Of a stretch of DNA of 64,000 nucleotides, positions 1-64,000 are shown one piece after another. The notes beneath the pieces were generated by a model. It saw nothing but the letters and a program-made list of their open reading frames with translations. It did not search any database and was not told where the DNA came from. The position numbers were made by a program, and so were the translations under genes. How positions within the stretch are numbered: position 1 is the stretch's first letter; each line of letters begins with the position of its first letter. Source of the DNA: Mustelus asterias (taxonomy: Eukaryota); contig NW_027590293.1 of the NCBI RefSeq assembly GCF_964213995.1, positions 248,001-312,000 on the forward strand. Direction: 5' to 3'.

Positions 1-6
1 GTAAAT

Positions 7-828
7 TTAGTATAGTTTTGTCAGTGCAGACTCGATGGGCTGAAAGGCCTCTTCTGTACGGTATGACTCTGACTTGTGAACTCGCTGGTGTTTCTGCAGT
101 CGGGATGAATGTGTGAATCCCTTCCCACACACGGTGCAGGGGAATGGCCTCTCCCCAGTGTGAACTCGCTGGTGTGTCCGCAGGGCAGATGACGATCTGA
201 ATCTCTTTGTGCAGTGAGAGCAGCTGAAAGGTCTCTCCTCAGTGTGAATGCGCTGGTGGGACATCATTAGCTGAGAGCTTTTGAAATCCCTCCCACAGTC
301 AGAGCATTTAAAGGGTCTCTCTTGGGTGTGAGTGACATTGTGCCTCAGCAAGTAGGGCAACTGACTGAAGCCTTTCCCACACACAGAGCAAGTGAATGAC
401 CTCTCCCCAGTGTGAACGAACTGGTGTCTCCGCAGGCCTGATGCCACACTGAATCCTTTCCCACACACACAGCAAGTGAATGGCCTCTCCCCAGTGTGAA
501 CTCGCTGATGGCTCTGCAAATCAATTAACTGAGTGAATCCCTTCCCACACACAGAGCAGATGAAAGGTCTCTCCCCAGTGTGAAATCGATGGTGTCTCTG
601 CAGACTGGATAACCGAGTGAATCCTTTCCCACACACAGAGCAAGTAAATGGCCTCTCCCCAGTGTGAACTCGCTGGTGTCTCTGTAAATCAATTATCTGA
701 GTGTATCCCTTCCCACACACAGAGCAGGTGAATGGTCTCTCCCCAGAGTGACTGCGTCGATGAATTTCCAGCTGAGATGGGAAACTGAATCCTTTCCCAC
801 AGTCCCCACATTTCCACGGTTTCTCCAT
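7..828 (-). CDS. Tandem C2H2 zinc-finger protein, 9 fingers (finger exon)
   Basis: 273-aa ORF starting MEKPWKC with 9 CxxC-x12-HxxxH repeats and TGERPF linkers. The C-terminus reads into an antisense CR1 tail. Conserved acceptor ttttacag|GATATC at ~1186. Confidence 0.9.
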   Translation of the reverse strand: MEKPWKCGDCGKGFSFPSQLEIHRRSHSGERPFTCSVCGKGYTQIIDLQRHQRVHTGERPFTCSVCGKGFTRLSSLQRHHRFHTGERPFICSVCGKGFTQLIDLQSHQRVHTGERPFTCCVCGKGFSVASGLRRHQFVHTGERSFTCSVCGKGFSQLPYLLRHNVTHTQERPFKCSDCGRDFKSSQLMMSHQRIHTEERPFSCSHCTKRFRSSSALRTHQRVHTGERPFPCTVCGKGFTHSSRLQKHQRVHKSESYRTEEAFQPIESALTKLY

Positions 829-1659
829 GGTTCAGGTGTCCTTGTGACTCTCCAGGTTAAACAATTAGTTAAACTCAAACAGAACACGGGTACAGTCTCT
901 CCCCGCTGTGAATGCTGCGATGTATTTTCAGGCTGTGTAACTGATTAAAGCTCTTTCCACACTCAGTGCACTGGAACACTCTCACTCGGGTGTGTGTGTG
1001 TATTTCGGTGCTTTTCCAGTCACACTGAAATTTAAAATCTCCTGAAGCAGACAGAACAGAGAAACATTTCCATTCTGGATTCAAATGTCGATAATATTCA
1101 GGTCCCGACGAATTGAGGCCTCTGTCAGATGTTGATGTGACATTTGGTTTGAGATTTCTGTCTGTAAATCCTCACCTTCTGATATCCTGTAAAAGGAATT
1201 TACAAAAGTCATCACAGTCAGTACAGGATAGAAATTCAGAACAGACAGTTCTAGTTTCTATGGAACATTCTTTCCTCTCTCATTCCCCAAAAGATGCAAA
1301 TCTCCATCCCACACACTCTCCCTCCATTCTCACTCTGCTGTATCTAATATTCACCCTGCCAATTCTCCTGAAGGTGCTGATTGACAGATCCATGCTCACT
1401 GCTTCCTGTCCTGGATACAGAGAGCTGGAAATCTCCATGCAGCCGCCAGACAGATGTCTACAATACTGGATAAAAGTGTAATATACAGGACATTATTTGA
1501 ATCGTGATAGAGCAGGCATTTGAGGAAGATTTATACTTGGGGAGGGAGAGCACACGATCTGGAACTCGCTGCCTATAAGGATGGTGAAACAGAAGATGAA
1601 TGGGAAAGAAATCTCATGATATAGTGGGATCTGGAAAGCAGAATTTATTTCCCTTTCCA

Positions 1660-1755
1660 AAAGAGAAAATGCTGGAAAATCTCAGCAGGTCTGGCAGCAT
1701 CTGTGAGGAGAGAAAAGAGCTGACGTTGAGGCCAGATGACCGTTTGTCAAAGCTA
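1660..1755. mobile_element. Short dispersed repeat (aaaatgctggaaaatctcagcaggtctggcagcatctg), probably a Penelope-like terminal fragment
   Basis: The same motif recurs at ~2612, 11840, 20262-20445, 25740 and 33830-34010. The family assignment is from recall only. Confidence 0.5.
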
Positions 1756-1904
1756 TTTCCCTTTCTTTCCTTCTCTGCCACCGCTCTGCCTCGTCAATAA
1801 GACATTGGGACTCAGAGGGTTGATGCAGTTTGATGGACAAGTTGTCTCCATTCTGAACACTGGGGAACAAGCCCCTCCCACTCATTGACAATATTACCCC
1901 GTAA

Positions 1905-2320
1905 AACGATGCCGGCCTGCGCATGCGCCTTGTTGCATATTGCCCCCAATAAAGATGGCGGCCATGAACACGGCCCGACCATGAGGAGCTGCGGTACCGC
2001 TCGGTACAAACTGGGTCCGTGAAGCTCTTTACCGAGGTTCGTGGCTGACACAAGCTGCTTACGCAGCGTTTCCATCCACCCGCGAGATCCCTCGCCCCCT
2101 CCGTACCGTCAATCACCGCTAATCTATCTCCGAGCCGAAAAAACAGCCCGTCTCCGTCGCCATTACCCACAATGCGCATGCTCCAGTCAGAGCGGGCTCC
2201 GCCCCTCATTCACTGTGATTGGTTGGAGGTCCGAGCGGGAAAGGCTGGTCCTCCAGCCCCTTCTCTTCCCATTGGTCCGGGCTACCGTCAATCAGCCGGG
2301 TATTGTGACGGTGGCTTGCT
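1905..2320. promoter_or_regulatory. CpG-rich ZNF promoter module
   Basis: TGCGCATGCGC (NRF1-type) ~1918, AAGATGGCGGCC (YY1-type) ~1952, GC box CTCCGCCCC and reverse CCAAT (ATTGG). Homologous to 10321-10500, 18700-18810 and 41700-41820. Confidence 0.65.
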
Positions 2321-2345
2321 GTTTGTCCAATAATAACAGTGACAG

Positions 2346-2610
2346 AGTCTCAGTGTAACAATGACCCACACAGGCTCCAATACAATCAGAGTGGGGATGG
2401 AGCACAGAGACAACACAGCAAAGCACTGACTTACTCTGAGTGTAACAATGACACACACAGGCTCCAATACAATCAATCAGAGTGGGGATGGAGCACAGAG
2501 ACAACACAGCAAAGCACTGACTTACTCTCAGTGTAACAATGACACACACAGGCTCCAATACAATCAGAGTGGGGATGGAGCACAGAGACAACACAGCAAA
2601 GCACTGACTT
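2346..2610. repeat. ~87-bp tandem repeat x3
   Basis: Unit agtgtaacaatgacacacacaggctccaatacaatcagagtggggatggagcacagagacaacacagcaaagcactgacttactct, at offsets of 87 and 91 nt. Confidence 0.9.
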
Positions 2611-2667
2611 CAAAACAGAAAATGCTGCAAAACCTCAGCAAGTCTGACAGCAACTGTGGAGAGAGAT

Positions 2668-3128
2668 TCCATGATGTGGAGATGCCGGCGTTCGACTGGG
2701 TCCAACAGGTTTATTTGGTAGCACAAGCCACACAAGCTTTCGGAGCGCTGCCCCTTCGTCAGATGAGTGGGAGTTCTGTTCACAAACAGGGCATATAAAG
2801 ACACAAACTCAATTTACAGAATAATGGTTGGAATGCAAGTCTTTACAGGTAATCAAGTCTTAAAGGTACAGACAATGTAAGTGGAGGGAGCATTAAGCAC
2901 AGGTTAAAGAGATGTGTATTGTCTCCAGCCAGGACAGTAAGGGAGATTTTGCAAGTCCAGGCAAGTTGTGGGGGTTACAGATAGTGTGACATGAACCCAA
3001 GATCCCAGTTGAGGCCGTCCTCATGTGTGCGGAACTTGGCTATCAGTCTCTGCTCAGCGACTCTGCGTTGTTGTGTCGTGAAGGCCGCCTTGGAGAATGC
3101 TTACCCGAAGATCAGAGGCCGAATGCCT
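2668..3128 (-). mobile_element. Penelope-like element 3' fragment (GIY-YIG C-terminus plus terminal repeat)
   Basis: The minus strand encodes a degraded ...AKFRTHEDGLNWDLGFMSHY, homologous to the 40988-41069 ORF end. The terminal block contains a CTGACGA...GAAA hammerhead core. Confidence 0.75.
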
Positions 3129-4379
3129 GTTTTACACAGCACATGGTCATTCTGAATGGAGAATCTCTGAGTTGTACAATTCACCTCATTCAGGAGCCAG
3201 ATTGTCTGCTCAGAAAGAGGAAGGTTTCTATGACACCAATGAAAAGCAACACACACACTCACAGACACCCTCACACACAGAGTCTCACACCCTGCAAATT
3301 ATCTCCTGTCACTTTTAGTCGTTTTGAAATAAATCCTGAATGAACTATAAAATCATTCATAAGTACTTGTTGAGATTCCCCTGAAAGACATCTATACTGT
3401 TCATTTCACTCCCTGTAGTTGTGATTTCCATATTCTCGCCACTCTTTGTGTAGAGAAATTTATCCTGGATTTCCGATTGGATTTCTTAGTGACTGTTTTA
3501 TATTGATTGTCTCCAGTTTCCCAGTAACTTCACTGCAGTGTTAATCTAAGCCTACTTGTGATTAATAAATAAACTTTACTTTTTGCTCTTCCCCACAAGA
3601 GGAAACACTATTTCTGTATCGAAGCATTTTATAAATTTGAGGACCTCTGCTCAGGTTACCCCTCAGCCTTCATTTCTCAAGAAAGAAGAACTAGCCTGTC
3701 AATCCTTTCCTGATAAAAAAACACACATTTTGAAATTCATTTCTGGGATGTGGGCATTGCTGGCTTGGCCAGCATTTATGGCTAATCCCTGATTGCCCTT
3801 GAGAAGGTGGTGGTGAGCTGCCTTCTACATTAAAATCTCATCATTAAAATCTTCTCTGCACCCTCTCCAGTGCCTGGATATTTTTTTAATAATACGGTGA
3901 CTAGAATGGTATGCAGTGGTCAGTAAGATTCTTGATCAGAGAGTCACAGATTTTCCAAAAGTGGTTTGAGTTTATCCATGGTTTTAAATTAGATTCTTAG
4001 GAAGCAACAATTTAAAAATGATGTATAATAAACAAGGGAAAAAAAACAAGACCCATGGCAGGTGAGTAACCGAGGCCCCAGCACTGATCCTGCGTTACCC
4101 AAATAGTCACTGCCTGCCAGTTGGAAAAAGACCCGTTTAATCCTACTCTTTGTTTCTTGTCTGCCAATCAGTTTTCTACCCATCTCAGTACAACAGCCCC
4201 AATCCCATGTGCTTTACTTTTTGTGAAGAAGTTGCCGAGTTGGCGGACGAGGGGAATCGGGTTCACGTTATCGATCTCAGGGCATAATCATCAACAACTT
4301 GTATTTACACAGAGTGTTGTGGGGCTGGAGGAGGTTACTGAGATACCGAGGAACTTTGTTTTATTCATTTTTACGGAAT

Positions 4380-4712
4380 GTAGACGTCACTGGCTGGGCC
4401 AGCATTTCTTGCCCATCTCTAACTGCCCTCCATTTCAGAGGGCATTTGAGAGTCAACCACATTGCTGTGGGTCTGGAGTCACATGTAGGTCTGACCAAGT
4501 AAGGACGGCAGGTTTCCTTTTCTAAAGGACGTTACTGAATCAAATGGGTTTTTACGACAATTGATTAAAGGTTGAGGTTTGTCATTAGACTTTTAATTGA
4601 AGATTTTAATTGAATACAAATTTCACCATTGCCTGTGGTGGGATTTGAACCTGGGTCCCCAGAGCCTTACCCTGAGTCCAGTGATAATTCCACTGTGCCG
4701 CTGCCTCCCCTA
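4380..4712 (-). mobile_element. SINE/LINE-tail repeat (SacSINE1-like)
   Basis: The cagcatttattgcccatccctaattgccct / gagagtcaaccacattgctgtgg motifs recur at ~3745, 13680-13950, 14360-14670, 36540-36670 and 49550-49720. Confidence 0.55.
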
Positions 4713-4772
4713 TTCATCCAATTGTTATTGTTTATCTCAGGGCGCAGAAACAACAGAATCCAACTTTGCCGG

Positions 4773-6044
4773 TCACACATGAAGTCGTCTATGTTTCAGC
4801 AGGCTGTAATACTGATTAAATCCCTTCCCACACATGGAGCAGTTGAAAGGTTTTGCCCCAGTGTGAACTCGCTGGTGTCTCTGCAGGCGGGATGGATCAG
4901 TGAATCCCTTCCCACACAGGGAGCAGGTGAACGGTTCTGTCGCAGTGTGAGCCCGCTGGTGTTTCAGCATATAGGATGAATCAGTGAATCCCTTCCCACA
5001 CACAGAGCAGGTGAACGGCTTCTCCCCGGTGTGAATGCGTTGGTGTCTCAGCAGGCCAGATGACTGAGCGAATCCCTTTCCACACACAGAGCACAGGAAC
5101 GGCCTCTCCCCGGTGTGAATGCGTTTGTGTTTCAGCAGATCATCACTTCTTTTAAAGGTCTTATTGCATTCTGAGCATTGAAAAGGTCTCTTATCAGAGT
5201 GAATGTGTTGGTGTTGATTGCAGGAGGAAAACTGAGCAAATCTTTTGCCACAAATGGAGCAGGAGAACGGCTTCTCCCCTGTGTGAATGCGGCGGTGTCT
5301 CCGGAGGCTGGATGACTCCGTGAAAGCCTTCCCACACACGGAGCAGCTGAATGCCTTCTCCCCGGTGTGAATAGGCCGGTGACTTAGCAGATGCTGCAAA
5401 CAAGTAAATGCTTTCCCACAAACAGGGCAAACGTATGGTCTCTCCCCAGTGTGAGTGCCCTGGTGTCTCAGCAGACTAATCCTTCTTTTGAAGGTCTTCT
5501 CACATTTAAAGCATTTAAAATGTCTCTTCTGAAAATGAATCTGTTGGTGAACGGTGCAGTGGGAGGACTGAGTGAATCTCTTCCCACACTGGGAGCAGCT
5601 GAATGGCCTGTCCTTGGTGTGAACTTGTTGGTGCTCAGTGAGATGCACTGAGTCGCTGAATGACTCTCCACAGTGAGAGCAGCTGAACGGTCTCTCGTGT
5701 GTGTGAAGGAGCTGGTGCTCTGCAAGGCGGGAGGACTGGCTGAACCTCTTCCCGCAGTGGGAGCAGCTGAACGGTCTCTCGTCAGTGTGAAGGAGCTGGT
5801 GTTGGGCCTGTTCCTCAGAGGTTTCAATGCTTTGCCCAGAGTCAGAGCTTTGAAGAGGCTTCTGAATAATGTGATCGAGTTGGTGAGCCAGCAGGTTGGA
5901 CGAACACATGAATTTCTTCCCACACACGGAGCAGGTGAATGAACTCTCACTATTGCGAGCTCGCTGTCGTGTCAGCATGTTTTCCAGCTGTATCAATCCC
6001 TCCCCACAGGAGGAGCAAGGAAACAGATTCTCACCAGTTTCCAA
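4773..6044 (-). CDS. C2H2 zinc-finger protein, 13 intact plus 2 degenerate fingers
   Basis: 423-aa ORF with the most divergent finger set in the window. Acceptor tttgcag|GAAAT at ~6161. The true start is uncertain because the ORF begins at a TTG. Confidence 0.9.
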   Translation of the reverse strand: METGENLFPCSSCGEGLIQLENMLTRQRARNSESSFTCSVCGKKFMCSSNLLAHQLDHIIQKPLQSSDSGQSIETSEEQAQHQLLHTDERPFSCSHCGKRFSQSSRLAEHQLLHTHERPFSCSHCGESFSDSVHLTEHQQVHTKDRPFSCSQCGKRFTQSSHCTVHQQIHFQKRHFKCFKCEKTFKRRISLLRHQGTHTGERPYVCPVCGKAFTCLQHLLSHRPIHTGEKAFSCSVCGKAFTESSSLRRHRRIHTGEKPFSCSICGKRFAQFSSCNQHQHIHSDKRPFQCSECNKTFKRSDDLLKHKRIHTGERPFLCSVCGKGFAQSSGLLRHQRIHTGEKPFTCSVCGKGFTDSSYMLKHQRAHTATEPFTCSLCGKGFTDPSRLQRHQRVHTGAKPFNCSMCGKGFNQYYSLLKHRRLHV

Positions 6045-6191
6045 CTGAGATGGTCAATTAAATCCCTTCAGATGCACAAATCTTCAGATCCCAATGAATT
6101 GATTGACTCTGTCTGACGTGAGATTTGTTTGTCCAGACTGCAAATCCTCCTCTTCTATTTCCTGCAAAATAAGTTTACAAAGAATTACGTG

Positions 6192-6622
6192 GCTGGCACG
6201 GTGGCACAGTGGTTAGTCCTCCTGCCTCACAGCACCAGGGACCTGGGTTCAATTCCGGCCGTGGTTACCTGTCTGTGTAGAGTTTACACAGTAAGGAGTT
6301 TAACAACACCAGGTTAAAGTCCAACAGGTTTATTTGGTAGCAAACGCCACTTGCTTTCGGAGTGCTGCTGTGTGGAGTTTGCATATTCTCCACTTGTTTG
6401 CGTGGGTTTCCTCCAGGTGCTCCGGTTTTCTCCCACAGTCCAAAGATATTCAGGTTAGGTGGACTGGCCATGCTAAATTATCCATTTTCCCCCCAGGGTG
6501 TGTAGGTTAGGGAGATTAGTGGGGTAAATAAGTTGGGTTATGTTGTTGGGGCCTTGGTGGGATGCTCTGTCAGAGAGTTGACTTGATGGGCCAAATAGCC
6601 TCCTTCCGAGCTGTGGAATTCT
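6192..6622 (+). mobile_element. HE1/V-SINE-like tRNA-derived SINE with a nested Penelope fragment (~6288-6368)
   Basis: Head ggcacggtggcacagtggttag...gggttcaattcc (A/B boxes) and central gtggagtttgcacattctcc...gggtttcctcc domain. Confidence 0.8.
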
Positions 6623-6629
6623 ATGAATA

Positions 6630-6815
6630 TATCTATCCTGAACTGACAGTGATGACTTTTGTAAATTCCCTTTGCAGGATATTGGAAAGGAGGATTTACA
6701 GCAAGAAAACACAAACCAAACATTACGTTGAGATCTGACAGTCACTCGGATCATTCGGAGCTGATTGTTATTGTCTTTGAACAGGGAAGGAGAATTGTTT
6801 GTTCTGTCTGTGACA
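6630..6815 (+). pseudogene. Orphan ZNF acceptor/leader remnant with no fingers
   Basis: ctttgcag|GATATTGGAAAGGAGGATTTACAG...AAACCAAAC matches the leader of the other ZNF exons. No finger array follows. Confidence 0.6.
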
Positions 6816-7594
6816 ATACACAAACGGTTTATCGAGTCTGTACTGGAGTTTATCCTCCACATGAGTCTCCTCTCATTCTGATCACCACATCTCAGCTTTT
6901 CACTTGATTTTTCCAATCCCTTTTCTCTCATAGGCTCATATATTTTCCTTTTGAAAGCATCTAAAGTATTTGAGTCAACCACTTCCAGTCGCAGTGAGTT
7001 CCAAATTCTAACAACTGTCTGAAGAAAGAAACATCTCCTATTTTCCTGTTTGATTTATTTGTTGTCTGTTCATGGTTCCCAGTAATGGAAGAACCAACAA
7101 GTGGAAACATTCCATTCACATCTACCTACTTATCCCATTCAGAAAGCCCATATCAGAAGAGACAACATTTTCTCTTGGTTTGAGCTTGTTGTGTGTAAAT
7201 CCTCCCTTTCTAACCCCCTGTCACAAAAAAGTGTTCAAAATCCATCACGATAGAAAATACAGGTACAAGTAATTCAGAAAGCTATCATTTGTTATGAGGG
7301 GAATGGAGTAAAAGCTGGGAAGTTATGTTTCAGTTGCACACGGTGAGTCTGTATCTGGAGCAACGTCTACATTATCGATTTCCTTATTTAAGAAAAAATA
7401 TAAGTGCATTAGAAGAAGTTCATAGAAGGTTTAGTCGACTAACACCTGGAATAGGTGGATTGTCTGATGAGGAGCAGTGAGACAGTCTCTGCTCGAGTTT
7501 AGCTTCTGCTCGAGTTTAAAAGAGTAAGAGGCAACTTAATTTAAACCTTTCACATCCTGAAAAGTCTTGGATGTGGAGAGGAGTTATAGAGGTT

Positions 7595-9020
7595 TATAGC
7601 ATGGAAACAGGCCCTTCAGCCCAACTTGTCCATGCCGCCCCTTTTTTTAACCCCGAAGCTAGTCCCAATTGCCCGCATTTGGCCCATATCCCTCTATACC
7701 CATCATACCCATGTAACTGTCTAAACGCTTTTCAAAAGACAAAATTGTACCTGCCTCTCCTACTACCTCTGGCAGTTTGTTCAAGACACTCACCACCCTC
7801 TGTATGAAAATATTGCCCCTCTCGACTCTTTTTATCTCTCCCCTTAAACCTATGACCTCTAGTTTTAGACTCCCCTACCTCTGGTAAAAGATATTGACTA
7901 TCTAGCTGATCTATGTCCCTCATTATTTTATAGACCGCTATAAGTTCACCCCTCAGCCTCCTGCGCTCCAGAAAAAAAAGTCCCAGTCTATCCAGTCTCG
8001 CCTTATAACCATCAAGTCCTGTTCGCATCCTAGTAAATCTTTTCTGCACTCTTTCTCATTTAATAACATCCTTTCTATAATAGGGTGACCAGAACTGCAC
8101 ACAGTATTCCAAGTATGGCCTTACCAATGTCTTGTACAACTTCAACAAGACGTCCCAACTCCTGGATTCAATGTTCTGACCAATGAAACCAAGCATGCCG
8201 AATGCCTTCTTCACCACTCTGTCCACCTGTGACTCCACTTTCAAGGAGCTATGAATCTGTTACCCTAGATCTCTTTGTTCTATAACTCCCCCCAATGCCC
8301 TACTATTAACTGAGTAAGTCCTGCCCTGGTTTGATCTACCAAAATGCATCACTTCGCATTTATCTAAATTAAACTCCATCTGGCATTCGTCAGCCCAATT
8401 GATCAAGATTCCGTTGCAATCAGAGATAATCTTCTTCACTGTCCACTATACCACAATCCTGGTGTCTGCAAACTTACTAACCATGCCTCCTAAATTCTCA
8501 TCCACATCATTAATATAAATGATAAATAACAGTGGACGCAGCACCAATCCCTGAGGCACACCGCTGGTCACAGGCCTCCAGTTTGAAAAACAATCCTCTA
8601 CAACCATCCTCTGTCTTCTGTCATGAAGGGGCAGTGTTCTGAAAGCTTGTGGCTTGTGCTACCAAATAAACCTGTTGGACTTTAACCTGGTGTTGTGAGA
8701 CTTGTTCTGTCATCAAGCCAATTTTGTACCTATTTGGCTACCTCACCCTGGATCCCGAGAGATTTAACCTTATGCAACAACTTACCATGTGGTATCTTGT
8801 CAAAGGCCTTGCTAAAGGTCATGTAGAGAACATCAACTGCACTGCCCTCATCTACCTTCTTGGTTACTCCTTCAAAAAACTCAATCAAATTTGAGAGATA
8901 TGATTTTCCACTCCAAAGCCATACTGTCTCTAAATGTCACTCACATGACTATCTCTAATCAGTCCTTGTGTCTCTAAATGCCTGTAGATCCTGTCTCTCA
9001 AAATACCTTCTAAAAACTTG
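7595..9020 (-). mobile_element. CR1 LINE 3' portion (degraded RT), with a Penelope insert at ~8625-8705
   Basis: ORF fragments KLYKTLVRPYLEYCVQFWSP and RRRLRGELIAVYKIM. ttctgtcat is duplicated around the insert. Confidence 0.85.
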
Positions 9021-9349
9021 TTAGAACTGTTGTTTACTCTTATGGGAGAATCTTGCGGTCACTATTTAAAAAACAGTGCTGCCCATAGAGACAGAGATGA
9101 GATGTTTTTCTCTCAGTGGGTCATGAATCTTTGGATCTCCGTTCCTCAAAAGTGGAAGTAGAGCCTGATTTCAATTAGATATATCTCTTGGGGCTAAAGG
9201 GATATTATGGGGTGGGGGGTGGGATTAGGGTATTGAATTTGAGGATCAGCCATGACTATAATGAATGGCAGGGAATGCTCAAAGAGCTGAATGGTCTACT
9301 TCCGCTTCTATGTAAACATGAGGAGCCTGGGGCTGAACTGTAACGAAAA

Positions 9350-9756
9350 GGCGATAAGACATAGGAGCAGAATTGGGCCACTCGGCCCATTGAATCTGCT
9401 CCACCATTCAATCATGGCTGATATTTTTCTGATCCCCATTCTCCTACCTTTTCCCCATAACCCCTGATCTGCTTATTAATCAACAACCTATCTATCTCTA
9501 TCTTAAAGACACTCAATGACCTGGCCTCCACAGCCTTCTGCGGCAAAGAGTTCCACAGATTCACCACTCTCTGGCTGAAGAAATTCCTCCTCATCTCTGT
9601 TTTAAAGGATCGTCCCTTTAGTCTGAGGTTGTGCCTCTGGTTCTAGTTTTTCCTACTCGTGGAAACATCCTCTCCACGTCCACTCTGTCCAGGCCTCGCC
9701 GTATCCTGTAAGTTTCAATAAATTCCTCCTCAACCTTCTAAACTCCAACGAGTACA
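9350..9756 (-). mobile_element. CR1 LINE 3' fragment
   Basis: RRNFFSQRVVNLWNSLPQKAVEA followed by a CR1-type 3' UTR. Confidence 0.85.
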
Positions 9757-9949
9757 AAAGCCTTGTAACCGCTTCATGTAAGTACTCTGGGATGCAACCT
9801 CTCACACTGAATATGTACATGACCCATAAACTTCTCTCGGCTGCAAACGTGAGGTGCAGCCTGGGAGTGGGTGAAGCTGTTTGAAAATCTATTGTTCATT
9901 GTTGGTATGCATTAGGACCCGATGGGTGCATTAGGACCCGGTGGGAGCA

Positions 9950-10530
9950 GAAACACAAAGACCCGCCCACTCACGGTTGCGTCACCAAGACACCAACGCG
10001 TGCGCTCTGCTCCCCGCTGAATCAAGATGGCGGCCGTTAACCTGAGCTTCGTCTCGGGAAAAAGACCTGAAGCTGCAAACACGGGACCTGCGGGCTCATG
10101 TTCGAGGTTTGAGGCCTTCACCAGATATTTACAAACCCTCTACGTCCATCCGCCGCTTCCATTACTCCCTCTATGTTTCTGCATCCTTACCGGCTGCTGA
10201 TGAGACACAGGAACTTCTCTCCAGTTGCTGTCACCCACAAGGCGAACGCCGTTGCTTACTGCGCATGTGCATCTCTCCCATGCAAAGAATAGGGAACTCT
10301 TCCTATTGGTCCGGGCCCTCATTCAGTGCGATTGGTTGGAGGACCAGCCGCTCCCGCTCGGTCCTCCAGTCCCGCCCCTCATTCACTCCGATTGGTTGGG
10401 TGACCAGCCCCGCCCCCTCTTCCTATTGGTCCGGAGCTGCCGTCAATCAATCCCCGGGCATTGTGATGTGGAGCATGCGCTGTGTCATTGCTGGCCTTGG
10501 CGCTTGTTTGTCCCGGAGAAGCGGAGTCCA
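9950..10530. promoter_or_regulatory. CpG-rich ZNF promoter module
   Basis: CAAGATGGCGGCC at ~10023, GCGCATG, four ATTGG boxes and CCCGCCCC boxes. 10380-10770 is an inverted copy of 18580-18810, interrupted by a CR1-tail insert at ~10530-10688. Confidence 0.65.
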
Positions 10531-11312
10531 TAAGACCATAAGACATAGGAGCTGAAGTAAGGCCATTCGGCCCATCGAGTCCACTCCACCATTCAATCAT
10601 GGTTGATTTCAACTCCATTTACCCGCTCTCTCCCCATAGCCCTTAATTCCTCGAGAATTCAAGAATTTATCAATCTCTGTCTTGAAGACGCGTTAGGCGG
10701 TGGCTGGGAGGATTTGGAAACACTTTGTGGATCCGCAAACCCTTCAGAATCATTGTCAGCTCCCTGGTTTGCAGCTGCGGGGCTTCTCCCTCCCTCCCGG
10801 GAACAGGCCCAGGTTAACGGCCCCATCCTGGCTCAGCCACTGGAGGATGGTTCACATCAGAGGATGGGGGAGGGGGACAATAAGAAATCTTAGAAACCCT
10901 ACAGCACAGAAAGAGGCCATTCAGCCCATCGAGTCTGCACCGACGACAATCCCACCCAGGCCCTACCCCCATATCCCTACATGTTTACCCACTAATCCCT
11001 CTAACCTACGCATCCCAGGACACTAAGGGGCAATTTTAGCATGGCCAATCAACCTAACCCGCACATCTTTGGACTGTGGGAGGAAACCGGAGCACCCGGA
11101 GGAAACCCACACAGACACGAGGAGAATGTGCAAAATAAATAAGAGGTTACACTTTGGCCTCAAATCAATGAGGACTCTGATCTCTGGGAAGGAAGGAAAC
11201 CCTGGGAGGTGGGCGGGGAGGATTCACAAACACCCGCTGGAGGCCCTAACACCCCCAATAAGAGCCATTGGTTTTATTGTCAGTCTGCAGACAGGAGCTG
11301 GAGAACTGAATC

Positions 11313-11645
11313 CATGATGTGGAGATGCCGGCGTTGACTGGGGTAAAGACAGTAAGAGGTTTAACAACACCAGGTTAAAGTCCAACAGGTTTATTTGGTC
11401 GCAAATGCCACTAGCTTTTGGAGCGCTGCCCCTTCGTCAGGTGGAGTGGAGAAATGCTCACAAACAGGGCATACAGAGACACAAACTCAATTTACAGAAT
11501 AATGATTGGAATGCAGTCTTTACAGATAATCAAGTCTTAAAGGTACAAACAATGTGAATGGAGGGAGCATTAAGCACAGGCTAAAGAGATGTGTATTGTC
11601 TCCAGACAGGACAGCCAGTGAGATTCTGCAAGTCCAGACAAGCTG
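11313..11645 (-). mobile_element. Penelope-like terminal fragment
   Basis: aacaacaccaggttaaagtccaacaggtttatttgg block. Near-identical to the reverse complement of 41080-41369. Confidence 0.75.
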
Positions 11646-11679
11646 TTCGGGTCAATGCGCCTAACCAGCACGTCTTTCA

Positions 11680-11832
11680 GAATGTGGGAGGAAACCGGAG
11701 CACCCGGAGGAAACCCACGCAGACATGGGGAGAATGTGCAAACTCCACACAGACAGTGACCCAAGCCGGGAATCAAATCTGGGTCCCTGGCGCTGTGAAG
11801 CAGCAGTGCTAACCACTGTGCTACCGTGCCTC
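11680..11832 (-). mobile_element. HE1-like SINE head
   Basis: The reverse complement reads ggcacggtagcacagtggttagcactgctgcttcacagcgccaggg. Another partial SINE lies at ~10885-11132. Confidence 0.8.
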
Positions 11833-12283
11833 CCAAAACATTAAATCTGTTTCTCTCGCCAGAGGTGCTGTCAGACTCGCTGTGTTTTTACAGCACTTCC
11901 TGTTTGTATTTATGAGTTCAAGAGTCAGGCCAGAAAGAAATTTAAAGACAGTTTGGCCCGGTGGGCGAATGGAAGAGAGGGAAGGAGCAGAGGCAGCTGA
12001 TCAGATTGTCTCAATCTTGGTGACAAAGAAGCTCCATCAGCTCCTCACACTTGTTGGAGGTGAGGATGGAGGAGACGGGAGAGGGGGAAGCCCTTCAAAT
12101 GGAACTAACATGTTTGAGGTATTAAAAGCATTCATCACACTGTGTTGAACATAAAGCTTGTGTATTTGAGTTCCACCCAAAATATAAACCTTCCAACTGG
12201 GCTAGGATTTATCAGCAGAAACAGGCACCAATGAAAATAGTCAGGACCTTGATGTGATTAAGAACAAACTCCAGTCCTTGCAG

Positions 12284-13321
12284 TCACTCGTGAACACGCT
12301 GGTGTTTCAGCAGGTGAGGTGACTGAGTGAATCCCTTCCCACACACGGAGCAGGTGAATGGCCTGTCCCCAGTGTGAATTCGCTGGTGCTTTACCAGGTT
12401 GGATGATTGACTGAATCTCTTACCACAACCAGAGCAGGTGAATGGTCTCTCCCCGGTGTGAACTCGCTGGTGTCTCTGCAGGGTGGATGAATCAATAAAT
12501 CCCTTCCCACAACTGGAGCAAGTGAATGGCCTCTCCCCAGTGTGAACTCGCTGGTGTTTCAACAAGATGAATGACTGACTGAAGCCCCTCCCACACTCAG
12601 AGCAGGTGAACGGCCTCTCTCCGGTGTGACCTCGCTGGTGTTTTAGGAGGTTGAATGATTGAGTGAATCTCTTCCCACACTCGGAGCAGATAAATGGCCT
12701 CTCCCCGTTATGAATTCTCTGGTGTTTCAGCAGGTCGGATGAATCAGTGAATCCCTTCCCACAATCAGAGCAGGTGAACGGCCTCTCTCCAGTGTGAACT
12801 CGCTGGTGTTTCAGCAGGATAGAAGAGGTAGGGAATCCCTTCCCACAATCAGAGCATCTGAATGGTCTCTCTCTAGTGTGAACTCTCTGGTGTGTCAGCA
12901 GGATTGATGAGGTAGCGAATCCCTTCCCACACTCATGACAGTTGAATGGCCTCTCCCCAGTGTGAACCCACCGGTGTTTCAGCAGATGGGATGAACAAAT
13001 GAATCCCATCCCACACTTGGAGCAGGTGAACGGTCTCTCCCCAGTGTGAACTCGCCGGTGTGTCAGCAAGATGGATGAGGTAGTGAATCCCTTCCCACAC
13101 TCAGAGCAGGTGAATGGTCTCTCTCCAGTGTGATTGTGTCGATGAGTTTTCAGTTCAGATGGGAATCTGAATCTCTTCCCACAGTCTCCACATTTCCATT
13201 GTTTCTCCCTGTTGTGACTGCATTTATGTTTCAACAGGCCAGATGATCGGCTGAATGTTCGTCCACACACAGAACAGGTGTACGGTTTCTCTCCACTGTT
13301 AACCGTGCTTTCCCCTTCCAT
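12284..13321 (-). CDS. C2H2 zinc-finger protein, 12 fingers
   Basis: [17 protein letters not shown]... with 12 intact fingers. Acceptor at ~13430. The in-frame leader is separated from the fingers by a single TAA (13346-13348). Confidence 0.9.
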
Positions 13322-13989
13322 GTTCAAAACCCAATGATATTCAGATTACACTAATTTAGGCGATAGTGTCAGATCCTGATGCGATGTTTGGTTTGAGTTT
13401 TCTCCCTTCCACTCCTGCACTTCTAATATCCTGTAAAAAAAAAGTCCAAAGTTAAAAATTGAAGCAAATATTTCTCTTGGTTTGAGTTTACTGTGTGTAA
13501 ATCCTCCCCTTCTCACCCTCTGGAAAAGGAGACTCCAAAATCTATCAATGTCAGTCCAGGATAGAAATTCACATTTTCTCACAGGGACAGTGATAACCGT
13601 GCCTGTATCCTGCCCCCGAGAAAGATGACAGCCATTAACCCAAGTCTATCAGTGTTTCTCCTTCACTATTTCATGTGATGTGGGTTTCATTGCCAAGACC
13701 AGCATTTATTTCCTGCCCCTGAGGAGGGCAGTTAGAGACTGAATCGCATGTTGACAAGTCTATGGAGAGACAGCAGATGCCCATGAATAAACAGGATGGG
13801 TTTTTTAAATTGTTCACAGCTGTAATGGTTACTCAAGTGAAATTATATTCCAGATTTTCCAGCGTTTTATGAATTCTAATTAAATCCCCCCCAGCTCCAT
13901 GATGGGATTTGAACCCGTCCCCAGAACATTAGGCTGTGTCACTGATGTCACCACCACCTCCCCGATTTTAGAGCTGCTGCAATTACCCC

Positions 13990-14230
13990 CCGGGTCGGTG
14001 CAAACTCGGGCCCGGGGGGGTTTCTTATTCTGGGTTTTGAGGCCTCCTCCACTGGCTGTTTCTGAAGCCTCTGCACTTCCCCGCCTCCCTGCAGCTCCAG
14101 CACCCACACTGCGCATGGGCCAGTCCGAATCCGCACAGCGCATGCTCCACGCGGAATCAGGTACTGCGCCTGCGCAAGCGGCTGATATTGTGACAATACG
14201 GCACATTCTCTCTCGCTGCGAATGCTGGGT
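13990..14230. promoter_or_regulatory. CpG-rich putative promoter upstream of ZNF 12284-13321
   Basis: Local CpG enrichment with several GCGCATG / TGCGCCTGCGC NRF1-like motifs. Confidence 0.5.
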
Positions 14231-14679
14231 AAGAGCACCGCCATAGGAAGGAGACAATGTTCATCACAAAATTGTATTTTATCATCCAATTACAATCAGA
14301 ACTATAGGGTTGCTATATAAAATTATTACACCAATTGATACATCTACCAATGTGCGTGGTGGGATTGTCACTGGACGAGCATTCCAGAGACCCAGGGTCC
14401 TTTTAGAGTCTACCCCATTCTGCCGTAGGTTGCAGCACGACATAGTTGGGTTGGTCACATGGGCAGAACAGTGGTAGATTTCAAAATATATCACCATTCC
14501 TTCACAGTCACTGGGTCAAAATCCTGGAATTCCCTCCCTCACCACATTGTAGGTAAACCCACAGCATACGAGCTGCAGCGATGCAAGAAGGTAGCTCACC
14601 ACCACCTTCTTAAGGGCAACTCGGGATGGCCAACTAGCGACGCCCATGTCCCACAAATTAATAAAAAAATATGGTATTT

Positions 14680-15455
14680 AATCTTGATAAGTGCGAAGTG
14701 ATGCACTTTGGAAGAAGTAACAAGACAAAGAAATAATGAATGAATGGAAGGACACGAGGTAAAATCAGAGGAGCAGATGGATCTTGGGGTACTTATTCAC
14801 TTAAGGTAACAGAGCAGGTGAATAGAATAGATAAGAAGGCATATGAGACACTTGCTTTTATCAGTCGTGGCATACAGTATAAGAACAAGGAGATAATGTT
14901 GGAGGTGTACAGAATGTTGGTTAGGCCACAGCTGGAGTACCGTGTGCAGTTCTAGTCACCTCACTCCAGGAAGGATGTGATTGCACTGGAGGGGGTACAG
15001 AGGAGATTCACCAGGATGTTGCCTGGGATGGAACATTTGAGCTATAAGGAGACTGGATAGGTTTGGAGTGTTTAGAGCAGAGAAGGCTGAGGGGGACATG
15101 ACTGGTGAATAAGATTATGAAGGATATGGACCGGGTGAGTAGAACCCTTGGTTGAGGGGTCAATCATGAGGGGACATAGCTTTAGGGTGCCTGGCAAGAG
15201 AGTCAGAGGAGAGTTGAGAAAAAAAAATCAGAGGGTGGTGGGAATCTGTAATAAACTGCCTGGGAAGGTAGTGGAGGCTGGAAACTTAACAACCTTTAAA
15301 AAGTATTTGGATGAGCACTTGAAATATTATAGCATTCAGGTAAGGATATGGGACAAGTGCTGGAAAATAGGATTAGCATGGGGTTTAGTGGTAGCTATTG
15401 TTGGTGCAGACTCTGTGGGTCGAAGGGTGTTTTCTGCACTGTATGACTATGACTG
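14680..15455 (+). mobile_element. CR1 LINE 3' fragment
   Basis: VYRMLVRPQLEYRVQF and QRVVGICNKLP, ending in a (tatgac)n tail. Confidence 0.8.
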
Positions 15456-15940
15456 TAACTCTCGCTCAGTCTCTTTCACTCGAACAGTCTCTGTGTCTCT
15501 ATCTATTTCCCTCTTTTGGTCTTTGTTCTATCTGCTCACTGTCTTTGTGCAACTAAATTTCACTGGATTGATTCCTGAGATGAGGCGGTTGTCCTTGGAG
15601 GACATTCAGTGGGATGAGTCTGTCCTCTCTGAAATTCAGAATCATGAGAAGTGATATAATTGAGAAGGGAGGGAAAAGGAAGGATCAGGAAAGCAGCAAA
15701 CACTTGATGTTGTTCCAGGAAAAGTGGGGTCTGGTGGTGTGGATGTCAGGTTTTACACAGCACATGGTCAGCCTGTGGATTCACCCAGGATGAAGAATCT
15801 CTGAATGATTCTATTCAAATCACCCGGAGAGGAAGCTTTGAGAGGAACCATCTAAGACGGAGCAGCACATAAAGATATCCAAACACAGAGATCCAAACAC
15901 ACTGTCTCTCCCTGTCTCTTACACAGACATGGGCAAACAT

Positions 15941-16300
15941 AGAGACACACCCACAACCAGACAGACATCTTCATTCATAGACACACACCCACACCCAGAC
16001 AGACATCTTCATTCATAGACACACACCCACACCCAGACAGACATCTTCATTCATAGACACACACCCACACCCAGACAGACATCTTCATTCATAGACACAC
16101 ACCCACACCCAGACAGACATCTTCATTCATAGACACACACCCACACCCAGACAGACATCTTCATTCATAGACACACACCCACACCCAGACAGACATCTTC
16201 ATTCATAGACACACACCCACACCCAGACAGATATCTTCATTCATAGACACACACCCACACCCAGACAGACATCTTCATTCATAGACACAGACCCACACAG
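15941..16300. repeat. 38-bp minisatellite, ~9 copies
   Basis: Unit agacacacacccacacccagacagacatcttcattcat, nearly perfect. Confidence 0.95.
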
Positions 16301-16912
16301 ATAATTCCAGCCGGATCATGTGGAGAATACAGCCCATTCTGACTAATACTGGAGATGAAATAACAGTGTCTTTACAAACCACAATGTTTGAGAAATTCAA
16401 GTAACCATTACCCTCCAGGGACAGTGAGCAGTTCTGAGGACCCATTTCCACTCCTTTCTCTAAACTTGAGTCTACATTGAACAACATTTGGAACAGCAGC
16501 AATGACAAATCACTAACACGGAGCTGCCTCTTGTCAGCCTGGGTGAAGAGCCCTGCTGGGGGATAGTGTAAATTACAGAACAACATCCCTGGGTAATCAG
16601 TGTCTCTTGGTTCTGGAATTACAGAAGATGCTAATTCCCCTCACATTGATGGTCCAGTTAATGAAGAGAATTCTAAGACAGGTTTCAAGCATTCAAGTCA
16701 TTCAAAAATTAAAGCAAAGTTGATTTTAAAAATTTTTTATAATCTGCTCTGGATATGGTTAACATCAGAGCCCAATAAATATAGTTCAGTTCTGGATGTG
16801 ATTAACAGCAAACTCCAATCTGGCTGGTGTGTCAGCACGTTGGATGACTGATTGAATCCTTTCCCACACTTGAAGCAGATGAATGGTTTCTCCCCAGTGT
16901 GAACTCGCTGGT

Positions 16913-17758
16913 TTACAGTGAGAGGAGATGATTGTCTGAACTCAGTCCCACAGTGAAAGCATCTGAACGGACTCGAGTGTGAGCCCGTTGATGGGTCATC
17001 AAGTTCCCAAAACTTTTAAAGCACTTTCCACAGTCTGGGCATTTAAAAGGTCTCTCGTCAGTGTGAATCCGTTGATGGCAGATCAGGTTCGAAGAGTTAG
17101 CGAATTCCTTCCCACATTTGGAGCAGGTGAACGGGTTATCCTCAGTGTGAATCCGTTGGTGTGTCAACAGTTCTGTTGATGTAATGAAAGCCTTCTCACA
17201 CTCAGAGCAGGTGAATGGTCTCTCTCCAGAGTGAATTCGCTGATGAATCAGGAGGTGAAACGACCGGCTGAATTTCTTCCCACACTCGGAGCAGGTGAAT
17301 GGTCTCTCCCCAGTGTGAACTCGCTGGTGTGTCACCAGGTGGGTTGACTGAGTGAATCCCATTTTGCACTCGGAGCAGGTGAACGGTCTCTCTCCGGTAT
17401 GAACTCGCTGGTGTGACACCAGGTGGGCTGACTGAGTGAATCCCACCTTGCACACAGAGCAGGTGAATGGTCTCTCTCCAGTGTGAATTCGCTGGTGTCT
17501 CACCAGGTGGGACAACTGAGTGAATCCTTTCCCACACTCGGAGCAGGTGAACGGTCTCTCCCCAGTGTGACACCGTCGATGAATTTCCAGCTCTGATGGG
17601 GAACTGAATCCCTTGCCACAATACTCACATTTCCACAATTTCTCTCCGTTGTGACTGCATTTATGTTTTGACAGGCCAGATAAATGGCTGAATCCTCGTC
17701 CACACACGGAACACGTGTACAGTTTCTCCCCACTGTGAGCGATGCTTTTTCCTTCCAT
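16913..17758 (-). CDS. C2H2 zinc-finger protein, 9 fingers, with a frameshifted C-terminus
   Basis: Nine intact fingers. A linker deletion at ~16972 puts about two further fingers (CFHCG..., CFKCGKGF...) out of frame. Paralog of 12284-13321. Confidence 0.85.
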
Positions 17759-18579
17759 GTTCAAAATCCAATGATACGCATATTACGATAAATTGGGCGA
17801 CTCTGTCAGATCCTGATGTGATGTTTGGTTTCAGTTTTCCGACTGCAAATCCTCACCTTTGAATATGCTGTGAAATTGATTTAAAAAAGAAAAAAGGGAG
17901 TGAGAGAGAACCCACAAAAACACAAAGGCAGGTTGTGAAATGGAGCTGAATGAATCTGGTAATTTGTGGGGCCGGCACTGGGAAAAAGAGACCAAGAAAA
18001 CTGATGGATTGTCATAAAAACTCAACTGGTTCACTAATGTCCTTCAGGGAAGGGAACCTTTGAGCCAGTCTGAACCTATACAAGACCAGAGCTTCAAGGT
18101 GAAGAGGCAGCGGATGGGCGGGATTAAGAGATGTGGGAGGAGAAGAGGTGAAGGAAAGGATACATCTACAACCAGACAGAAACCCCCAAACCCTCAACTT
18201 CCACCATTTAGAAAGACCAGGTTCACAGGTGAATGTGAACATCATCACCTCAAAGTCACACAGCATCGCGACTGGACTGAGATCCTGTCCTGGATTAGGA
18301 GAAGTTTCCTCCATTTAAAGAGTGAGAAACATGAAACGATTGTCTTCAGTTCACGATACAAACTCCACCCCGTGGACACTGACACCATCCCACTCTGGTG
18401 CTGAAGCAGGCTGTTTACAACCAGGTTCAAATATTTATTTTCTAAATCTGACTTTGCAGGGTCGACAAGGCCGTTTCCCGTGTCAAGGCCTATGCCTGGT
18501 CTGTGGGAGGAGAAGTACTAGTTGGGTACAACTGAGTGGCTTGCTGTGCCACATCAGAGGGAATTTAAGATTCAACCAG

Positions 18580-18911
18580 GGAGCTGACAATGATTCTGAA
18601 GGGTTTGCGGATCCACAAAGTGTTTCCAAATCCTCCCAGCCACCGCCTAACGCTGACTCCGCTTCTCCGGGACAAACAAGCGCCAAGGACAGCAATGACA
18701 CTGCGCATGCTCCACATCACAATGCCCGGAGACTGATTGACGGCAGCTCCGGACCAATAGGAAGAGGAGCGGCTGGTCCTCCAACCAATCTGAGTGAATG
18801 AGGGGCGGGACCTGAAGCATGCGCAGTGCGGGGAATGGCGACGGACGGTTTCCTTTATCCAATTCCCGATGGGGAACTTTAGAAAATTGAACAACATCAA
18901 CATCTGTGAGT
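18580..18911 (+). promoter_or_regulatory. ZNF promoter module plus exon-1 splice donor (ACATCT|GTGAGT, ~18905)
   Basis: CCAAT and GC boxes and GCATGCGC. The donor and the following intron start match 53806-53866 on the minus strand. Confidence 0.65.
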
Positions 18912-19559
18912 AAAACACTTCCTTTTCTCCCCCTTTCCATTTCTTCTCTCATTCTGGGGGAAATTGGGGACCTGCAGCAACTGAAGATAAAGGAAGTGAA
19001 TCCAGGGAGGCTGCAGACTCTGGAAAGATTGGCCCAGGTCTCTCTCTCTCTCAAACCAGAAAATGATCCATTTCTGCCCACTGTTTGCTGTTAGCCAATC
19101 TTCTATCCACGCCAATATGTTATCCCCACAGCATGAATTTTTATTTGCTGCAATAACCTTTCATGTGGCACCTCATCAAATGTCTTCTGGAAATCTAAGT
19201 ACAGCGCATCCACCGGTTTCCCTTTATCCAATTCCCGATGGGGAATTTTAGAAAATTGAACTACACATCAACTATCTCACTCTGTTAAGACCCGAGAATG
19301 AAGCTCAGCAGGACCCGAGGACTCATCAGCCCACAGCTCCAACAGTTTGCTGAGGACTACTTCCCTGGGAATTGTGCTTTTTCAGAGTTCATCCCACACT
19401 TCTGTTTTCTGATTTCCAGCTGTTTCTGAGTTTTAACTGTGTCCTCTATTGTGAACACCGAGGCAAAATACTTGTTCAATTCATCTCCCAGCTCCTTATT
19501 TTTCATCATCAATTCCTGGACTCACTTTCTATTAGACAGTTAAGAAATGAGGTCGAGCA

Positions 19560-20258
19560 AGTGACTGAAATGTCAGTCAGGGAGCACTATTGGGAGCACC
19601 AATAGTTTCAAAATAGTTCTGGAAAAAGATGGGACAGGTCCACAGGTCAAGGCCCTAAACAGGAGCAGGGCCACTTTTGTGGGCATTAGGCAGGATCGAG
19701 CAGATGTCGATTCGGTGAGTTTGTTTGAAGGGAAAGGAATGACTGGCAAATGGGAGGTTTTAAAAGTGTGATATCAAGAGTCCAGGGGCAGTATATTCCT
19801 GTTAAGATGAAGGCAAAGAATGGTAAATTTAGGGATCTCTGGCAGACAAGGGACATTGAGGCTCTGGTCAGGTAAAAGAAGGAAGCAGACATTGGGTTTA
19901 GGCAATTGGGGACAAGTGAATCACTCTGACTATAAAAAGTGTAAGAAAATACTGAAGAGGGAAATCAGGAGGACAAAAAGAGGGTATGATATGGATCTGG
20001 CAGGTAAGATTACAGAAAATTCCAAGAGGTTCCATAGCTATATTAAGAGTAAAAGGGTGGCTAGAGAGAGAATAGATCACCTTAAAAATCAGTATGGCCA
20101 TCTGTGTGTGGAGCCACAGGAGATGGGTGAGATTTTTAATGAATACTTCTCCTCTGTGTTTACTGCGGAGAGCACCATGGGTGCTAAAGAAATAAGGGAA
20201 ACAAGTGGTGATGTCTTGGGCACACGCATGTTACTTGGGAGGAGGTATCTGCAGCCTT
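19560..20258 (+). mobile_element. CR1 LINE internal fragment (endonuclease-RT linker)
   Basis: YKKCKKILKREIRR...NSKRFHSYIKSKR...EIFNEYFSSVFT. Confidence 0.75.
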
Positions 20259-20932
20259 ATAAAAGCAAATTACTGCGGATGCTGGAATCTGAAACCAAGA
20301 GAGAAAATGCTGGAAAATCTCAGCAGGTCTGGCAGCATCTGTAAGGAGAGAAAAGAGCTGATGTTTCTTGTCTAGATGACCCTTTGTCAAAGCTCTGAAA
20401 CATCAGTTCTTTTCTCTCCATACAGATGCTGCCAGACCTGCTGAGAATGGGGAGAGAGTGTGTGGGATGGAGATTTCCAGCTTTTGGGGAATGAGAGAGG
20501 AAAGAATGTTCCATAGAAATTGTCTGTTCTGAATTTCTATCCTGTACTGACACTGATGACTTTTGGAAACTCATTTTACAGGATATTGAAAGAGGAATCA
20601 CAGGCCGAAATCTCAAACGTCACGTCTAGATCTGACAGAGTCTTATTCCTTGGGACCTCAATATCATCGGATTTTGAATCCAGAAGGAGAAATGATTGTC
20701 CAGTCTGTCGATTTGAAAAGATTTGAAATGTCAGTGTGAGTGAAAAAGCATCAACACACTGCCACACTCGAGTGAGAGTGTTCCAATGCACTGACTAAAG
20801 AGCTTTAACCAGTTACACAGTCTGAATAAATATCACACCATTCACAGCGGGGAGAGACTGTAATCTTGTTCTGTGTGTGGACGAAGTTTCAACGAATTGT
20901 CCACTCAAGAGAGACGTAAGGACACCTGCACC

Positions 20933-21802
20933 ATGGAGAAACCATGGAAATGTGTGGACTGTGGGAAGGGATACAGAGCCCCATCTAAGCTGGAAGCTCA
21001 TCGGCGCAGCCACACTGGGGAGAGGCCATTCATCTGCTCTCAGTGTGAGAAGGGATTTAATCATTTACCCAGTTTACAGATACACCAGCGAGTTCACATT
21101 GGGGAGAGGCCATTCACCTGCTCTCAATGTGGGAAGGGATTCAGTCAGGTATCTGACCTGCAGAGACACCAGCGAGTTCACACTGGGGAGAGGCCATTCA
21201 CCTGCTCTCAGTGTGGGAAGGGATTCACTCGGTCATCCCACCTGCAGAGACACCAGCGAGTTCACACTGGGGAAAGGCCGTTCACCTGCTCTCAGTGTGG
21301 GAAGGGATTCACTCAGTCATCCACCCTGCGGACACACGAACGGCTTCACACTGGGGAGAGACCGTTCACCTGCTCTCAGTGTGGGCAAGAATTCACTCAG
21401 TCAGCCGACCTGCAGAGACACCAGCTACGTCACACAGGGGAGAGGCCGTTCACCTGCTCTCAGTGTGGGAAGGGATTCACTCTGTTAACCCACCTGCAGA
21501 GACACCAGCGAGTTCACACTGGGGAGAAACCATTCACCTGCTCTCAGTGTGGAAAGGGATTTGCTCAGTCATCTGACTTGCAGACTCACCAGCGAGTCCA
21601 CACTGGGGAGAGGCCGTTCACCTGCTCTCAGTGTGGGAAGGGTTTCAGAGTTTCATCCCGGCTGCTGAGACACCAGCAAGTGCACGAGGGGTTGGATTCT
21701 GCTGTTATTGTTTCTGCTCTCAATTACATCCAGGACTGCATTTTGTTCATTCTCACAGTTGGTCAATGGGAAGGGTCAGAGGGTTTCTTTGTGTTGGACT
21801 AG
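20933..21802 (+). CDS. C2H2 zinc-finger protein, 9 fingers, with a read-through C-terminal extension
   Basis: Starts MEKPWKC. The stop found in paralogs (CATGAG TGA) is deleted, adding GLDSAVIV... Acceptor at ~20582. Confidence 0.9.
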
Positions 21803-21899
21803 CTGGTCTCAGCCTCCAGTGGGCTGATGCTCTTTGAGTCTTTTTGCGAATACCTGGTTTCAAATGTCACAGAGTGACAGGGTGTTAGGAAGCTTAGAG

Positions 21900-22866
21900 A
21901 TATTTAGTCAGAAGGAAACAGAGGTTGGCAGTGCAAAGGTACATTTCTGAATGGAGGGCTGTGACAAGTGACATTCCTCAGCGATCAGTGCTGGGACTTT
22001 TGCTGTTTGTAATATATATAAATGATTTGGAGGAAAATGTAACTGGTTTGATTGGTAAGTTTGTGGACGACACAAAGTTTGGTGGAATTGCGGATAGCGA
22101 TGGGGACCAGCAGATGATACAGCAGGATATGGATCAGTTGGAGACTTGGGCGGAGAGATGGCCGATGAAGTTTAATCCGGACAAATGTGAGGTAATGCAT
22201 TTTGGAAGGTCTAATACAGATGGGAAATATACAGTAAATGGCAGAACCCTTAAGAGTATTCATAGGCCGAGGGATCTAGGTGTACAGGTACACAGGTCAT
22301 TGAAAGTGGCAATGCAGGTGGAGAAGATAGTCAAGAAGGCATATGGCATGCTTGCCTTCATCGGCCGGGGCATTGAGTTTAAAAATTGGTAAGTCATGTT
22401 GCAGCTTTATAGAACCTTAGTTGGACCGCACTTGGAATCTAGTGTTCAATTCTGGTCACCACACTACCAGAAGGATGTGGAGGCTTTGGAGAGGGTACGG
22501 AAAATATTTATCAGGATGTTGCCTGGTGTGGAGGGCATTAGCTATGAGGAGAGGTTGGAGAAACTTGGTTTGTTCTCACTGGAACAACAGAGGTTGAGGG
22601 GGGGGCGACCTGAAAGAAGTCCACAAGATTATGAGGGGCATGGACAGAGTGGATAATCAGAAGCTTTTTCCCGGGGTGGAAGAGTCAATTACTAGGGGGC
22701 ATTGGTTTAAGGTGCGCGGGGCAAGGTTTAAAGGAGATGTACAAGGCAGGTTTTTTACACAGAGGGTGGTGAGTGCCTGGAACTCGTTGCCGGGGAAGAT
22801 AGTGTAAACAGATACGATAGTGACTTTTAAGATGTATCTTGACAAATACATGAATAGCATAGGAAT
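21900..22866 (+). mobile_element. CR1 LINE RT fragment
   Basis: [19 protein letters not shown]...KFVDDTK...FNPDKCEVMHFGR. Confidence 0.85.
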
Positions 22867-22867
22867 A

Positions 22868-23461
22868 ATAGAACAGTACAGCACAGAACAGGCCCTTCGG
22901 CCCACAATGTTGTGCCGAGCTTTATCTGAAACCAAGATCAAGCTATCCCACTCCCTATCATCCTGGTGTGCTCTCCATGTGCCTATCCAATAACCGCTTA
23001 AATGTTCCTAAAGTGTCTGACTCCACTATCACTGCAGGCAGTCCATTCCACAGCCCAACCACTCTCTGCGTAAAGAACCTACCTCTGATATCCTTCCTAT
23101 ATCTCGCACCATGAACCCTATAGTAATGCCCCCTTGTAATAGCTCCATCCACCCGAGGAAATAGTCTTTGAACGTTCACTCTATCTATCCCCTTCATCAT
23201 TTTAGAAACCTCTATTAAGTCTCCCCTCAGCCTCCTCCGCTCCAGAGAGAACAGCCCTAGCTCGCTCAACCTTTCCTCATAAGACCTACCCTCCAAACCA
23301 GGCAGCATCCTGGTAAATCTCCTCTGCACTCTTTCCAGCGCTTCCACATCCTTCTTATAGTGAGTTGACCAGAACTGCACACAATATTCCAAATGGGGTC
23401 TCACCAAGGTCCTGTACAGTTGCAGCATAACCCCACGGCTCTTAAACTCCAACCCCCTGTT
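22868..23461 (-). mobile_element. Young 5'-truncated CR1 insertion
   Basis: Uninterrupted 164-aa C-terminal ORF. Absent from the duplicated arm, where the empty site gcataggaatagagggatatg lies at ~31232-31252. Confidence 0.85.
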
Positions 23462-24625
23462 AATAGAGGGATATGGTCCCCGGAAGGGTAGGGGGTTTTA
23501 GTTCAGACGGGCAGCATGGTTGCTCCAGGCTTGGAGGGCCAAAGGGCTTGTTTCTGTGCTGTAATTTTCTTTGTTCTTCGTTCTGTTTGGAACATCCCAA
23601 ATGCCCATCCAATTTCCTTTTTAATTGTTTATTGTCTCCACTTCCTCCACCCTCATAGGCAGCGAGTTCCAGGTCATTAACATTCGCTGCATCAGAATAT
23701 TCTTCCTCACATCTCCCCCCCCATACCCCTCCATCCCACCCCCCCCCCCCTCCGCCACACCCCCCCTTGCATCCCTGACCCAAAACAAGAAATTTGTGTC
23801 CCCCCTCGTCCTTGTCCCATCAGCTAATGGGAACAGCTTTTCTTTGTCCACCTTATCTAAACCTGTCAGAATCTTGTCCACCTCTATCAAATCTCCCCTC
23901 AACCTCCTTTGTTCCAAGGGGAACAACCCCAGCCAGACATTGACAATAAAGAACAAAGTAACAGAATATGCTCCCCCCTTCCACTTCTTTTCTCATTCTG
24001 GGGGAAATTGGGGACTTGCAGCAACTGAAGGAAAAGGAAGTGAATCCAGTCTGTACATTCCACACATTGTTCGGCCGGTCAGATAGACATGTACCTGTTT
24101 GCCAGCCTGCATGGAGATTTTCAGCTCTCTGTGTCCAGGACAGGAAGGAGGCTTTTGGGATTGAGAGAGGAAAGAATGTTCCATGGAAACTAGAATTGTC
24201 TGTTCTGAATTTCTATCCTCAATTGAAAGTGATGAATTTTGTTAACTCCTTTTACAGGATATCAGAAGGTGAGGATTTTACAGACAGAAATCTCGAATCA
24301 AACATCACGTCCACATCTGACAGAGTCACTCAATTCATCAGGACCTGAATGCTATTGGCCTTTGAACCCAGAAGGAGAAATGTTTCTCTGTTCTGTCTGC
24401 TTTAGCAGTCTTTAAACATCAGTGTGACTGGAACAGGACTGACACACACACACACACACACACACACAATCAACTGAGATTTTCCCGTGCATTGACTGTG
24501 GAAAGAGCTTCCCAGTTACACGGCCGTAAACAATATTGCCCCATCACAGCAGGGCACCATAATATTGTTCTGTGTGAGACTTCAACTGATGGTCAAACCT
24601 GGAGCAACACAAGGATACCTGCACC

Positions 24626-25468
24626 ATGGAGAAACCGTGGAAATGTGGGGACTGTGGGAAGGGTTGCAAAACCCCCTCTGAGCTGCAAACCCATCGACGT
24701 ATTCACACTGGAGAGAAGCCGCACACCTGTTCTGTGTGTGGGAAGGGATTCACTCGGTTATATCATCTGCAGCGACATCGACTGGTTCACACTGGAGAAA
24801 GAGCGTTCATCTGCTTTGAGTGTGGGAACGGATTCGCTCATTTACCCGATCTGCAGAGACACCAGCGCGTTCACACTGGAGAGAGACCATTCATCTGCTT
24901 GGTATGTGGGAAAGGATTTATGCAGTTATCCAATCTGTCAAAACACAAAGTCACTCACAGCAATGAGAAACCCTTTAAATGCTCTGACTGTGGAAGTGGT
25001 TTCAAAAGCTCTCGGGAACTGATGATCCACCAGCGGATTCACACTGGGGAGAGACCGTTCAGCTGCTCTCACTGCACAAAGAGATTTAGAACGTTATCCC
25101 ACCTGCGGGAGCACCAGCGAATTCACACCAGGGAGAGACCGTTCACCTGCTCTGTGTGTGGGAAGGCATTCACTCATTCATCCAGCCTGCTGAGTCACAA
25201 TCTCACTCACACCCAGGAGAGACCCTTTAAATGCTCTGACTGTGGAAGTAGTTTCAAACGTTCTGGGGATCTGGTTATCCACCAGCGCATTCACACTGAG
25301 GAGAGACCGTTCAGCTGCTCTCACTGCACAAAGAGATTTAGAACATCATCCAACCTGCAGGAACACCAGCGAGTTCACACTGGGGAGAGACCGTTCACCT
25401 GCTGTGTGTGTGGGAAGGGATTCACTCAGTCATCCAGCCTGCGGAGACACCAGCAAGTTCACAAGTGA
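24626..25468 (+). CDS. C2H2 zinc-finger protein, 10 fingers
   Basis: 280-aa ORF MEKPWKC...HQQVHK. Acceptor ttttacag|GATATC at ~24258. Confidence 0.9.
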   Translation: MEKPWKCGDCGKGCKTPSELQTHRRIHTGEKPHTCSVCGKGFTRLYHLQRHRLVHTGERAFICFECGNGFAHLPDLQRHQRVHTGERPFICLVCGKGFMQLSNLSKHKVTHSNEKPFKCSDCGSGFKSSRELMIHQRIHTGERPFSCSHCTKRFRTLSHLREHQRIHTRERPFTCSVCGKAFTHSSSLLSHNLTHTQERPFKCSDCGSSFKRSGDLVIHQRIHTEERPFSCSHCTKRFRTSSNLQEHQRVHTGERPFTCCVCGKGFTQSSSLRRHQQVHK

Positions 25469-25877
25469 TGACAGGGGTTGGATTCTGCTGTTCTTGCTGC
25501 TGTTGATCACATCCAGGACTGAACCATGTTCATTCTGACAGTTGGTGAAGTGGGAGGGTCGGAGGGTTTCTTTCTGCTGGACTGGCTGGTCTCACAACTT
25601 TGCTTCCAGTGGGCTGATGCTCTTTGAGCCTGGGAGAGCACATTTCCACTGAAATGATCCACAAAAGCTGATGAAGGACATTTATTTAATCCTGGATAGT
25701 AAATAGTGTTTTTCCTACCACTACAGGTTGATCTAAAATAAATACAGAAAGAACTGGAAAAACGCAGCAGGTCTGGCAGCATCTGTGGAGAGAGAAACAG
25801 AGTTAACATTTCACACTACTGGATGGGAGTCAATCTAGTAAATCTCCTCTGAACTGCTTCCATGGTATTTATAAAAT

Positions 25878-26210
25878 GGGGCAGCACGGCAGAACAGTGG
25901 TTAGCACTGCTGCCTCACAGCGCCAGGGACCCAAGTTCAATTCCTGGGTCCCTGGTCCGATTCACTGTCTGTGTGGAGTTTGGACATTCTCCCCGTGTCT
26001 GCGTGGGTTTCCTGCGGGTGCTCCAGTTTCCTCCCACAGTCCAAAGATGTGCGGGTTAGGTTGATTGGCTATGCTAAATTGACCCTTGTGTCAGGGGGAT
26101 TAGCAGGGTAAATGTGTGGGGTTGTGGGAATAGGGCCTGGGTGGGATGGTGTTTGGTACAGACTCAATGGGCAGAACGGCCTCTGTCTGTACTGCAGGGA
26201 TCCTACGATC
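25878..26210 (+). mobile_element. HE1-like SINE, near full length
   Basis: tRNA-like head, central domain and CR1-like tail. Further copies at ~26796-26940 (+) and 27055-27245 (-). Confidence 0.8.
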
Positions 26211-27559
26211 CTTTGTTTAATAGGAGACAAAACTGCACCCAGTGTTCAAGATGCAGTTTCAGCAACGCCCTGTATAACTGAAGCATAATATCTACTTCTC
26301 TGTTCAATTTCTCTCAGAATAAAGGACAGCATTCCATTTGTGAGAACTTTGATTTATTTGAACTAAGATTTATGAGGTTCTCTTGTTTACAATAACTCCA
26401 TAACTGTAAATCACACCAGGTTCCAGTGACTTAACCATGTGGCTGGAAAGAATACTTTAAACGGTGATTCAGTAAGTTTATTAACCATTAAAAATGTAAC
26501 AAGTCAAAGATAAAAAAGGACAGTATCGATTAACAGTAAAAGGAGAAAGTTTAGCTTTAACAATTGAACATATGAACTTATGAACGGTTATGGGGAGAAG
26601 GCAGGAACATGGGGATGAGGAGCATATCAGCCATGATCGAATGACGGAGCAGACTCGATGGGCCAAATGGCCTAATTCTGCTCCAAGATCTTATGAACAG
26701 ATTTCTCTCTATCCTTTTCAGACCAGGACATGAAGTGATGGCTCCGAAAACATGGATAACTTGTAAAATCAACAGCTCCCAACACCTCTCTGAAGGGCAC
26801 AGTGGTTTGCACTGCTGCCTCACAGCGCCAGGGACCTGGGTTCGACTCCCGGCTTGGGTCACAGTATGCACATTCTCCCCGTGTCTGCGTGGGTTTCCTT
26901 CGGGTGCTCCGGTTTCCTCCCACAGTCCGAAAGACATGCTGGTTTTCAGAGTAACTTCAATGCAGTGTTAATGTAAGCCGACTTGTGACACTAATAAATG
27001 AAGTTCCTGGGAAAATCCCCCAGTCACCGCACTCTGGCATCTGTTCGGGTACACTGAGGGAGAATTTAGCATGGTCAATGCACCTAACCAGCACATCTTT
27101 CGGACTGTGGGAGGAAACCAGAGCACCCGGAAGAAAACCAGGCAGACACGGGAACAACGTGCAAACTCCACAGAGTCACCCAAGCCGGGAATCAAACCCA
27201 GGTCCCTGGCGCTGTGAGGCAGCAGAGCTAACCAGTGTGCCACCAGGCCATCCTAACAAGTCTTGTTATCTGTTTTTTCTATTCTGTTGGCTTCAGAAGG
27301 GAACATTTTATAATTCTCACAGCATTTTAACCATTCTTTATATCTTTATAATTCTAAACGTTATAAACTTTTGTGTTCAAATTTACATTTCCAGCCTAAC
27401 ATCTGTATTAATGAATCATTTATTCTTTAATTGTCTCTCAATTCAGGCTGTCCATTTAACTAATCTCCTGCTTTACAATTGTGGGAACTTCAGTCACAAA
27501 TAAGGTAGTCAAATGCATTGTTAAAAGCAGGATGTTCTTTATATAAATAAATAACAAAG

Positions 27560-28940
27560 TTTAAAAATCATTGGCAAACAAAAGGAAACAGGAGCATTGG
27601 AACCAGCCTGGACTTGCAGACTGAAACCCCGCCCAAAGCCTGCACGTGCTCAGAAGGGAGAGAGGTTGTGAAGAACACTCTGTAACACTTCTCCTCCCCT
27701 TAAATTTCAATCCCCCATCAGGACAGAAATACAACAAAGTAATGTCTTTAACAATACGGAAGTCTGTCAGGAGCTTTGTGGTTGCATTGCGACCTGTACA
27801 ATACCACTGGTAAATCTTGTAATGGTGTTTCTGGAATGGGAGGTGAAGAGGGAGTTTGAGAATCTGTACATGAACATTCCTCTTCCACTCCCACAGCAGA
27901 GTCAACTGGCAAAGCTGGAACCATTTCCTGGTGAACATCCACAGCAGCATGACCCTCTGCCATGTTCTCTGTAATGGTTGCTGACTCTGAAACTGTTCCT
28001 GACTCGGGGTCACACCACAAGCGAATATGGTCTTGGTGTCTGCGAACAACTCTTCCGTTTTACAGTCTCACCACCCAAGATACTGGACCACTTTGGTTTA
28101 AAATTATTCCCGGTAACCACCTTTGGTTACTCCCAAAGTTTCTGATGTAAACCTGATCACCCGGTTTGAACTGCCTCTCTTTGGCGTGGCAGTCGTGTCC
28201 CTCCTTCTGCTTCTCTTGTCTCCTGCTCACTTTTGCTCTGAGATCTGGATGAAGCAGATCCAGATGAGACTTCAACCTTCGACCAAAAAATTCCACAGGA
28301 GAGTCCGGTTGTGGATTGTGGTGTGATGCGAAACTGGAACAAAAATCTTGAGAGCTTGTTCCTAAAGTATCGCCTGCCATTCTTTTCAATCCCTCCTTCA
28401 GACTTTGAACAGCTCTTTCTGCGAGACCATTTGTACAGTAAGAAGTTTAACAACACCAGGTTAAAGTCCAACAGGTTCATTTGTTAGCAAATGCCACGAG
28501 CTAACAAATGCATTTGCTAACAAATAAACCTATTGGACTTTAACCTGTTGTTGTTAAACTTCTGACTGTGTTTACCCCAGTCCAACGCCAGCATCTCCAC
28601 ATCATGAAGACCATTTGTAGCCAGATGAAATGGTGCAGTACGCACATGACGTAGACCATTCCTTTACAGGAATTCCTGAAACACCTCACTTGTAAACAGA
28701 GTGTTGTTATCTGAAACAAGCCAATCTGGTAACCCAGGGCTTGTGAAAATTTGACAGAGCTTCTCTATTGTCACAGGAGCTGGAATATTACTCATGATCT
28801 GTGCTTCCAACCATTTTGAATGCACATTTACAATGACCAAACACATGTGATTCATGAAAGGCCCCCCAAAGGCCACATTTAGTCTGGACCACGGCCTATC
28901 AGACCACCCCCAAGGATGAAGTGGTAATGTACCCAGTGTG
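27560..28940 (-). mobile_element. Degraded Gypsy LTR retrotransposon: integrase, PPT and 3' LTR start
   Basis: GPFMNHMCLVIV..HSKWLE..LVSDN..FTSEVFQEFL and GRRLKSHLDLLHP...QFKPGDQVYIRNF. The polypurine tract aaggggaggagaag is followed by TG at ~27687. Confidence 0.75.
28436..28607. mobile_element. Penelope-like inverted terminal fragments with a 12-bp TSD
   Basis: ~57-bp inverted repeat flanked by agaccatttgta at 28424-28435 and 28608-28619. Confidence 0.75.
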
Positions 28941-28944
28941 TTGT

Positions 28945-29978
28945 GCCTGATTCAATCGACAAACAGTTTATTGAGTTACGCCAGCGGGGAGAAGCCACAG
29001 GGGCTGACCATGTGCAACTCCACCCAACAAAGAATATCATCAATTCTTATCCAGTTACTCAGCCCATCCCGGCTGGACACAATCCAATCAGAATGGTGAT
29101 AGATTACATACATTATAGGTTCAATAAAATTAGTATCTGGGCATTATGGAGCTTTGTGATCATCTCATGGACAGGTGCCCTCATCATGATGCTTTCCAGA
29201 CCCCACTTCGGGGGGGGGGGGGGGGGGGCTCTTTCTTGGGTTTTCTTTGTACATAGACTCCCTTAGTTAGAAATGGGGTGGATTAAAAGTTCTCAAATGG
29301 ATGTCAGCACTCTTCCTTTGTTTTAATCTAATGACCACATGGTCTGGGAATCATTTCTATTTAATGCTCTCTCTTTTTAAACTCTTTTCTTCAGTATCCA
29401 ATTCCAGAATTTTCCTTTTCTTTGTGTTACTTGCGTTAGGAATAAATCTTTGGACCTGACAGGAAGTTTAACCCAAGATCAATCCAACACAGGATTGGTC
29501 AGAATCATTTCACATGTGTCAAATTTTAAATAACCATTACAAATTAAAACTCTCTTTCTCACATGGGTGAATTGTATCCGGATTAAAATTCCCACATGTT
29601 TAGGAAAATATCCTGGAATCCTGTCTCTGGCCAGTAAATATGGCTCCAGGTTCATAACTTCTGAACAAAAAAAGTTTTATTGATCACACTTCCTTTTTTA
29701 ATAATCTGTTTGATTTAAATCACAGACAGAAAACCTCAAAGCTTGAAACGTTCATCCCACAAATATCATCCACACACAAACAGAGAAACTTAACATGTGC
29801 TTTACAACAACAATAACCAAAATTAATTACTGAAGTGTTCTTGTGATTCTGTTTTTAAACTTCCAAAAATGCCTTTAATTAAAGACTCAAGGTGAGGTTA
29901 ATTCACCAGAAAGATAAACCTTAACAAATGTAGCCCAAAACAATGATAAAACATATCTACAAACATCCACAGAAAACA
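28945..29978. repeat. AT-rich ~1-kb sequence duplicated in inverted orientation at 46457-48383
   Basis: Colinear reverse-complement similarity, e.g. gaagccacaggggctgaccatg vs 48041-48062 and aacaaatgtagcccaaaac vs 46494-46512. Confidence 0.8.
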
Positions 29979-30713
29979 AACAAAACACACAGATTCTCAC
30001 AGCTCGTAAATTTCAAACAATGAATCTTCAGCATTCTCTCTCGCAGCTGTAGCTTCTTAAAGCGACAGAGCACTACAAGCTCACAACTCCTTGATTAAAA
30101 TAAGATACAAGATCCTTCATTATAACTGAGCCTTTTTAAAGCCAACCGACAAGGACTGATTTTAGAGGCAACATCTTTGTTGATTTAAAATCCCAAACAC
30201 GTTATAGCCAAACACCGGCAAAATCTTTGTTCTTTATCTGGGGATAAAATTCTCAGTTATTCCAAATTCCTCCAGGCGATGCTTAATATTTCCGCATTTA
30301 ACTTATTCCCAGAAATCCTCAATTATAAACTAAAATAGACACGTGTTTCCGGGCAGTCACAGGAATGTGGTCAAGATAGTCCAGTCCCACAATGCCTCAC
30401 ATTCAATCTGCAGTCCTTCAATTATAACAGAATATGTGGCTGTATGTAGCTGCCTCGGCCATGGTCAACCCCAACACTGCCTTCCTGAACTGCTACAATG
30501 CCTGAGGTGTAAGTACACCCACAGTGCTATTAGGGAGGGATTTCCAGCTACACATTCCAGACTTTCACTAGACTGCAGGTGGATATCAGATTGATATATT
30601 CCATTCAATCACACCCAAGGTGAGTTATTCCAATTCCGTTATTGTCCAGGACAATATATTCACAATATCTTTAAAACAGAAATTAAACATTCCCATTTGA
30701 TTTCAGGTATTAA

Positions 30714-33700
30714 CATATTCTGTTGGTTTGTTCTTTATTGTCAATGTCAGACTGGGGTTGTTTTCCTTGGAGCAAAGGAGGTTGAGGGGAGATTTGATAG
30801 AGGTGGACAAGATTCTGAGAGGTTTAGATAAGGTGGATAAAGAAAAGCTGTTCCCATTAGCTGAAGGGACAAGACGAGGGGGACACAGATTTCTTGTTTT
30901 GGGTCAGCGATGCAAGAGGGGGAGTGGGGGGGGGGGAGGGGGAGTGGGGGGGGGGGGAGTGGGGGGGGGGGGGGAGTGGGGGGCGGGGGGGCAATGTGAG
31001 GAAGAATATTCTGATGCAGTGAATGGTAATGACCTGAAACTCACTGCCTACGAGGGTGGAGGAAGTGGAGACAATAAACAATTACAAAGGAAATTGGATG
31101 GGCATTTGGGATATTCCAAACAGAACGAAGAACAAAGAAAATTACAGCACAGAAACAAGCCCTTTGGCCCTCCAAGCCTGCAGCAACCATTCTGCCCGTC
31201 TGAACTAAAACCCCCTACCTTTCCGGGGACCATATCCCTCTATTCCTATGCTATTCATATATTTGTCAAGACACATCTTAAAGTCACTATCGTATCTGCT
31301 TCCACTACCTTCCCCGGCAACGAGTTCCAGGCACCCACCACCCTCTGTGTAAAAAACCTGCCTTGTACATCTCCTTTAAACCTTGCCCCTCGCACCTTAA
31401 ACCTGTGTCCCCTAGTAACTGACTCTTCCACCCTGGGAAAAAGCTTCTGAATATCCACTCTGTCTTGTAGACTTCTATCAGGTCTCCCCTCAACCTCCGT
31501 CATTCCAGTGAGAACAAACCAAGTTCCTCCAACCTCTACTCATAGCTAATGCCCTCCACACCAGGCAACATCCTGATAAATATTTTCCGTACCCTCTCCA
31601 AAGCCTCCACATCCTTCTGGTAGTGTGGTGACCAGAACTGAACACTAGATTCCAAGTGCGGTCTAACTAAGTTTCTATAAAGCTGCAACATGACTTACCA
31701 ATTTTTAAACTCAATGCCCCGGCCGATAAAGGCAAGCATGCCGTATGCCTTCTTGACTATCTTCTCCACCTGCGTTGCCACTTTCAATGACCTGTGCACC
31801 TGGACACCCAGATCCCTCTGCCTATGAATACTCTTAAGGGTTCTGCCATTTGCTGTATATTTCCCACCTGTATTTGACCTTCCAAAATTCATTACCTCAC
31901 ATTTGTCCGGATTAAACTTCATCTGCCATCTCTCCGCCCAAGTCTCCAACTGATCTATATCCTGCTGTATCCTCTGCCGGTCCCCATCGCTATCCGCAAT
32001 TCTACCAACCTTTGTGTCGTCCACAAACTTACCAATCAAACCAGTTACATTTTCCTCCAAATCATTTATATATATTACAAACAGCAAAGGTCCCAGCACT
32101 GATCCCTGAGGAATGTCACTTGTCACAGCCCTCCATTCAGAAATGTACCTTTGCACTGCCAACCTCTGTTTTCTTCTGACTAAATATCTCTGAACTTCCT
32201 AACACCCTGTCACTCTGTGATCCTTGTGACATTTGAAACCAGGTATTCACAAAAAGACTGAAAGAGCATCAGCCCACTGGAGGCTGAGACCGGCCAGTCC
32301 AGCACAAAGAAACCCTCTGACCCTCCCCATTGACCAACTGTGAGAATGAACAAAATGCAGTCCTGGATGGAATTGAGAGCAGAAACAATAACAGCAGAAT
32401 CCAACTCCTGTCATCACTCATGAACTTGCTGATGTCTCAGCAGCCGGGATGAAACTCTGAATCCCTTCCCACACTGAGAGCCGGTGAACGGCCTCTCTGC
32501 AGTGTGAACTCGCTGGTGTGCCCGCAGGCTGGATGACTGAGTGAATCCCTTCCCACACTGAGAGCAGGTGAATGGTCTCTCCCCAGTGTGAACTCGCTGG
32601 TGTGCCTGCAGGTGGGATAACTGAGTGAATCCCTTCCCACACTGAGAGCAGGTGAATGGTTTCTCCCCAGTGTGAACTCGCTGGTGTGTCTGCAGGTTGG
32701 ATGACTGAGTGAATCCCTCCCCACACTGAGAGCAGGTGAACGGCCTCTCCCCAGTGTGAACTCGCTGGCGTGCCCACAGCTCGGATGACTGGGTGAATCC
32801 CTTTCCACACTGAGAGCAGGTGAATGGCCTCTCCCCAGTGTGAAGTCGCTGGTGAGCCCGCAAATTGGATAACTGAGTGAATCCCTTCTCACACTGAGAG
32901 CAGGTGAAGGGCCTTTCCCCAGTGTGAACTCGCTGGTGTGTCCGCAGGTTGGATGAACAAGTGAATCCCTCCCCACACTGAGAGCAGGTGAATGGCCTCT
33001 CCCCAGTGTGAACTCGCTCGTGTGTCCGCAGGGTAGATAACTGAATGAATCCCTTCCCACACTGAGAGCAAGTGAATGGCCTCACCCCAGTGTGAACTCG
33101 CTGGTGTGTCTGCAGGTGGGATGACTGCGTGAATCCCTTCCCACATTCAGAGCAGGTGAATGGCCTCTCCCCAGTGTGAACTCGCTCGTGTGTCCGCAGG
33201 CTGGATAACTGAATGAATCCCTTCTCACACTGAGAGCAGGTGAATGGCCTCTCCCCAGTGTGGCTGCGCCGATGAGCTGCCAGCAGAGATGGGGCTCTGT
33301 ATCTCTTCCCACAGTCTGCACATTTCCACGGTTTCTCCATGGTGCAGGTGTCCTTACCTCTCTCTTGGGTGGACAATTAGTTGAAACTTCGTCCACACAC
33401 AGAACAAGATTACAGTCTCTACCCGCTGTGAATGGTGTGATATTTATTCAGACTGTGTAACTGGTTAAAGCTCTTTAGTCAGTGCATTGGAACACACTCA
33501 CTCGAGTGCAGCAGTGTGTTGATGCTTTTCCACTCACACTGACATTTCAAATCTTTTCAAATCGACAGACTGGACAATCATTTCTCCTTCTGGATTCAAA
33601 GTCCGATGATATTGAGGTCCCAAGGAATAAGACTCTGTCAGATCTAGACGTGACGTTTGAGATTTCAGCCTGTGATTCCTCTTTCAATATCCTGGAAAAT

Positions 33701-34491
33701 AAGTTTCCAAAAGTCATCAGTGTCAGTACAGGATAGAAATTCAGAACAGACAATTTCTATGGAACATTCTTTCCTCTCTCATTCCCCAGAAGCTGTAAAT
33801 CTCCATTCCACACACTCTCTCCCCATTCTCAGCAGGTCTGGCAGCATCTGTATGGAGAGAAAAGAACTGATGTTTCAGAGCTTTGACAAAGGGTCATCGA
33901 GACAAGAAACATCAGCTCTTTTCTCTCCTTACAGATGCTGCCAGACCTGCTGAGATTTTCCAGCATTTTCTCTCTTGGTTTCAGATTCCAGCATCCGCAG
34001 TAATTTGCTTTTATAAGGCTGCAGATACCTCCTCCCAAGTAACATGCGTGTGCCCAAGACATCACCACTTGTTTCCCTTATTTCTTTCGCACCCATGGTG
34101 CTCTCCGCAGTAAACACAGAGGAGAAGTATTCATTAAAAATCTCACCCATCTCCTGTGGCTCCACACACAGATGGCCATACTGATTTTTAAGGGGATCTA
34201 TTCTCTCTCTAGCCACCCTTTTACTCTTAATATAGCTATAGAACCTCTTGGAATTTTCTTTAATCTTACCTGCCAGATCCATATCAGACCCTCTTTCTGT
34301 CCTCCTGATTTCCCTCTTCAGTATTTTCTTACACTTTTTATAGTCAGAGTGATTCACTTGTCCCCGATTGCCTAAACCCAATGTATGCTTCCTTCTTTTA
34401 CCTGACCAGAGCCTCAATGTCCCTTGTCTGCCAGAGATCCCTAAATTTACCATTCTTTCCCTGCATCTTAACAGGAATATACTGCCCCTGG
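30714..34491 (-). repeat. Right arm of the inverted segmental duplication
   Basis: Reverse complement of 19782-23970, lacking the 22868-23461 insertion. Confidence 0.9.
32414..33340 (-). CDS. C2H2 zinc-finger protein, 11 repeats (9 intact)
   Basis: Starts MEKPWKC. Finger 7 has His>Arg (LWARQRVH) and finger 11 has Cys>Gly (FTGSQC). Acceptor at ~33691. Confidence 0.9.
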
Positions 34492-34669
34492 TCTCTTGCA
34501 CATTCTCCTCGTGTCTGCGTGGGTTTCCTCCGGGTGCTCCGGTTTCCTGCGAACAAATAAACCTGTTGGACTTTAACCTGGTGTTGTTAAACTTCTTACT
34601 GTGTTTACCCCAGTCCAACGCCGGCATCTCCACATCATGAAGATCATTTGTAGCCAGATGAAACAGTGA

Positions 34670-35392
34670 AATGAAATAGAGTATAGAAACACAGAGGGAC
34701 CTAGGTGTGCAAGTCCACAAATCCTTGAAGGTGGCAACACAGGTGGAGAAGGTGGTGAAGAAGGCATATGGTATGCTTGCCTTTATAGGACGGGGTATAG
34801 AGTATAAAAGCTGGAGTTTGATGATGCAGCTGTATAGAACGCTGGTTAGGCCACATTTGGAGTACTGTGTCCAGTTCTGGTCGCCGCACTACCAGAAGGA
34901 CGTGGAGGCATTGGAGAGAGTGCAGAGAAGGTTTACCAGGATGTTGCCTGGTATGGAGGGTCTTAGCTATGAGGAGAGATTGGGTAGACTGGGGTTGTTC
35001 TCCTTGGAAAGACGGAGAATGAGGGGAGATCTAATAGAGATATACAAGATTATGAAGGGTATAGATAGGGTGAACAATGGGAAGCTTTTTCCCAGGTCGG
35101 AGGTGACGATCACGAGGGGTCATGGGCTCAAGCTGAGAGGGGCGAAGTATAACTCAGACATCAGAGGGACGTTTTTTACACAGAGGGTGGTGGGGGCCTG
35201 GAATGCGCTGCCAAGTAGGGTGGTGGAGGCAGGCACGCTGACATCGTTTAAGACTTACCTGGATAGTCACATGAGCAGCCTGGGAATGGAGGGATACAAA
35301 CGATTGGTCTAGTTGGACCAAGGAGCGGCACAGGCTTGGAGGGCCGAAGGGCCTGTTTCCTGTGCTGTACTGTTCTTTGTTCTTTGTTCTTT
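34670..35392 (+). mobile_element. Young 5'-truncated CR1
   Basis: Intact 201-aa C-terminal ORF and a (tgttcttt)n tail. A Penelope fragment follows at ~35393-35575. Confidence 0.85.
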
Positions 35393-35747
35393 ATCAGGTA
35401 AGTGGGAGTTATGTTCACAAACAGGGCATATAAAGACACAAACTCAATTTACAAAATAATGGTTGGAATACGAGTCTTTACAGGTAATCAAGTCTTTAAA
35501 GGTACAGACAATGTGAGTGGAGAAAGGGTTAAGCACAGGTTAAAGAAATGTGTATTGTCTCCAGCCAGGACAGTTCGCATACAGTTAGGACAAAGCATAC
35601 CTTTCATGGAGTACATGGGGAGAAGGAAAGGATAGGGTGCAGGTACAGGTAGGGTGAAGAGAAAGATCAGCTTAATATATGATAGGACCATTCAAACATG
35701 ACAGTCGGAAGAAGTTGTTCTTGAGTCGTTTGGTACATGTTTTCAGA

Positions 35748-36536
35748 CCATAGAAGCATAGAATATTACAGCACAGTAACAGGCCTTTTGGCCCTTCTTG
35801 GCTGTGCTGAACCATTTTTTTGCCTCGTCCCACTGACCTGCACTTGGACCATATCCCTCCACACCCCTCTCATCCATGAACCCGTCCAAGTTTTTCTTAA
35901 ATGTTAAAAGCATTTACCACTTTATCCGGCAGCTCATTCCAGACTCCCATCACTCTCTGCGTGAAGAAGCCCCCCCCTAATATTCCCTTTAAACTTTTCT
36001 CCTTTCACCCTTAACCCATGCCCTCTGGTTTTTTTCTTCCCTGGCCTCAGTGGAAAAAGCCTGCTTGCATTCACTCTATCTATACCCATCAAAATCTGAT
36101 ACACCTCTATCAAATCTCCCCTCATTCTTCTACGTTCCAGGGAATAAAGTCCCAACCTATTCAACTTTTCTCTGTAACTCAGTTTCTCAAGTCCCGGCAA
36201 CATCCTTGTAAACCTTCTCTGCACTCTTTCAACCTTATTAATATCCTTCCTGTAATTAGGTGACCAAAACTGCACACAATACTCTAAATTCGGCCTCACC
36301 AATGTCTTATACAACCTCACCATAACACTCCAATTCTCATACTCGATACTTTGATTTATAAAGGCCAATGTACCAAAAGCACTCTTTATGACCCTATCTA
36401 CCTGTGACGCCACTTTTAGGAAATTATGTATCTGTATTCCCAGATCCCTCAGTTCTACTGCACTCTTCAGTGCCGACCATTTACCTTGTATGTTCCACCT
36501 TGGTTTGTCCTTCCAAAGTGCAATACCTCACACTTG
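35748..36536 (-). mobile_element. CR1 LINE 3' fragment
   Basis: RLYKTLVRPNLEYCVQFWSP...RRRMRGDLIEVY. Confidence 0.85.
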
Positions 36537-37369
36537 GTCTGGCCAACATGTGACTCCAAAGCCACAACAATGTGGTTGACTCTCAACTGCCCTCCAATGG
36601 CAACTGGGGATGGGTAATAAATGCTGGCCAGCCAGCGACATCCATGTCCCATCAATGAATAAAAAAAATTCAATTGAACAGCTTGGTGGGCTGAATTTCT
36701 AACTATTTCTTACGATCTGTCAGGAACATGAAATGGTGAGTGTCGATCAGCATTAATTAGCACCTTCAGGAGAATTGGGTAGTGTTGTATATTAAAGTTT
36801 AAAGTTTATTTAATAGTCACAAGTAAGGCTTATATTAACACTGCAATGAAGTTAGTGTGAAATTCCCCTAGTTGTCACACTCCGGCACCTGTTCGGGTCA
36901 ATGCACCTAACCAGCACGTCTTTCAGAATGAGGGAGGAAGCTCATGCAGACACGGGGAGAACGTGCAAACTCCACACAGTGACCCAAGCCGGGAATCAAA
37001 CCCAGGTCCCTGGAGCCGTGAAGCAGCAGTGCTAACCACTGTGCCACCGTGCTGCAGAATGCTAAATGGAATGAGAGAGAGAGAGTGTATGTGTGAGGGG
37101 CGTGGGTGGAGATTTAAAGAATGTTCCAATTGTCTGTTTTGAATTTCTATCATGTGCTGATAGTGGTGATTTTTGTAAACTCCTTTCAGTGTATATTGGA
37201 AGGAGAGGTTTGGAAAATGGAAATCTCAAAAGAGTCACTTGATTCATAAGGACGTGAAAATCATCAGCCTTTTTAACATCAGTGTGAGTGGAAAAGCACT
37301 GAGATTCTCACACCCGTATCAGAGTGTTCCAGCGCACTGATTGTGGAGAGACACAAGGACTCAGACACC

Positions 37370-37600
37370 ATGGAGAAACCATGGAAATGTGGAGACTGTG
37401 GGAAGGGATTCAGAGCCCCATCTGAGGTGGAATCTCATCGACGCAGTCACACCGGGGAGAGACCGTTCATATGCTGCACTTGTGGGAAGGGATTCAATCA
37501 TTCATCGAATCTGCTGAGACACCAGCGAATTCACGCTGAGGAGAGGCTAGTCACCTGCTCACAGTGACGGAAGGGATTCAGAGATTCATCCACCCTGCGG
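37370..37600 (+). pseudogene. Truncated ZNF with 2 fingers, then TGA at a cysteine position
   Basis: [10 protein letters not shown]...; the third finger reads CSQ*RKGF and runs into a G-run/(GA)n tract. Confidence 0.8.
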
Positions 37601-37715
37601 GGGAGGGGGGGGGGGGGAAGAGAAGGGAGGGGAAAGAGAAAGATTGAGAGAGAGAGAGAAAGATTGAGAGAGAGAGAAAGATTGAGAGAGAAAGAATCCA
37701 ACCCCTGTAATCGCT

Positions 37716-38560
37716 TGTGAAGTTGTTGGTGTCTCTGCAGGTTGGACGACCGATTAAATCCCTTCCCACACACAGAGCAGGTGAACGGTCTCTCCCTGGT
37801 GTGAACTCGCTGCTGTCTCCGCCGTGTGGATGACCTCCTAAACCTCTTTGAGCAGTGAGAGCAGCTAAACGGTCTCTCGTCAGTGTGAATGGGTTGGTGG
37901 ACCATCAGTTCCCCAGAGCTTTTGAAGCCACTCTCACAGTCAGAGCATTTAAAGGGTCTGTCTTGGGTGTGAGTGACCTTGCGGCTCAACAGGTTGTTCA
38001 ACCGAGTGAATCCCTTCCCACACACAGAGCAGGTGAATGACCTCTCCCCAGTGTGAACTCCCTGGTGTGTTTGTAAATGGGATAACTGAGTGAATCCCTT
38101 CCCACACACACAGCAGGTGAATGTCTCTCTCCAGTGTGACTGCGCCGATGAGTTTCCAGTGCAGATGGGAACCTGAATCCTTTCCCACAGTCCCCACATT
38201 TACACAATTTCTCCATGGTGCGGGTGTCCTTGTGACTCTCCAGGCTTGACAATCAGTTCAGTTACAACATAACATGGGTGCAGTCTCTCTGCCGCAATGT
38301 ATTTTCAGGCTGTTTAACTGGTTAAAGTTCTTTCCACAGTCACTCAGGTGTGAGCATGTTTCAGTGTGTGTGTGTCTCGGTGCTTTTCCAGTCACACTGA
38401 TGTTTAAAATCTCCTGAAGCAGACAGAGCAGAGAAACATTTCCATTCTAGATTCAAAGGTCGATGATATTCAGGTCCCAATGAACTGAGTGACTATGTTA
38501 GATTTTGATGTGAAGTTTGGTTTGATATTCGTCTTTAAATCTTCACCTTCTGATATCCTG
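37716..38560 (-). pseudogene. Frameshifted ZNF pseudogene (~6 fingers)
   Basis: MEKLCKC start, a frameshift in the first linker (~38125) and His losses (LLSRKVTH, RRRQQRVH). Acceptor at ~38557. Confidence 0.8.
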
Positions 38561-38692
38561 CAAAAGGAATTTACAAAAGTCATCAGTGTCAGCACAGGAT
38601 AGAAATTCAGAACAGACAATTCTAATTTCTATGGAGCATTCTTTTCTCTCTCATTCCCCAAAGTCTTCCCCTGGAGTGCAGCCTAAGACACA

Positions 38693-40430
38693 AAACATCG
38701 ATGGTGGAGAACACCCGATATTGCGCAATTTGATTAACCATGTCAGATATGCGGGGAAGGGGGTACGCGTCCAGCTGCCTGTATCGGTTAATGGTCTGAC
38801 TGTAGTCAATGACCATTCGATGTTTCTCCCCAGTTTTAACAACTACTACTTGGGCTCTCCAGGGGCTGGTACTGGCCTCAATGATCCCCTCCCCTAGGAG
38901 CCGTTGCACTTCGGACCTGATAAAAGCTCTGTCTCCAGCACTGTACCGTCTGTTCTTGGTGGCGATGGGCTTGCAATCGGGGGTGAGATTTTCAAACAGT
39001 GAGGGAGGGGCGACTTTAAGGGTCGGGAGGCTGCAGGTGGTGCGCGGTGGGCGATCTAAGAACTGGGGATTGCAAACGGAGAGCGGGGGGAAAGGCCCAT
39101 TCTACTCCATGGTGATGCTCTTAAGGTGACTCAGGAAATCTAGCCCCAGGAGTACGGCAGCGCAGAGTTGTGGCAGCACGAGGAGCCTGAAATTTTTGTG
39201 CACTGTGCCCCGTACAGTCAGGGTCGCCACGCAGTACCCGAGGCCATCCACCGAGTGGGACTTTGAAGTCATGGAGATCGTTTGCTTCACTGGCAGTACT
39301 GAAAGGGTGTAGTGACTCACTGTGTTAGGGTGAATAAAGCTCTCCGTACTCCCACAGTCAAACAAACAGTTTGTAGTGCGACCGTTTACCTCGATGTCCA
39401 TCATGGACCTGGCGAGTTGGTGAGGCCAGGATTGGTCCAGCGTAATCGAAGCCACCGTTGGATTTTGCGAGTAGCCGCACGCGGCTGACGGCGTCCAAGA
39501 TGGCGGCCTGCACAGCCCACACGCGGCTGATGGCGTCCAAAATAGCGGCCCACACGCGGCTGATGGCGTCCAAAATGGCGGCCCGCATGGCTCACACGCG
39601 GCTACTGGCGGCCCCCACGGGTCACACACGGCGCTACTGGGCTTGGAGGTCGATTTTGCTCTGCATACCATCACGTAATGGCCCTTCTTTCCACACCCGG
39701 AGCAGATCGCATCCTTCGCCGAGCTGCATTGTCGGGGGTGCTTCCCCAGGCCGCAGAAGTCGCACTTCGGGCCTCCGGAGACTGCCGCAGCGGTCGGGTC
39801 ATTGGTGGGACGTGGTGTGGTGTAGGCCTGCGGCCCTCCTGAGTACAGAGGTGGCGGCGGCCGCAGTGTCCACGATGCGCCCCCGTGGTCGGGGGTGTAG
39901 GCCTCAAGATTACAGAAGGCCACCTCTAATGAGTCGGCAAGTGCCACAATCTTTTGTAGGTCCAGCCCATCCTGTTCCAGCAGTCGTTGTAGGATATAGT
40001 TTGACCTGATACCTGTGACATAGGCATCTCTGATTAAGTCCTCAGTGTTTTGGGTGGCTGTTACGGCCTTGCAGTTGCAGGCCCTGCCAAGTGCTCGCAA
40101 CGCACGCAGGAATTGATCACCCGATTCTCCTGGCTGTTGTCTGCGAGTAGCCAGAAGATGTCTGGCGTAGATTTCATTAGACTGTTTGTTGTACTGGCCT
40201 TTTAAAAGTTCAATCGCATCCTTGTAAGTTTCAGCGTCTCTAATCATCGCGAATACTTGATCACTTACCCAGGCGTGGAGCACATGTAGCTTGTCGGTTT
40301 CGGTCCGGACGACGGAGGAGGAGGTGAGGAAAGATTTGAAACAGCGCAGCCAGTGATCGAAGCTGAGGGTCCAGTTCGAGTCTGTCAGGTTTTAGTATCT
40401 GCTCCATCCCAAAACATTTGCTCATAAAAT
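38693..40430 (-). mobile_element. Gypsy LTR retrotransposon 5' half: gag, protease and RT N-terminus
   Basis: 393-aa ORF with zinc knuckles (CSGCGKKGHYVMVC) and protease LFDCGS. RT start IIEASTSPWRAQVVVVK...LDAYPLPRI...FSTID, truncated at ~38693. Confidence 0.85.
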
Positions 40431-40678
40431 TGATGCACCTTCAATCAAGCAAAGACTAGTTTGTATGCAAGAACAAATAGGCTTTTATTGGCAAAAGACT
40501 TGGAGCACACTCAGGCCGATGAACTGGTCCAGACTGAGGCAGGGGGGTGGAGAGCAGTCGCCTTTATACCTGGACCCGGGGGGGGGGGGAGGGGGGGGAG
40601 GAGTCTCAGGTAGGGCCGGCAGGGATGTGTCCAGGCATGTCACATGTACAGGTAATAAGCTAACAGTGGTTTACCACA
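40431..40678 (-). mobile_element. 5' LTR of the Gypsy element
   Basis: On the minus strand it starts TGTGGTAAA and ends GTGCATCA, with internal TATAAA and AATAAA. Confidence 0.7.
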
Positions 40679-40987
40679 GCAAGTCAGAACAGTTAAGGCT
40701 ATGGGCCAGGTGCTGGTAAATGGGATTAGGTGGGAAGTCAGACGTTTCTTGCATGTCAGTGCAGATTCGATGGGCTGAAGGGCCTTTTCTGCACTGCACG
40801 ATTCTATGATGAGGCAATTCAGTTAGTTGGAGAAACTGGAGCAGCTGAAATTTCTCTCTTTAGATCAGTCAGACATCAGGGCTTGGAATGGGGCCATTCG
40901 GGCCACTGATTCAATGCAGGCTCTCTGCAGAGCAAACCCTTACCCCGTTCTCCAGACAGATCCATGCTCACTGCTTCCTGTCCTGGA

Positions 40988-41369
40988 TGAGCAGAAACTG
41001 ATCGCCAAGTTCCGCACACATGAGGACGGTCTCAACCGGGATCTTGGGTTCATGTCACACTATCTGTAACCTCCACAGCTTGTCTGGACTTGCAGAATCT
41101 CACTGGCTGTCCTATCTGGAGACAATACACATCTCTTTAACCTGTGCTTAATGCTCCCTCCATTCACATTGTTTGTACCTTTAAGACTTGATTATCTGTA
41201 AAGACTGCATTCCAATCATTGTTCTGTAAATTGAGTTTGTGTCTCTGTATGCCCTGTTTGTGAGTATTTCTCCACTCCACCTGATGATGGGGCAGCACTC
41301 CGAAAGCTAGTGGTATTTGCTACCAAATAAACCTGTTGGACTTTAACCTGGTGTTGTGAGACGTCTTAC
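40988..41369 (+). mobile_element. Penelope-like element 3' end with a 12-bp TSD
   Basis: EQKLIAKFRTHEDGLNRDLGFMSHYL (GIY-YIG C-terminus). TSD tcctgtcctgga at 40976-40987 and 41370-41381, inside the conserved ZNF intron sequence. Confidence 0.8.
41277..41313 (+). ncRNA. Minimal type I hammerhead ribozyme in the Penelope terminal repeat
   Basis: CCAC-CTGATGA-tGGGGC agc ACTCC-GAAA-GC-TA-GTGG: stem I CCAC/GTGG, both core boxes, and a palindromic AGCT stem III. Confidence 0.6.
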
Positions 41370-41479
41370 TCCTGTCCTGGACACAGAGAGCTGGAAATCT
41401 CCATGCAGGCTGCCAGACAGATATATGTCTATCTGACTGGACTAACAATGTGTGGAATGTACAGACTGGGGGAACAATG

Positions 41480-41822
41480 GGTGGGGGCGGGGCTCCCGGG
41501 TCCGCGCGCCAGAACACGGAGACGTCACCGTGGAGCAGAGTGATTGCTATTGGCTGATTCAGGCAGGGCTCCATTGTGCCATCACAATGACTCAGAGGGG
41601 CGTTCCCAGCACACAGTGTCCCATTGGCAGCAATATCACTGGTTACAGAAGCAGCACACTGCGGATTGGACACCAGCTCAGTGCGGCTGGCGGTCAAAGC
41701 CCCGCCCACCCCCACGTGGGCTCGGGTTCCGCCCCCTCATTGTCCACATGTGGCAGGTTGACCAATGGCAACGCGTGGAGGACCGAATGGGTGCTGGTCC
41801 TCCAGCCAATCGGAGTCCGGGC
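41480..41822. promoter_or_regulatory. CpG-rich ZNF promoter module, possibly bidirectional
   Basis: GGGGCGGGG, CCAAT/ATTGG and ttccgccccctcatt, shared with the other modules. It sits between a minus-strand ZNF intron remnant and the plus-strand ZNF at 43055. Confidence 0.55.
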
Positions 41823-42015
41823 TTGTTTTTTTTTAATGAATTCAATTTTAATAAATCTCAATACACAAAACTGAATATAAAAAAGTTCAGTTGATTCACA
41901 TTACAAAAGTTCACAAATATGTATGGAAAAAGTCAATCACTCCCAGCTGCTCAACCTTATGAATTGATACATGGCCGCATGGAGCTTCCTCCATTGTTGC
42001 CCAGCAAAATTGCTC

Positions 42016-42046
42016 CTCTCTGAATGAAGATTGAGCTTCAGACAGA
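42016..42046 (+). other. Empty copy of the Tx1 target site / ZNF exon-1 remnant
   Basis: ctctctgaATGaagattgagcttcagacaga. Its last 29 nt are the exact reverse complement of 53890-53918. Confidence 0.85.
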
Positions 42047-43054
42047 TTAATATTGTACTGTAGCTACCTTAGGTATTTCCAGTCATTCATCACTTGCCTA
42101 TTAGAGTCATTAGTGTTTGGATTTCTTCTCCACAGGGATCAGTGGAGGGTGAGGGCCATTGAATATATTCCAGGGTGAGTTAAACTGATTTTTGATTGAT
42201 AAAGGTGTCAAGCGTTATGGGAAACAGGTAGGGAAATGGAGTGAAAGTTAAGATGAGGAGGGATTTCCTCACTCAAGTATGTGGTGTAGTTTTGGAATTA
42301 TGCTACCCCAGAGGACTGTGAAGCCTCAGTCATCGATAAATTTCAAGCCGGAGATTGATAGGTTTTGAGATATTGAAGACATCGAGTGATCTGGGGGATA
42401 GCGTGGGAAATGGTGCTGAGGTAGATCGGCCAATTCTCACTGAATGCTTGTGGCAATTCGATGGGCCGGATAAGCCAACTGTTGCTTCTATTTCTTATGA
42501 TTTCTATGTGCTGGAGTGGAGGCAGTGAGCATGGATCTGTCAATCAGCCTCAATCAGCACCTTCAGGAGAATTGGGAGGGTGGATATTAGATACAGCAGA
42601 GTGAGAATGGAGGGAGAGTGTGTGGGATGGAGATTCACAGCTTTTGGGGAATGAGAGAGGAAAGAATGCTCCATAGAAACTAGAATTGTTTGTTCTGAAT
42701 TTATGTTCTGACACTGATGACTTATGAAAACTCGTTTTACAGGATGCTGAAAGAGGAATCACAGGCAGAAATCTCAAAAGTCACGTCGAGACCTAACAGA
42801 GTCATATTCCTTGGGAGCTGAATATCATTGGCCTTTAAATTTAGAAGGAGAAATGGTTGTCCGGTCTGTTGATTTGAAAAGATTTCAAACATCAGTGTGA
42901 CTGGAAAAGCACCAACAGTGTTCCAGTGCACTGACTAAAGAGCTTTAACCAGTTACACAGCCTGAATAAATATCACACCATTCGCAGCTGGGAGAGACTG
43001 TACCTGTATTCTGTGTGTGGACAAGGCTGCAACTGAGGCAAGATCACCTGCACC

Positions 43055-43981
43055 ATGGAGAAACCATGGAAATGTGTGGACTGTGGGAAGGGATACGGAG
43101 CCCCATCTAAGCTGGAAATTCATCGGCGCAGCCATACTGGGGAGAAGCCATTCATCTGCTCTCAGTGTAAGAAGGGATTTAATCATTTATCCAGCTTACA
43201 GATGCACCAGCGAGTTCACACTGGGGAGAGACCATTCACCTGCTCTCAGTGTGGGGAGGGGTTCATTCAGTCATCCAGCCTGCAGGTACACCAGCGAGTT
43301 CACACTGGAGAGAGGCCGTTCACCTGCTCTCAGTGTGGGGAGGGATTCACTCGGTCAGACCATCTGCAGAGACACCAGCGAGTTCACACTGGGGAGAGGC
43401 CATTCACCTGCTCTCAGTGTGGGAAGGGATTCACTCAGTCATCCCACCTGCAGAGACACCAGCGAATTCACACTGGGGAGAGACCGTTCACCTGCTCTCA
43501 GTGTGGGGAGGGATTTACTCAGTCATCCCACCTGCGGACACACCAGCGAGTTCACACTGGGGAAAGACCGTTCACCTGCTCTCAGTGTGGGGAGGGATTC
43601 ACTCAGTCATCCAACCTGCAGTCACACCAGCGAATTCACACCGGGGAGAGACCATTCACCTGCTCCCAGTGTGGGCAGGAATTCACTCAGTCAGCCGACC
43701 TGCAGAGACACCAGCGACGTCACACAGGGGAGAGGCCGTTCACCTGCTCTCAGTGTGGGAAAGGATTCACTTTGTCAGCCTACCTGCAGAAACACCAGCG
43801 TGTTCACACTGTGGAGAAACCATTCACCTGCTCTCAGTGTGGGAAGGGATTCACTCAGTCATCTGACCTGCGGATACACCAGCGAGTTCACACTGGGGAG
43901 AAACCATTCACCTGCTCTCAGTGTGGGAAGGGATTCACAGTTTCATCCCAGCTGCTGAGACACCAACAAGTTCATGAGTGA
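43055..43981 (+). CDS. C2H2 zinc-finger protein, 11 fingers
   Basis: 308-aa ORF. Third paralog of the 20933 and 33340 genes, with the same leader and 3' flank into CR1. Acceptor at ~42743. Confidence 0.9.
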
Positions 43982-44194
43982 TTCCAGGGGTTGGATTCTG
44001 CTGTTATTGTTTCTGCTCTCAGTTGCATCCAGGACTGCATTTTGTTCATTCTCACAGTTGGTCAATGGGGAGGGTCAGAGGGTTTCTTTATGCTGGACTG
44101 GCCGGTCTCATGACTTTGCCTCCAGTGAGCTGATGTTCTTTGAATCAAATGTCACAAGGATCTCAGAGTGACCGGGTGTTAGGAAGTTCAGAAA

Positions 44195-44702
44195 TATTTA
44201 GTCAGCAGAAGACAGAGGGTCGCAGTGAAACGATGCGTTTCTGAATGGAGGGCTGTGACTAGTGGCGTCCCTCAGGGATCAGTGCTGGGACCTTTGCTGT
44301 TTGTAATATATATAAATGATTTGGAGGAAAATGTGGACGACACAAAGGTTGTTGGATTTGCGGATAGCGAGGACCATCAGAGGATACAGCAGGATATACA
44401 TCAGTTGGGTGGAGAGATGGCAGATGGAGTTTAATCTGGATAAATGTGAGGTAATGCATGTTGGAAGGTCTAATACAGATAGGAAATATACAGTAAATGG
44501 CAGAACCCTGCAGGGTATTGATAGGCAGAGGGATCTGGGTGTACAGGTACACAGGTCATTGAAAGTGGCAACACAGTTGGAGAAGGTAGTCAAGAAGGCA
44601 TACGGCATGCTTGCCTTCATCGCTGGGGCATTGAATGTAAAAATTGGCAAATCATGTTGCAGCTTTATGGAACCTTAATTAGGCCACACTTGGAATATAG
44701 TG
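44195..44702 (+). mobile_element. CR1 LINE RT fragment
   Basis: [21 protein letters not shown]. Same insertion as at 21900 and 32180. Confidence 0.8.
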
Positions 44703-44734
44703 CGGCATAATTATATGGTGTGGCATGAACTCTG

Positions 44735-46456
44735 ACCATGCCTCTCATAATCTTGTAAACTTCTATCAGGTCACCCCTCAACTCCGCTGTTCCAGTGAGA
44801 ACAAACCACGTTTCTCCAACCTCTCCTCATAGCTAATGCCCTCCATATCAGGCAACATCCTGGTAAATCTTTTCTGTACCCTCTCCAAAGCCTCCATATC
44901 CTTCTGGTAGTGTGGCGACCAGAATTGAACACTATATTCCAAGTACAGCCGAACTAAGCTTCTATAAAGCTGCAACATGACTTTCCAATTTTTAAACTCA
45001 ATGCCCCGGCTGATGAAGGCAAGCATGCCGTATGCCTTCTTGACTACCTTCTCCACCTGCATTGCCACTCTCAGTGACCTGTGTACCTGTACACCCAGGT
45101 CCCTTGACCTATTTTAAGGGTTCTGCCATTTACTGTACATTTCCTTTTTGGATTACACCTTCCAAAATGCATTATCTCACATTTGTCCGGATTAAACTCC
45201 ATCTGCCACCTCTCCACCCAAGTCTCCAACTGATCTATATCCTGCTGTATCCTCTGATGGTCCTCATCGCTATCTGGAAATCCACTAACCTTTGTGTCAT
45301 CTGCAAACTTACTAATCAATCGAGTTACATTTTCCTCCAAATCATTTATATATATATATAACAAACAGCAAAGGTCCCAGCACTGATCCCTGAGGGACGC
45401 CACTTGTCACAGTCCTCCATTCAGAAACGCACCCTTCCACTGCCACCCTCTGTCTTTGACCGAGCAGTTTTGTATCCACGTAGCCAGCTCACCTCTGATC
45501 CCATGCAACTTTACCTTCTGCACCAGTCTGCCATGAGGGACCTTGTCAAAGGCTTTACTGAAGTCCATGCAGACAACATCCACTGCCCTATCCTCATCAA
45601 TCATCTTCGTCACTTCCTCGAAAAACTCGATCAAGTTAGTGAGACACGACCTCCCCTTCACAAAACCATGTTGACTCTCACTAATACGTCCACTTATTTC
45701 CAAGTGGGAATAAATGCTGTCTTGAAGAATCCTCTCCAGTAATTTCCCGACCACTGATGTAAGGCTCACCGGCCTGTAATTACCTGGATTATTCTTGCTA
45801 CCCTTCTTAAACAAAGGAACAACATTGGCTATTCTCCAATCCTCTGGGACCTCCCCTGAGACTGATAGCCAAGTTCCGCACACATGAGGACGTCCTCAAC
45901 TGGGATCTTGGGTTCATGTCACACTATCTGTAACCCCTACGACTTGCCTGGGCTTGCAAAATCTCACTAACTGTCCTGTCTGGAGACAATACACATCTCT
46001 TTAACCTGTGCTTAGCCCTCTCTCCACTCACAGTGTCTGTATCTTTAAGACTTGATTAGATCCTCTCAAAATACCTTCAAACAACTTACCCAGATGTGAG
46101 GCTCACTGGCCTGTAGTTCCCAGGCTTTTCTCTGCAGCCCTTTTTAAACAAAGGCACAACATTTTCCACCCTCCAATCTCCAGGCACCTCACCTGTGATT
46201 ATCGATTATTCAAATATCTCTGCTCGGGGACCCACAATTTTCTCCCTCGTCTCCCAAAGTGACCTGGGATACACTTCATCAGATCCCAGGGATTTATCTA
46301 CCTTGATGCACTTTAAAATTTCCAGCACCTCCTTCTCTGTGATATGTACACTCCTCAGGACGTCACTATTTATTTCCCCGAGTTCCCTAAACATCCATGC
46401 TTTTCTCAACAGTAAACACTGATGAGAAATATTCATTTAGGATCTCACCCATCTCT
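44735..46456 (-). mobile_element. CR1 LINE RT region (degraded) with a Penelope insert at ~45858-46058
   Basis: VPEDWRIANVVPLFKKG...NYRPVSLTS...DFSKAFDKVPH. Confidence 0.85.
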
Positions 46457-47065
46457 TGTTTTATGTGGATGTTTGTCGATGTGTTTTATCATTGTTTTGG
46501 GCTACATTTGTTAAGGTTTATCTTTCTGGAGAATTAACCTTATCTTGAGTATTTAATTAAAGGCATTTCTGGAAGTTTAAAAACAGAACCACAAGAACGC
46601 TTAAGGAATTAATTTTGGTTATTGTTGTTGTAAAGCACATGCTAAGATTCTCTGCTTGTGTATGTATGATATTTGTGTGTTGAACGCTTCAAGCTTTGAG
46701 GTTTTGTGTCTGTGATTTAAATCAAACGGACTTTAAAATGGAAGTGTGATTAATAAAACTTTTTTTTCAAAAGTTATGAACCTGGACCCATATTTACTGG
46801 CCAGGGATATGTTTCCAGGACATTTTACTAAACATGTGGGAATGTTAATCGGGATAAATTCACACATGTGAGAATGAGAGTTTTAATTTGTAATAGTTAT
46901 TTAAAATTTGGGACATATGAAATGATTCTGACCAATCCTGTGTTGGATTGATCTTGGGTTAAACCTCCTGTCAGGTCCAAAGATTTATTCCTGATGCAAT
47001 TAACACAATGAAAAGGAAATTGGATACTGAAGGAAAGATTTTAAAAGGAGAGATTATAAATAGGA

Positions 47066-47706
47066 ATAGATATATCGCAAGGGGGATAGAATATAAAAGC
47101 AGGGATGTCTTGCTGCATCTGTACAGGGCATTGGTGAGGCCGCAGCTGGAATACTGTGTGCAGTATTGGTCCCCTTATTTGCGGAAGGATATATTGGCCT
47201 TGGAGGGAGTGCAGAGAAGGTTCACCAGGTTGATACCAGAGATGAAGGGTGTTGATTATGAGGAGAGACTGAGCAGATTGGGTTTGTATTCGTTGGAATT
47301 TGGAAGGCTGAGGGGAGATGTTATAGAGACCTATAAGATAATGAAGGGGCTGGATAGGGTAGAGATGGAGAGATTCTTTCCACTTAGAAAGGAAACTAGA
47401 ACCAGAGGGCACAGCCTCAAAATAAAGGGGGGTCAGTTTAGGACAGAGTTGAGGAGGAACTTCTTCTTTCAGAGGGTGGTGAATCTCTGGAATTCTCTGC
47501 CCACTGAAGTGGTGGAGGCTACCTCGTTGAATATGTTTAAATCACGGATAGATGGATTCCTGATCGGTAAGGGAATCAGGGGTTATAGGGATCAGGCGGG
47601 TAAGTGGAACTGATCCACTTCAGATCAGCCATGATCTTATTGAATGGCGGGGCAGGCTCGAGGGGCTAGATGGCCTACTCCTGCTCCTATTTCTTATGTT
47701 CTTATG
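47066..47706 (+). mobile_element. Young 5'-truncated CR1
   Basis: Open C-terminal ORF and (ttcttatg)n tail. Absent from the paralogous position at ~29357. Confidence 0.85.
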
Positions 47707-48071
47707 AAATGATTCCCAGACTGTGTGGTTGTTCGATTAAAACAAAGGAAGGGCACCAATATCCATTTGAGAACTTTTAATCCACCCTTTTCAAACTAAG
47801 AGAGTCGATGTACAAAGAAAGCCCAGGGATGGTAGATAAGGGGGTCTGGAAAACATCATGATGGGGGCACCTATCTGTTCATGAGATGATCACAAAGCCC
47901 CATGATGCCCAGATACTAATTTGATTGGACCTATATATAATGTATGTAATCTATCACCATTCTGATTGGATTGTGTCCAGCTGGGATGGGCTGAGTAACT
48001 GTATAAGAATTGATGATTTTCCTTGTGGGGTGGAGTTGTACATGGTCAGCCCCTGTGGCTTCTCCCCACTG

Positions 48072-48333
48072 TAAGAGTTTTAACAACACCAGGTTAAAGT
48101 CCAACAGGTTTATTTGGTCGCCAATGCCATTAGCTTTCAGAGCGCTGCTCCTTCGTCAGCTGGAGTGGATATCTGCTCTCAAACAGGGCACAGAGACACA
48201 AAATCAAGTTACAGAATACTGATTAGAATGTGAATCTCTACAGCCAACCAGGTCTTAAAGATACAGACAATGTGAGTTGGACGGAGCATGAAGCACAGGT
48301 TAAAGAGATGTGTATTGTCTCCAGACAGGCATA
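48072..48333 (-). mobile_element. Penelope-like fragment with a 13-bp TSD
   Basis: cttctccccactg at 48059-48071 and 48334-48346. Confidence 0.8.
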
Positions 48334-49339
48334 CTTCTCCCCACTGGCATAACTCAATAAACTGTTTGTCAATTGAATCAGGCTTGAGTGTTGAATTATT
48401 CTTCTGAATTCATTCCCAAAACACACTGGGTACATTACCGCTGGAGACCAGGTATTGCCAAAACCTTCGGACAATACAAAGACTCATGAAAGCCAGTATC
48501 CCAGTTTAAAGACATATCTTTTGTTTGACCAACGATTGAAGGGAGAAATTATTGGACAGTGTTAATCCTGCTCTAGAAGAGAAGCATCCTGATCTAATAA
48601 CTCTGACAGACAATCATTAGGATAGATCAATAATACATTCTTCATATCAATTCTCCTGCCTTTCATCAGGTGTGAACCAATCATTTTCAATACAACTCAA
48701 TCCTTAATTACACGTCATATACTTTAACCAATTGCATTTTACCCTCTGACATAATGGGATGTCATTGGTCCGTAGAATCCGGACACTTCCTCCCCCTATT
48801 GCTGACTCTGCTTCCCCTTGTTGCTGAGCAACCCCAGAAGCTTAGCTACAAAGGTCAAAGTTAATGTTCCCATCGGCTCTTACTCCGTCACTGGCCAAAC
48901 CAGACAAATGCACGTTTTCACGTCTGAGAAGACACTGTCTTGTCTGGCCATTGTGAATCAATCCTATTCATGAAGCTGCCTTGAGAAACTTTGTTAAAAA
49001 CTTCCTTGAAAAGGTTGGTACATTCTGTGGCTTCATTGTTCCGAAGAATGTAGCCTGTCTGTAAGTGTCCCTGTACCATCATGCCTTGCAGCAGCCTGCC
49101 TTTGGCTAAAGTTTACAATTGCTTTTAAAAATACAGCTAACATACATTTTAAAATCTGAAAATTCATGTCTAAATCCGAGTCTCTTGTTTAAATCTCTTA
49201 CTGTGTTCACGTGTGTTGACTGTTGTTCCTCGTTAGCTTCGAAGTCTGACTTAGTCATTTAACTCAATGCTGGTGGTTCTGTTAGTGTCTGAGATGCCTC
49301 ATGGTTTAAAATTTCACCAACCTATTGGGAATTTTCTCC

Positions 49340-49955
49340 AACAGTTTGCCATTGCGGAGCTTGGAGTACAGCACTTGTTTCAGGAGTCTTGTCTGGGGCT
49401 TGTGTACAATGTGGCCCGCCCACCACAGCTGGTCGAGTAATCCCCAGAATGTGCAAACTCCACACAGACAGTGACCCAAGCCAGGAATCGAACCCAGGTC
49501 CCTGGAGCTGTGAAGCAGCAGTGCTAACCACTGTGCTACCGTGCCGCCCATAAACAATTGACAATGGTTTCATGGTCACCAGTAGATTCTTAATTCCAGA
49601 TTCTTTTTATTGAATTCAAATTCCACCACTTGCCGTGGCCAGATTCGAATCGAGGTCCCCAGCACATTCGCTGATTTCTGGATCAACAGTCCAGCGATAA
49701 TACCACCAGGCCATCACCTCCCCCCACCCCTAGGGTCGGCGTACTGCAGCCCCATGACTGAGGCTGGGCTGGTCTTGGTTCTGGCCTGGAGGGGTCGGAT
49801 ATTGAAAGTTTCCCACTGGTCCAGTAGGCCAGCTGGACTCCAGCGGGGAGCTTCACGGTCCTGGGGTAGAGTGTTGCTGCAGGAAAGGTGGGGATGAATG
49901 TTGGTGCGATGACGCAGCCCTGCTTGACCCCAGTTTGCACTCGTACTGGTCGTCT
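49340..49955 (-). mobile_element. RTE-clade LINE remnants interrupted by SINE fragments
   Basis: VQTGVKQGCVIAPT and QLWWAGHIVHKPQTRLLKQVLY. HE1-like head at ~49447-49548. Confidence 0.6.
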
Positions 49956-49959
49956 CACT

Positions 49960-50468
49960 GTAGAAAGGATGTGATTGCACTGGAGGGGGTGCAGAGGAGA
50001 TTCACCAGGATGTTGCCTGGGATGGAGCAGCCGAGCTATAAAGAGAGATTAGATAGACTTGGATTGTTTTCTTGAGAGCAGAGAAGGCTGAGGGGGGACA
50101 TGATTGAGGTGTATAAGATTGTGAGGGGTTTGGACAGGGTGGATAGGAAGCAGCTGTTCCCCTTAGTTGAAGGGTCAATAACGAGGGGGCATCATTTTAA
50201 GGTGAGGGGCAGGAGGTTTTGGGGGTTTGAGGAAAAATGTTTTCACCCAGAGGGTGGTGGGAGTCTGGAATTCACTGTCTGGGAGGGCAGTGGAGGCGGG
50301 AAACCTCACAACCTTTAAAAAGCACATGGATGAGCACTTGAATGTTTTGACAGTTCAAACACCATCAGCCAAGTGCTGGAAAATGGATTAGTGTAAATTT
50401 AGTATAGTTTTGTCAGTACAGACCCGATGGGCTGAAAGGCCTCTTCTGTACTGTATGACTCTATGACT
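49960..50468 (+). mobile_element. CR1 LINE 3' fragment converging on a ZNF 3' end
   Basis: IEVYKIVRGLDRVD; its (ctatgact)n tail overlaps the ZNF stop codon. Confidence 0.8.
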
Positions 50469-50970
50469 TGTGAATTCGCTGGTGTTTCTGCAGTCGGGAT
50501 GAATGAGTGAATCCCTTCCCACACACTGTGCAGGTGAATGGCCTCTCCCCAGTGTGAACCCGCTGGTGTGTCCGCAGGCCTGATGGCACACTGAATCCTT
50601 TCCCACACACAGAGCAGGAGAACGGCCTCTCCCCAGTGTGAACTTGCTGGTGTCGCCACAGGCTTGATGGCACACTGAATCCTTTCCCACACACAGAGCA
50701 GATGAATGGTCTCTCCCCAGTGTGAACTCGCTGGTGTCTCCGCAGGGTGGATAACTGAGTGAATCCTTTCCCACACACAGAGCAAGTGAACGATTTCTCC
50801 CTGGTGTGAATTCGCTGATGCCTCTGCAAATCAATTATCTGAGTGAATCCCTTCCCACACACAGAGCAGGTGAACGGCCTCTCCCCAGTGTGACTGCGCC
50901 GATGAATCTCCAGCTGAGATGGGAAACTGAATCCTTTCCCACAGTCCCCACATTTCCACGGTTTCTCCAT
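50461..50970 (-). CDS. C2H2 zinc-finger protein, 6 fingers (host gene of the Tx1 insertion)
   Basis: MEKPWKC...; paralog of 7-828 with the same first two and last fingers. Acceptor tttgcag|GATAAC at 51320. Confidence 0.88.
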   Translation of the reverse strand: MEKPWKCGDCGKGFSFPSQLEIHRRSHTGERPFTCSVCGKGFTQIIDLQRHQRIHTREKSFTCSVCGKGFTQLSTLRRHQRVHTGERPFICSVCGKGFSVPSSLWRHQQVHTGERPFSCSVCGKGFSVPSGLRTHQRVHTGERPFTCTVCGKGFTHSSRLQKHQRIHKS

Positions 50971-51811
50971 GGTGCGGGTGTCCTTGTCACTCTCCAGGTT
51001 AAACAATCAGTTAAATCTCACACAGAACACGGATACAGTCTCTCCCCGCTGTGAATGCTGCGATGTATTTTCAGGCGGTGGAACTGGTGAAAGCTCTTTC
51101 CACACTCAGTGCATTGGAACACTCTCACTCGGGTGTATCTGTGTCTTGGTGCTTTTTCAGTCACATTTATGTCAAAAAAATTCTGAAGCAGACAGAACAG
51201 AAAAAGATTTCTCCTTCTAGATTCAATGATATTCAGATCCCGATCAATCAAATGACTGTCAGATTTAGATGTGACATTTGGTTTGAGATTTCTGCCTGTA
51301 AATCCTCACCTTCTGTTATCCTGCAAAAGCAGATTACAAAAGTCATCACTGTCAGTACAGGATAGAAATTCAGAACGACATTTCCTTGTTTTAAGTTCAT
51401 TCATTAGTCACAAGTAAGGCTTACATTAACACTGCAATGAAGTCACTGTGAAATTCCGCTAGTTGCAGCAGTCGGGCGCCTGTTGGGAACAATGCATCGA
51501 ACCAGCACGTCTTTCAGAATTCTAGTTTCTATGGAAACTTCTTTCCTCTCTCATTCCCCAAAAGCTGTGACTCTCCATCCCACACACTCTCCCTCCATTC
51601 TCACTCTGCTGTATCTAATATTCATCCTCCCAATTCTCCTGAAGGTGCTGATTGAGGCTGGTTGACAGATCCATGCTCACTGCTTCCTGTCCTGGACACA
51701 GAGAGCTGGAAATCTCCATGCAGGCTGCCAGACAGATATATGTCTATCTGACTGGACTAACAATGTGTGGAATGTACAGACTGGACTCACTCGCTTTCCC
51801 TTCAGTGGCTA

Positions 51812-53650
51812 AGGGCAGACATGGCACCAGGACCCAATGAACTGCACGCGAGGCTTTCTATGGATGTTGCTGAAGAGATAGTGGACACTTTGGTTGTAAT
51901 TTTTCATAACTCGCTAAATTCCAGGAGGGTATCAGAAGATTGGAAAACAGCCAGTGTGACTCCCTGGTTCAAAAAGGGAGGAAGGCAGAAGGCAGGGAAC
52001 TATAGGCCAGTTTGTTTAACATCGATTATTGGCAAGACGCTGGAGTCAAAGAGGAAATAGCTAATCATTCAGGAAAGCTGAATATAATCAAACCTCGTCA
52101 ACATGGTTTTATGAAAGATAAATCATGATTGACAAATTTGCTCGAATTCTTTGAGGATGCAAGAGGAAGAATAGATTGAGCACAATCTGTAGATGTAGTG
52201 TATTTAGATAGAGCAGCACATCGCCAGGGACCCGGGTTCAATTCCGGCCTTGTGTAACAGTCTGTGTGGAGTCTGCACGTTCTCCCCATGTCTGCATGGA
52301 TTTCCTCCGGGTGCTCCAGTTTCTTCCCATAGTCCAAAGATGTGCGGGTTAGGTTGATTGGCCATGCTAAGTTGTCCCCTTGTGTCCCAATAGATATAGA
52401 TTAGGGGGATTAGTGTGGTTAAAAATGTGGGGTTATGGAGATAGGACCTGGGAAAGATGCTCTTTTTGAGAGTCAGTGCAGACTCTCTGAGCCAAATGGC
52501 ATCCTGCACTCTAGGGATCCTATGATTTCCAAAAGGCATTTGACAAGGTACTGCATAAGAGGCTGGTACATAAAGTAAAAGTTCATGGAATTGTAGGAAG
52601 TGTGTTAGCATGGATTAAAAACTGTCCGTCACATAGAAAACAGAAAATTGGAATAATGTGTCATTTTCAGAGTGGAAAGATGTAACTAGTGGAGTACCAC
52701 AGGGATCAGTTCTTCGCCTGCAATTGTTCATTATTCAATTAATGACCTGAAGGAAGGAACAGAATGTAAGGTTTCCAAATGATTCGAAGATAGGTAGACA
52801 GACATGTTGTGATGAGGATCTTTTGATTCTGCAACAGGATATAGATAGATTGAGTGACTGGGTGAAAACCTGGCAAATGGTGTTTAACGTGGGGAAGTGT
52901 AGGGTCGTGTATTTCAGTCGGAGGAATCAAAAGGGAGATTATCTACATGGAGAGAGGCTGCAGTTGAATGAAGTACAGAGGGATCTAGATGTTCTTGCAC
53001 ATGAATCACAAAAGGCTAGCAGACAGGTCCCACAATAAGTAAGAAGGGATTGGAGTTTAAAAACAGGAAAGTTTTGTTGCAATTGTACAGGGTGTTGGTG
53101 AAGCCTCACCTGGAATACTGTGTACATTTTTGATCCCCTTACCTAAACAAGGATATAGTAACATTGGAGATAGTCCAAAGGAGATTCACCAGGCTAATTC
53201 CTGCGATTAGAGGGTGGTCCTATCAAGAGAGAATAAATTGTCTCGGTCTGTATTCATTGAAGTTTTGAAGACAAAGGGGTGACTTTATTGAAGCATATAA
53301 GATCCTGAGGGGGCTTGACAGGGTAGATAGTGAGACATTTTCACGAGTGGAAGAGTTACAAACAAGCTACAAGATAAAGGATCGGTCATTTAAACCTGAG
53401 TTGCGCAGAAATTGTTTCTCGCAAAGGATGGTGAATCTCTGGAATTCTCTGCCTCAAAGGGTGGTGGAGGCTGGATCATTAGAAGTATTTAAAGTGAGGT
53501 GGATAAATATTTGATAGATCGACGATTGGAGGGCTATAGGGAAATGGCACAGAAAAGAAGCTGAGGCTAGAATAGATCAGCTATGATTGGATTGAATGGC
53601 GGGGCAGGCTTGATGGGCCTGGTGGCCACTCCTGCTTCTATTTCTTGTCA
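51812..53650 (+). mobile_element. Degraded CR1 in the ZNF intron, with a nested HE1-like SINE (~52213-52525)
   Basis: EDWKTASVTPWFKKG..NYRPVCLTS and QQDIDRLSDWVKTWQM. It splits the conserved ZNF intron between 51810 and ~53805. Confidence 0.8.
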
Positions 53651-53859
53651 TCAGTTCCTGCAAGACAACAATTTCCCCAGAAAGTGTTACATTTGGACAT
53701 AAATGAGTAGACTAATGTGTGAATACACTGGTTAGAGAGACATGAAGAATGCGAGGAGGATTTTTATTTCGGCAGCGAGTGGTGACCTGGAAGTTAAAAA
53801 TTCAACTCCAGAATAAGAGAAGAAATGGAAAGGGGGAGAAAAGAAAGTGTTTTACTCAC

Positions 53860-53918
53860 AGATGTTGGAGAGACAGAAGGAAGTTTGAGTCTGTCTGAAG
53901 CTCAATCTTCATTCAGAG
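53860..53918 (-). other. Putative ZNF exon 1 (MKIELQTDSNFLLSLQH, phase-2 donor) containing the target-site duplication
   Basis: ATG at 53912-53910, then 17 codons plus 2 nt, then GTGAGT. The intron start matches 18906-18955 and 23971-24000. Confidence 0.6.
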
Positions 53919-54046
53919 ACCTCTTTTTAGGTCAAACCAAGTAAACAAACTCAAATTAAATCAGGACAAAGTAAAAGGGGCAGCTCCCCAAAAAGGAGGG
54001 GGAACAGCCCGAACAGAAATCAAAATGCAAAGGAAACTTAAAAACA

Positions 54047-57000
54047 TCAAATTAAAATGTGATTATTAGGGTCAATAATGCACCCCAACCCCTGCGGTGC
54101 CCAGCGGGCGCGGAAAGCGTCAACCTCGCCCGTGGACACCGCATGCTCCCTCTCCAGGGACACCTGGCCGCGAACGTAGCCGCGGTAGAGGGGAAGACAG
54201 TCAGGATGGACGGCCCCCTCGATCGCCCGCTGCCTGGACCGGTAAATGGCGCGTTTCGCCAGGCCCAGGAGCAGGTTCACGAGGAGGTCGCCATCCCGAC
54301 CCTCCCCTCTCCGCACCGGGTGTCCGTAGATCAGGAGCGTGGGACTGAAGTGCAAACAAAACATCAATAAAAGATTCTTCAGGAAAACATAAAGGGAGTG
54401 CAGCCTAAGACACTCAACATAGACATGGTCCACGGACTCCACAAGGCCACAGAAAGGGCAGTCTTCGGAGCCCGTGAACCAGTGAATCCTACGGTTGTGC
54501 GGAACTGCTGCATGCATCACCCTCCACCCCAGGTCCCCGACGTAATTGGGGGAGATCCCTCCGTAGAGGGACCTCCAGCGGGGACCTCCGCCGCCCGGCG
54601 GCAACAAGGCCCGCCAAGGTGTATCCGGGCGACAGGCGAGGAGGCGGTAGTGGAAGGTGTGCAGCAGCAGCCCGCACAGGAAACGCCTCCGCGCGGTAGA
54701 AAAAGGCACGGAGGGCATTTCCGCGAGGCGGCTCAGGCTGTGGGGCACCTCACCCAGGGGAGGGGGCTGAGGCTTTGGGCCAATGTGGAATTCCGCCCGA
54801 ACAGGGGAACGCTCGGGCGGGATCCCACCGCACGCCTGTGCCGTCTCAAGTTTGCGTGCAGTTTCGGGGCCGAGCACGACCGTCCTAAGGTCTAGGATGG
54901 CTTTGGCCGCGCGCCGGACGGACGTCCCCGCGCGCTCAGCCAGCACGCGGGGACTCATCCAGCCCGCTCCTCCGCCATCGAGCACGTCCCCGATTCTGGT
55001 CACCCCGGCGTCCACAGCCCCCCTCTCCGCCAGCCACCTGAAGTTATACGGCTGGAGGAGCGGATTCCTGAGCAGCGGCTCTCGCACGAGAGCCGCTACT
55101 CCTGACGGGGGAGAGCTGCGTCGCGAGGCGACCTTGTTCCAGACAGTGAGGAGGTCCTGGTAAAAGACGGGCAACTCCTGCAGGGTGGTCGAAGCACGCC
55201 CCAGTTCGATATGCAGGAGCTGCACGTCATAATTGAGGCCGTGCCACTGGCGGAAGAAATACGTCGCCATGGCACACCACTGTGGAGGGGGCTCAACGTA
55301 AAGGTACCTCTGCAGGGCCTGGAGGCGGAAGGTCGCTATCTGAGTGCGGAGGCACACCAGACCTTGTCCGCCCTCCTCAAGCGGGAGATACAGGACCGCA
55401 GCAGGGACCCAGTGCAGTCGATTGCCCCAGAAGAACCGCACGAGGGTTCTCTGGATATCGGTGACAAAGCCAGGGGGAGGGGTCAAAGGGACCAGCCGGT
55501 ACCACAGCATGGAGGCGACCAGCTGGTTTATGACGCGAGCTCGCGCCCCGTAGGACAGCACTCGGAGCAGTCCTGTCCAGCGACCCAGGCGGGCGGAGAC
55601 TTTGGCCTCCAGCTCCCGCCAGTTCGCCGGCCAGGATTCCTCGGCTGGGCAGAGATGGGCCCCCAAGTAGAGGAGGTCGGTCCTGCTCCAGGTGAAAGGC
55701 CTGAGCTCCTCCGGAAGGGGGTCCGTCTCCCAAGGACCGACAAGGAGTCCGGAGCACTTGGCCCAGTTGATCCTGGCGGAGGACGCGGCGGAGTACACCG
55801 CCTGGCATTCTCGCATCCTCCGCAGGTCAGCCGGGTCCGTGAACATGAGGAGCACGTCGTCGGCGTAAGCTGACAGGACCACCCCTACGTCCGGTCCGCG
55901 CAGGACCAAACCTGACAACCTCCTCCGCAAGAGGCGCAGGAATGGCTCCACGCATACGGAATACAGTTGGCCGGACAAGGGGCAGCCCTGCCGTACTCCT
56001 CTCCCGAAGCGAAGGGGCGCCGTCAGGGACCCGTTAACCTTAATCACACACTCTGCGGCAGAGTACAGTAATCGGATCCGGGCGACAAAATGCGTCCCGA
56101 ACCCGAATGCCCGCAGAGTCCCGAGTAAATACTCGTGCTCCACCCTGTCGAACGCCTTCTCCTGATCTAATGACAAGAAGGCGCCCGACAGACCAGCCCT
56201 CTGGGTGTGATGGATTAGGTCCCAGACCAGGTGGAGATTGTCATGTATGCAACGGCCCGGGACCGTGTAGGACTGGTCAGGGTGGATCAAGTGGTCCAGC
56301 ACGGATCCAAGGCGTGAAGCCATAGCCCTGGCAAAGATTTTATAATCCGTGCTGAGGAGGGAGACCGGGCGCCAGTTCTTGAGCAGGTGGAGATCCCCCT
56401 TCTTGGGCAGCAGGGCAATGACGGCCCTGCGCCACGAAAGGGGCATCTCCCCGGTAGCGACGCTCTCCCCCAGGACCCCCGCGTAGTCGCTCCCCAGGAC
56501 GTCCCAGAACGCCCTGAAGAACTCTACTGTCAGCCCGTCCAGCCCAGGGGCCTTGCCCCGGCTGAGGCCATTTAGGGCGCCGGTCAGCTCGGCCATGGTG
56601 GTAGGGGCCTCGAGCCTGCCGACGCCCTCCGGGCCGACCTGCGGCAGGTCCTCCCACAGAAGTCTGCGGGCATCCTCGCTGGACGGATCCGGAGAGAAGA
56701 GCGAGGTGTAATACTCCCGGGCAATGGCCCGGATGCCCTCCGGATCCGAGACGGGGGAACCGTCGTCGGCCAGCAGCGTAAGGAGCTGCTGACGGTTAGC
56801 CCGCCCTCTTTCCAGCGAGTAGAAGAAGGGGGAGCCGCGGTCCAGGTCCACCTGGAACTGGAGCCGCGACCTCACGTACGCGCCGCGAGACCTGGCAAGC
56901 TGCAGGTCCCGCAGCGCGTCCTTCTTCTCCCTGTACTCCGAACGCAGGGCCGGGTCCGCGTCAGGCCGACTGAGACGTGCCTCCAGGTCGAGCACCTCCT

Positions 57001-57940
57001 TCTCCAACTCCTCGAGCCTGGATTTCCGCCTCTTTGTCGACCCCCTCGCGTACCCCTGACAGAAGGTACGGACGTGAGTCTTGCCCACATCCCACCAGAG
57101 CCTCAAGGAGGGGAAGCCTCCCCGCTTCCTTCTCCAGCCGGCCCAGAATCGACGGAACGAGTCCAGGAAGCGCTCGTCCTCCAGCAGCGTGTTGTTAAAG
57201 TGCCAGTACGCGGACCCCCGCCGGATGCGAGACGGCGCAAAGTCCGCCCACACCAGGCTGTGGTCCGTGCTCGACACCGGCCGCATGGAGACCGAGGACA
57301 CGCCGGACACGTGCGCCTTCGAAATGTAAAGGCGGTCGAGCCTGGACGCTCCGACTCCAGGCCTCACGAAAGTGAAGGCGCTGGAGCCAGGATGGAGATG
57401 TCTCCAGACGTCCACCAAGTCGTGAGACCCGATCAGGTCCCGCAACTTCACCACCGCCGGAGTGCGCAGCCAGGGGCCGGTGCGGTCCCGTGCCTCGAGG
57501 ATGCAGTTGAAATCTCCCCCGAGGATAATGCATTCGCCCCCCGCGATGGTGTCGATGTGAGCGGACACTTTCTCGTAGAAAGTCGTTTGCTGCGGTCCAG
57601 CGGTCGGGGCGTAGACATTCAGCAAGTGAATGACCACGCCCCCCTCACGGACCGTCAAGTGCAGCAACCGGCCTGGCACCGGCTCCTTGACCCCCAAGAT
57701 CTCCGGCTTATAACGCGGGGCCAACAAGATAGCCACCCCGCAAGAAGCGAGCGTGAGGTGGCTCATGTAGACCCCCCCTCGCCACTCCAGGAGCCATTGG
57801 GCTTCGTCTCCCGGAACGGTGTGGGTTTCCTGCAGGAAACACACCGCATACTTCCCGTCACGGAGGACCGAGAAGTTCTGGAACCTGCGGTGTGGCCCAC
57901 TGCTGCCGTTGATGTTGAGGCTGGCTATGGTCACCTTCAT
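54047..57940 (-). CDS. Tx1 ORF2: APE endonuclease, reverse transcriptase and C-terminal Cys/His finger
   Basis: SLNING, LQETH, GGDFN, SRLDR, TDH (APE); NWRPVSLL, LDQEKAFD, GVRQGCPLS, YADD (RT); CPFC-x7-H-x4-C. 1297 aa uninterrupted. Confidence 0.95.
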   Translation of the reverse strand: MKVTIASLNINGSSGPHRRFQNFSVLRDGKYAVCFLQETHTVPGDEAQWLLEWRGGVYMSHLTLASCGVAILLAPRYKPEILGVKEPVPGRLLHLTVREGGVVIHLLNVYAPTAGPQQTTFYEKVSAHIDTIAGGECIILGGDFNCILEARDRTGPWLRTPAVVKLRDLIGSHDLVDVWRHLHPGSSAFTFVRPGVGASRLDRLYISKAHVSGVSSVSMRPVSSTDHSLVWADFAPSRIRRGSAYWHFNNTLLEDERFLDSFRRFWAGWRRKRGGFPSLRLWWDVGKTHVRTFCQGYARGSTKRRKSRLEELEKEVLDLEARLSRPDADPALRSEYREKKDALRDLQLARSRGAYVRSRLQFQVDLDRGSPFFYSLERGRANRQQLLTLLADDGSPVSDPEGIRAIAREYYTSLFSPDPSSEDARRLLWEDLPQVGPEGVGRLEAPTTMAELTGALNGLSRGKAPGLDGLTVEFFRAFWDVLGSDYAGVLGESVATGEMPLSWRRAVIALLPKKGDLHLLKNWRPVSLLSTDYKIFARAMASRLGSVLDHLIHPDQSYTVPGRCIHDNLHLVWDLIHHTQRAGLSGAFLSLDQEKAFDRVEHEYLLGTLRAFGFGTHFVARIRLLYSAAECVIKVNGSLTAPLRFGRGVRQGCPLSGQLYSVCVEPFLRLLRRRLSGLVLRGPDVGVVLSAYADDVLLMFTDPADLRRMRECQAVYSAASSARINWAKCSGLLVGPWETDPLPEELRPFTWSRTDLLYLGAHLCPAEESWPANWRELEAKVSARLGRWTGLLRVLSYGARARVINQLVASMLWYRLVPLTPPPGFVTDIQRTLVRFFWGNRLHWVPAAVLYLPLEEGGQGLVCLRTQIATFRLQALQRYLYVEPPPQWCAMATYFFRQWHGLNYDVQLLHIELGRASTTLQELPVFYQDLLTVWNKVASRRSSPPSGVAALVREPLLRNPLLQPYNFRWLAERGAVDAGVTRIGDVLDGGGAGWMSPRVLAERAGTSVRRAAKAILDLRTVVLGPETARKLETAQACGGIPPERSPVRAEFHIGPKPQPPPLGEVPHSLSRLAEMPSVPFSTARRRFLCGLLLHTFHYRLLACRPDTPWRALLPPGGGGPRWRSLYGGISPNYVGDLGWRVMHAAVPHNRRIHWFTGSEDCPFCGLVESVDHVYVECLRLHSLYVFLKNLLLMFCLHFSPTLLIYGHPVRRGEGRDGDLLVNLLLGLAKRAIYRSRQRAIEGAVHPDCLPLYRGYVRGQVSLEREHAVSTGEVDAFRARWAPQGLGCIIDPNNHILI

Positions 57941-57968
57941 GTCAGCAGCTTTGTGCCACCGTCACCAC

Positions 57969-60068
57969 TTAACTAGGTGTGTGGGGGGGCGCTGGCGCAA
58001 TTCTCACCAGTCCACCCCCCACCTTTTCGAGCCTGTGGAGGAACCGCAGTACCCAGCGCCGCTCTATTTTCTCCAGGCCCGCGGAGGCATGCGAGCATGC
58101 CTTCACGGACCGGACGAGCTGCGCCAGGTCCGGCCAGCGGCCGAGGGCTAGCCGGATTATGTCGGAGCGACCGGAATGGTTACGGATAAAGACCCTGAGG
58201 TCCTTGGAGGGGATGAGGGACGACTCGGTGGGGGGCACGAGGGAGTCCCCCGCCTCGCTCTGGGCAGACTCTGAAAGTGTCCCCGTGCCCTCCACCGAGC
58301 CGCTGACCTCCTCAGGGCGGTCGCCCCTCGACTCCGAGTCCCCCGCCGCAGGACGTACGGCGGGCGGCACGGAGCCACCAACTAGCCCTAGCCCCTCCCC
58401 GATCCCACCCCCAGGATCGGTGGAGGAGGGGTTCCCCCCGGGCTCACCTTTCCCGGATTGCGGGCCCCCGTGCGACGGCGGCCCAGCCCCCCCCCCCGCC
58501 CCAGACGCTTGGACACCCCCCAGGTCCGGTGTATCCTTCGGACTGAGGTTGGGGATGTCCAGCGTCCAAGGTCGGGACGGAGAGGACGAGTGGATCGTCT
58601 CTTCGCCGCCGCCGCACGAGGACATGAACATTGGAGTGTCGCCCCAGTCCCCCGACAGACTGAAGAAGAACTCCGGGTTGTAACCGGCCGGGTGGAACGG
58701 AACCGTGGGGGCCCCGCTGCCAACCGGCCCCGGAGACTCCTCGCCGGGGGACTGAGGCAACACATGCTTGGATTTACAGGGTGCCTTGCCCCCTTTTTTC
58801 TGGGGACAAGGCACAAAGACAGGTGGGGGCACGGCAGGAGATGACTCACAAGGGGGGAGGGGCACGCAGACCTCGAACTCTACGGTGCCCGAGGGGCCCC
58901 GCCTCTTTTTGTTAACCTGCCCTCGGGCAGGCGAGGCCCCTCGCCCTCCGCCCCTCTTCGCCTTGCCGCGCCCCCCCTGCTCTCCCGTCACTTCCCCCCG
59001 AGGTGGCGGCGTCGCCAGTTTTGCCGGCTCGGGGTCGCTTACCCCCCCATGCTCGGGCCCATGATCCCGGGCGCCGGACCCAGCACTAGGCCCCGGAGAG
59101 CCCACGGGCCCGGCAGATGGTGGTGGTGGTGGTGGGGGGGGGGCGCAGGTGGAGACTGAGGCGGTCCCCGAGCCGGCTGCCGGGGTGGTCGGGGTGTTTT
59201 CCCTGGGGGCCGGGGTTCCGGTACCCCCCTTCTTTTTTGTAGGTCCCTTATGGGCCTTTTGGCCGCGCGGGGGCTCCGCTCCCCCCCCGCCGGCAGCTGA
59301 GGTGGCAGCTGCTGCCGGCGTGGCCTCCCCTCGCGGGGGAGCAGATGGTACTCGCTTGGGGGGAGAGGGGGCTGCGGTGCCAGCTGCGGCCGCCTTGGGT
59401 TGGTGGTCGGCGGCCTTGGAGACGGGGCAGTTTTTCCGCACGTGCCCCGCCTCCTTACAGGCATGGCACCGCACACCGTCCGCGGACCAAAAGACCCGGT
59501 ACGTGGTCCCCTCGTGGGGGACATTGAACCCTCCCTCCAGTTCCTCCTCCCGGGCCAGGCGGACAAAAACCTGGCGCCGGAAGGAGTATATGTGGCGGAG
59601 GGAGGGGTCCCGAAGGCCGAGCGGGATCGGCTGCACCCCGGACCTGACCTCCCCCAGTAGATGGAGGTGGGGGAGGAGGAGCTCACTCGGTAGGAAGGGC
59701 GGGACGTTCGATATTACTATCTTGTGGGCGGTGGCCTCCAATGGGTCCACCGCCAGGAACGTCCCGCCCACCGTGAGCCCCCTCTCCAGGGCGAGGCGAA
59801 CCGCCCGCTCGGCCTTCAGGAAGAATACGGCCCGGCCGGACATCTTTGAGGCCGCGACAATGGCTGAGGGGCCGACAACCCCAGCCATTGCCTTGACGCA
59901 GGCCTCGATAGACATGTCGGGGTGGGCGTAGCACTTCACCCCGAGCTGCCGCGTGATTAAAGAGAATGGCGGCAGGGCCTTGGGAGCGGCGGGGGCTCTG
60001 GCAGCCGCCACGCCCGCATAGGTGGGCCGAGAAGGCCCTGCCACCGGCGACGCTGGTGATGTCGCCAT
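57969..60068 (-). CDS. Tx1 ORF1: RNA-binding domain with a CCHC knuckle and a long Pro/Gly-rich tail
   Basis: From the in-frame ATG (MATSPAS...): IVAASKM..RAVFFL, KIVISNVPPF, SFRRQVFV and CHACKEAGHVRKNC, typical of Tx1 ORF1. 699 aa. Confidence 0.88.
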   Translation of the reverse strand: MATSPASPVAGPSRPTYAGVAAARAPAAPKALPPFSLITRQLGVKCYAHPDMSIEACVKAMAGVVGPSAIVAASKMSGRAVFFLKAERAVRLALERGLTVGGTFLAVDPLEATAHKIVISNVPPFLPSELLLPHLHLLGEVRSGVQPIPLGLRDPSLRHIYSFRRQVFVRLAREEELEGGFNVPHEGTTYRVFWSADGVRCHACKEAGHVRKNCPVSKAADHQPKAAAAGTAAPSPPKRVPSAPPRGEATPAAAATSAAGGGGAEPPRGQKAHKGPTKKKGGTGTPAPRENTPTTPAAGSGTASVSTCAPPPPPPPPSAGPVGSPGPSAGSGARDHGPEHGGVSDPEPAKLATPPPRGEVTGEQGGRGKAKRGGGRGASPARGQVNKKRRGPSGTVEFEVCVPLPPCESSPAVPPPVFVPCPQKKGGKAPCKSKHVLPQSPGEESPGPVGSGAPTVPFHPAGYNPEFFFSLSGDWGDTPMFMSSCGGGEETIHSSSPSRPWTLDIPNLSPKDTPDLGGVQASGAGGGAGPPSHGGPQSGKGEPGGNPSSTDPGGGIGEGLGLVGGSVPPAVRPAAGDSESRGDRPEEVSGSVEGTGTLSESAQSEAGDSLVPPTESSLIPSKDLRVFIRNHSGRSDIIRLALGRWPDLAQLVRSVKACSHASAGLEKIERRWVLRFLHRLEKVGGGLVRIAPAPPHTPS

Positions 60069-60459
60069 GGTATCAGGGGAAGTGCTACACCCACCCCGAG
60101 ACTGCCCAGATGCACGGCAGGGCGTATATGTGGAGGGAAAGATAAGGGAGGGTGGGGTAGGTGGGTAGGGGTGTAGGTGTTCTCTCCCCGGAGCGAGAGA
60201 GGGAGAGAGGAGGTCGGAGCAGTAGGAGGGAGAACGAGGCACAAGGCCGGTGCCCCAGTCAGGAGGGAAAGGGGAGGGGGTGCACCAATCGTGGGGACAG
60301 CAGCAGTGGGTAGGGGAATTAGGAAAAAGGTCTTCACCCCCCCCCACTGCAGATGGAAAAGAGACAGTCCAAACGCCTTCGCCCCCCCCTCTCCTCCAGT
60401 CACTCCCTGTCCTCTCTTCCTCCCTCCCCCCGGGGAGAGCGCAACCTCCAGAGGCCGGA

Positions 60460-61265
60460 TGGCAGGCATGCAGGCAGTCAGGCAGTCCAGACGGCAGGCA
60501 GGCCGGACGGCAAGCAGGCAGGCAGGTAGTCCAGACGGCAGGCAGCCCAGACGGCAGGCAGGTAGTCCAGACAGCAGGCAGGCAGGTAAGCAGGCCAGAC
60601 GGCAGGCAGGCAGGTAAGCAGGCCAGACGGCAGGCAGGCAGGTAAGCAGGCCAGACGGCAGGCAGGTAAGCAGGCCAGACGGCAGGCAGGCAGGTAAGCA
60701 GGCCAGACGGCAGGCAGGCAGGTAAGCAGGCCAGACGGCAGGCAGGCAGGTAAGCAGGCCAGACGGCAGGCAGGCAGGTAAGCAGGCCAGACGGCAGGCA
60801 GGCAGGTAAGCAGGCCAGACGGCAGGCAGGTAAGCAGGCCAGACGGCAGGCAGGCAGGTAAGCAGGCCAGACGGCAGGCGGGCAGGTAAGCAGGCCAGAC
60901 GGCAGGCGGGCAGGTAAGCAGGCCAGACGGCAGGCAGGCAGGTAAGCAGGCCAGACGGCAGGCAGGCAGGTAAGCAGGCCAGACGGCAGGCAGGCAGGTA
61001 AGCAGGCCAGACGGCAGGCAGGCAGGTAAGCAGGCCAGACGGCAGGCAGGCAGGTAAGCAGGCCAGACGGCAGGCAGGCAGGTAAGCAGGCCAGACGGCA
61101 GGCAGGCAGGTAAGCAGGCCAGACGGCAGGCAGGCAGGTAAGCAGGCCAGACGGCAGGCAGGCAGGTAAGCAGACCAGACGGCAGGCAGGCAGGTAAGCA
61201 GGCCAGACGGCAGGCAGGCAGGTAAGCAGGCCAGACGGCAGGCAGGCAGGCAACAGGCAGGCCGG
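60460..61265. repeat. 28-bp tandem repeat array in the Tx1 5' UTR (~25 units)
   Basis: Unit ggcaggcaggcaggtaagcaggccagac, with occasional 24-bp variants and degenerate ends. Confidence 0.95.
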
Positions 61266-61570
61266 GCAAGGCAGGCAGCAGCTCACCTCCCTCCTTCCTC
61301 CCCGCAGGGAGCGAAAAACAAACAAACCCAACAAAACAAAAACAAAAACCGGGCGTCTCCGTGAGCAAAAACGAGAGAAAAAAAATAAAATAAAGGTACT
61401 CACAAAAAAAGAAAAGAAAACAAACCCACAGTTTCCGCCCGGCTCCGACCCGGGGCCCCCCGCTACTCGGGCGAACGTGAACTCACCCCACCCCGGAAAC
61501 AAAGTGCAGGCGCTGCCCCAGAGGAGGGACGTTTCAGGCCGCCTGAAGCTCAATCTTCATTCAGAGAGAG

Positions 61571-64000
61571 ACCTCTTTTTAGGTCAAACCAAGTAAACAA
61601 ACTCAAATTAAATCAGGACAAAGTAAAAGGGGCAGCTCCCCAAAAAGGAGGGGGAACAGCCCGAACAGAAATCAAAATGCAAAGGAAACTTAAAAAAAAC
61701 ATCAAATTAAAATGTGGTTATTAGGGTCAATAATGCACCCCAACCCCTGCGGTGCCCAGCGGGCGCGGAAAGCGTCAGCCTCGCCCGTGGACACCGCATG
61801 CTCCCTCTCCAGGGACACCTGGCCGCGAACGTAGCCGCGGTAGAGGGGAAGACAGTCAGGATGGACGGCCCCCTCGATCGCCCGCTGCCTGGACCGGTAA
61901 ATGGCGCGTTTTGCCAGGCCCAGGAGCAGGTTCACGAGGAGGTCGCCATCCCGACCCTCCCCTCTCCGCACCGGGTGTCCGTAGATCAGGAGCGTGGGAC
62001 TGAAGTGCAAACAAAACATCAATAAAAGGTTCTTCAGGAAAACATAAAGGGAGTGCAGCCTAAGACACTCAACATAGACATGGTCCACGGACTCCACAAG
62101 GCCACAGAAAGGGCAGTCTTCGGAGCCCGTGAACCAGTGAATCCTACGGTTGTGCGGAACTGCTGCATGCATCACCCTCCACCCCAGGTCCCCGACGTAA
62201 TTGGGGGAGATCCCTCCGTAGAGGGACCTCCAGCGGGGACCTCCGCCGCCCGGCGGCAACAAGGCCCGCCAAGGTGTATCCGGGCGACAGGCGAGGAGGC
62301 GGTAGTGGAAGGTGTGCAGCAGCAGCCCGCACAGGAAACGCCTCCGCGCGGTAGAAAAAGGCACGGAGGGCATTTCCGCGAGGCGGCTCAGGCTGTGGGG
62401 CACCTCACCCAGGGGAGGGGGCTGAGGCTTTGGGCCAATGTGGAATTCCGCCCGAACAGGGGAACGCTCGGGCGGGATCCCACCGCACGCCTGCGCCGTC
62501 TCAAGTTTGCGTGCAGTTTCGGGGCCGAGCACGACCGTCCTAAGGTCTAGGATGGCTTTGGCCGCGCGCCGGACGGACGTCCCCGCGCGCTCAGCCAGCA
62601 CGCGGGGACTCATCCAGCCCGCTCCTCCGCCATCGAGCACGTCCCCGATTCTGGTCACCCCGGCGTCCACAGCCCCCCTCTCCGCCAGCCACCTGAAGTT
62701 ATACGGCTGGAGGAGCGGATTCCTGAGCAGCGGCTCTCGCACGAGAGCCGCTACTCCTGACGGGGGAGAGCTGCGTCGCGAGGCGACCTTGTTCCAGACA
62801 GTGAGGAGGTCCTGGTAAAAGACGGGCAACTCCTGCAGGGTGGTCGAAGCACGCCCCAGTTCGATATGCAGGAGCTGCACGTCATAATTGAGGCCGTGCC
62901 ACTGGCGGAAGAAATACGTCGCCATGGCACACCACTGTGGAGGGGGCTCAACGTAAAGGTACCTCTGCAGGGCCTGGAGGCGGAAGGTCGCTATCTGAGT
63001 GCGGAGGCACACCAGACCTTGTCCGCCCTCCTCAAGCGGGAGATACAGGACCGCAGCAGGGACCCAGTGCAGTCGATTGTCTCAGAAGAACCGCACGAGG
63101 GTTCTCTGGATATCGGTGACAAAGCCAGGGGGAGGGGTCAAAGGGACCAGCCGGTACCACAGCATGGAGGCGACCAGCTGGTTTATGACGCGAGCTCGCG
63201 CCCCGTAGGACAGCACTCGGAGCAGTCCTGTCCAGCGACTCAGGCGGGCGGAGACTTTGGCCTCCAGCTCCCGCCAGTTGGCCGGCCAGGATTCCTCGGC
63301 TGGGCAGAGATGGGCCCCCAAGTAGAGGAGGTCGGTCCTGCTCCAGGTGAAAGGCCTGAGCTCCTCCGGGAGGGGGTCCGTCTCCCAAGGACCGACAAGG
63401 AGTCCGGAGCACTTGGCCCAGTTGATCCTGGCGGAGGACGCGGCGGAGTACACCGCCTGGCATTCTCGCATCCTCCGCAGGTCAGCCGGGTCCGTGAACA
63501 TGAGGAGCACGTCGTCGGCGTAAGCTGACAGGACCACCCCTACGTCCGGTCCGCGCAGGACCAAACCTGACAACCTCCTCCGCAAGAGGCGCAGGAATGG
63601 CTCCACGCATACGGAATACAGTTGGCCGGACAAGGGGCAGCCCTGCCGTACTCCTCTCCCGAAGCGAAGGGGCGCCGTCAGGGACCCGTTAACCTTAATC
63701 AGACACTCTGCGGCAGAGTACAGTAATCGGATCCGGGCGACAAAATGCGTCCCGAACCCGAATGCCCGCAGAGTCCCGAGTAAATACTCGTGCTCCACCC
63801 TGTCAAACGCCTTCTCCTGATCTAATGACAAGAAGGCGCCCGACAGACCAGCCCTCTGGGTGTGATGGATTAGGTCCCGGACCAGGTGGAGATTGTCATG
63901 TATGCAACGGCCCGGGACCGTGTAGGACTGGTCAGGGTGGATCAAGTGGTCCAGCACGGATCCAAGGCGTGAAGCCATAGCCCTGGCAAAGATTTTATAA
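61571..64000 (-). mobile_element. Tx1 copy 2 (3' part; runs beyond the window), ORF2 broken by a nonsense codon
   Basis: Near-identical to 53919-56345. TGG>TGA at 63082-63084 splits ORF2 into the 63082-63978 and 61702-63012 ORFs. Confidence 0.93.

Follow-up and report, generated by a model that had tools for sequence, protein, structure and literature searches.

A short motif that carries two tandem copies of a Tx1-type LINE in the genome of the shark Mustelus asterias is probably host sequence belonging to the 5' exon of a C2H2 zinc-finger (ZNF) gene unit, and the same motif stands unoccupied upstream of a second, paralogous ZNF. Both lie in a 64,000-nt stretch of contig NW_027590293.1 (hereafter the window, whose numbering we use throughout and on whose sequence the findings rest), in which finger arrays define a cluster of 10 C2H2-ZNF units among LINE, SINE and LTR fragments. 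The unoccupied copy (42017..42046, +) consists of the 25 nt of the target-site duplication (42017-42041) and 5 nt of host flank, and is identical at 30 of 30 positions to 53890-53919 (-), the host DNA just 3' of an intact Tx1-type LINE. A preliminary description of this DNA had already recognized the identity, which stands, and had put its length at 29 nt, which is one too few. Locally, the empty site speaks well for a Tx1 array lying within a 5' exon that is repeated among ZNF units, and it is a poor guide to the bases that preceded the nick; by itself it is supporting evidence rather than the discovery.

A scan allowing up to three mismatches found the 21-nt core of the motif three times in the window, exact in every case (42021-42041 +, 53895-53915 - and 61543-61563 -), and 100 shuffles gave no match. 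Exact agreement of the empty copy with 61543-61568 (-), where one Tx1 copy meets the other, covers 26 nt (42016-42041). The next-best ungapped match to the 30-mer carries 10 mismatches, and the expectation for it under a Markov model of the 53.8 kb of non-Tx1 sequence is about 3e-12. In this repeat-rich window 4581 of 53771 host 30-mers (8.5%) have an exact twin; hence, a twin as such is not rare, and it is the position of the motif that carries the argument. Homology of the empty copy to the filled flank stops after ACAGA (42046), as described before, and none is seen 5' of 42016. BLASTN of the Tx1 sequence against 1-53800 returned a sole match of 29 nt (38673-38701) and nothing near the empty site, in agreement with the earlier statement that Tx1 is absent from its vicinity. 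We rejected the idea that 42017 is a 30-nt truncated copy of the element's own 3' end, as the identity reaches 5 nt into the host flank and no tail is present. A hairpin or palindrome signal was likewise rejected: the motif forms an imperfect palindrome whose folding is no better than that of shuffles (z -0.58). A minisatellite at 15938-16298 (38-nt unit, 9.5 copies) contains 11 nt of the motif (TGAATGAAGAT); another, at 2348-2610, has three copies of a 91-nt unit.

Read along the minus strand, the filled locus comprises the 3' part of Tx1 copy 2, the motif, the full-length copy 1 (53920..61542, -), the motif again and then host sequence. The 3' copy of the 25-nt target-site duplication (53895..53919, -) directly follows copy 1, while the 5' copy (61543..61567, -) lies between copy 2 and copy 1 and is preceded by four extra TC letters. 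Both copies of the duplication are thus present at a fixed position, as in target-specific Tx1 families. The right edge of the duplication is sharp and the left falls at a short TC run, which is 4 nt longer after copy 2; the run at the nick has 2-4 units, and 20 runs of (TC)4+ in the host part of the window carry no such element. Copy 2 (61572..64000, -), which runs off the window, differs from copy 1 by 13 substitutions in 2298 coding nt, of which seven are synonymous and six are not, one giving a stop. A neutral in-place duplication would be expected to show about 4.2 synonymous changes, and the excess (7 of 13, P=0.09) is not significant. The two copies sit at the same nucleotide, and they also differ in the T run and in the TC count at the junction. 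On these sequence features, independent insertions of the two copies are favoured over an in-place tandem duplication. The motif is present at both visible 3' junctions (2/2), which belong to one locus. If copy 1 is the younger, it entered the duplication behind copy 2, with a Tx1 tail upstream; from this we infer that recognition would be mainly by the bases 3' of the nick, every one of which the empty site keeps.

Copy 1 encodes two stop-free frames, ORF1 (60068-57969, 699 aa) and ORF2 (57940-54047, 1297 aa). Elements of the Tx1 clade have a separate ORF1 with a CCHC knuckle; the zf-CCHC domain of ORF1 here scores 18 bits, below the cut-off of 20.8. In ORF2 the APE endonuclease (PF03372) and the reverse transcriptase (RT; PF00078) are above cut-off and a C-terminal zf-RVT is below it (E 0.003), so that the order of N-terminal APE endonuclease, RT and C-terminal zinc-finger-like domain is that of the Tx1 clade with a sub-threshold last member. 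The best PDB match of the endonuclease is 2v0r, an L1 endonuclease bearing the Tx1L loop (PMC1950540), at 70.9 versus 68.5 bits for L1, a margin of 2.4 bits. The name "Tx1" did not occur among the 20 of 150 protein matches that were looked up; the nearest named relatives are proteins of horn shark, whale shark and sea turtle (sea turtle 44-66% where named). C2H2 fingers were found in none of 161 Tx1-related proteins. The label, a presumptive one, rests on the preliminary description, the architecture and the loop match in PDB, and we speak of a Tx1-type element. Its 5' region holds 28 copies of a 28-nt repeat (60498-61278) in a stop-free frame running into ORF1. In the horn shark Heterodontus francisci, one gene model (XP_067877586.1) fuses a 64%-identical half of a Tx1 ORF2 to a long Ser-Leu-Pro repeat.

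We compared the ZNF units by BLAST over eight modules and observed a common order, in which a CCAAT promoter is followed by the motif, the end of the exon, a GTGAGT donor with its pyrimidine tract, a pair of intron modules, the acceptor and exon 2. The unit with the Tx1 array retains everything from the motif onward, namely the rest of the putative first exon (53860..53894, -), the GTGAGT donor with the pyrimidine-rich intron start (53808..53859, -), and exon 2 with its C2H2 ORF (50458..51320, -; acceptor 51320). Sequence 3' of the filled motif recurs free of Tx1 upstream of two other ZNFs, with the donor at 18898-19005 (+) and donorless at 23971-24049 (+): the unit at 18717-21802 has the promoter and, with the donor, the final 9 bases of the exon, and that at 23971-25468 begins inside the intron. 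The empty unit has the promoter and the motif, after which homology resumes at 42503 with the conserved intron module I3 and splice acceptor (42503..42742, +; acceptor 42742|42743), followed by an ORF with 10 C2H2 fingers (43037..43981, +). Between its motif and the acceptor are 697 nt, and a CCAAT box in the CpG-rich stretch 41480-41822 lies 206 nt ahead of the motif; this confirms the placement given earlier. For a motif between promoter and intron module in the expected orientation, the prior was 1.3% under a strict, post hoc definition and 19% under a loose one. Counting against the explanation we prefer, the motif is kept in two of the 10 units and so is the donor. The preliminary description had taken the motif for host ZNF-unit sequence in the same relative orientation at both sites; identity 5 nt past the duplication, the module order and the phase match given below together argue that this is probably correct.

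At the filled site the frame from the ATG at 53912 to the GTGAGT donor spans 17 codons and 2 nt without a stop, i.e. phase 2. In the majority columns of nine exon-2 starts, 130 nt separate the acceptor from the first decayed finger, and the sole stop-free frame is again phase 2; a basking shark protein is annotated in the matching exon-2 frame. Such a match would arise by chance at about 15% by our own estimate (1/3 x 0.44), and taken individually three of the nine exon-2 starts keep the phase to the first Cys codon while six are frame-shifted. The arrangement of promoter, motif and a donor compatible with the exon-2 acceptor was found at the filled site only, the homologous donor being absent from the empty one, where the ATG at 42024 opens MKIELQTD and reaches a stop after 8 codons. 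These features suggest that the motif is probably the 5' part of a decayed first exon of a shark C2H2-ZNF unit. Our reading is of an ancestral first coding exon that would now be transcribed as a 5' leader, because the annotated-type ORF starts later, at MEKPWKC. The sequencing runs listed came from relatives only, with a best share of words of 0.36, and were left out of the evidence. The ORF leaders at 42743-43055, 50973-51320 and the equivalent exon-2 starts consist of decayed fingers and linker with many stops, and the ORFs restart at MEKPWKC. The nearest named relatives of one ZNF are from sawshark and basking shark, and protein searches with the exon-2 linker revealed no relative with an upstream exon.

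The two motif-bearing units are more alike in their modules (I3 172/185, 93%; motif 30/30) than in their coding sequence (313/397, 79%), and this higher non-coding identity suggests gene conversion or selection as judged from the alignments. Elsewhere, an intron module of two ZNF units is identical at 100 of 100 nt (41370-41469 versus 51685-51784), as are 80 of 80 nt of 18574-18653 and 10690-10769. An LTR retrotransposon with gag-protease and RT-start frames (38622-40391, -; Pfam gag-asp_proteas) interrupts a ZNF unit that has decayed (37531-38557), within its intron. In the unit 18717-21802 the place of the motif-bearing exon is occupied by a 60-nt patch (18846-18905, +) that is 91% identical to LINE-like 19214-19277 and abuts, through a microhomology junction, the final 9 bases of the exon and the donor; it looks as if a break at the target had been mended by templated repair.

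The empty copy is a mosaic remnant. Upstream of it lies a CpG-rich, promoter-like and probably divergent region (41480..41822; 63% GC), with a CpG o/e of 0.62 versus 0.38 in the host part of the window, in which 41776-41816 matches the CCAAT module of the other ZNF promoters. The AT-rich block that follows (41826..41965, -) looks foreign; its minus strand ends in ATTAAA and an A run, as a polyadenylated insert might, and no flanking duplication was found for it. No part of 41826-42016 has a BLAST match within the window. A processed pseudogene at 41826-42068 is a possible reading that gained no support: its four short frames have no Pfam match, two of them have no PDB match, and there is no flanking duplication. 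The unit being a mosaic, the 5' flank ATTGCTCC may or may not be ancestral and can stand only as a candidate pre-insertion context; its earlier designation as the likely context was a slight over-reading.

Within the candidate segment itself (41966..42016, +) there is one lead. Positions 42011-42031 match 10008-10028 at 18 of 21 nt, and the longer comparison of 42011-42039 with 10008-10050, a promoter module with a AAGATGGCGGCC box, adds 8 of 8 after a 14-nt gap. Its score of 38 compares with a maximum of 34 in 40 window-wide shuffles and was equalled by one of 400 promoter-only shuffles. For three reasons we take the similarity no further than a lead: the gap scoring was set once the match had been seen, the ungapped version is one of four nominal matches among 80 comparisons, and the match is orientated opposite to the CCAAT module. 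The AAGATGGCGGCC box is presumably YY1-like; modules with such a box are found at 10016-10090 (+), 10757-10837 (-) and 1950-2020 (+), and two of them face each other around the CCAAT block 10297-10466. On the 3' side, the claim that the exon copy had lost its donor is right for the homologous donor. That the copy is non-exonic need not follow, given a GTGAGT in LINE-like sequence 129 nt downstream of the motif (42175..42180, +), a possible replacement donor that is itself at chance level (0.36 expected in that interval).

The explanation that we consider fairly probable is that a Tx1-type LINE nicks a motif of the ZNF first exon, that the 25-nt duplication rebuilds the site so that copies stack, and that 42017 is an unoccupied paralogous remnant of it. 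The ancestral unit would have comprised the CCAAT promoter, the motif with its ATG, about 35 further exon bases, the GTGAGT donor, intron modules, acceptor and exon 2. The endonuclease, reading the motif, would nick the bottom strand at a fixed point, the motif's start at the short TC run; reverse transcription would be primed at the nick, with TC microhomology aiding it, and a top-strand cut 25 nt further on would yield the duplication, the steps past the duplication itself being modelled on target-primed reverse transcription of APE LINEs. As each insertion would restore the target, copies would pile up in head-to-tail arrays (53920-64000+), parting the ZNF promoter from its gene. The copy at 42017 would belong to a paralogue from which the remainder of the exon, the donor and half of the intron have disappeared, and may still be usable as a target. 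The window has a single filled locus, which counts against this explanation, and a motif in two of 10 units of one window is too little to establish recurrent targeting across the genome. More tentatively, and with rather less confidence than we would need to assert it, the element could represent a young, intact shark Tx1-type family with sequence specificity for tandem C2H2-ZNF genes, a gene class credited with repressing retroelements, at the part of their first exon that spans the ancestral start codon, stacking there and separating promoter from gene; the frequent loss of precisely this stretch of exon, in eight of the 10 paralogous units, could then reflect cutting damage or selection for escape.

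The presence of one locus with copies 99% identical, and the non-significant synonymous excess, would suit an element without true specificity: a single chance insertion into host ZNF sequence, perhaps favoured by the TC run or open promoter chromatin, followed by a tandem pair formed through unequal crossing-over between the 25-nt duplications or through segmental duplication. A preference for (TC)n or (TTC)n is described for some families of the Tx1 clade (PMC4494074), and the Ser-Leu-rich repeat joined to the Tx1 half in the horn shark model is what a TC-rich tract would encode. We regard this alternative as unlikely, in that the longer TC runs of the window are unoccupied, the two copies differ at 13 sites, in the T run and in the junction TC count, and the horn shark model is possibly a spliced chimera.

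Two further alternatives concern the nature of the motif and of its empty copy. The motif and intron modules might be a non-autonomous transposon or homogenised cassette travelling with the ZNF units and itself the target of Tx1; the greater likeness of modules than of coding sequence and the imperfect palindrome are compatible with this, and insertion into DNA transposons occurs commonly in this clade (e.g. Tx1L into Tx1D and Tx1-Mar into Mariner-N4). Every module match, however, lies in sense orientation upstream of a ZNF acceptor or ZNF remnant, terminal repeats were not seen, folding does not exceed shuffles, and the ATG-donor phase suits ZNF exon 2, making this quite improbable. Alternatively, the 30-mer at 42017 might be a patch copied from the other locus, whether in the course of templated repair, by micro gene conversion or as a tiny insertion of Tx1 read-through, in which case it would be uninformative about the ancestral 5' context. 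Its perfect identity, its abrupt ends on both sides and its beginning at the nick position would fit, and the patch at 18846-18905 provides a precedent at the same exon elsewhere. The start at the nick is, however, forced by the comparison with a filled site, the position of 42017 agrees with the module order, other isolated exact module remnants exist (33-34 nt at 40955), and neither a tail nor a duplication surrounds the 30-mer; we give this possibility very little credence.

If the specificity is true, the element would be a Tx1-type LINE targeting a protein-coding multigene family, a class not found in the literature searched. Such a ZNF-aimed LINE would either have found a novel type of safe haven or be intervening directly in the conflict between transposable elements and ZNFs, for which repression of retroelements by ZNFs in zebrafish is a described case (PMC10547256), and it would add a natural sequence-specific APE endonuclease. 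The intact ORF2, the defined 25-nt duplication and the nearby empty site make nicking readily testable. In the literature searched we found no Tx1 family targeting ZNF genes, and a named family may exist. The motif sequence was likewise absent from the literature searched. The core and donor motifs had 0 matches in metagenome, viral and prokaryote collections, and the Tx1 loci had none in outside collections, plasmids included, as expected for a vertebrate. Tx1-like repeats have been noted in the whale shark, with no target given in the accessible text (PMC8455134). Among shark tandem C2H2-ZNFs, Cetorhinus maximus LOC144697525 and a ZFP2-like protein of Pristiophorus japonicus share the exon-2 linker frame or the MEKPWKC start, and their protein records differ in having no upstream exon peptide.

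Judged from this one locus, the element works like a target-specific Tx1. Like Tx1L of Xenopus laevis, which targets Tx1D, it is a two-ORF APE-type LINE with a fixed insertion point in a multicopy sequence, and its endonuclease loop FTFVRPGVGASRLDRL, though 3 residues shorter, can be aligned with the grafted Tx1L loop of PDB 2v0r. The Tx1L target is a DNA transposon, whereas the putative target here, with specificity still a candidate property, is a host gene exon; the Tx1L endonuclease is reported to read about 10 bp around the bottom-strand cut (PMC1919474). It also resembles Keno, Tx1-Mar, Kibi, Koshi and other target-specific Tx1 families in the clade-typical preference for repeated targets, which in the accessible text of PMC4494074 include Tx1D, U2 and U5 snRNA, 5S rRNA, microsatellites, satellites, Mariner, Harbinger and LTR elements, a family there counting as target-specific when more than 20% of flanks carry the target. 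As regards a microsatellite target of the Kibi or Koshi type, the nick lies at a TC run of 2-4 units, and 20 runs of (TC)4+ elsewhere are unoccupied. A structured RNA target was rejected, as Rfam gave no match at gathering or E-value thresholds: for snRNA, rRNA and tRNA genes there were 0 matches at gathering score in the window, and around the three motif sites only sub-threshold ones. Non-LTR elements more generally also target spliced leader exons, tRNA genes and telomeres (PMC4640811; PMC6719617; PMC8869645). The elements that target spliced-leader exons, rRNA and tRNA (PMC4640811) share with the present one the safe-haven logic of a redundant multicopy gene; their targets are non-coding RNA genes or repeats, whereas the target here would be the putative 5' exon of a divergent protein-coding family.

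Follow-up and report, generated by a model that had tools for sequence, protein, structure and literature searches.

Non-LTR retrotransposons with sequence-specific insertion have been reported to target rRNA, snRNA and tRNA genes, spliced-leader exons, microsatellites, telomeric repeats and transposons; the first exon of a protein-coding multigene family is absent from the target lists in the literature surveyed. Within the Tx1 clade, specificity for a multicopy gene family is a property of Keno (U2 snRNA), Mutsu (5S rRNA) and Dewa (tRNA arrays), and Kibi inserts into (TC)n microsatellites and Koshi into those of the (TTC)n type. Other members target DNA transposons, namely Tx1D in the case of Xenopus laevis Tx1L and, in crocodilians, Mariner in the case of Tx1-Mar, which shares its target with a short hitch-hiker, SINEU, with tandem insertions around target-site duplications (TSDs) and with 5' extensions ascribed to transcription from the flanking DNA, as described in PMC4494074, all three being points of resemblance to the present family. 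R2, the 28S rDNA element, is comparable with the element described here in co-transcription only, in that upstream host sequence carried on the RNA leads to uniform 5' junctions (PMC3774820); its endonuclease is restriction-like and its host polymerase is Pol I, where the present element has an APE domain and depends on Pol II genes, and R2 also carries an HDV-like ribozyme.

The stretch analysed here (hereinafter the window) consists of 64,000 nucleotides from the shark Mustelus asterias and contains, on the minus strand, a full-length element of the Tx1 lineage (53920..61542), the downstream copy of a tandem dimer. We consider it probable that this element represents a recently active LINE with its multicopy niche in exon 1, which is non-coding, of a large family of C2H2-ZNF genes, along the lines of the five-step account given below. 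The literature yielded no ZNF-targeting Tx1, with Repbase, most subscription journals and the supplementary Tx1 junction alignments of PMC4494074 lying outside the search.

The element is intact, as the preliminary description of this DNA had claimed, with both ORF1 (57969..60068, minus strand; 699 aa) and ORF2 (54047..57940, minus strand; 1297 aa) open. ORF2 comprises an APE endonuclease (residues 6-227), a reverse transcriptase (RT; residues 512-760) and a C-terminal CCHC-like motif, with PF03372 and PF00078 both above the Pfam cut-off, whereas the putative CCHC knuckle of ORF1 is a weak zf-CCHC match (E 0.005, 17.3 bits, the Pfam cut-off being 20.8). The 5' UTR contains a CCTG-rich tandem array (60470..61280, minus strand, limits approximate), common to the sister elements, and three donor-like sites (61281..61489, minus strand), GGG/GTGAGT at 61486, TTT/GTGAGT at 61403 and GAG/GTGAGC at 61286. 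The 3' end terminates in AAAAAGAGG without a poly(A) tail, and neither AATAAA nor ATTAAA occurs on the sense strand of the element. The ORF2 protein is 48% identical to that of Tx1L (YTX2_XENLA, P0035) over 1297 aa and 62% identical in the RT region. In a midpoint-rooted RT tree of 23 rows, built without an L1 outgroup, the window element belongs to a 12-row clade with Xenopus Tx1 (support 100/100) that also includes turtle, sturgeon-labelled and stingray proteins; Kibi, Koshi, Keno, Dewa or Mutsu labels are absent from the 120 protein matches listed. The element resembles Tx1L in being APE-type and target-preferring and in its clade, but it enters protein-coding genes, at a spliced exon transcribed by Pol II, rather than Tx1D.

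On its 3' side, the element abuts a 25-nt sequence (53895..53919, minus strand) that consists of a TC run and TGAATGAAGATTGAGCTTCAG and constitutes the target, site 1, in the host exon 1. As previously described, this sequence continues into the end of the exon and a donor, with the GT at 53859: the remainder of the non-coding exon (53860..53894, minus strand), which contains site 2 (CCAACATCT), is followed by intron 1 (51321..53859, minus strand) and, after an acceptor at 51320, by ZNF exon 2 (50461..51320, minus strand), with a finger ORF at 50970-50461 that starts from Met 50970 and contains six C2H2 stretches. The proposal that the insertion lies just before the ZNF start codon finds no support: the ATG belongs to a uORF, none of the 16 spliced models reaches the first finger, and exon 1 is therefore non-coding (these models represent 16 of 21 sites, three having been dropped for want of a finger array in range, one for want of acceptor homology and one because of an unmatched donor). 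The donor and intron start recur in paralogs at 18898..18957 on the plus strand (96.7% over 60 nt) and at 23971-24001 (87% over 31 nt), but the former site, at 18901, lacks the site-1 motif. An unoccupied copy of the motif (42016..42045, plus strand) does precede the ZNF at 43055 and is followed by a cassette exon (42136-42228) and a finger ORF (43037-43981).

Inspection of 26 of 30 loci shows a CCAAT/ETS/Inr-like promoter upstream of the target exon and a donor at the empty sites; 17 of 20 sites have a sense finger array 0.8-7.9 kb further downstream, and sister elements fill the remaining three; and two retrocopies (L137 and L121), both among the genome-wide target-site matches, have the donor end of exon 1 fused to exon 2, either immediately or with a cassette exon in between. 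The target is, therefore, a genuine spliced ZNF exon 1. The idea that the insertions enter another mobile element or the terminus of Tx1 itself, and no gene exon, draws on the DNA transposon targets of Tx1L and Tx1-Mar (PMC4494074) and on the part of the motif that is element-borne, but is rendered highly improbable by the empty sites with promoter motifs and a donor, by the position of the sites upstream of sense finger arrays and by the motif in spliced retrocopies. A separate genome-wide pattern for the spliced exon 1-exon 2 junction gave one match, which looks like chance.

The preference for this exon is apparent in genomic counts, all of which come from one genome. ATTGAG is found within 10-34 nt after 112 of the 246 exact 3' ends genome-wide, compared with none in reversed-pattern controls and a chance expectation of ~1.5 (25/4096 x 246), and 25 of the 30 best-matching long copies are on target. 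The site-1 share of 46%, or about one third without inner array junctions (estimate), exceeds the 20% of one flank type by which target-specific families are recognized in PMC4494074, whereas the looser sister type (141 of 920, 15%) falls below it. The expectation that most copies would adjoin the motif held only in part, given that the other 134 of the 246 ends lie elsewhere; among 29 of these inspected, 20 start with TC only, so that part of the preference is for a short motif. The specificity for site 1 is, thus, a strong preference but not an exclusive one, and it is in this form that the proposed niche in the multicopy ZNF exon 1, in sense orientation, is upheld. Of the 861 target-site matches in the genome, up to 436 are of class I, which shares the 27-mer but is missing the TC run and accounts for none of the 100 site-1 junctions listed; class II sites number about 430, of which roughly 60 are occupied (estimate).

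These counts bear on a rival mechanism, generic Kibi-like nicking that prefers TC and acts on open germline promoters with no extended sequence recognition. Such nicking would account for the TC-only off-target ends, the sparing at site 1 of class I exons and the location of the targets in CpG-rich promoters, and the family does resemble Kibi and Koshi in that its insertion points have TC, whether on or off target. Nevertheless, we find this explanation unlikely because 112 ends fall in the ~430 class II sites, against at most 134 in the ~3x10^7 TCTC words expected genome-wide (composition estimate), because the TC runs at the junctions comprise just 1-4 units followed by one fixed exon sequence, in contrast to the microsatellite targets of Kibi and Koshi, and because a sister subfamily uses another site in this exon, one that is non-TC. 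A metagenome scan for the 3' end of the element gave nine matches with unrelated flanks, which are taken as chance.

The insertions also appear to be distinct events. The last 300 nt of the elements show a median identity of 99.7%, compared with 70.5% for the host flanks (1 of 105 pairs at 98% or higher). On a 46-row tree of host sites, occupancy changes 12 times (shuffle mean 12.9) and a single clade is rejected; the occupied sites are thus scattered across the tree, and the insertions are therefore independent. Some arrays share identical junction variants over several contigs (L053-L057, L059). This sharing and the duplication of ZNF clusters would be compatible with one or a few old insertions multiplied by tandem ZNF gene duplication, a scenario that is contradicted as the main cause by elements far more alike than their flanks, by the empty paralogs, at least 98% identical, of 7 of the 15 occupied sites and by the lack of a single clade, and that retains very little credibility.

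The 5' side of the element is more complex. The flank consists not of host DNA but of the 3' 2.4 kb of a second, defective copy in the same orientation (61572..64000, minus strand; 99.2% identical), with a stop in ORF2 near 63084 and, beyond the window, frameshifts in ORF1. At the junction of the two copies lies the 5' copy of the repeat with extra TC units (61543..61571, minus strand). The direct repeat of 24 bp reported previously is indeed present, as an exact match of 25 nt (the 24-mer plus one T) at 61567-61543 and 53919-53895, but is not a plain target-site duplication because the 5' copy often bears element-borne variants. Such motif variants are frequent in 5' copies and almost absent from host sites: GAGAATT is found at 46 of the 100 5' junctions listed versus one host-type site genome-wide, and element junctions account for 15 of 16 matches of the GTGTAG variant and 13 of 15 of the CTCGG variant. 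The 5' copy is part target duplication and part element-borne leader. To the extent that part of the 24-mer travels with the 5' end, the motif belongs to the termini of the element, as the preliminary description had envisaged among the adverse outcomes, but the existence of hundreds of empty host sites means that this refines the targeting rather than refuting it.

An exon-like leader opens all 100 of the 5'-complete copies listed (113 in all). Inspection of 56 distinct 5' junctions places 21 of them after a class II promoter and 34 after another copy, with one rearranged; four further loci (L204, L209, L213 and L214) contain no element junction, so that the set does not include the 5' ends behind L003/L022. 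Among the 30 matches that come first along the genome, which are off-target with few exceptions, 15 have a detectable TSD, and in 11 of these 15 copies it is 12-16 nt long.

The 5' end itself appears to record an earlier target. An older sister subfamily, with 109 junctions, inserts at site 2, 9 nt ahead of the donor, and carries a tRNA-Val inside the insert, downstream of the 5' target copy. In the window element, the terminal segment (61501..61542, minus strand) is a diverged copy of the host exon from site 1 to the donor, with the donor lost, and is followed by a decayed tRNA-Val-derived head (61431..61500, minus strand). The exon-to-leader match of this copy is weak when taken alone (40 of 2000 shuffles score as high), and the head is recognizable solely by alignment to the ARAGORN-called head of a sister (L185; 54 of 73 nt match): Rfam detects no family at gathering score within the window and no tRNA in the head in E-value mode, and ARAGORN calls none in the window. 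Taken jointly, however, host exon plus the sister head match the 5' end in 81 of 122 columns, a score reached in none of 1000 shuffles. This suggests that the target shifted when a co-transcribed leader was captured. The site-1 and site-2 endonucleases share about 86-90% identity, and recurrent differences fall near residues 15, 64, 76-78, 113 and 189. The tRNA sequence lies within the element here, in contrast to Keno, Mutsu and Dewa, which insert into genes for non-coding RNA. The heads derive from tRNA, compared with the U1/U2-derived heads in the Mariner-targeting Tx1-Mar/SINEU system (PMC4494074).

The suggested gain of a ZNF promoter is backed by indirect evidence, drawn from genomic sequence, that the element may be transcribed from it. 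The upstream tandem copy runs on to a ZNF promoter, with the promoter-side junction outside the window (G000:C261:316812, L043), and this promoter lacks ~55 nt that hold one CCAAT box and an ETS motif. A poly(A)-tailed, TSD-flanked retrocopy (L151) spans a tandem junction and has its 3' limit exactly at the GAG/GTGAGC donor of the element; this is a single case, and the RNA stops at the donor, with no joining to ZNF exon 2. Another candidate, a copy whose leader starts at the Inr (L210/L216), was downgraded as an off-target copy with a full leader because it may be a rearrangement, being interrupted, with no TSD found and with the next family 3' end downstream at a site-2 motif. Transcription by Pol III from the tRNA head through the entire element is rejected, since the sense strand contains 25 stretches of at least four T.

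We propose the following account, in which the element inserts, as the genomic counts show, in sense orientation at the TC run ~35 nt downstream of the Inr-like site of class II exons 1, repeatedly and independently, with the regenerated site re-used to yield tandem arrays. In the second step, the host Pol II promoter, or read-through in arrays, would transcribe the element, so that its RNA would begin with host exon sequence, and, by analogy with the proposal for R2, completion of the 5' junction would involve pairing of this leader with the target, which would explain why full-length junctions are uniform and why the 5' repeat carries element-borne variants. Third, the choice of site may stem from an APE preference for TC plus downstream sequence, from pairing of the flank of read-through RNA, or both. 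Fourth, the family would have derived from the older site-2 sister, the exon stretch between the sites having been captured as the new 5' end. Fifth, and least securely, the cost to the host may be low because the exon is non-coding and because the 5' donors (or, at site 2, the host donor in its duplicated form) would allow the element to be spliced from the ZNF mRNA; judging from their sequence, the donors in the 5' UTR could splice the element out.

A different purpose had been suggested in the preliminary description, namely that the element targets ZNF genes to disable repressors of transposable elements (TEs). ZNF clusters are tied to TE repression in other vertebrates (PMC10547256, the main text of which has no match for shark or Tx1), and an insert of 7-15 kb within exon 1 could lower ZNF output. 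[quoted passage not shown]

Beyond the proposed use of exon 1 as a niche, we tentatively entertain a broader possibility, that of a long-lived Tx1 lineage residing on ZNF Pol II promoters, itself promoterless, guided in part by host-derived RNA flanks and removed from host mRNA by the spliceosome, with a target that moved by ~45 nt inside one exon through capture of the co-transcribed piece and a tRNA-headed SINE sharing the address. Should this be the case, one capture after another could be read from the 5' UTR, and the two endonucleases would form a natural pair for mapping a change in APE specificity. If the use of ZNF exon 1 as a niche holds, the multicopy safe-niche strategy would extend to Pol II mRNA genes, a gene family with a suspected role in TE control would house an active LINE, and two close subfamilies with different sites in one exon would make a shift in target specificity directly testable.

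The Tx1-lineage element runs from 61542 to 53920 on the minus strand. Both of its reading frames are open, ORF1 with 699 aa and ORF2 with 1297 aa, and Pfam identifies APE and RT domains in ORF2. It is flanked by an exact 25-nt repeat (61567-61543 and 53919-53895, minus strand), and on the same strand the 3' repeat copy leads into the end of an exon with its donor (53859), after which come an intron and a C2H2 exon that begins at 51320. The preliminary description of an intact Tx1 holds in that both ORFs are open, but it overlooked a second copy, at 99.2% identity over 2458 nt, whose 3' end forms the 5' flank. The upstream copy is damaged (a stop in ORF2 near 63084, frameshifts in ORF1) and extends to a ZNF-type promoter at G000:C261:316812 (contig and position in the assembly); the locus is a tandem dimer.

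Within this one genome (3.68 Gb), the 22-nt 3' end of the element occurs 246 times, and in 112 cases ATTGAG of the target (site 1, a TC run plus motif in the non-coding exon 1 of ZNF genes) follows after 10-34 nt, compared with about 1.5 expected from an arithmetic estimate of chance. The other 134 ends lie elsewhere, so that ZNF exon 1, proposed earlier as the target of the family, is a preference and not an exclusive address; the family passes the threshold of >20% of flanks that PMC4494074 gives for target-specific families. Among the best-matching long copies, 25 of 30 are on target, 14 continuing into the host exon and 11 into another copy. The first 30 copies in genome order, nearly all of them off target, have truncated 5' ends. 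Among these, 20 of 29 ends begin with TC once one retrocopy is excluded, and of the 15 target site duplications (TSDs) that could be recognised, 11 span 12-16 nt. The off-target counts are inflated by satellite-like arrays of 3'-end fragments (G000:C89:2431524-2433135, C71:14940661-14944276 and C4:68681753-68691936), whose unit lengths are approximately 132 bp, 255/1030 bp in alternation, and 680 bp.

Two long copies (L003, C462:141482, and L022, C133:339408) have a common non-ZNF, CpG-rich 3' flank, which may be a second target or a duplication. In a full-length copy (L009/L159, C71:17085381-17092454), the 5' junction adjoins a ZNF promoter but the 3' end meets unrelated DNA, through deletion or rearrangement. 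At L021 (C160:765744), the exon end after the target is replaced by another sequence, which we take to be 5S-rRNA-like. In a subgroup (L092, L095, L096, L100, L103, L109; G000:C87:262378 and others), ACAA follows the 3' end, off target (6/30) as well as at site 2 of the sister subfamily, which suggests that these ends form a third subfamily or that a 3' flank of the RNA was transported with them.

The 27-mer of the target has 861 genomic occurrences (≤2 mismatches), up to 436 of which are class I exons, without the TC run that marks class II; the class I exon is frequently a head-to-head partner about 460 bp away. No class I junction at site 1 was found among the 100 junctions listed, and each of the 21 promoter-side junctions that were inspected belongs to class II. 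An estimated 60 or so of the approximately 430 class II sites are occupied. Duplication of one insertion fails to explain this pattern: at 15 occupied sites, the last 300 nt of the element are 99.7% identical (median) and the host flanks 70.5% (median), with 1 of 105 flank pairs at ≥98%, and a tree of these 15 together with 31 empty class II flanks requires 12 changes of occupancy (mean 12.9 in shuffles) and rejects a single occupied clade. For 7 of the 15 sites there is an empty paralog at ≥98% identity.

The target lies in a 5' UTR exon that undergoes splicing. Empty sites carry two CCAAT boxes and GCGGAAGT, with an Inr-like TCATTCC lying about 35 nt upstream of the site. Among 20 sites hand-chosen across contigs, a sense finger array lies 0.8-7.9 kb downstream in 17 and an antisense array 8-9 kb away in 2; the 3 sites without a sense array are occupied by sister elements. 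In one retrocopy (L137) the donor end of exon 1 leads directly into the beginning of exon 2, another (L121) joins them via a cassette exon also present at window 42136-42228, and a third (L138) starts at the Inr and passes at the donor into unrelated-looking exon-like sequence. The motif ATG, described earlier as a putative start, begins reading frames of just 8-73 codons, and these extend to the fingers in none of 16 spliced models (from 21 sites, 5 dropped).

ZNF genes also occur head to head on a common CpG-rich promoter of about 460 bp that pairs class I and class II exons 1 (L159, L043, L089; pairs such as C88:2887593/2888053). At L043 (C261:316830-317300), the promoter of the window's array lacks about 55 nt including one CCAAT box and an ETS motif, and on the far side of the class I partner exon there is a tRNA-like fragment. 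The window further contains a 1.9-kb inverted duplication (19775-21685 / 32588-34498, 93%) of a ZNF exon and flanking LINE fragment, decayed gag/protease/RT fragments resembling those of LTR retrotransposons, situated between ZNF genes (38622-40391, minus strand, from translations), and about ten copies of a 38-bp tandem repeat (15847-16374).

Of 113 5'-complete copies, 100 are listed, and every one of these begins with an exon-like leader. Its GAGAATT variant occurs in 46 of the 100 listed 5' junctions and is followed by host continuation at a single genomic place, the GTGTAG variant has 15 of 16 matches at element junctions and goes with one 5' UTR type (30 loci examined), and the CTCGG variant, located upstream of the insertion point or directly at it, has 13 of 15. 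The flanking direct repeat reported earlier is present as an exact 25-nt repeat, but judging from these variants part of it travels with the element. On their simplest reading, the element RNA would begin in host exon sequence and supply the leader at the 5' junction. The same donation has been proposed for 28S leaders of R2 (PMC3774820) and for SINEU (PMC4494074, section 20). In one case, a retrocopy that has a poly(A) tail and a TSD of 10 nt (L151) spans a tandem junction and ends at the element's GAG/GTGAGC donor, showing read-through and use of this site. At L210/L216, which may be rearranged, the leader begins at the Inr and no promoter is present there.

Another type of 3' end marks a sister subfamily, whose long copies share 91-95% identity with the copy in the window. 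At 109 places, class I genes included, this type joins CCAACATCT at a position 9 nt short of the donor of the same exon (site 2); the site-2 motif follows 141 of 920 sister-type 3' ends. Because the duplication takes in the donor, the site-2 insert sits inside intron 1. The endonuclease domains of window and sister elements are about 86-96% identical over aligned pieces. Three full-length sisters (L185, G000:C12:54737524; L188, C23:4001178-4011177; L189, C23:4716796) have broken ORFs and tRNA-Val sequence at the start, called by ARAGORN at the head of L185 and L189 and in the second unit of L188, a tandem array; junctions with such a tRNA-Val start have 5 matches genome-wide. After this head, which may serve as a start site or a processing signal, comes a further captured exon end, donor and intron start in all three. 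The first 118 nt of the window element align along their full length with the host exon followed by the tRNA-Val head (81 of 122 columns matching, as high in none of 1000 shuffles). We infer that the young family was born by capture of the exon stretch between sites 1 and 2. Site 2 also hosts a short tRNA-Arg-headed SINE-like element with a Tx1 tail and duplicated donor (L020, L196, L181, L192; e.g. G000:C87:1330414-1330458); 51 of 59 matches to its body join CCAACATC, with at least two different flanks, and many copies may stem from gene duplication.

The suggestion that insertion disables anti-TE genes is unsupported, given that the sense strand of the element contains neither AATAAA nor ATTAAA, that two of its three best-scoring donor-like sites (simple weight matrix) lie within its first 260 nt, that occupancy is partial, and that four window ZNF ORFs show only finger families among the Pfam matches listed. 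From these sequence features, a low-cost niche seems more likely. The main text of the ZNF-TE paper PMC10547256 has no match for shark or Tx1.

ORF2 is 48% identical over its length to Xenopus Tx1 ORF2, and its nearest named homolog is a stingray protein (75%). In a midpoint-rooted RT tree of 23 rows, labelled Keno or Kibi sequences not among them, it groups with Xenopus Tx1, turtle proteins and the stingray protein (100/100 support), teleost and alligator relatives falling outside. Mutsu targets 5S rRNA and Dewa tRNA arrays. A Caretta caretta gene model (P0028) combines KRAB and C2H2 domains with a Tx1-like RT; this could reflect a chance insertion into an intron or hint at like targeting in turtles.

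A ZNF-targeting Tx1 was not found in the searched literature, Repbase being outside that search; papers around the question include PMC4494074 (sections 15 and 20), PMC4640811, PMC8869645, PMC10547256, PMC3747384, PMC8455134 and PMC3774820. This Tx1 family is real, recently active and target-preferring. The kind of target is apparently undescribed, and a history of target change is readable in the element.

Follow-up and report, generated by a model that had tools for sequence, protein, structure and literature searches.

Two Tx1L-like LINEs stacked head to tail in a zinc-finger gene first exon: probable separate insertions and a probably element-borne copy of the target between them

The DNA analysed here, hereafter the window, is a 64,000-nucleotide stretch of the Mustelus asterias genome (G000:C261:248001-312000) and comprises a C2H2 zinc-finger (ZNF) gene cluster; all genome-wide counts were taken over the 3.68-Gb genome. 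Two full-length LINEs resembling Tx1L of Xenopus lie head to tail on the minus strand, inside exon 1 of a C2H2-ZNF gene (Table 1). Read along the minus strand, the upstream element (copy 2) ends in ...AAAAAGAGG (61575-61572) and is followed by (TC)4, the 21-bp motif TGAATGAAGATTGAGCTTCAG and the remainder of the 5' end of copy 1, whose own 3' end at 53920 matches the copy 2 terminus and is followed by (TC)2 and an identical 21-bp motif (53915-53895). The layout given in the initial annotation, with the copy 2 3' end, a spacer and the copy 1 5' end in that order, is present as described at 61575-61543, as are the one extra ctct between the two junctions (a difference of 4 nt, (TC)4 versus (TC)2) and the scattered substitutions and unequal A-run, the in-window part of copy 2 being 98.95% identical to copy 1 with an A-run that differs by 3 nt. 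A 22-mer at the target matches three times within the window, and any match was obtained in 0 of 100 shuffles. Because the number of TC units at 66 distinct on-target 3' junctions ranges from one to six (two in 27, three in 34, four in three), the extra TCTC is ordinary variation, reflecting the position of the putative nick within the TC tract.

Past position 64000, copy 2 continues at full length to its 5' end at about 68812-68830 (window-extended coordinates), preceded, as had been anticipated, by a third copy of the motif and a ZNF promoter; this motif is a variant that differs from the junction motif at three positions. The sequence upstream of copy 2 was also considered as a second element family, a candidate that was rejected: it is a ZNF promoter subtype.

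Both ORFs of copy 1 are open. In copy 2, ORF1 terminates after 160 residues and ORF2 has a stop at residue 838; over its whole length copy 2 is 98.3% identical to copy 1. The top protein match to ORF2 is Xenopus Tx1 ORF2 (Tx1L), at 48% identity over 100% of the length, and L1-type structures match ORF2 only at E~1e-18, on the EN domain. Partial protein matches come from rays and sharks, which suggests a cartilaginous fish as host. The predicted proteins, an ORF2 with APE and RT domains closest to that of Tx1L and a separate ORF1, place the element in the Tx1 clade of non-LTR retrotransposons, a placement made by similarity to Tx1L-type proteins. Other Tx1-type traits are the upstream position of ORF1, the absence of LTRs, 5' truncation, and repeats of 12-22 bp around truncated copies. 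As ORF2 is open in 31 of 50 near-complete copies, the system is young and should lend itself to assay. Within the 5' UTR, a degenerate tRNA-Val aligns with a score of 84, the best of 1000 shuffles scoring 49. An Rfam scan of 60000-62000 returned no ribozyme family at E<=5, a search that novel ribozymes may escape, and the 5' UTR was rejected as a known RNA family, since its six weak Rfam rows all fall far under the gathering scores and the tRNA relic is not among them. The reading frame of ORF1 has no stop over 1195 codons (57969-61556, minus strand), extending upstream of the likely start at 60068 through the microsatellite and the leader.

Table 1. Features of the stacked elements and their host gene, in window coordinates.
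Feature	Position	Strand	Remarks
Downstream ZNF exon of the gene with the interrupted first exon	50461..51320	-	six C2H2 fingers
Remainder of host exon 1, with older VCAAC site and splice donor	53854..53894	-	donor GT 53855-53854
Host target, (TC)2 and 21-bp motif, start of remaining ZNF exon 1	53895..53919	-	
Copy 1, full-length Tx1L-like LINE, leader motif to 3' end	53920..61563	-	both ORFs open
ORF2, 1296 aa, APE endonuclease and reverse transcriptase	54047..57937	-	PF03372 at 5-226, PF00078 at 511-759
ORF1, 699 aa	57969..60068	-	one CCHC knuckle by eye; Pfam match none
5' UTR microsatellite, 8/28-bp period	60461..61278	-	length unequal between copies
Degenerate tRNA-Val in 5' UTR	61431..61500	-	54/72 identical to ARAGORN-called tRNA-Val of older relative
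Diverged remainder of ZNF exon 1 up to older (+45) site, part of leader	61505..61542	-	score above all 300 shuffles
21-bp ZNF exon-1 motif heading copy 1	61543..61563	-	putative element-borne leader; only first ~10 bp within a 14-16 bp TSD
(TC)4 tract at array junction	61564..61571	-	subfamily TSDs begin at TCTC; putative nick and priming site
Copy 2, 3' part, runs on beyond window	61572..64000	-	private ORF2 stop near 63080
Vacant TC-type target ahead of another ZNF gene	42016..42040	+	

The 21-bp motif has 478 exact matches genome-wide. In the 93 kb around the window there are four host copies, each ahead of a finger array on the same strand, and these account for four of the 13 finger arrays in this interval, the other nine having no upstream motif within five mismatches. 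Because the motif follows CCAAT boxes, lies ahead of a splice donor and is joined to ZNF exons in the spliced (processed) copies found at three of the four dispersed motif loci tested, we assign it to ZNF exon 1, near the predicted start site. One of these copies (L115) joins an exon-1 homolog to the exon starting at 51320. The proposal that the target is part of a ZNF first-exon module is thus borne out by the finger arrays downstream and by the spliced copies. The processed ZNF retrocopies L094, L115 and L116 lie on large contigs and define the exon-1 splice donor.

Two promoter types are found ahead of the motif, a TG type (20 of the 30 loci read) and a TC tract. All 72 distinct full-length 5' ends lie either behind a TC-type promoter (28) or behind another copy (44), a split that comes from a sample enriched for stacks (an unbiased set of 30 loci gave 15 and 13), and none of the 72 lies behind a TG-type promoter, despite 142 exact TG sites. 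Just upstream of copy 2, at window-extended 68830-69212, a divergent ZNF gene pair has about 400 bp between its two motifs, with an element on the TC-type side and none on the TG-type side.

The stack had been taken as the signature of strict site specificity, which the genome-wide counts contradict. Among 189 ends followed by TCTC, 131 meet the motif, a number in which duplicates and a 15-unit micro-array are counted; the other 58 are scattered and, where measured, truncated, with three extending beyond 1.5 kb to ends that were not reached. Strictness of the R1/R2 type, with essentially all copies at one site, is therefore not what these ends display. The TCTC subfamily does exceed the threshold of more than 20% of flanks set by Kojima's rule, as worded in the available part of the source (131/189, duplicates included); pooled with its sister subfamily it falls under that 20%, with at least 180 of 1410. 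The latter figure is the number of ends with the same 3' terminus genome-wide, most of which come from the sister subfamily, with another flank consensus. Seventeen off-target copies have clean TSDs; TSDs start at TCTC, yet most off-target sites are not microsatellites. The idea that all off-target sites begin with TCTC was discarded as an artefact of the search pattern, the unforced pattern having given the 1410 ends and exposed the subfamily with the VCAA flank.

To compare the two copies with the rest of the family, 60 units were extracted, of which 50 near-complete ones were used in a tree and 10 incomplete ones were left out. Copy 1 and copy 2 show 42 differences over 5.8 kb (7.2 substitutions per kb): 26 are alleles segregating among the 48 other copies; of the rest, 14 (one of them the ORF2 stop) occur in copy 2 alone and two in copy 1 alone. 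Copy 2 ranks only 39th of 49 among the relatives of copy 1; copy 1 is the second-nearest relative of copy 2 because it lies near the centre of a star-like tree. Alleles that segregate across the family would be the same in a local duplicate and its parent, so the 26 segregating differences point to separate insertions from different source copies, in agreement with the earlier claim of two insertions at one site. Copy 2 is probably the older, as had also been claimed, judging by its 14 private substitutions versus two (binomial p=0.004), with the caveat that private changes could be inherited from a donor outside the comparison, which took in 50 of about 112 copies. Private substitutions across arrays have no consistent polarity, the upstream copy having more in 8 of 15, and polarised array growth was rejected on this count.

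[quoted passage not shown] At other loci this process does seem to have shaped a minority of the arrays: mutual nearest relatives make up 2 of 15 adjacent pairs and no more, identical truncated copies stand in tandem at at least three loci, an array of 132-bp units exists, and segmental duplication affects ZNF regions, one truncated copy being 98-100% identical, flank included, at all seven loci compared. For the pair in the window we regard it as unlikely, as the family-wide alleles would be unexpected in a local duplicate and exchange between paralogs would need a crossover within about 27-60 bp of homology.

Arrays of this kind proved common genome-wide: 62 of 112 full-length 5' junctions are stacked on another copy, counting segmental duplicates and the 15-unit micro-array, and the longest arrays consist of four consecutive units. 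At two loci, L184 and L200, it can be seen directly that a second copy entered the target behind a first one, as it has true TSDs of 15-16 bp and is flanked on either side by the local motif variant. A junction of the same type is bridged by a contig from a run of another study (X3 record 17), and sequence runs of three other organisms carry the 3' part of the element, with no junction-bridging piece among the matches listed. A retrocopy on contig C3, poly(A)-tailed and flanked by a TSD, holds 201 bp from the 3' end of one element, then the motif, then 116 bp from the 5' end of the following one, indicating that an array has been transcribed by read-through at least once.

That retrocopy lends some plausibility to an origin of the stack in one event, by a template jump in which the reverse transcriptase, having reached the 5' end of one RNA, continued at the 3' end of a second, or by the copying of a read-through dimer RNA; junction read-through RNA has been retrotransposed at least once, and a template jump would yield exactly a 3' end, a TC run and a leader from two donors. 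The private substitutions, however, suggest different ages for the two copies, no sampled array contains the same pair of relatives, and at L184 and L200 the second copy sits behind the first with a local TSD of its own, and we consider a single event improbable.

We then turn to the spacer itself, which could be a TSD or a part of copy 1. Of the 35 truncated copies in which the 5' junction can be seen, 20 are flanked by repeats of at least 10 bp; 14 of these 20 repeats are 14-16 bp long and begin at TCTC, and three of the 20 repeat-flanked copies are on target. Among the on-target truncated copies with a visible 5' junction, 7 of 10 show no TSD, and at C89 a truncated copy on target is flanked by a repeat of 27 bp that spans the whole motif, which indicates that long true TSDs do occur. 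Every full-length copy examined starts with the exon-1 motif, and motif variants follow the element, not the locus: a GAGAATT variant stands directly ahead of the element in 50 of 51 genome matches, a TAGATT variant travels with one 5' UTR haplotype in 11 of 12, and an internal 5' UTR 24-mer has the motif upstream in 69 of 70 matches. In solo full-length copies, the 5' and 3' motifs are identical in only one of 12. In the leader, homology to exon 1 extends ~35 bp past the motif (Table 1). Because the variants track the element and the two motifs are unequal in 11 of 12 solo copies, the motif is best explained as inherited with the element, and we identify the 21-bp motif and the ~35 bp after it as a 5' leader that belongs to the element and was captured from ZNF exon 1. 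A TSD sandwich is seen at the truncated copies of L184 and L200 and not at most full-length copies.

These data weigh on the initial reading of the whole spacer as a TSD left by copy 2 and reused by a strictly site-specific enzyme. The exact match between the spacer and the host motif behind copy 1 speaks in its favour, as do the 27-bp on-target repeat at C89 and the descriptions of SINEU-3 and R1, in the available parts of PMC4494074 and bioRxiv 10.1101/158386, as elements that insert one after another around a TSD. It is difficult to reconcile with the three mismatches between the copy 2 5' motif and the junction motif, with the element-borne leader variants and the unequal motifs of solo copies, with a typical TSD of 14-16 bp and with the 58 of 189 ends that no motif follows; as a general rule it is largely refuted, and for this junction we think it has little chance of being right. 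The spacer here would be mainly copy 1 leader. As the 5' motif of copy 1 is identical to its own 3' host motif, TSD and leader are indistinguishable at this junction, and the first part of the motif may be TSD.

We therefore favour, with a probability of about two in three, separate insertions, probably with copy 2 first, and a spacer that is mostly the leader of copy 1, which likely serves as fresh target and likely aids 5' joining. An assembly artefact, with collapsed or mis-joined haplotypes, is scarcely credible: no independent record was found across this exact locus and many copies lie on small contigs, but the 62 exact junctions come in many variants, the window copies differ at 42 sites, and a junction of the same type is bridged by the other study's contig and another is preserved in the C3 retrocopy.

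If the spacer is mostly leader, the following mechanism can be proposed. The element RNA would be transcribed from the host ZNF promoter and so begin with exon 1. ORF2 would nick at TCTC, reverse transcription would be primed there, and a second cut would be made about 14-16 bp on, after which the finished cDNA would anneal via its leader to the target overhang, as in the R2 heteroduplex model. Each insertion would leave two usable targets, its own leader and the host site behind its tail, and arrays could grow from either side. Leader-target annealing would explain why full-length copies are found only at the motif while truncated copies are scattered, and stacks are likely common because a captured leader would give the next copy a ready landing site. 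The model predicts that 5' ends carry variants of the donor and that full-length copies are confined to the motif, and both predictions agree with what is seen. Co-transcription with the ZNF gene is suggested by the element-borne leader and the C3 retrocopy, and a role of leader annealing in 5' joining is proposed by analogy. The closest mechanistic model is R2 with upstream 28S sequence on its RNA, for which the available text (Eickbush et al. 2013, PMC3774820) describes a cDNA-target heteroduplex model of 5' joining and duplicated target sequence that is inherited as part of the 5' end and decays there. R2 differs in its restriction-like endonuclease, rDNA target and HDV-like ribozyme, the present element having no Rfam ribozyme match. 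With this leader, homology-assisted 5' joining could be tested cleanly in an element other than R2.

The sister subfamily was sampled as 40 dispersed ends, the first listed on C1-C2 with previously examined ends omitted. C occupies the second flank position in 38 of these and A the third in 38; not one of the 40 is followed by the motif, and identity to copy 1 is 91-98% for most of them. This subfamily is more diverged and has the flank consensus VCAA, and the two subfamilies are about 95% alike at the 3' end. The flank follows the haplotype, with 107 of 107 TC-flanked ends copy-1-like and 32 of 36 VCA-flanked ends sister-like, the seven columns that separate the subfamilies having been picked from the same data. 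In exon 1 the sister site lies 45 bp downstream of the motif start (15 of 16 exons), with 49 exact junctions; all seven +45 junctions checked carry sister alleles, several being duplicates, and stacking is present at this site as well. Two 7-kb stretches searched for a full-length sister endonuclease held truncated copies only. Older full-length 5' ends occupy the +45 site at 5 of 30 host motif loci, in the order exon 1, tRNA-Val, microsatellite and ORF1 (85-95% amino-acid identity), and the leader of copy 1 aligns with this older arrangement in the same order, decayed and including the tRNA-Val relic.

The simplest reading of the leader appears to be promoter read-through. A copy at the old VCAA site would have been transcribed from the ZNF promoter, by which the front of exon 1 was added to its 5' end, and the resulting copy would have founded the TC-tract subfamily as the nick preference moved from VCAA to TCTC. 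More broadly, though we put this at slightly under even odds, the element may be a LINE with a long-term niche in ZNF exon 1, which borrows ZNF promoters, carries a mimic of its target, inserts at full length only with homology, has shifted its nick 45 bp upstream from VCAA to TCTC, and keeps the old site, its duplication and a tRNA-Val relic in the leader.

ARAGORN calls tRNA-Val genes within or just behind ZNF exon 1 at L108:1563-1635, L121:1388-1462 and L183:261-333; those in L108, L120 and L121 are flanked by +45-site repeats and are part of older Tx1 5' ends. The first exon of the divergent ZNF gene (L031:6250-6420, window-extended 69250-69420) holds a tRNA-like fragment, presumably Phe (ARAGORN made no call), that ends in AAAGAGG, the terminal sequence of the element, at the +45 site, which suggests that the sister subfamily inserted a cellular RNA here in trans.

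Tx1L generates a TSD of 23 bp, against about 14-16 bp here. Its preferred site in X. laevis lies inside another repeated sequence, Tx1D, according to the available text of PMC1950540 and PMC4494074. The present element resembles Tx1L in its two ORFs, its APE and RT domains, an ORF2 48% identical and a preferred site in repeated sequence; it differs in that its target is the first exon of protein-coding ZNF genes, in its many truncated off-target copies and in its flank consensus, TCTC here and, from the same partial sources, AGTT downstream of the nick in Tx1L. For SINEU-3 and Tx1-Mar of crocodilians, tandem insertions driven by Tx1 and sandwiching a TSD were read as sequential, and transcription from the flanking target sequence was proposed (Kojima 2015, PMC4494074); the target in that case is a Mariner transposon, and the available parts of that paper mention no element-borne target copy. 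In the same text, Kibi and Koshi of the Tx1 clade target (TC)n and (TTC)n microsatellites. Like Kibi, the present element inserts at TC repeats, but these are short tracts used mainly ahead of the ZNF motif, and its sister uses VCAA. Head-to-tail dimers made by double insertion, sometimes expanded by unequal exchange, are described for R1 and many Drosophila elements in the part of McGurk and Barbash (bioRxiv 10.1101/158386) available, with R1 units separated by identical rDNA duplications, whereas the spacer here varies with the downstream element; double insertion into head-to-tail arrays is also known for Utopia, in the accessible text of PMC4640811.

As far as the accessible parts of PMC4494074, PMC4640811, PMC8869645 and PMC1950540 go, target-specific elements insert into RNA genes, microsatellites and transposons, and the niche described here is instead exon 1 across a large family of protein-coding genes. 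The literature searched contained no account of a Tx1 family that inserts into ZNF exon 1; Repbase, Kojima and Fujiwara 2004, Christensen 2000 and supplements lay outside that search and may name it. The main text of a shark genomics preprint (10.1101/2025.06.08.657570) mentions neither Tx1 nor zinc finger. Stacking itself is already known; the novelty would lie in the ZNF exon-1 target class, the element-borne target mimic and the site shift; the target and the shift had no match in the literature searched. The two subfamilies, with their unlike flank consensus, form a natural pair for studying how an APE endonuclease changes specificity. Because C2H2-ZNF clusters contain the genes best known for transposon repression (the KRAB-ZNFs of tetrapods), insertion into C2H2-ZNF genes may matter for host control of transposons.

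Several arrays have further structure. The same 1.1-kb truncated copy with a CpG-rich flank, 98-100% identical, is found at L145, L146, L147, L168, L176, L178 and L181, in each case followed by a full-length copy from a differing part of the tree, which points to repeated stacking at duplicated sites or to conversion. The 1.1-kb copy was considered as a non-autonomous family and rejected, its flanks being 98-100% identical over up to 2.3 kb compared, which fits segmental duplication. Nine last-in-array copies (L145, L159, L161, L165, L167, L173, L175, L180 and L182) break internally into unrelated sequence. A copy of about 96% identity with a shared internal deletion is on target at at least six loci (L128, L185, L188, L196, L197 and L203), a recurrence that is probably segmental duplication. 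At L183 (G000:C89:2431000-2434500), a 104-bp truncated copy and a 27-bp target repeat have expanded to about 20 copies of a 132-bp unit, a nascent satellite within the first exon of a ZNF gene.
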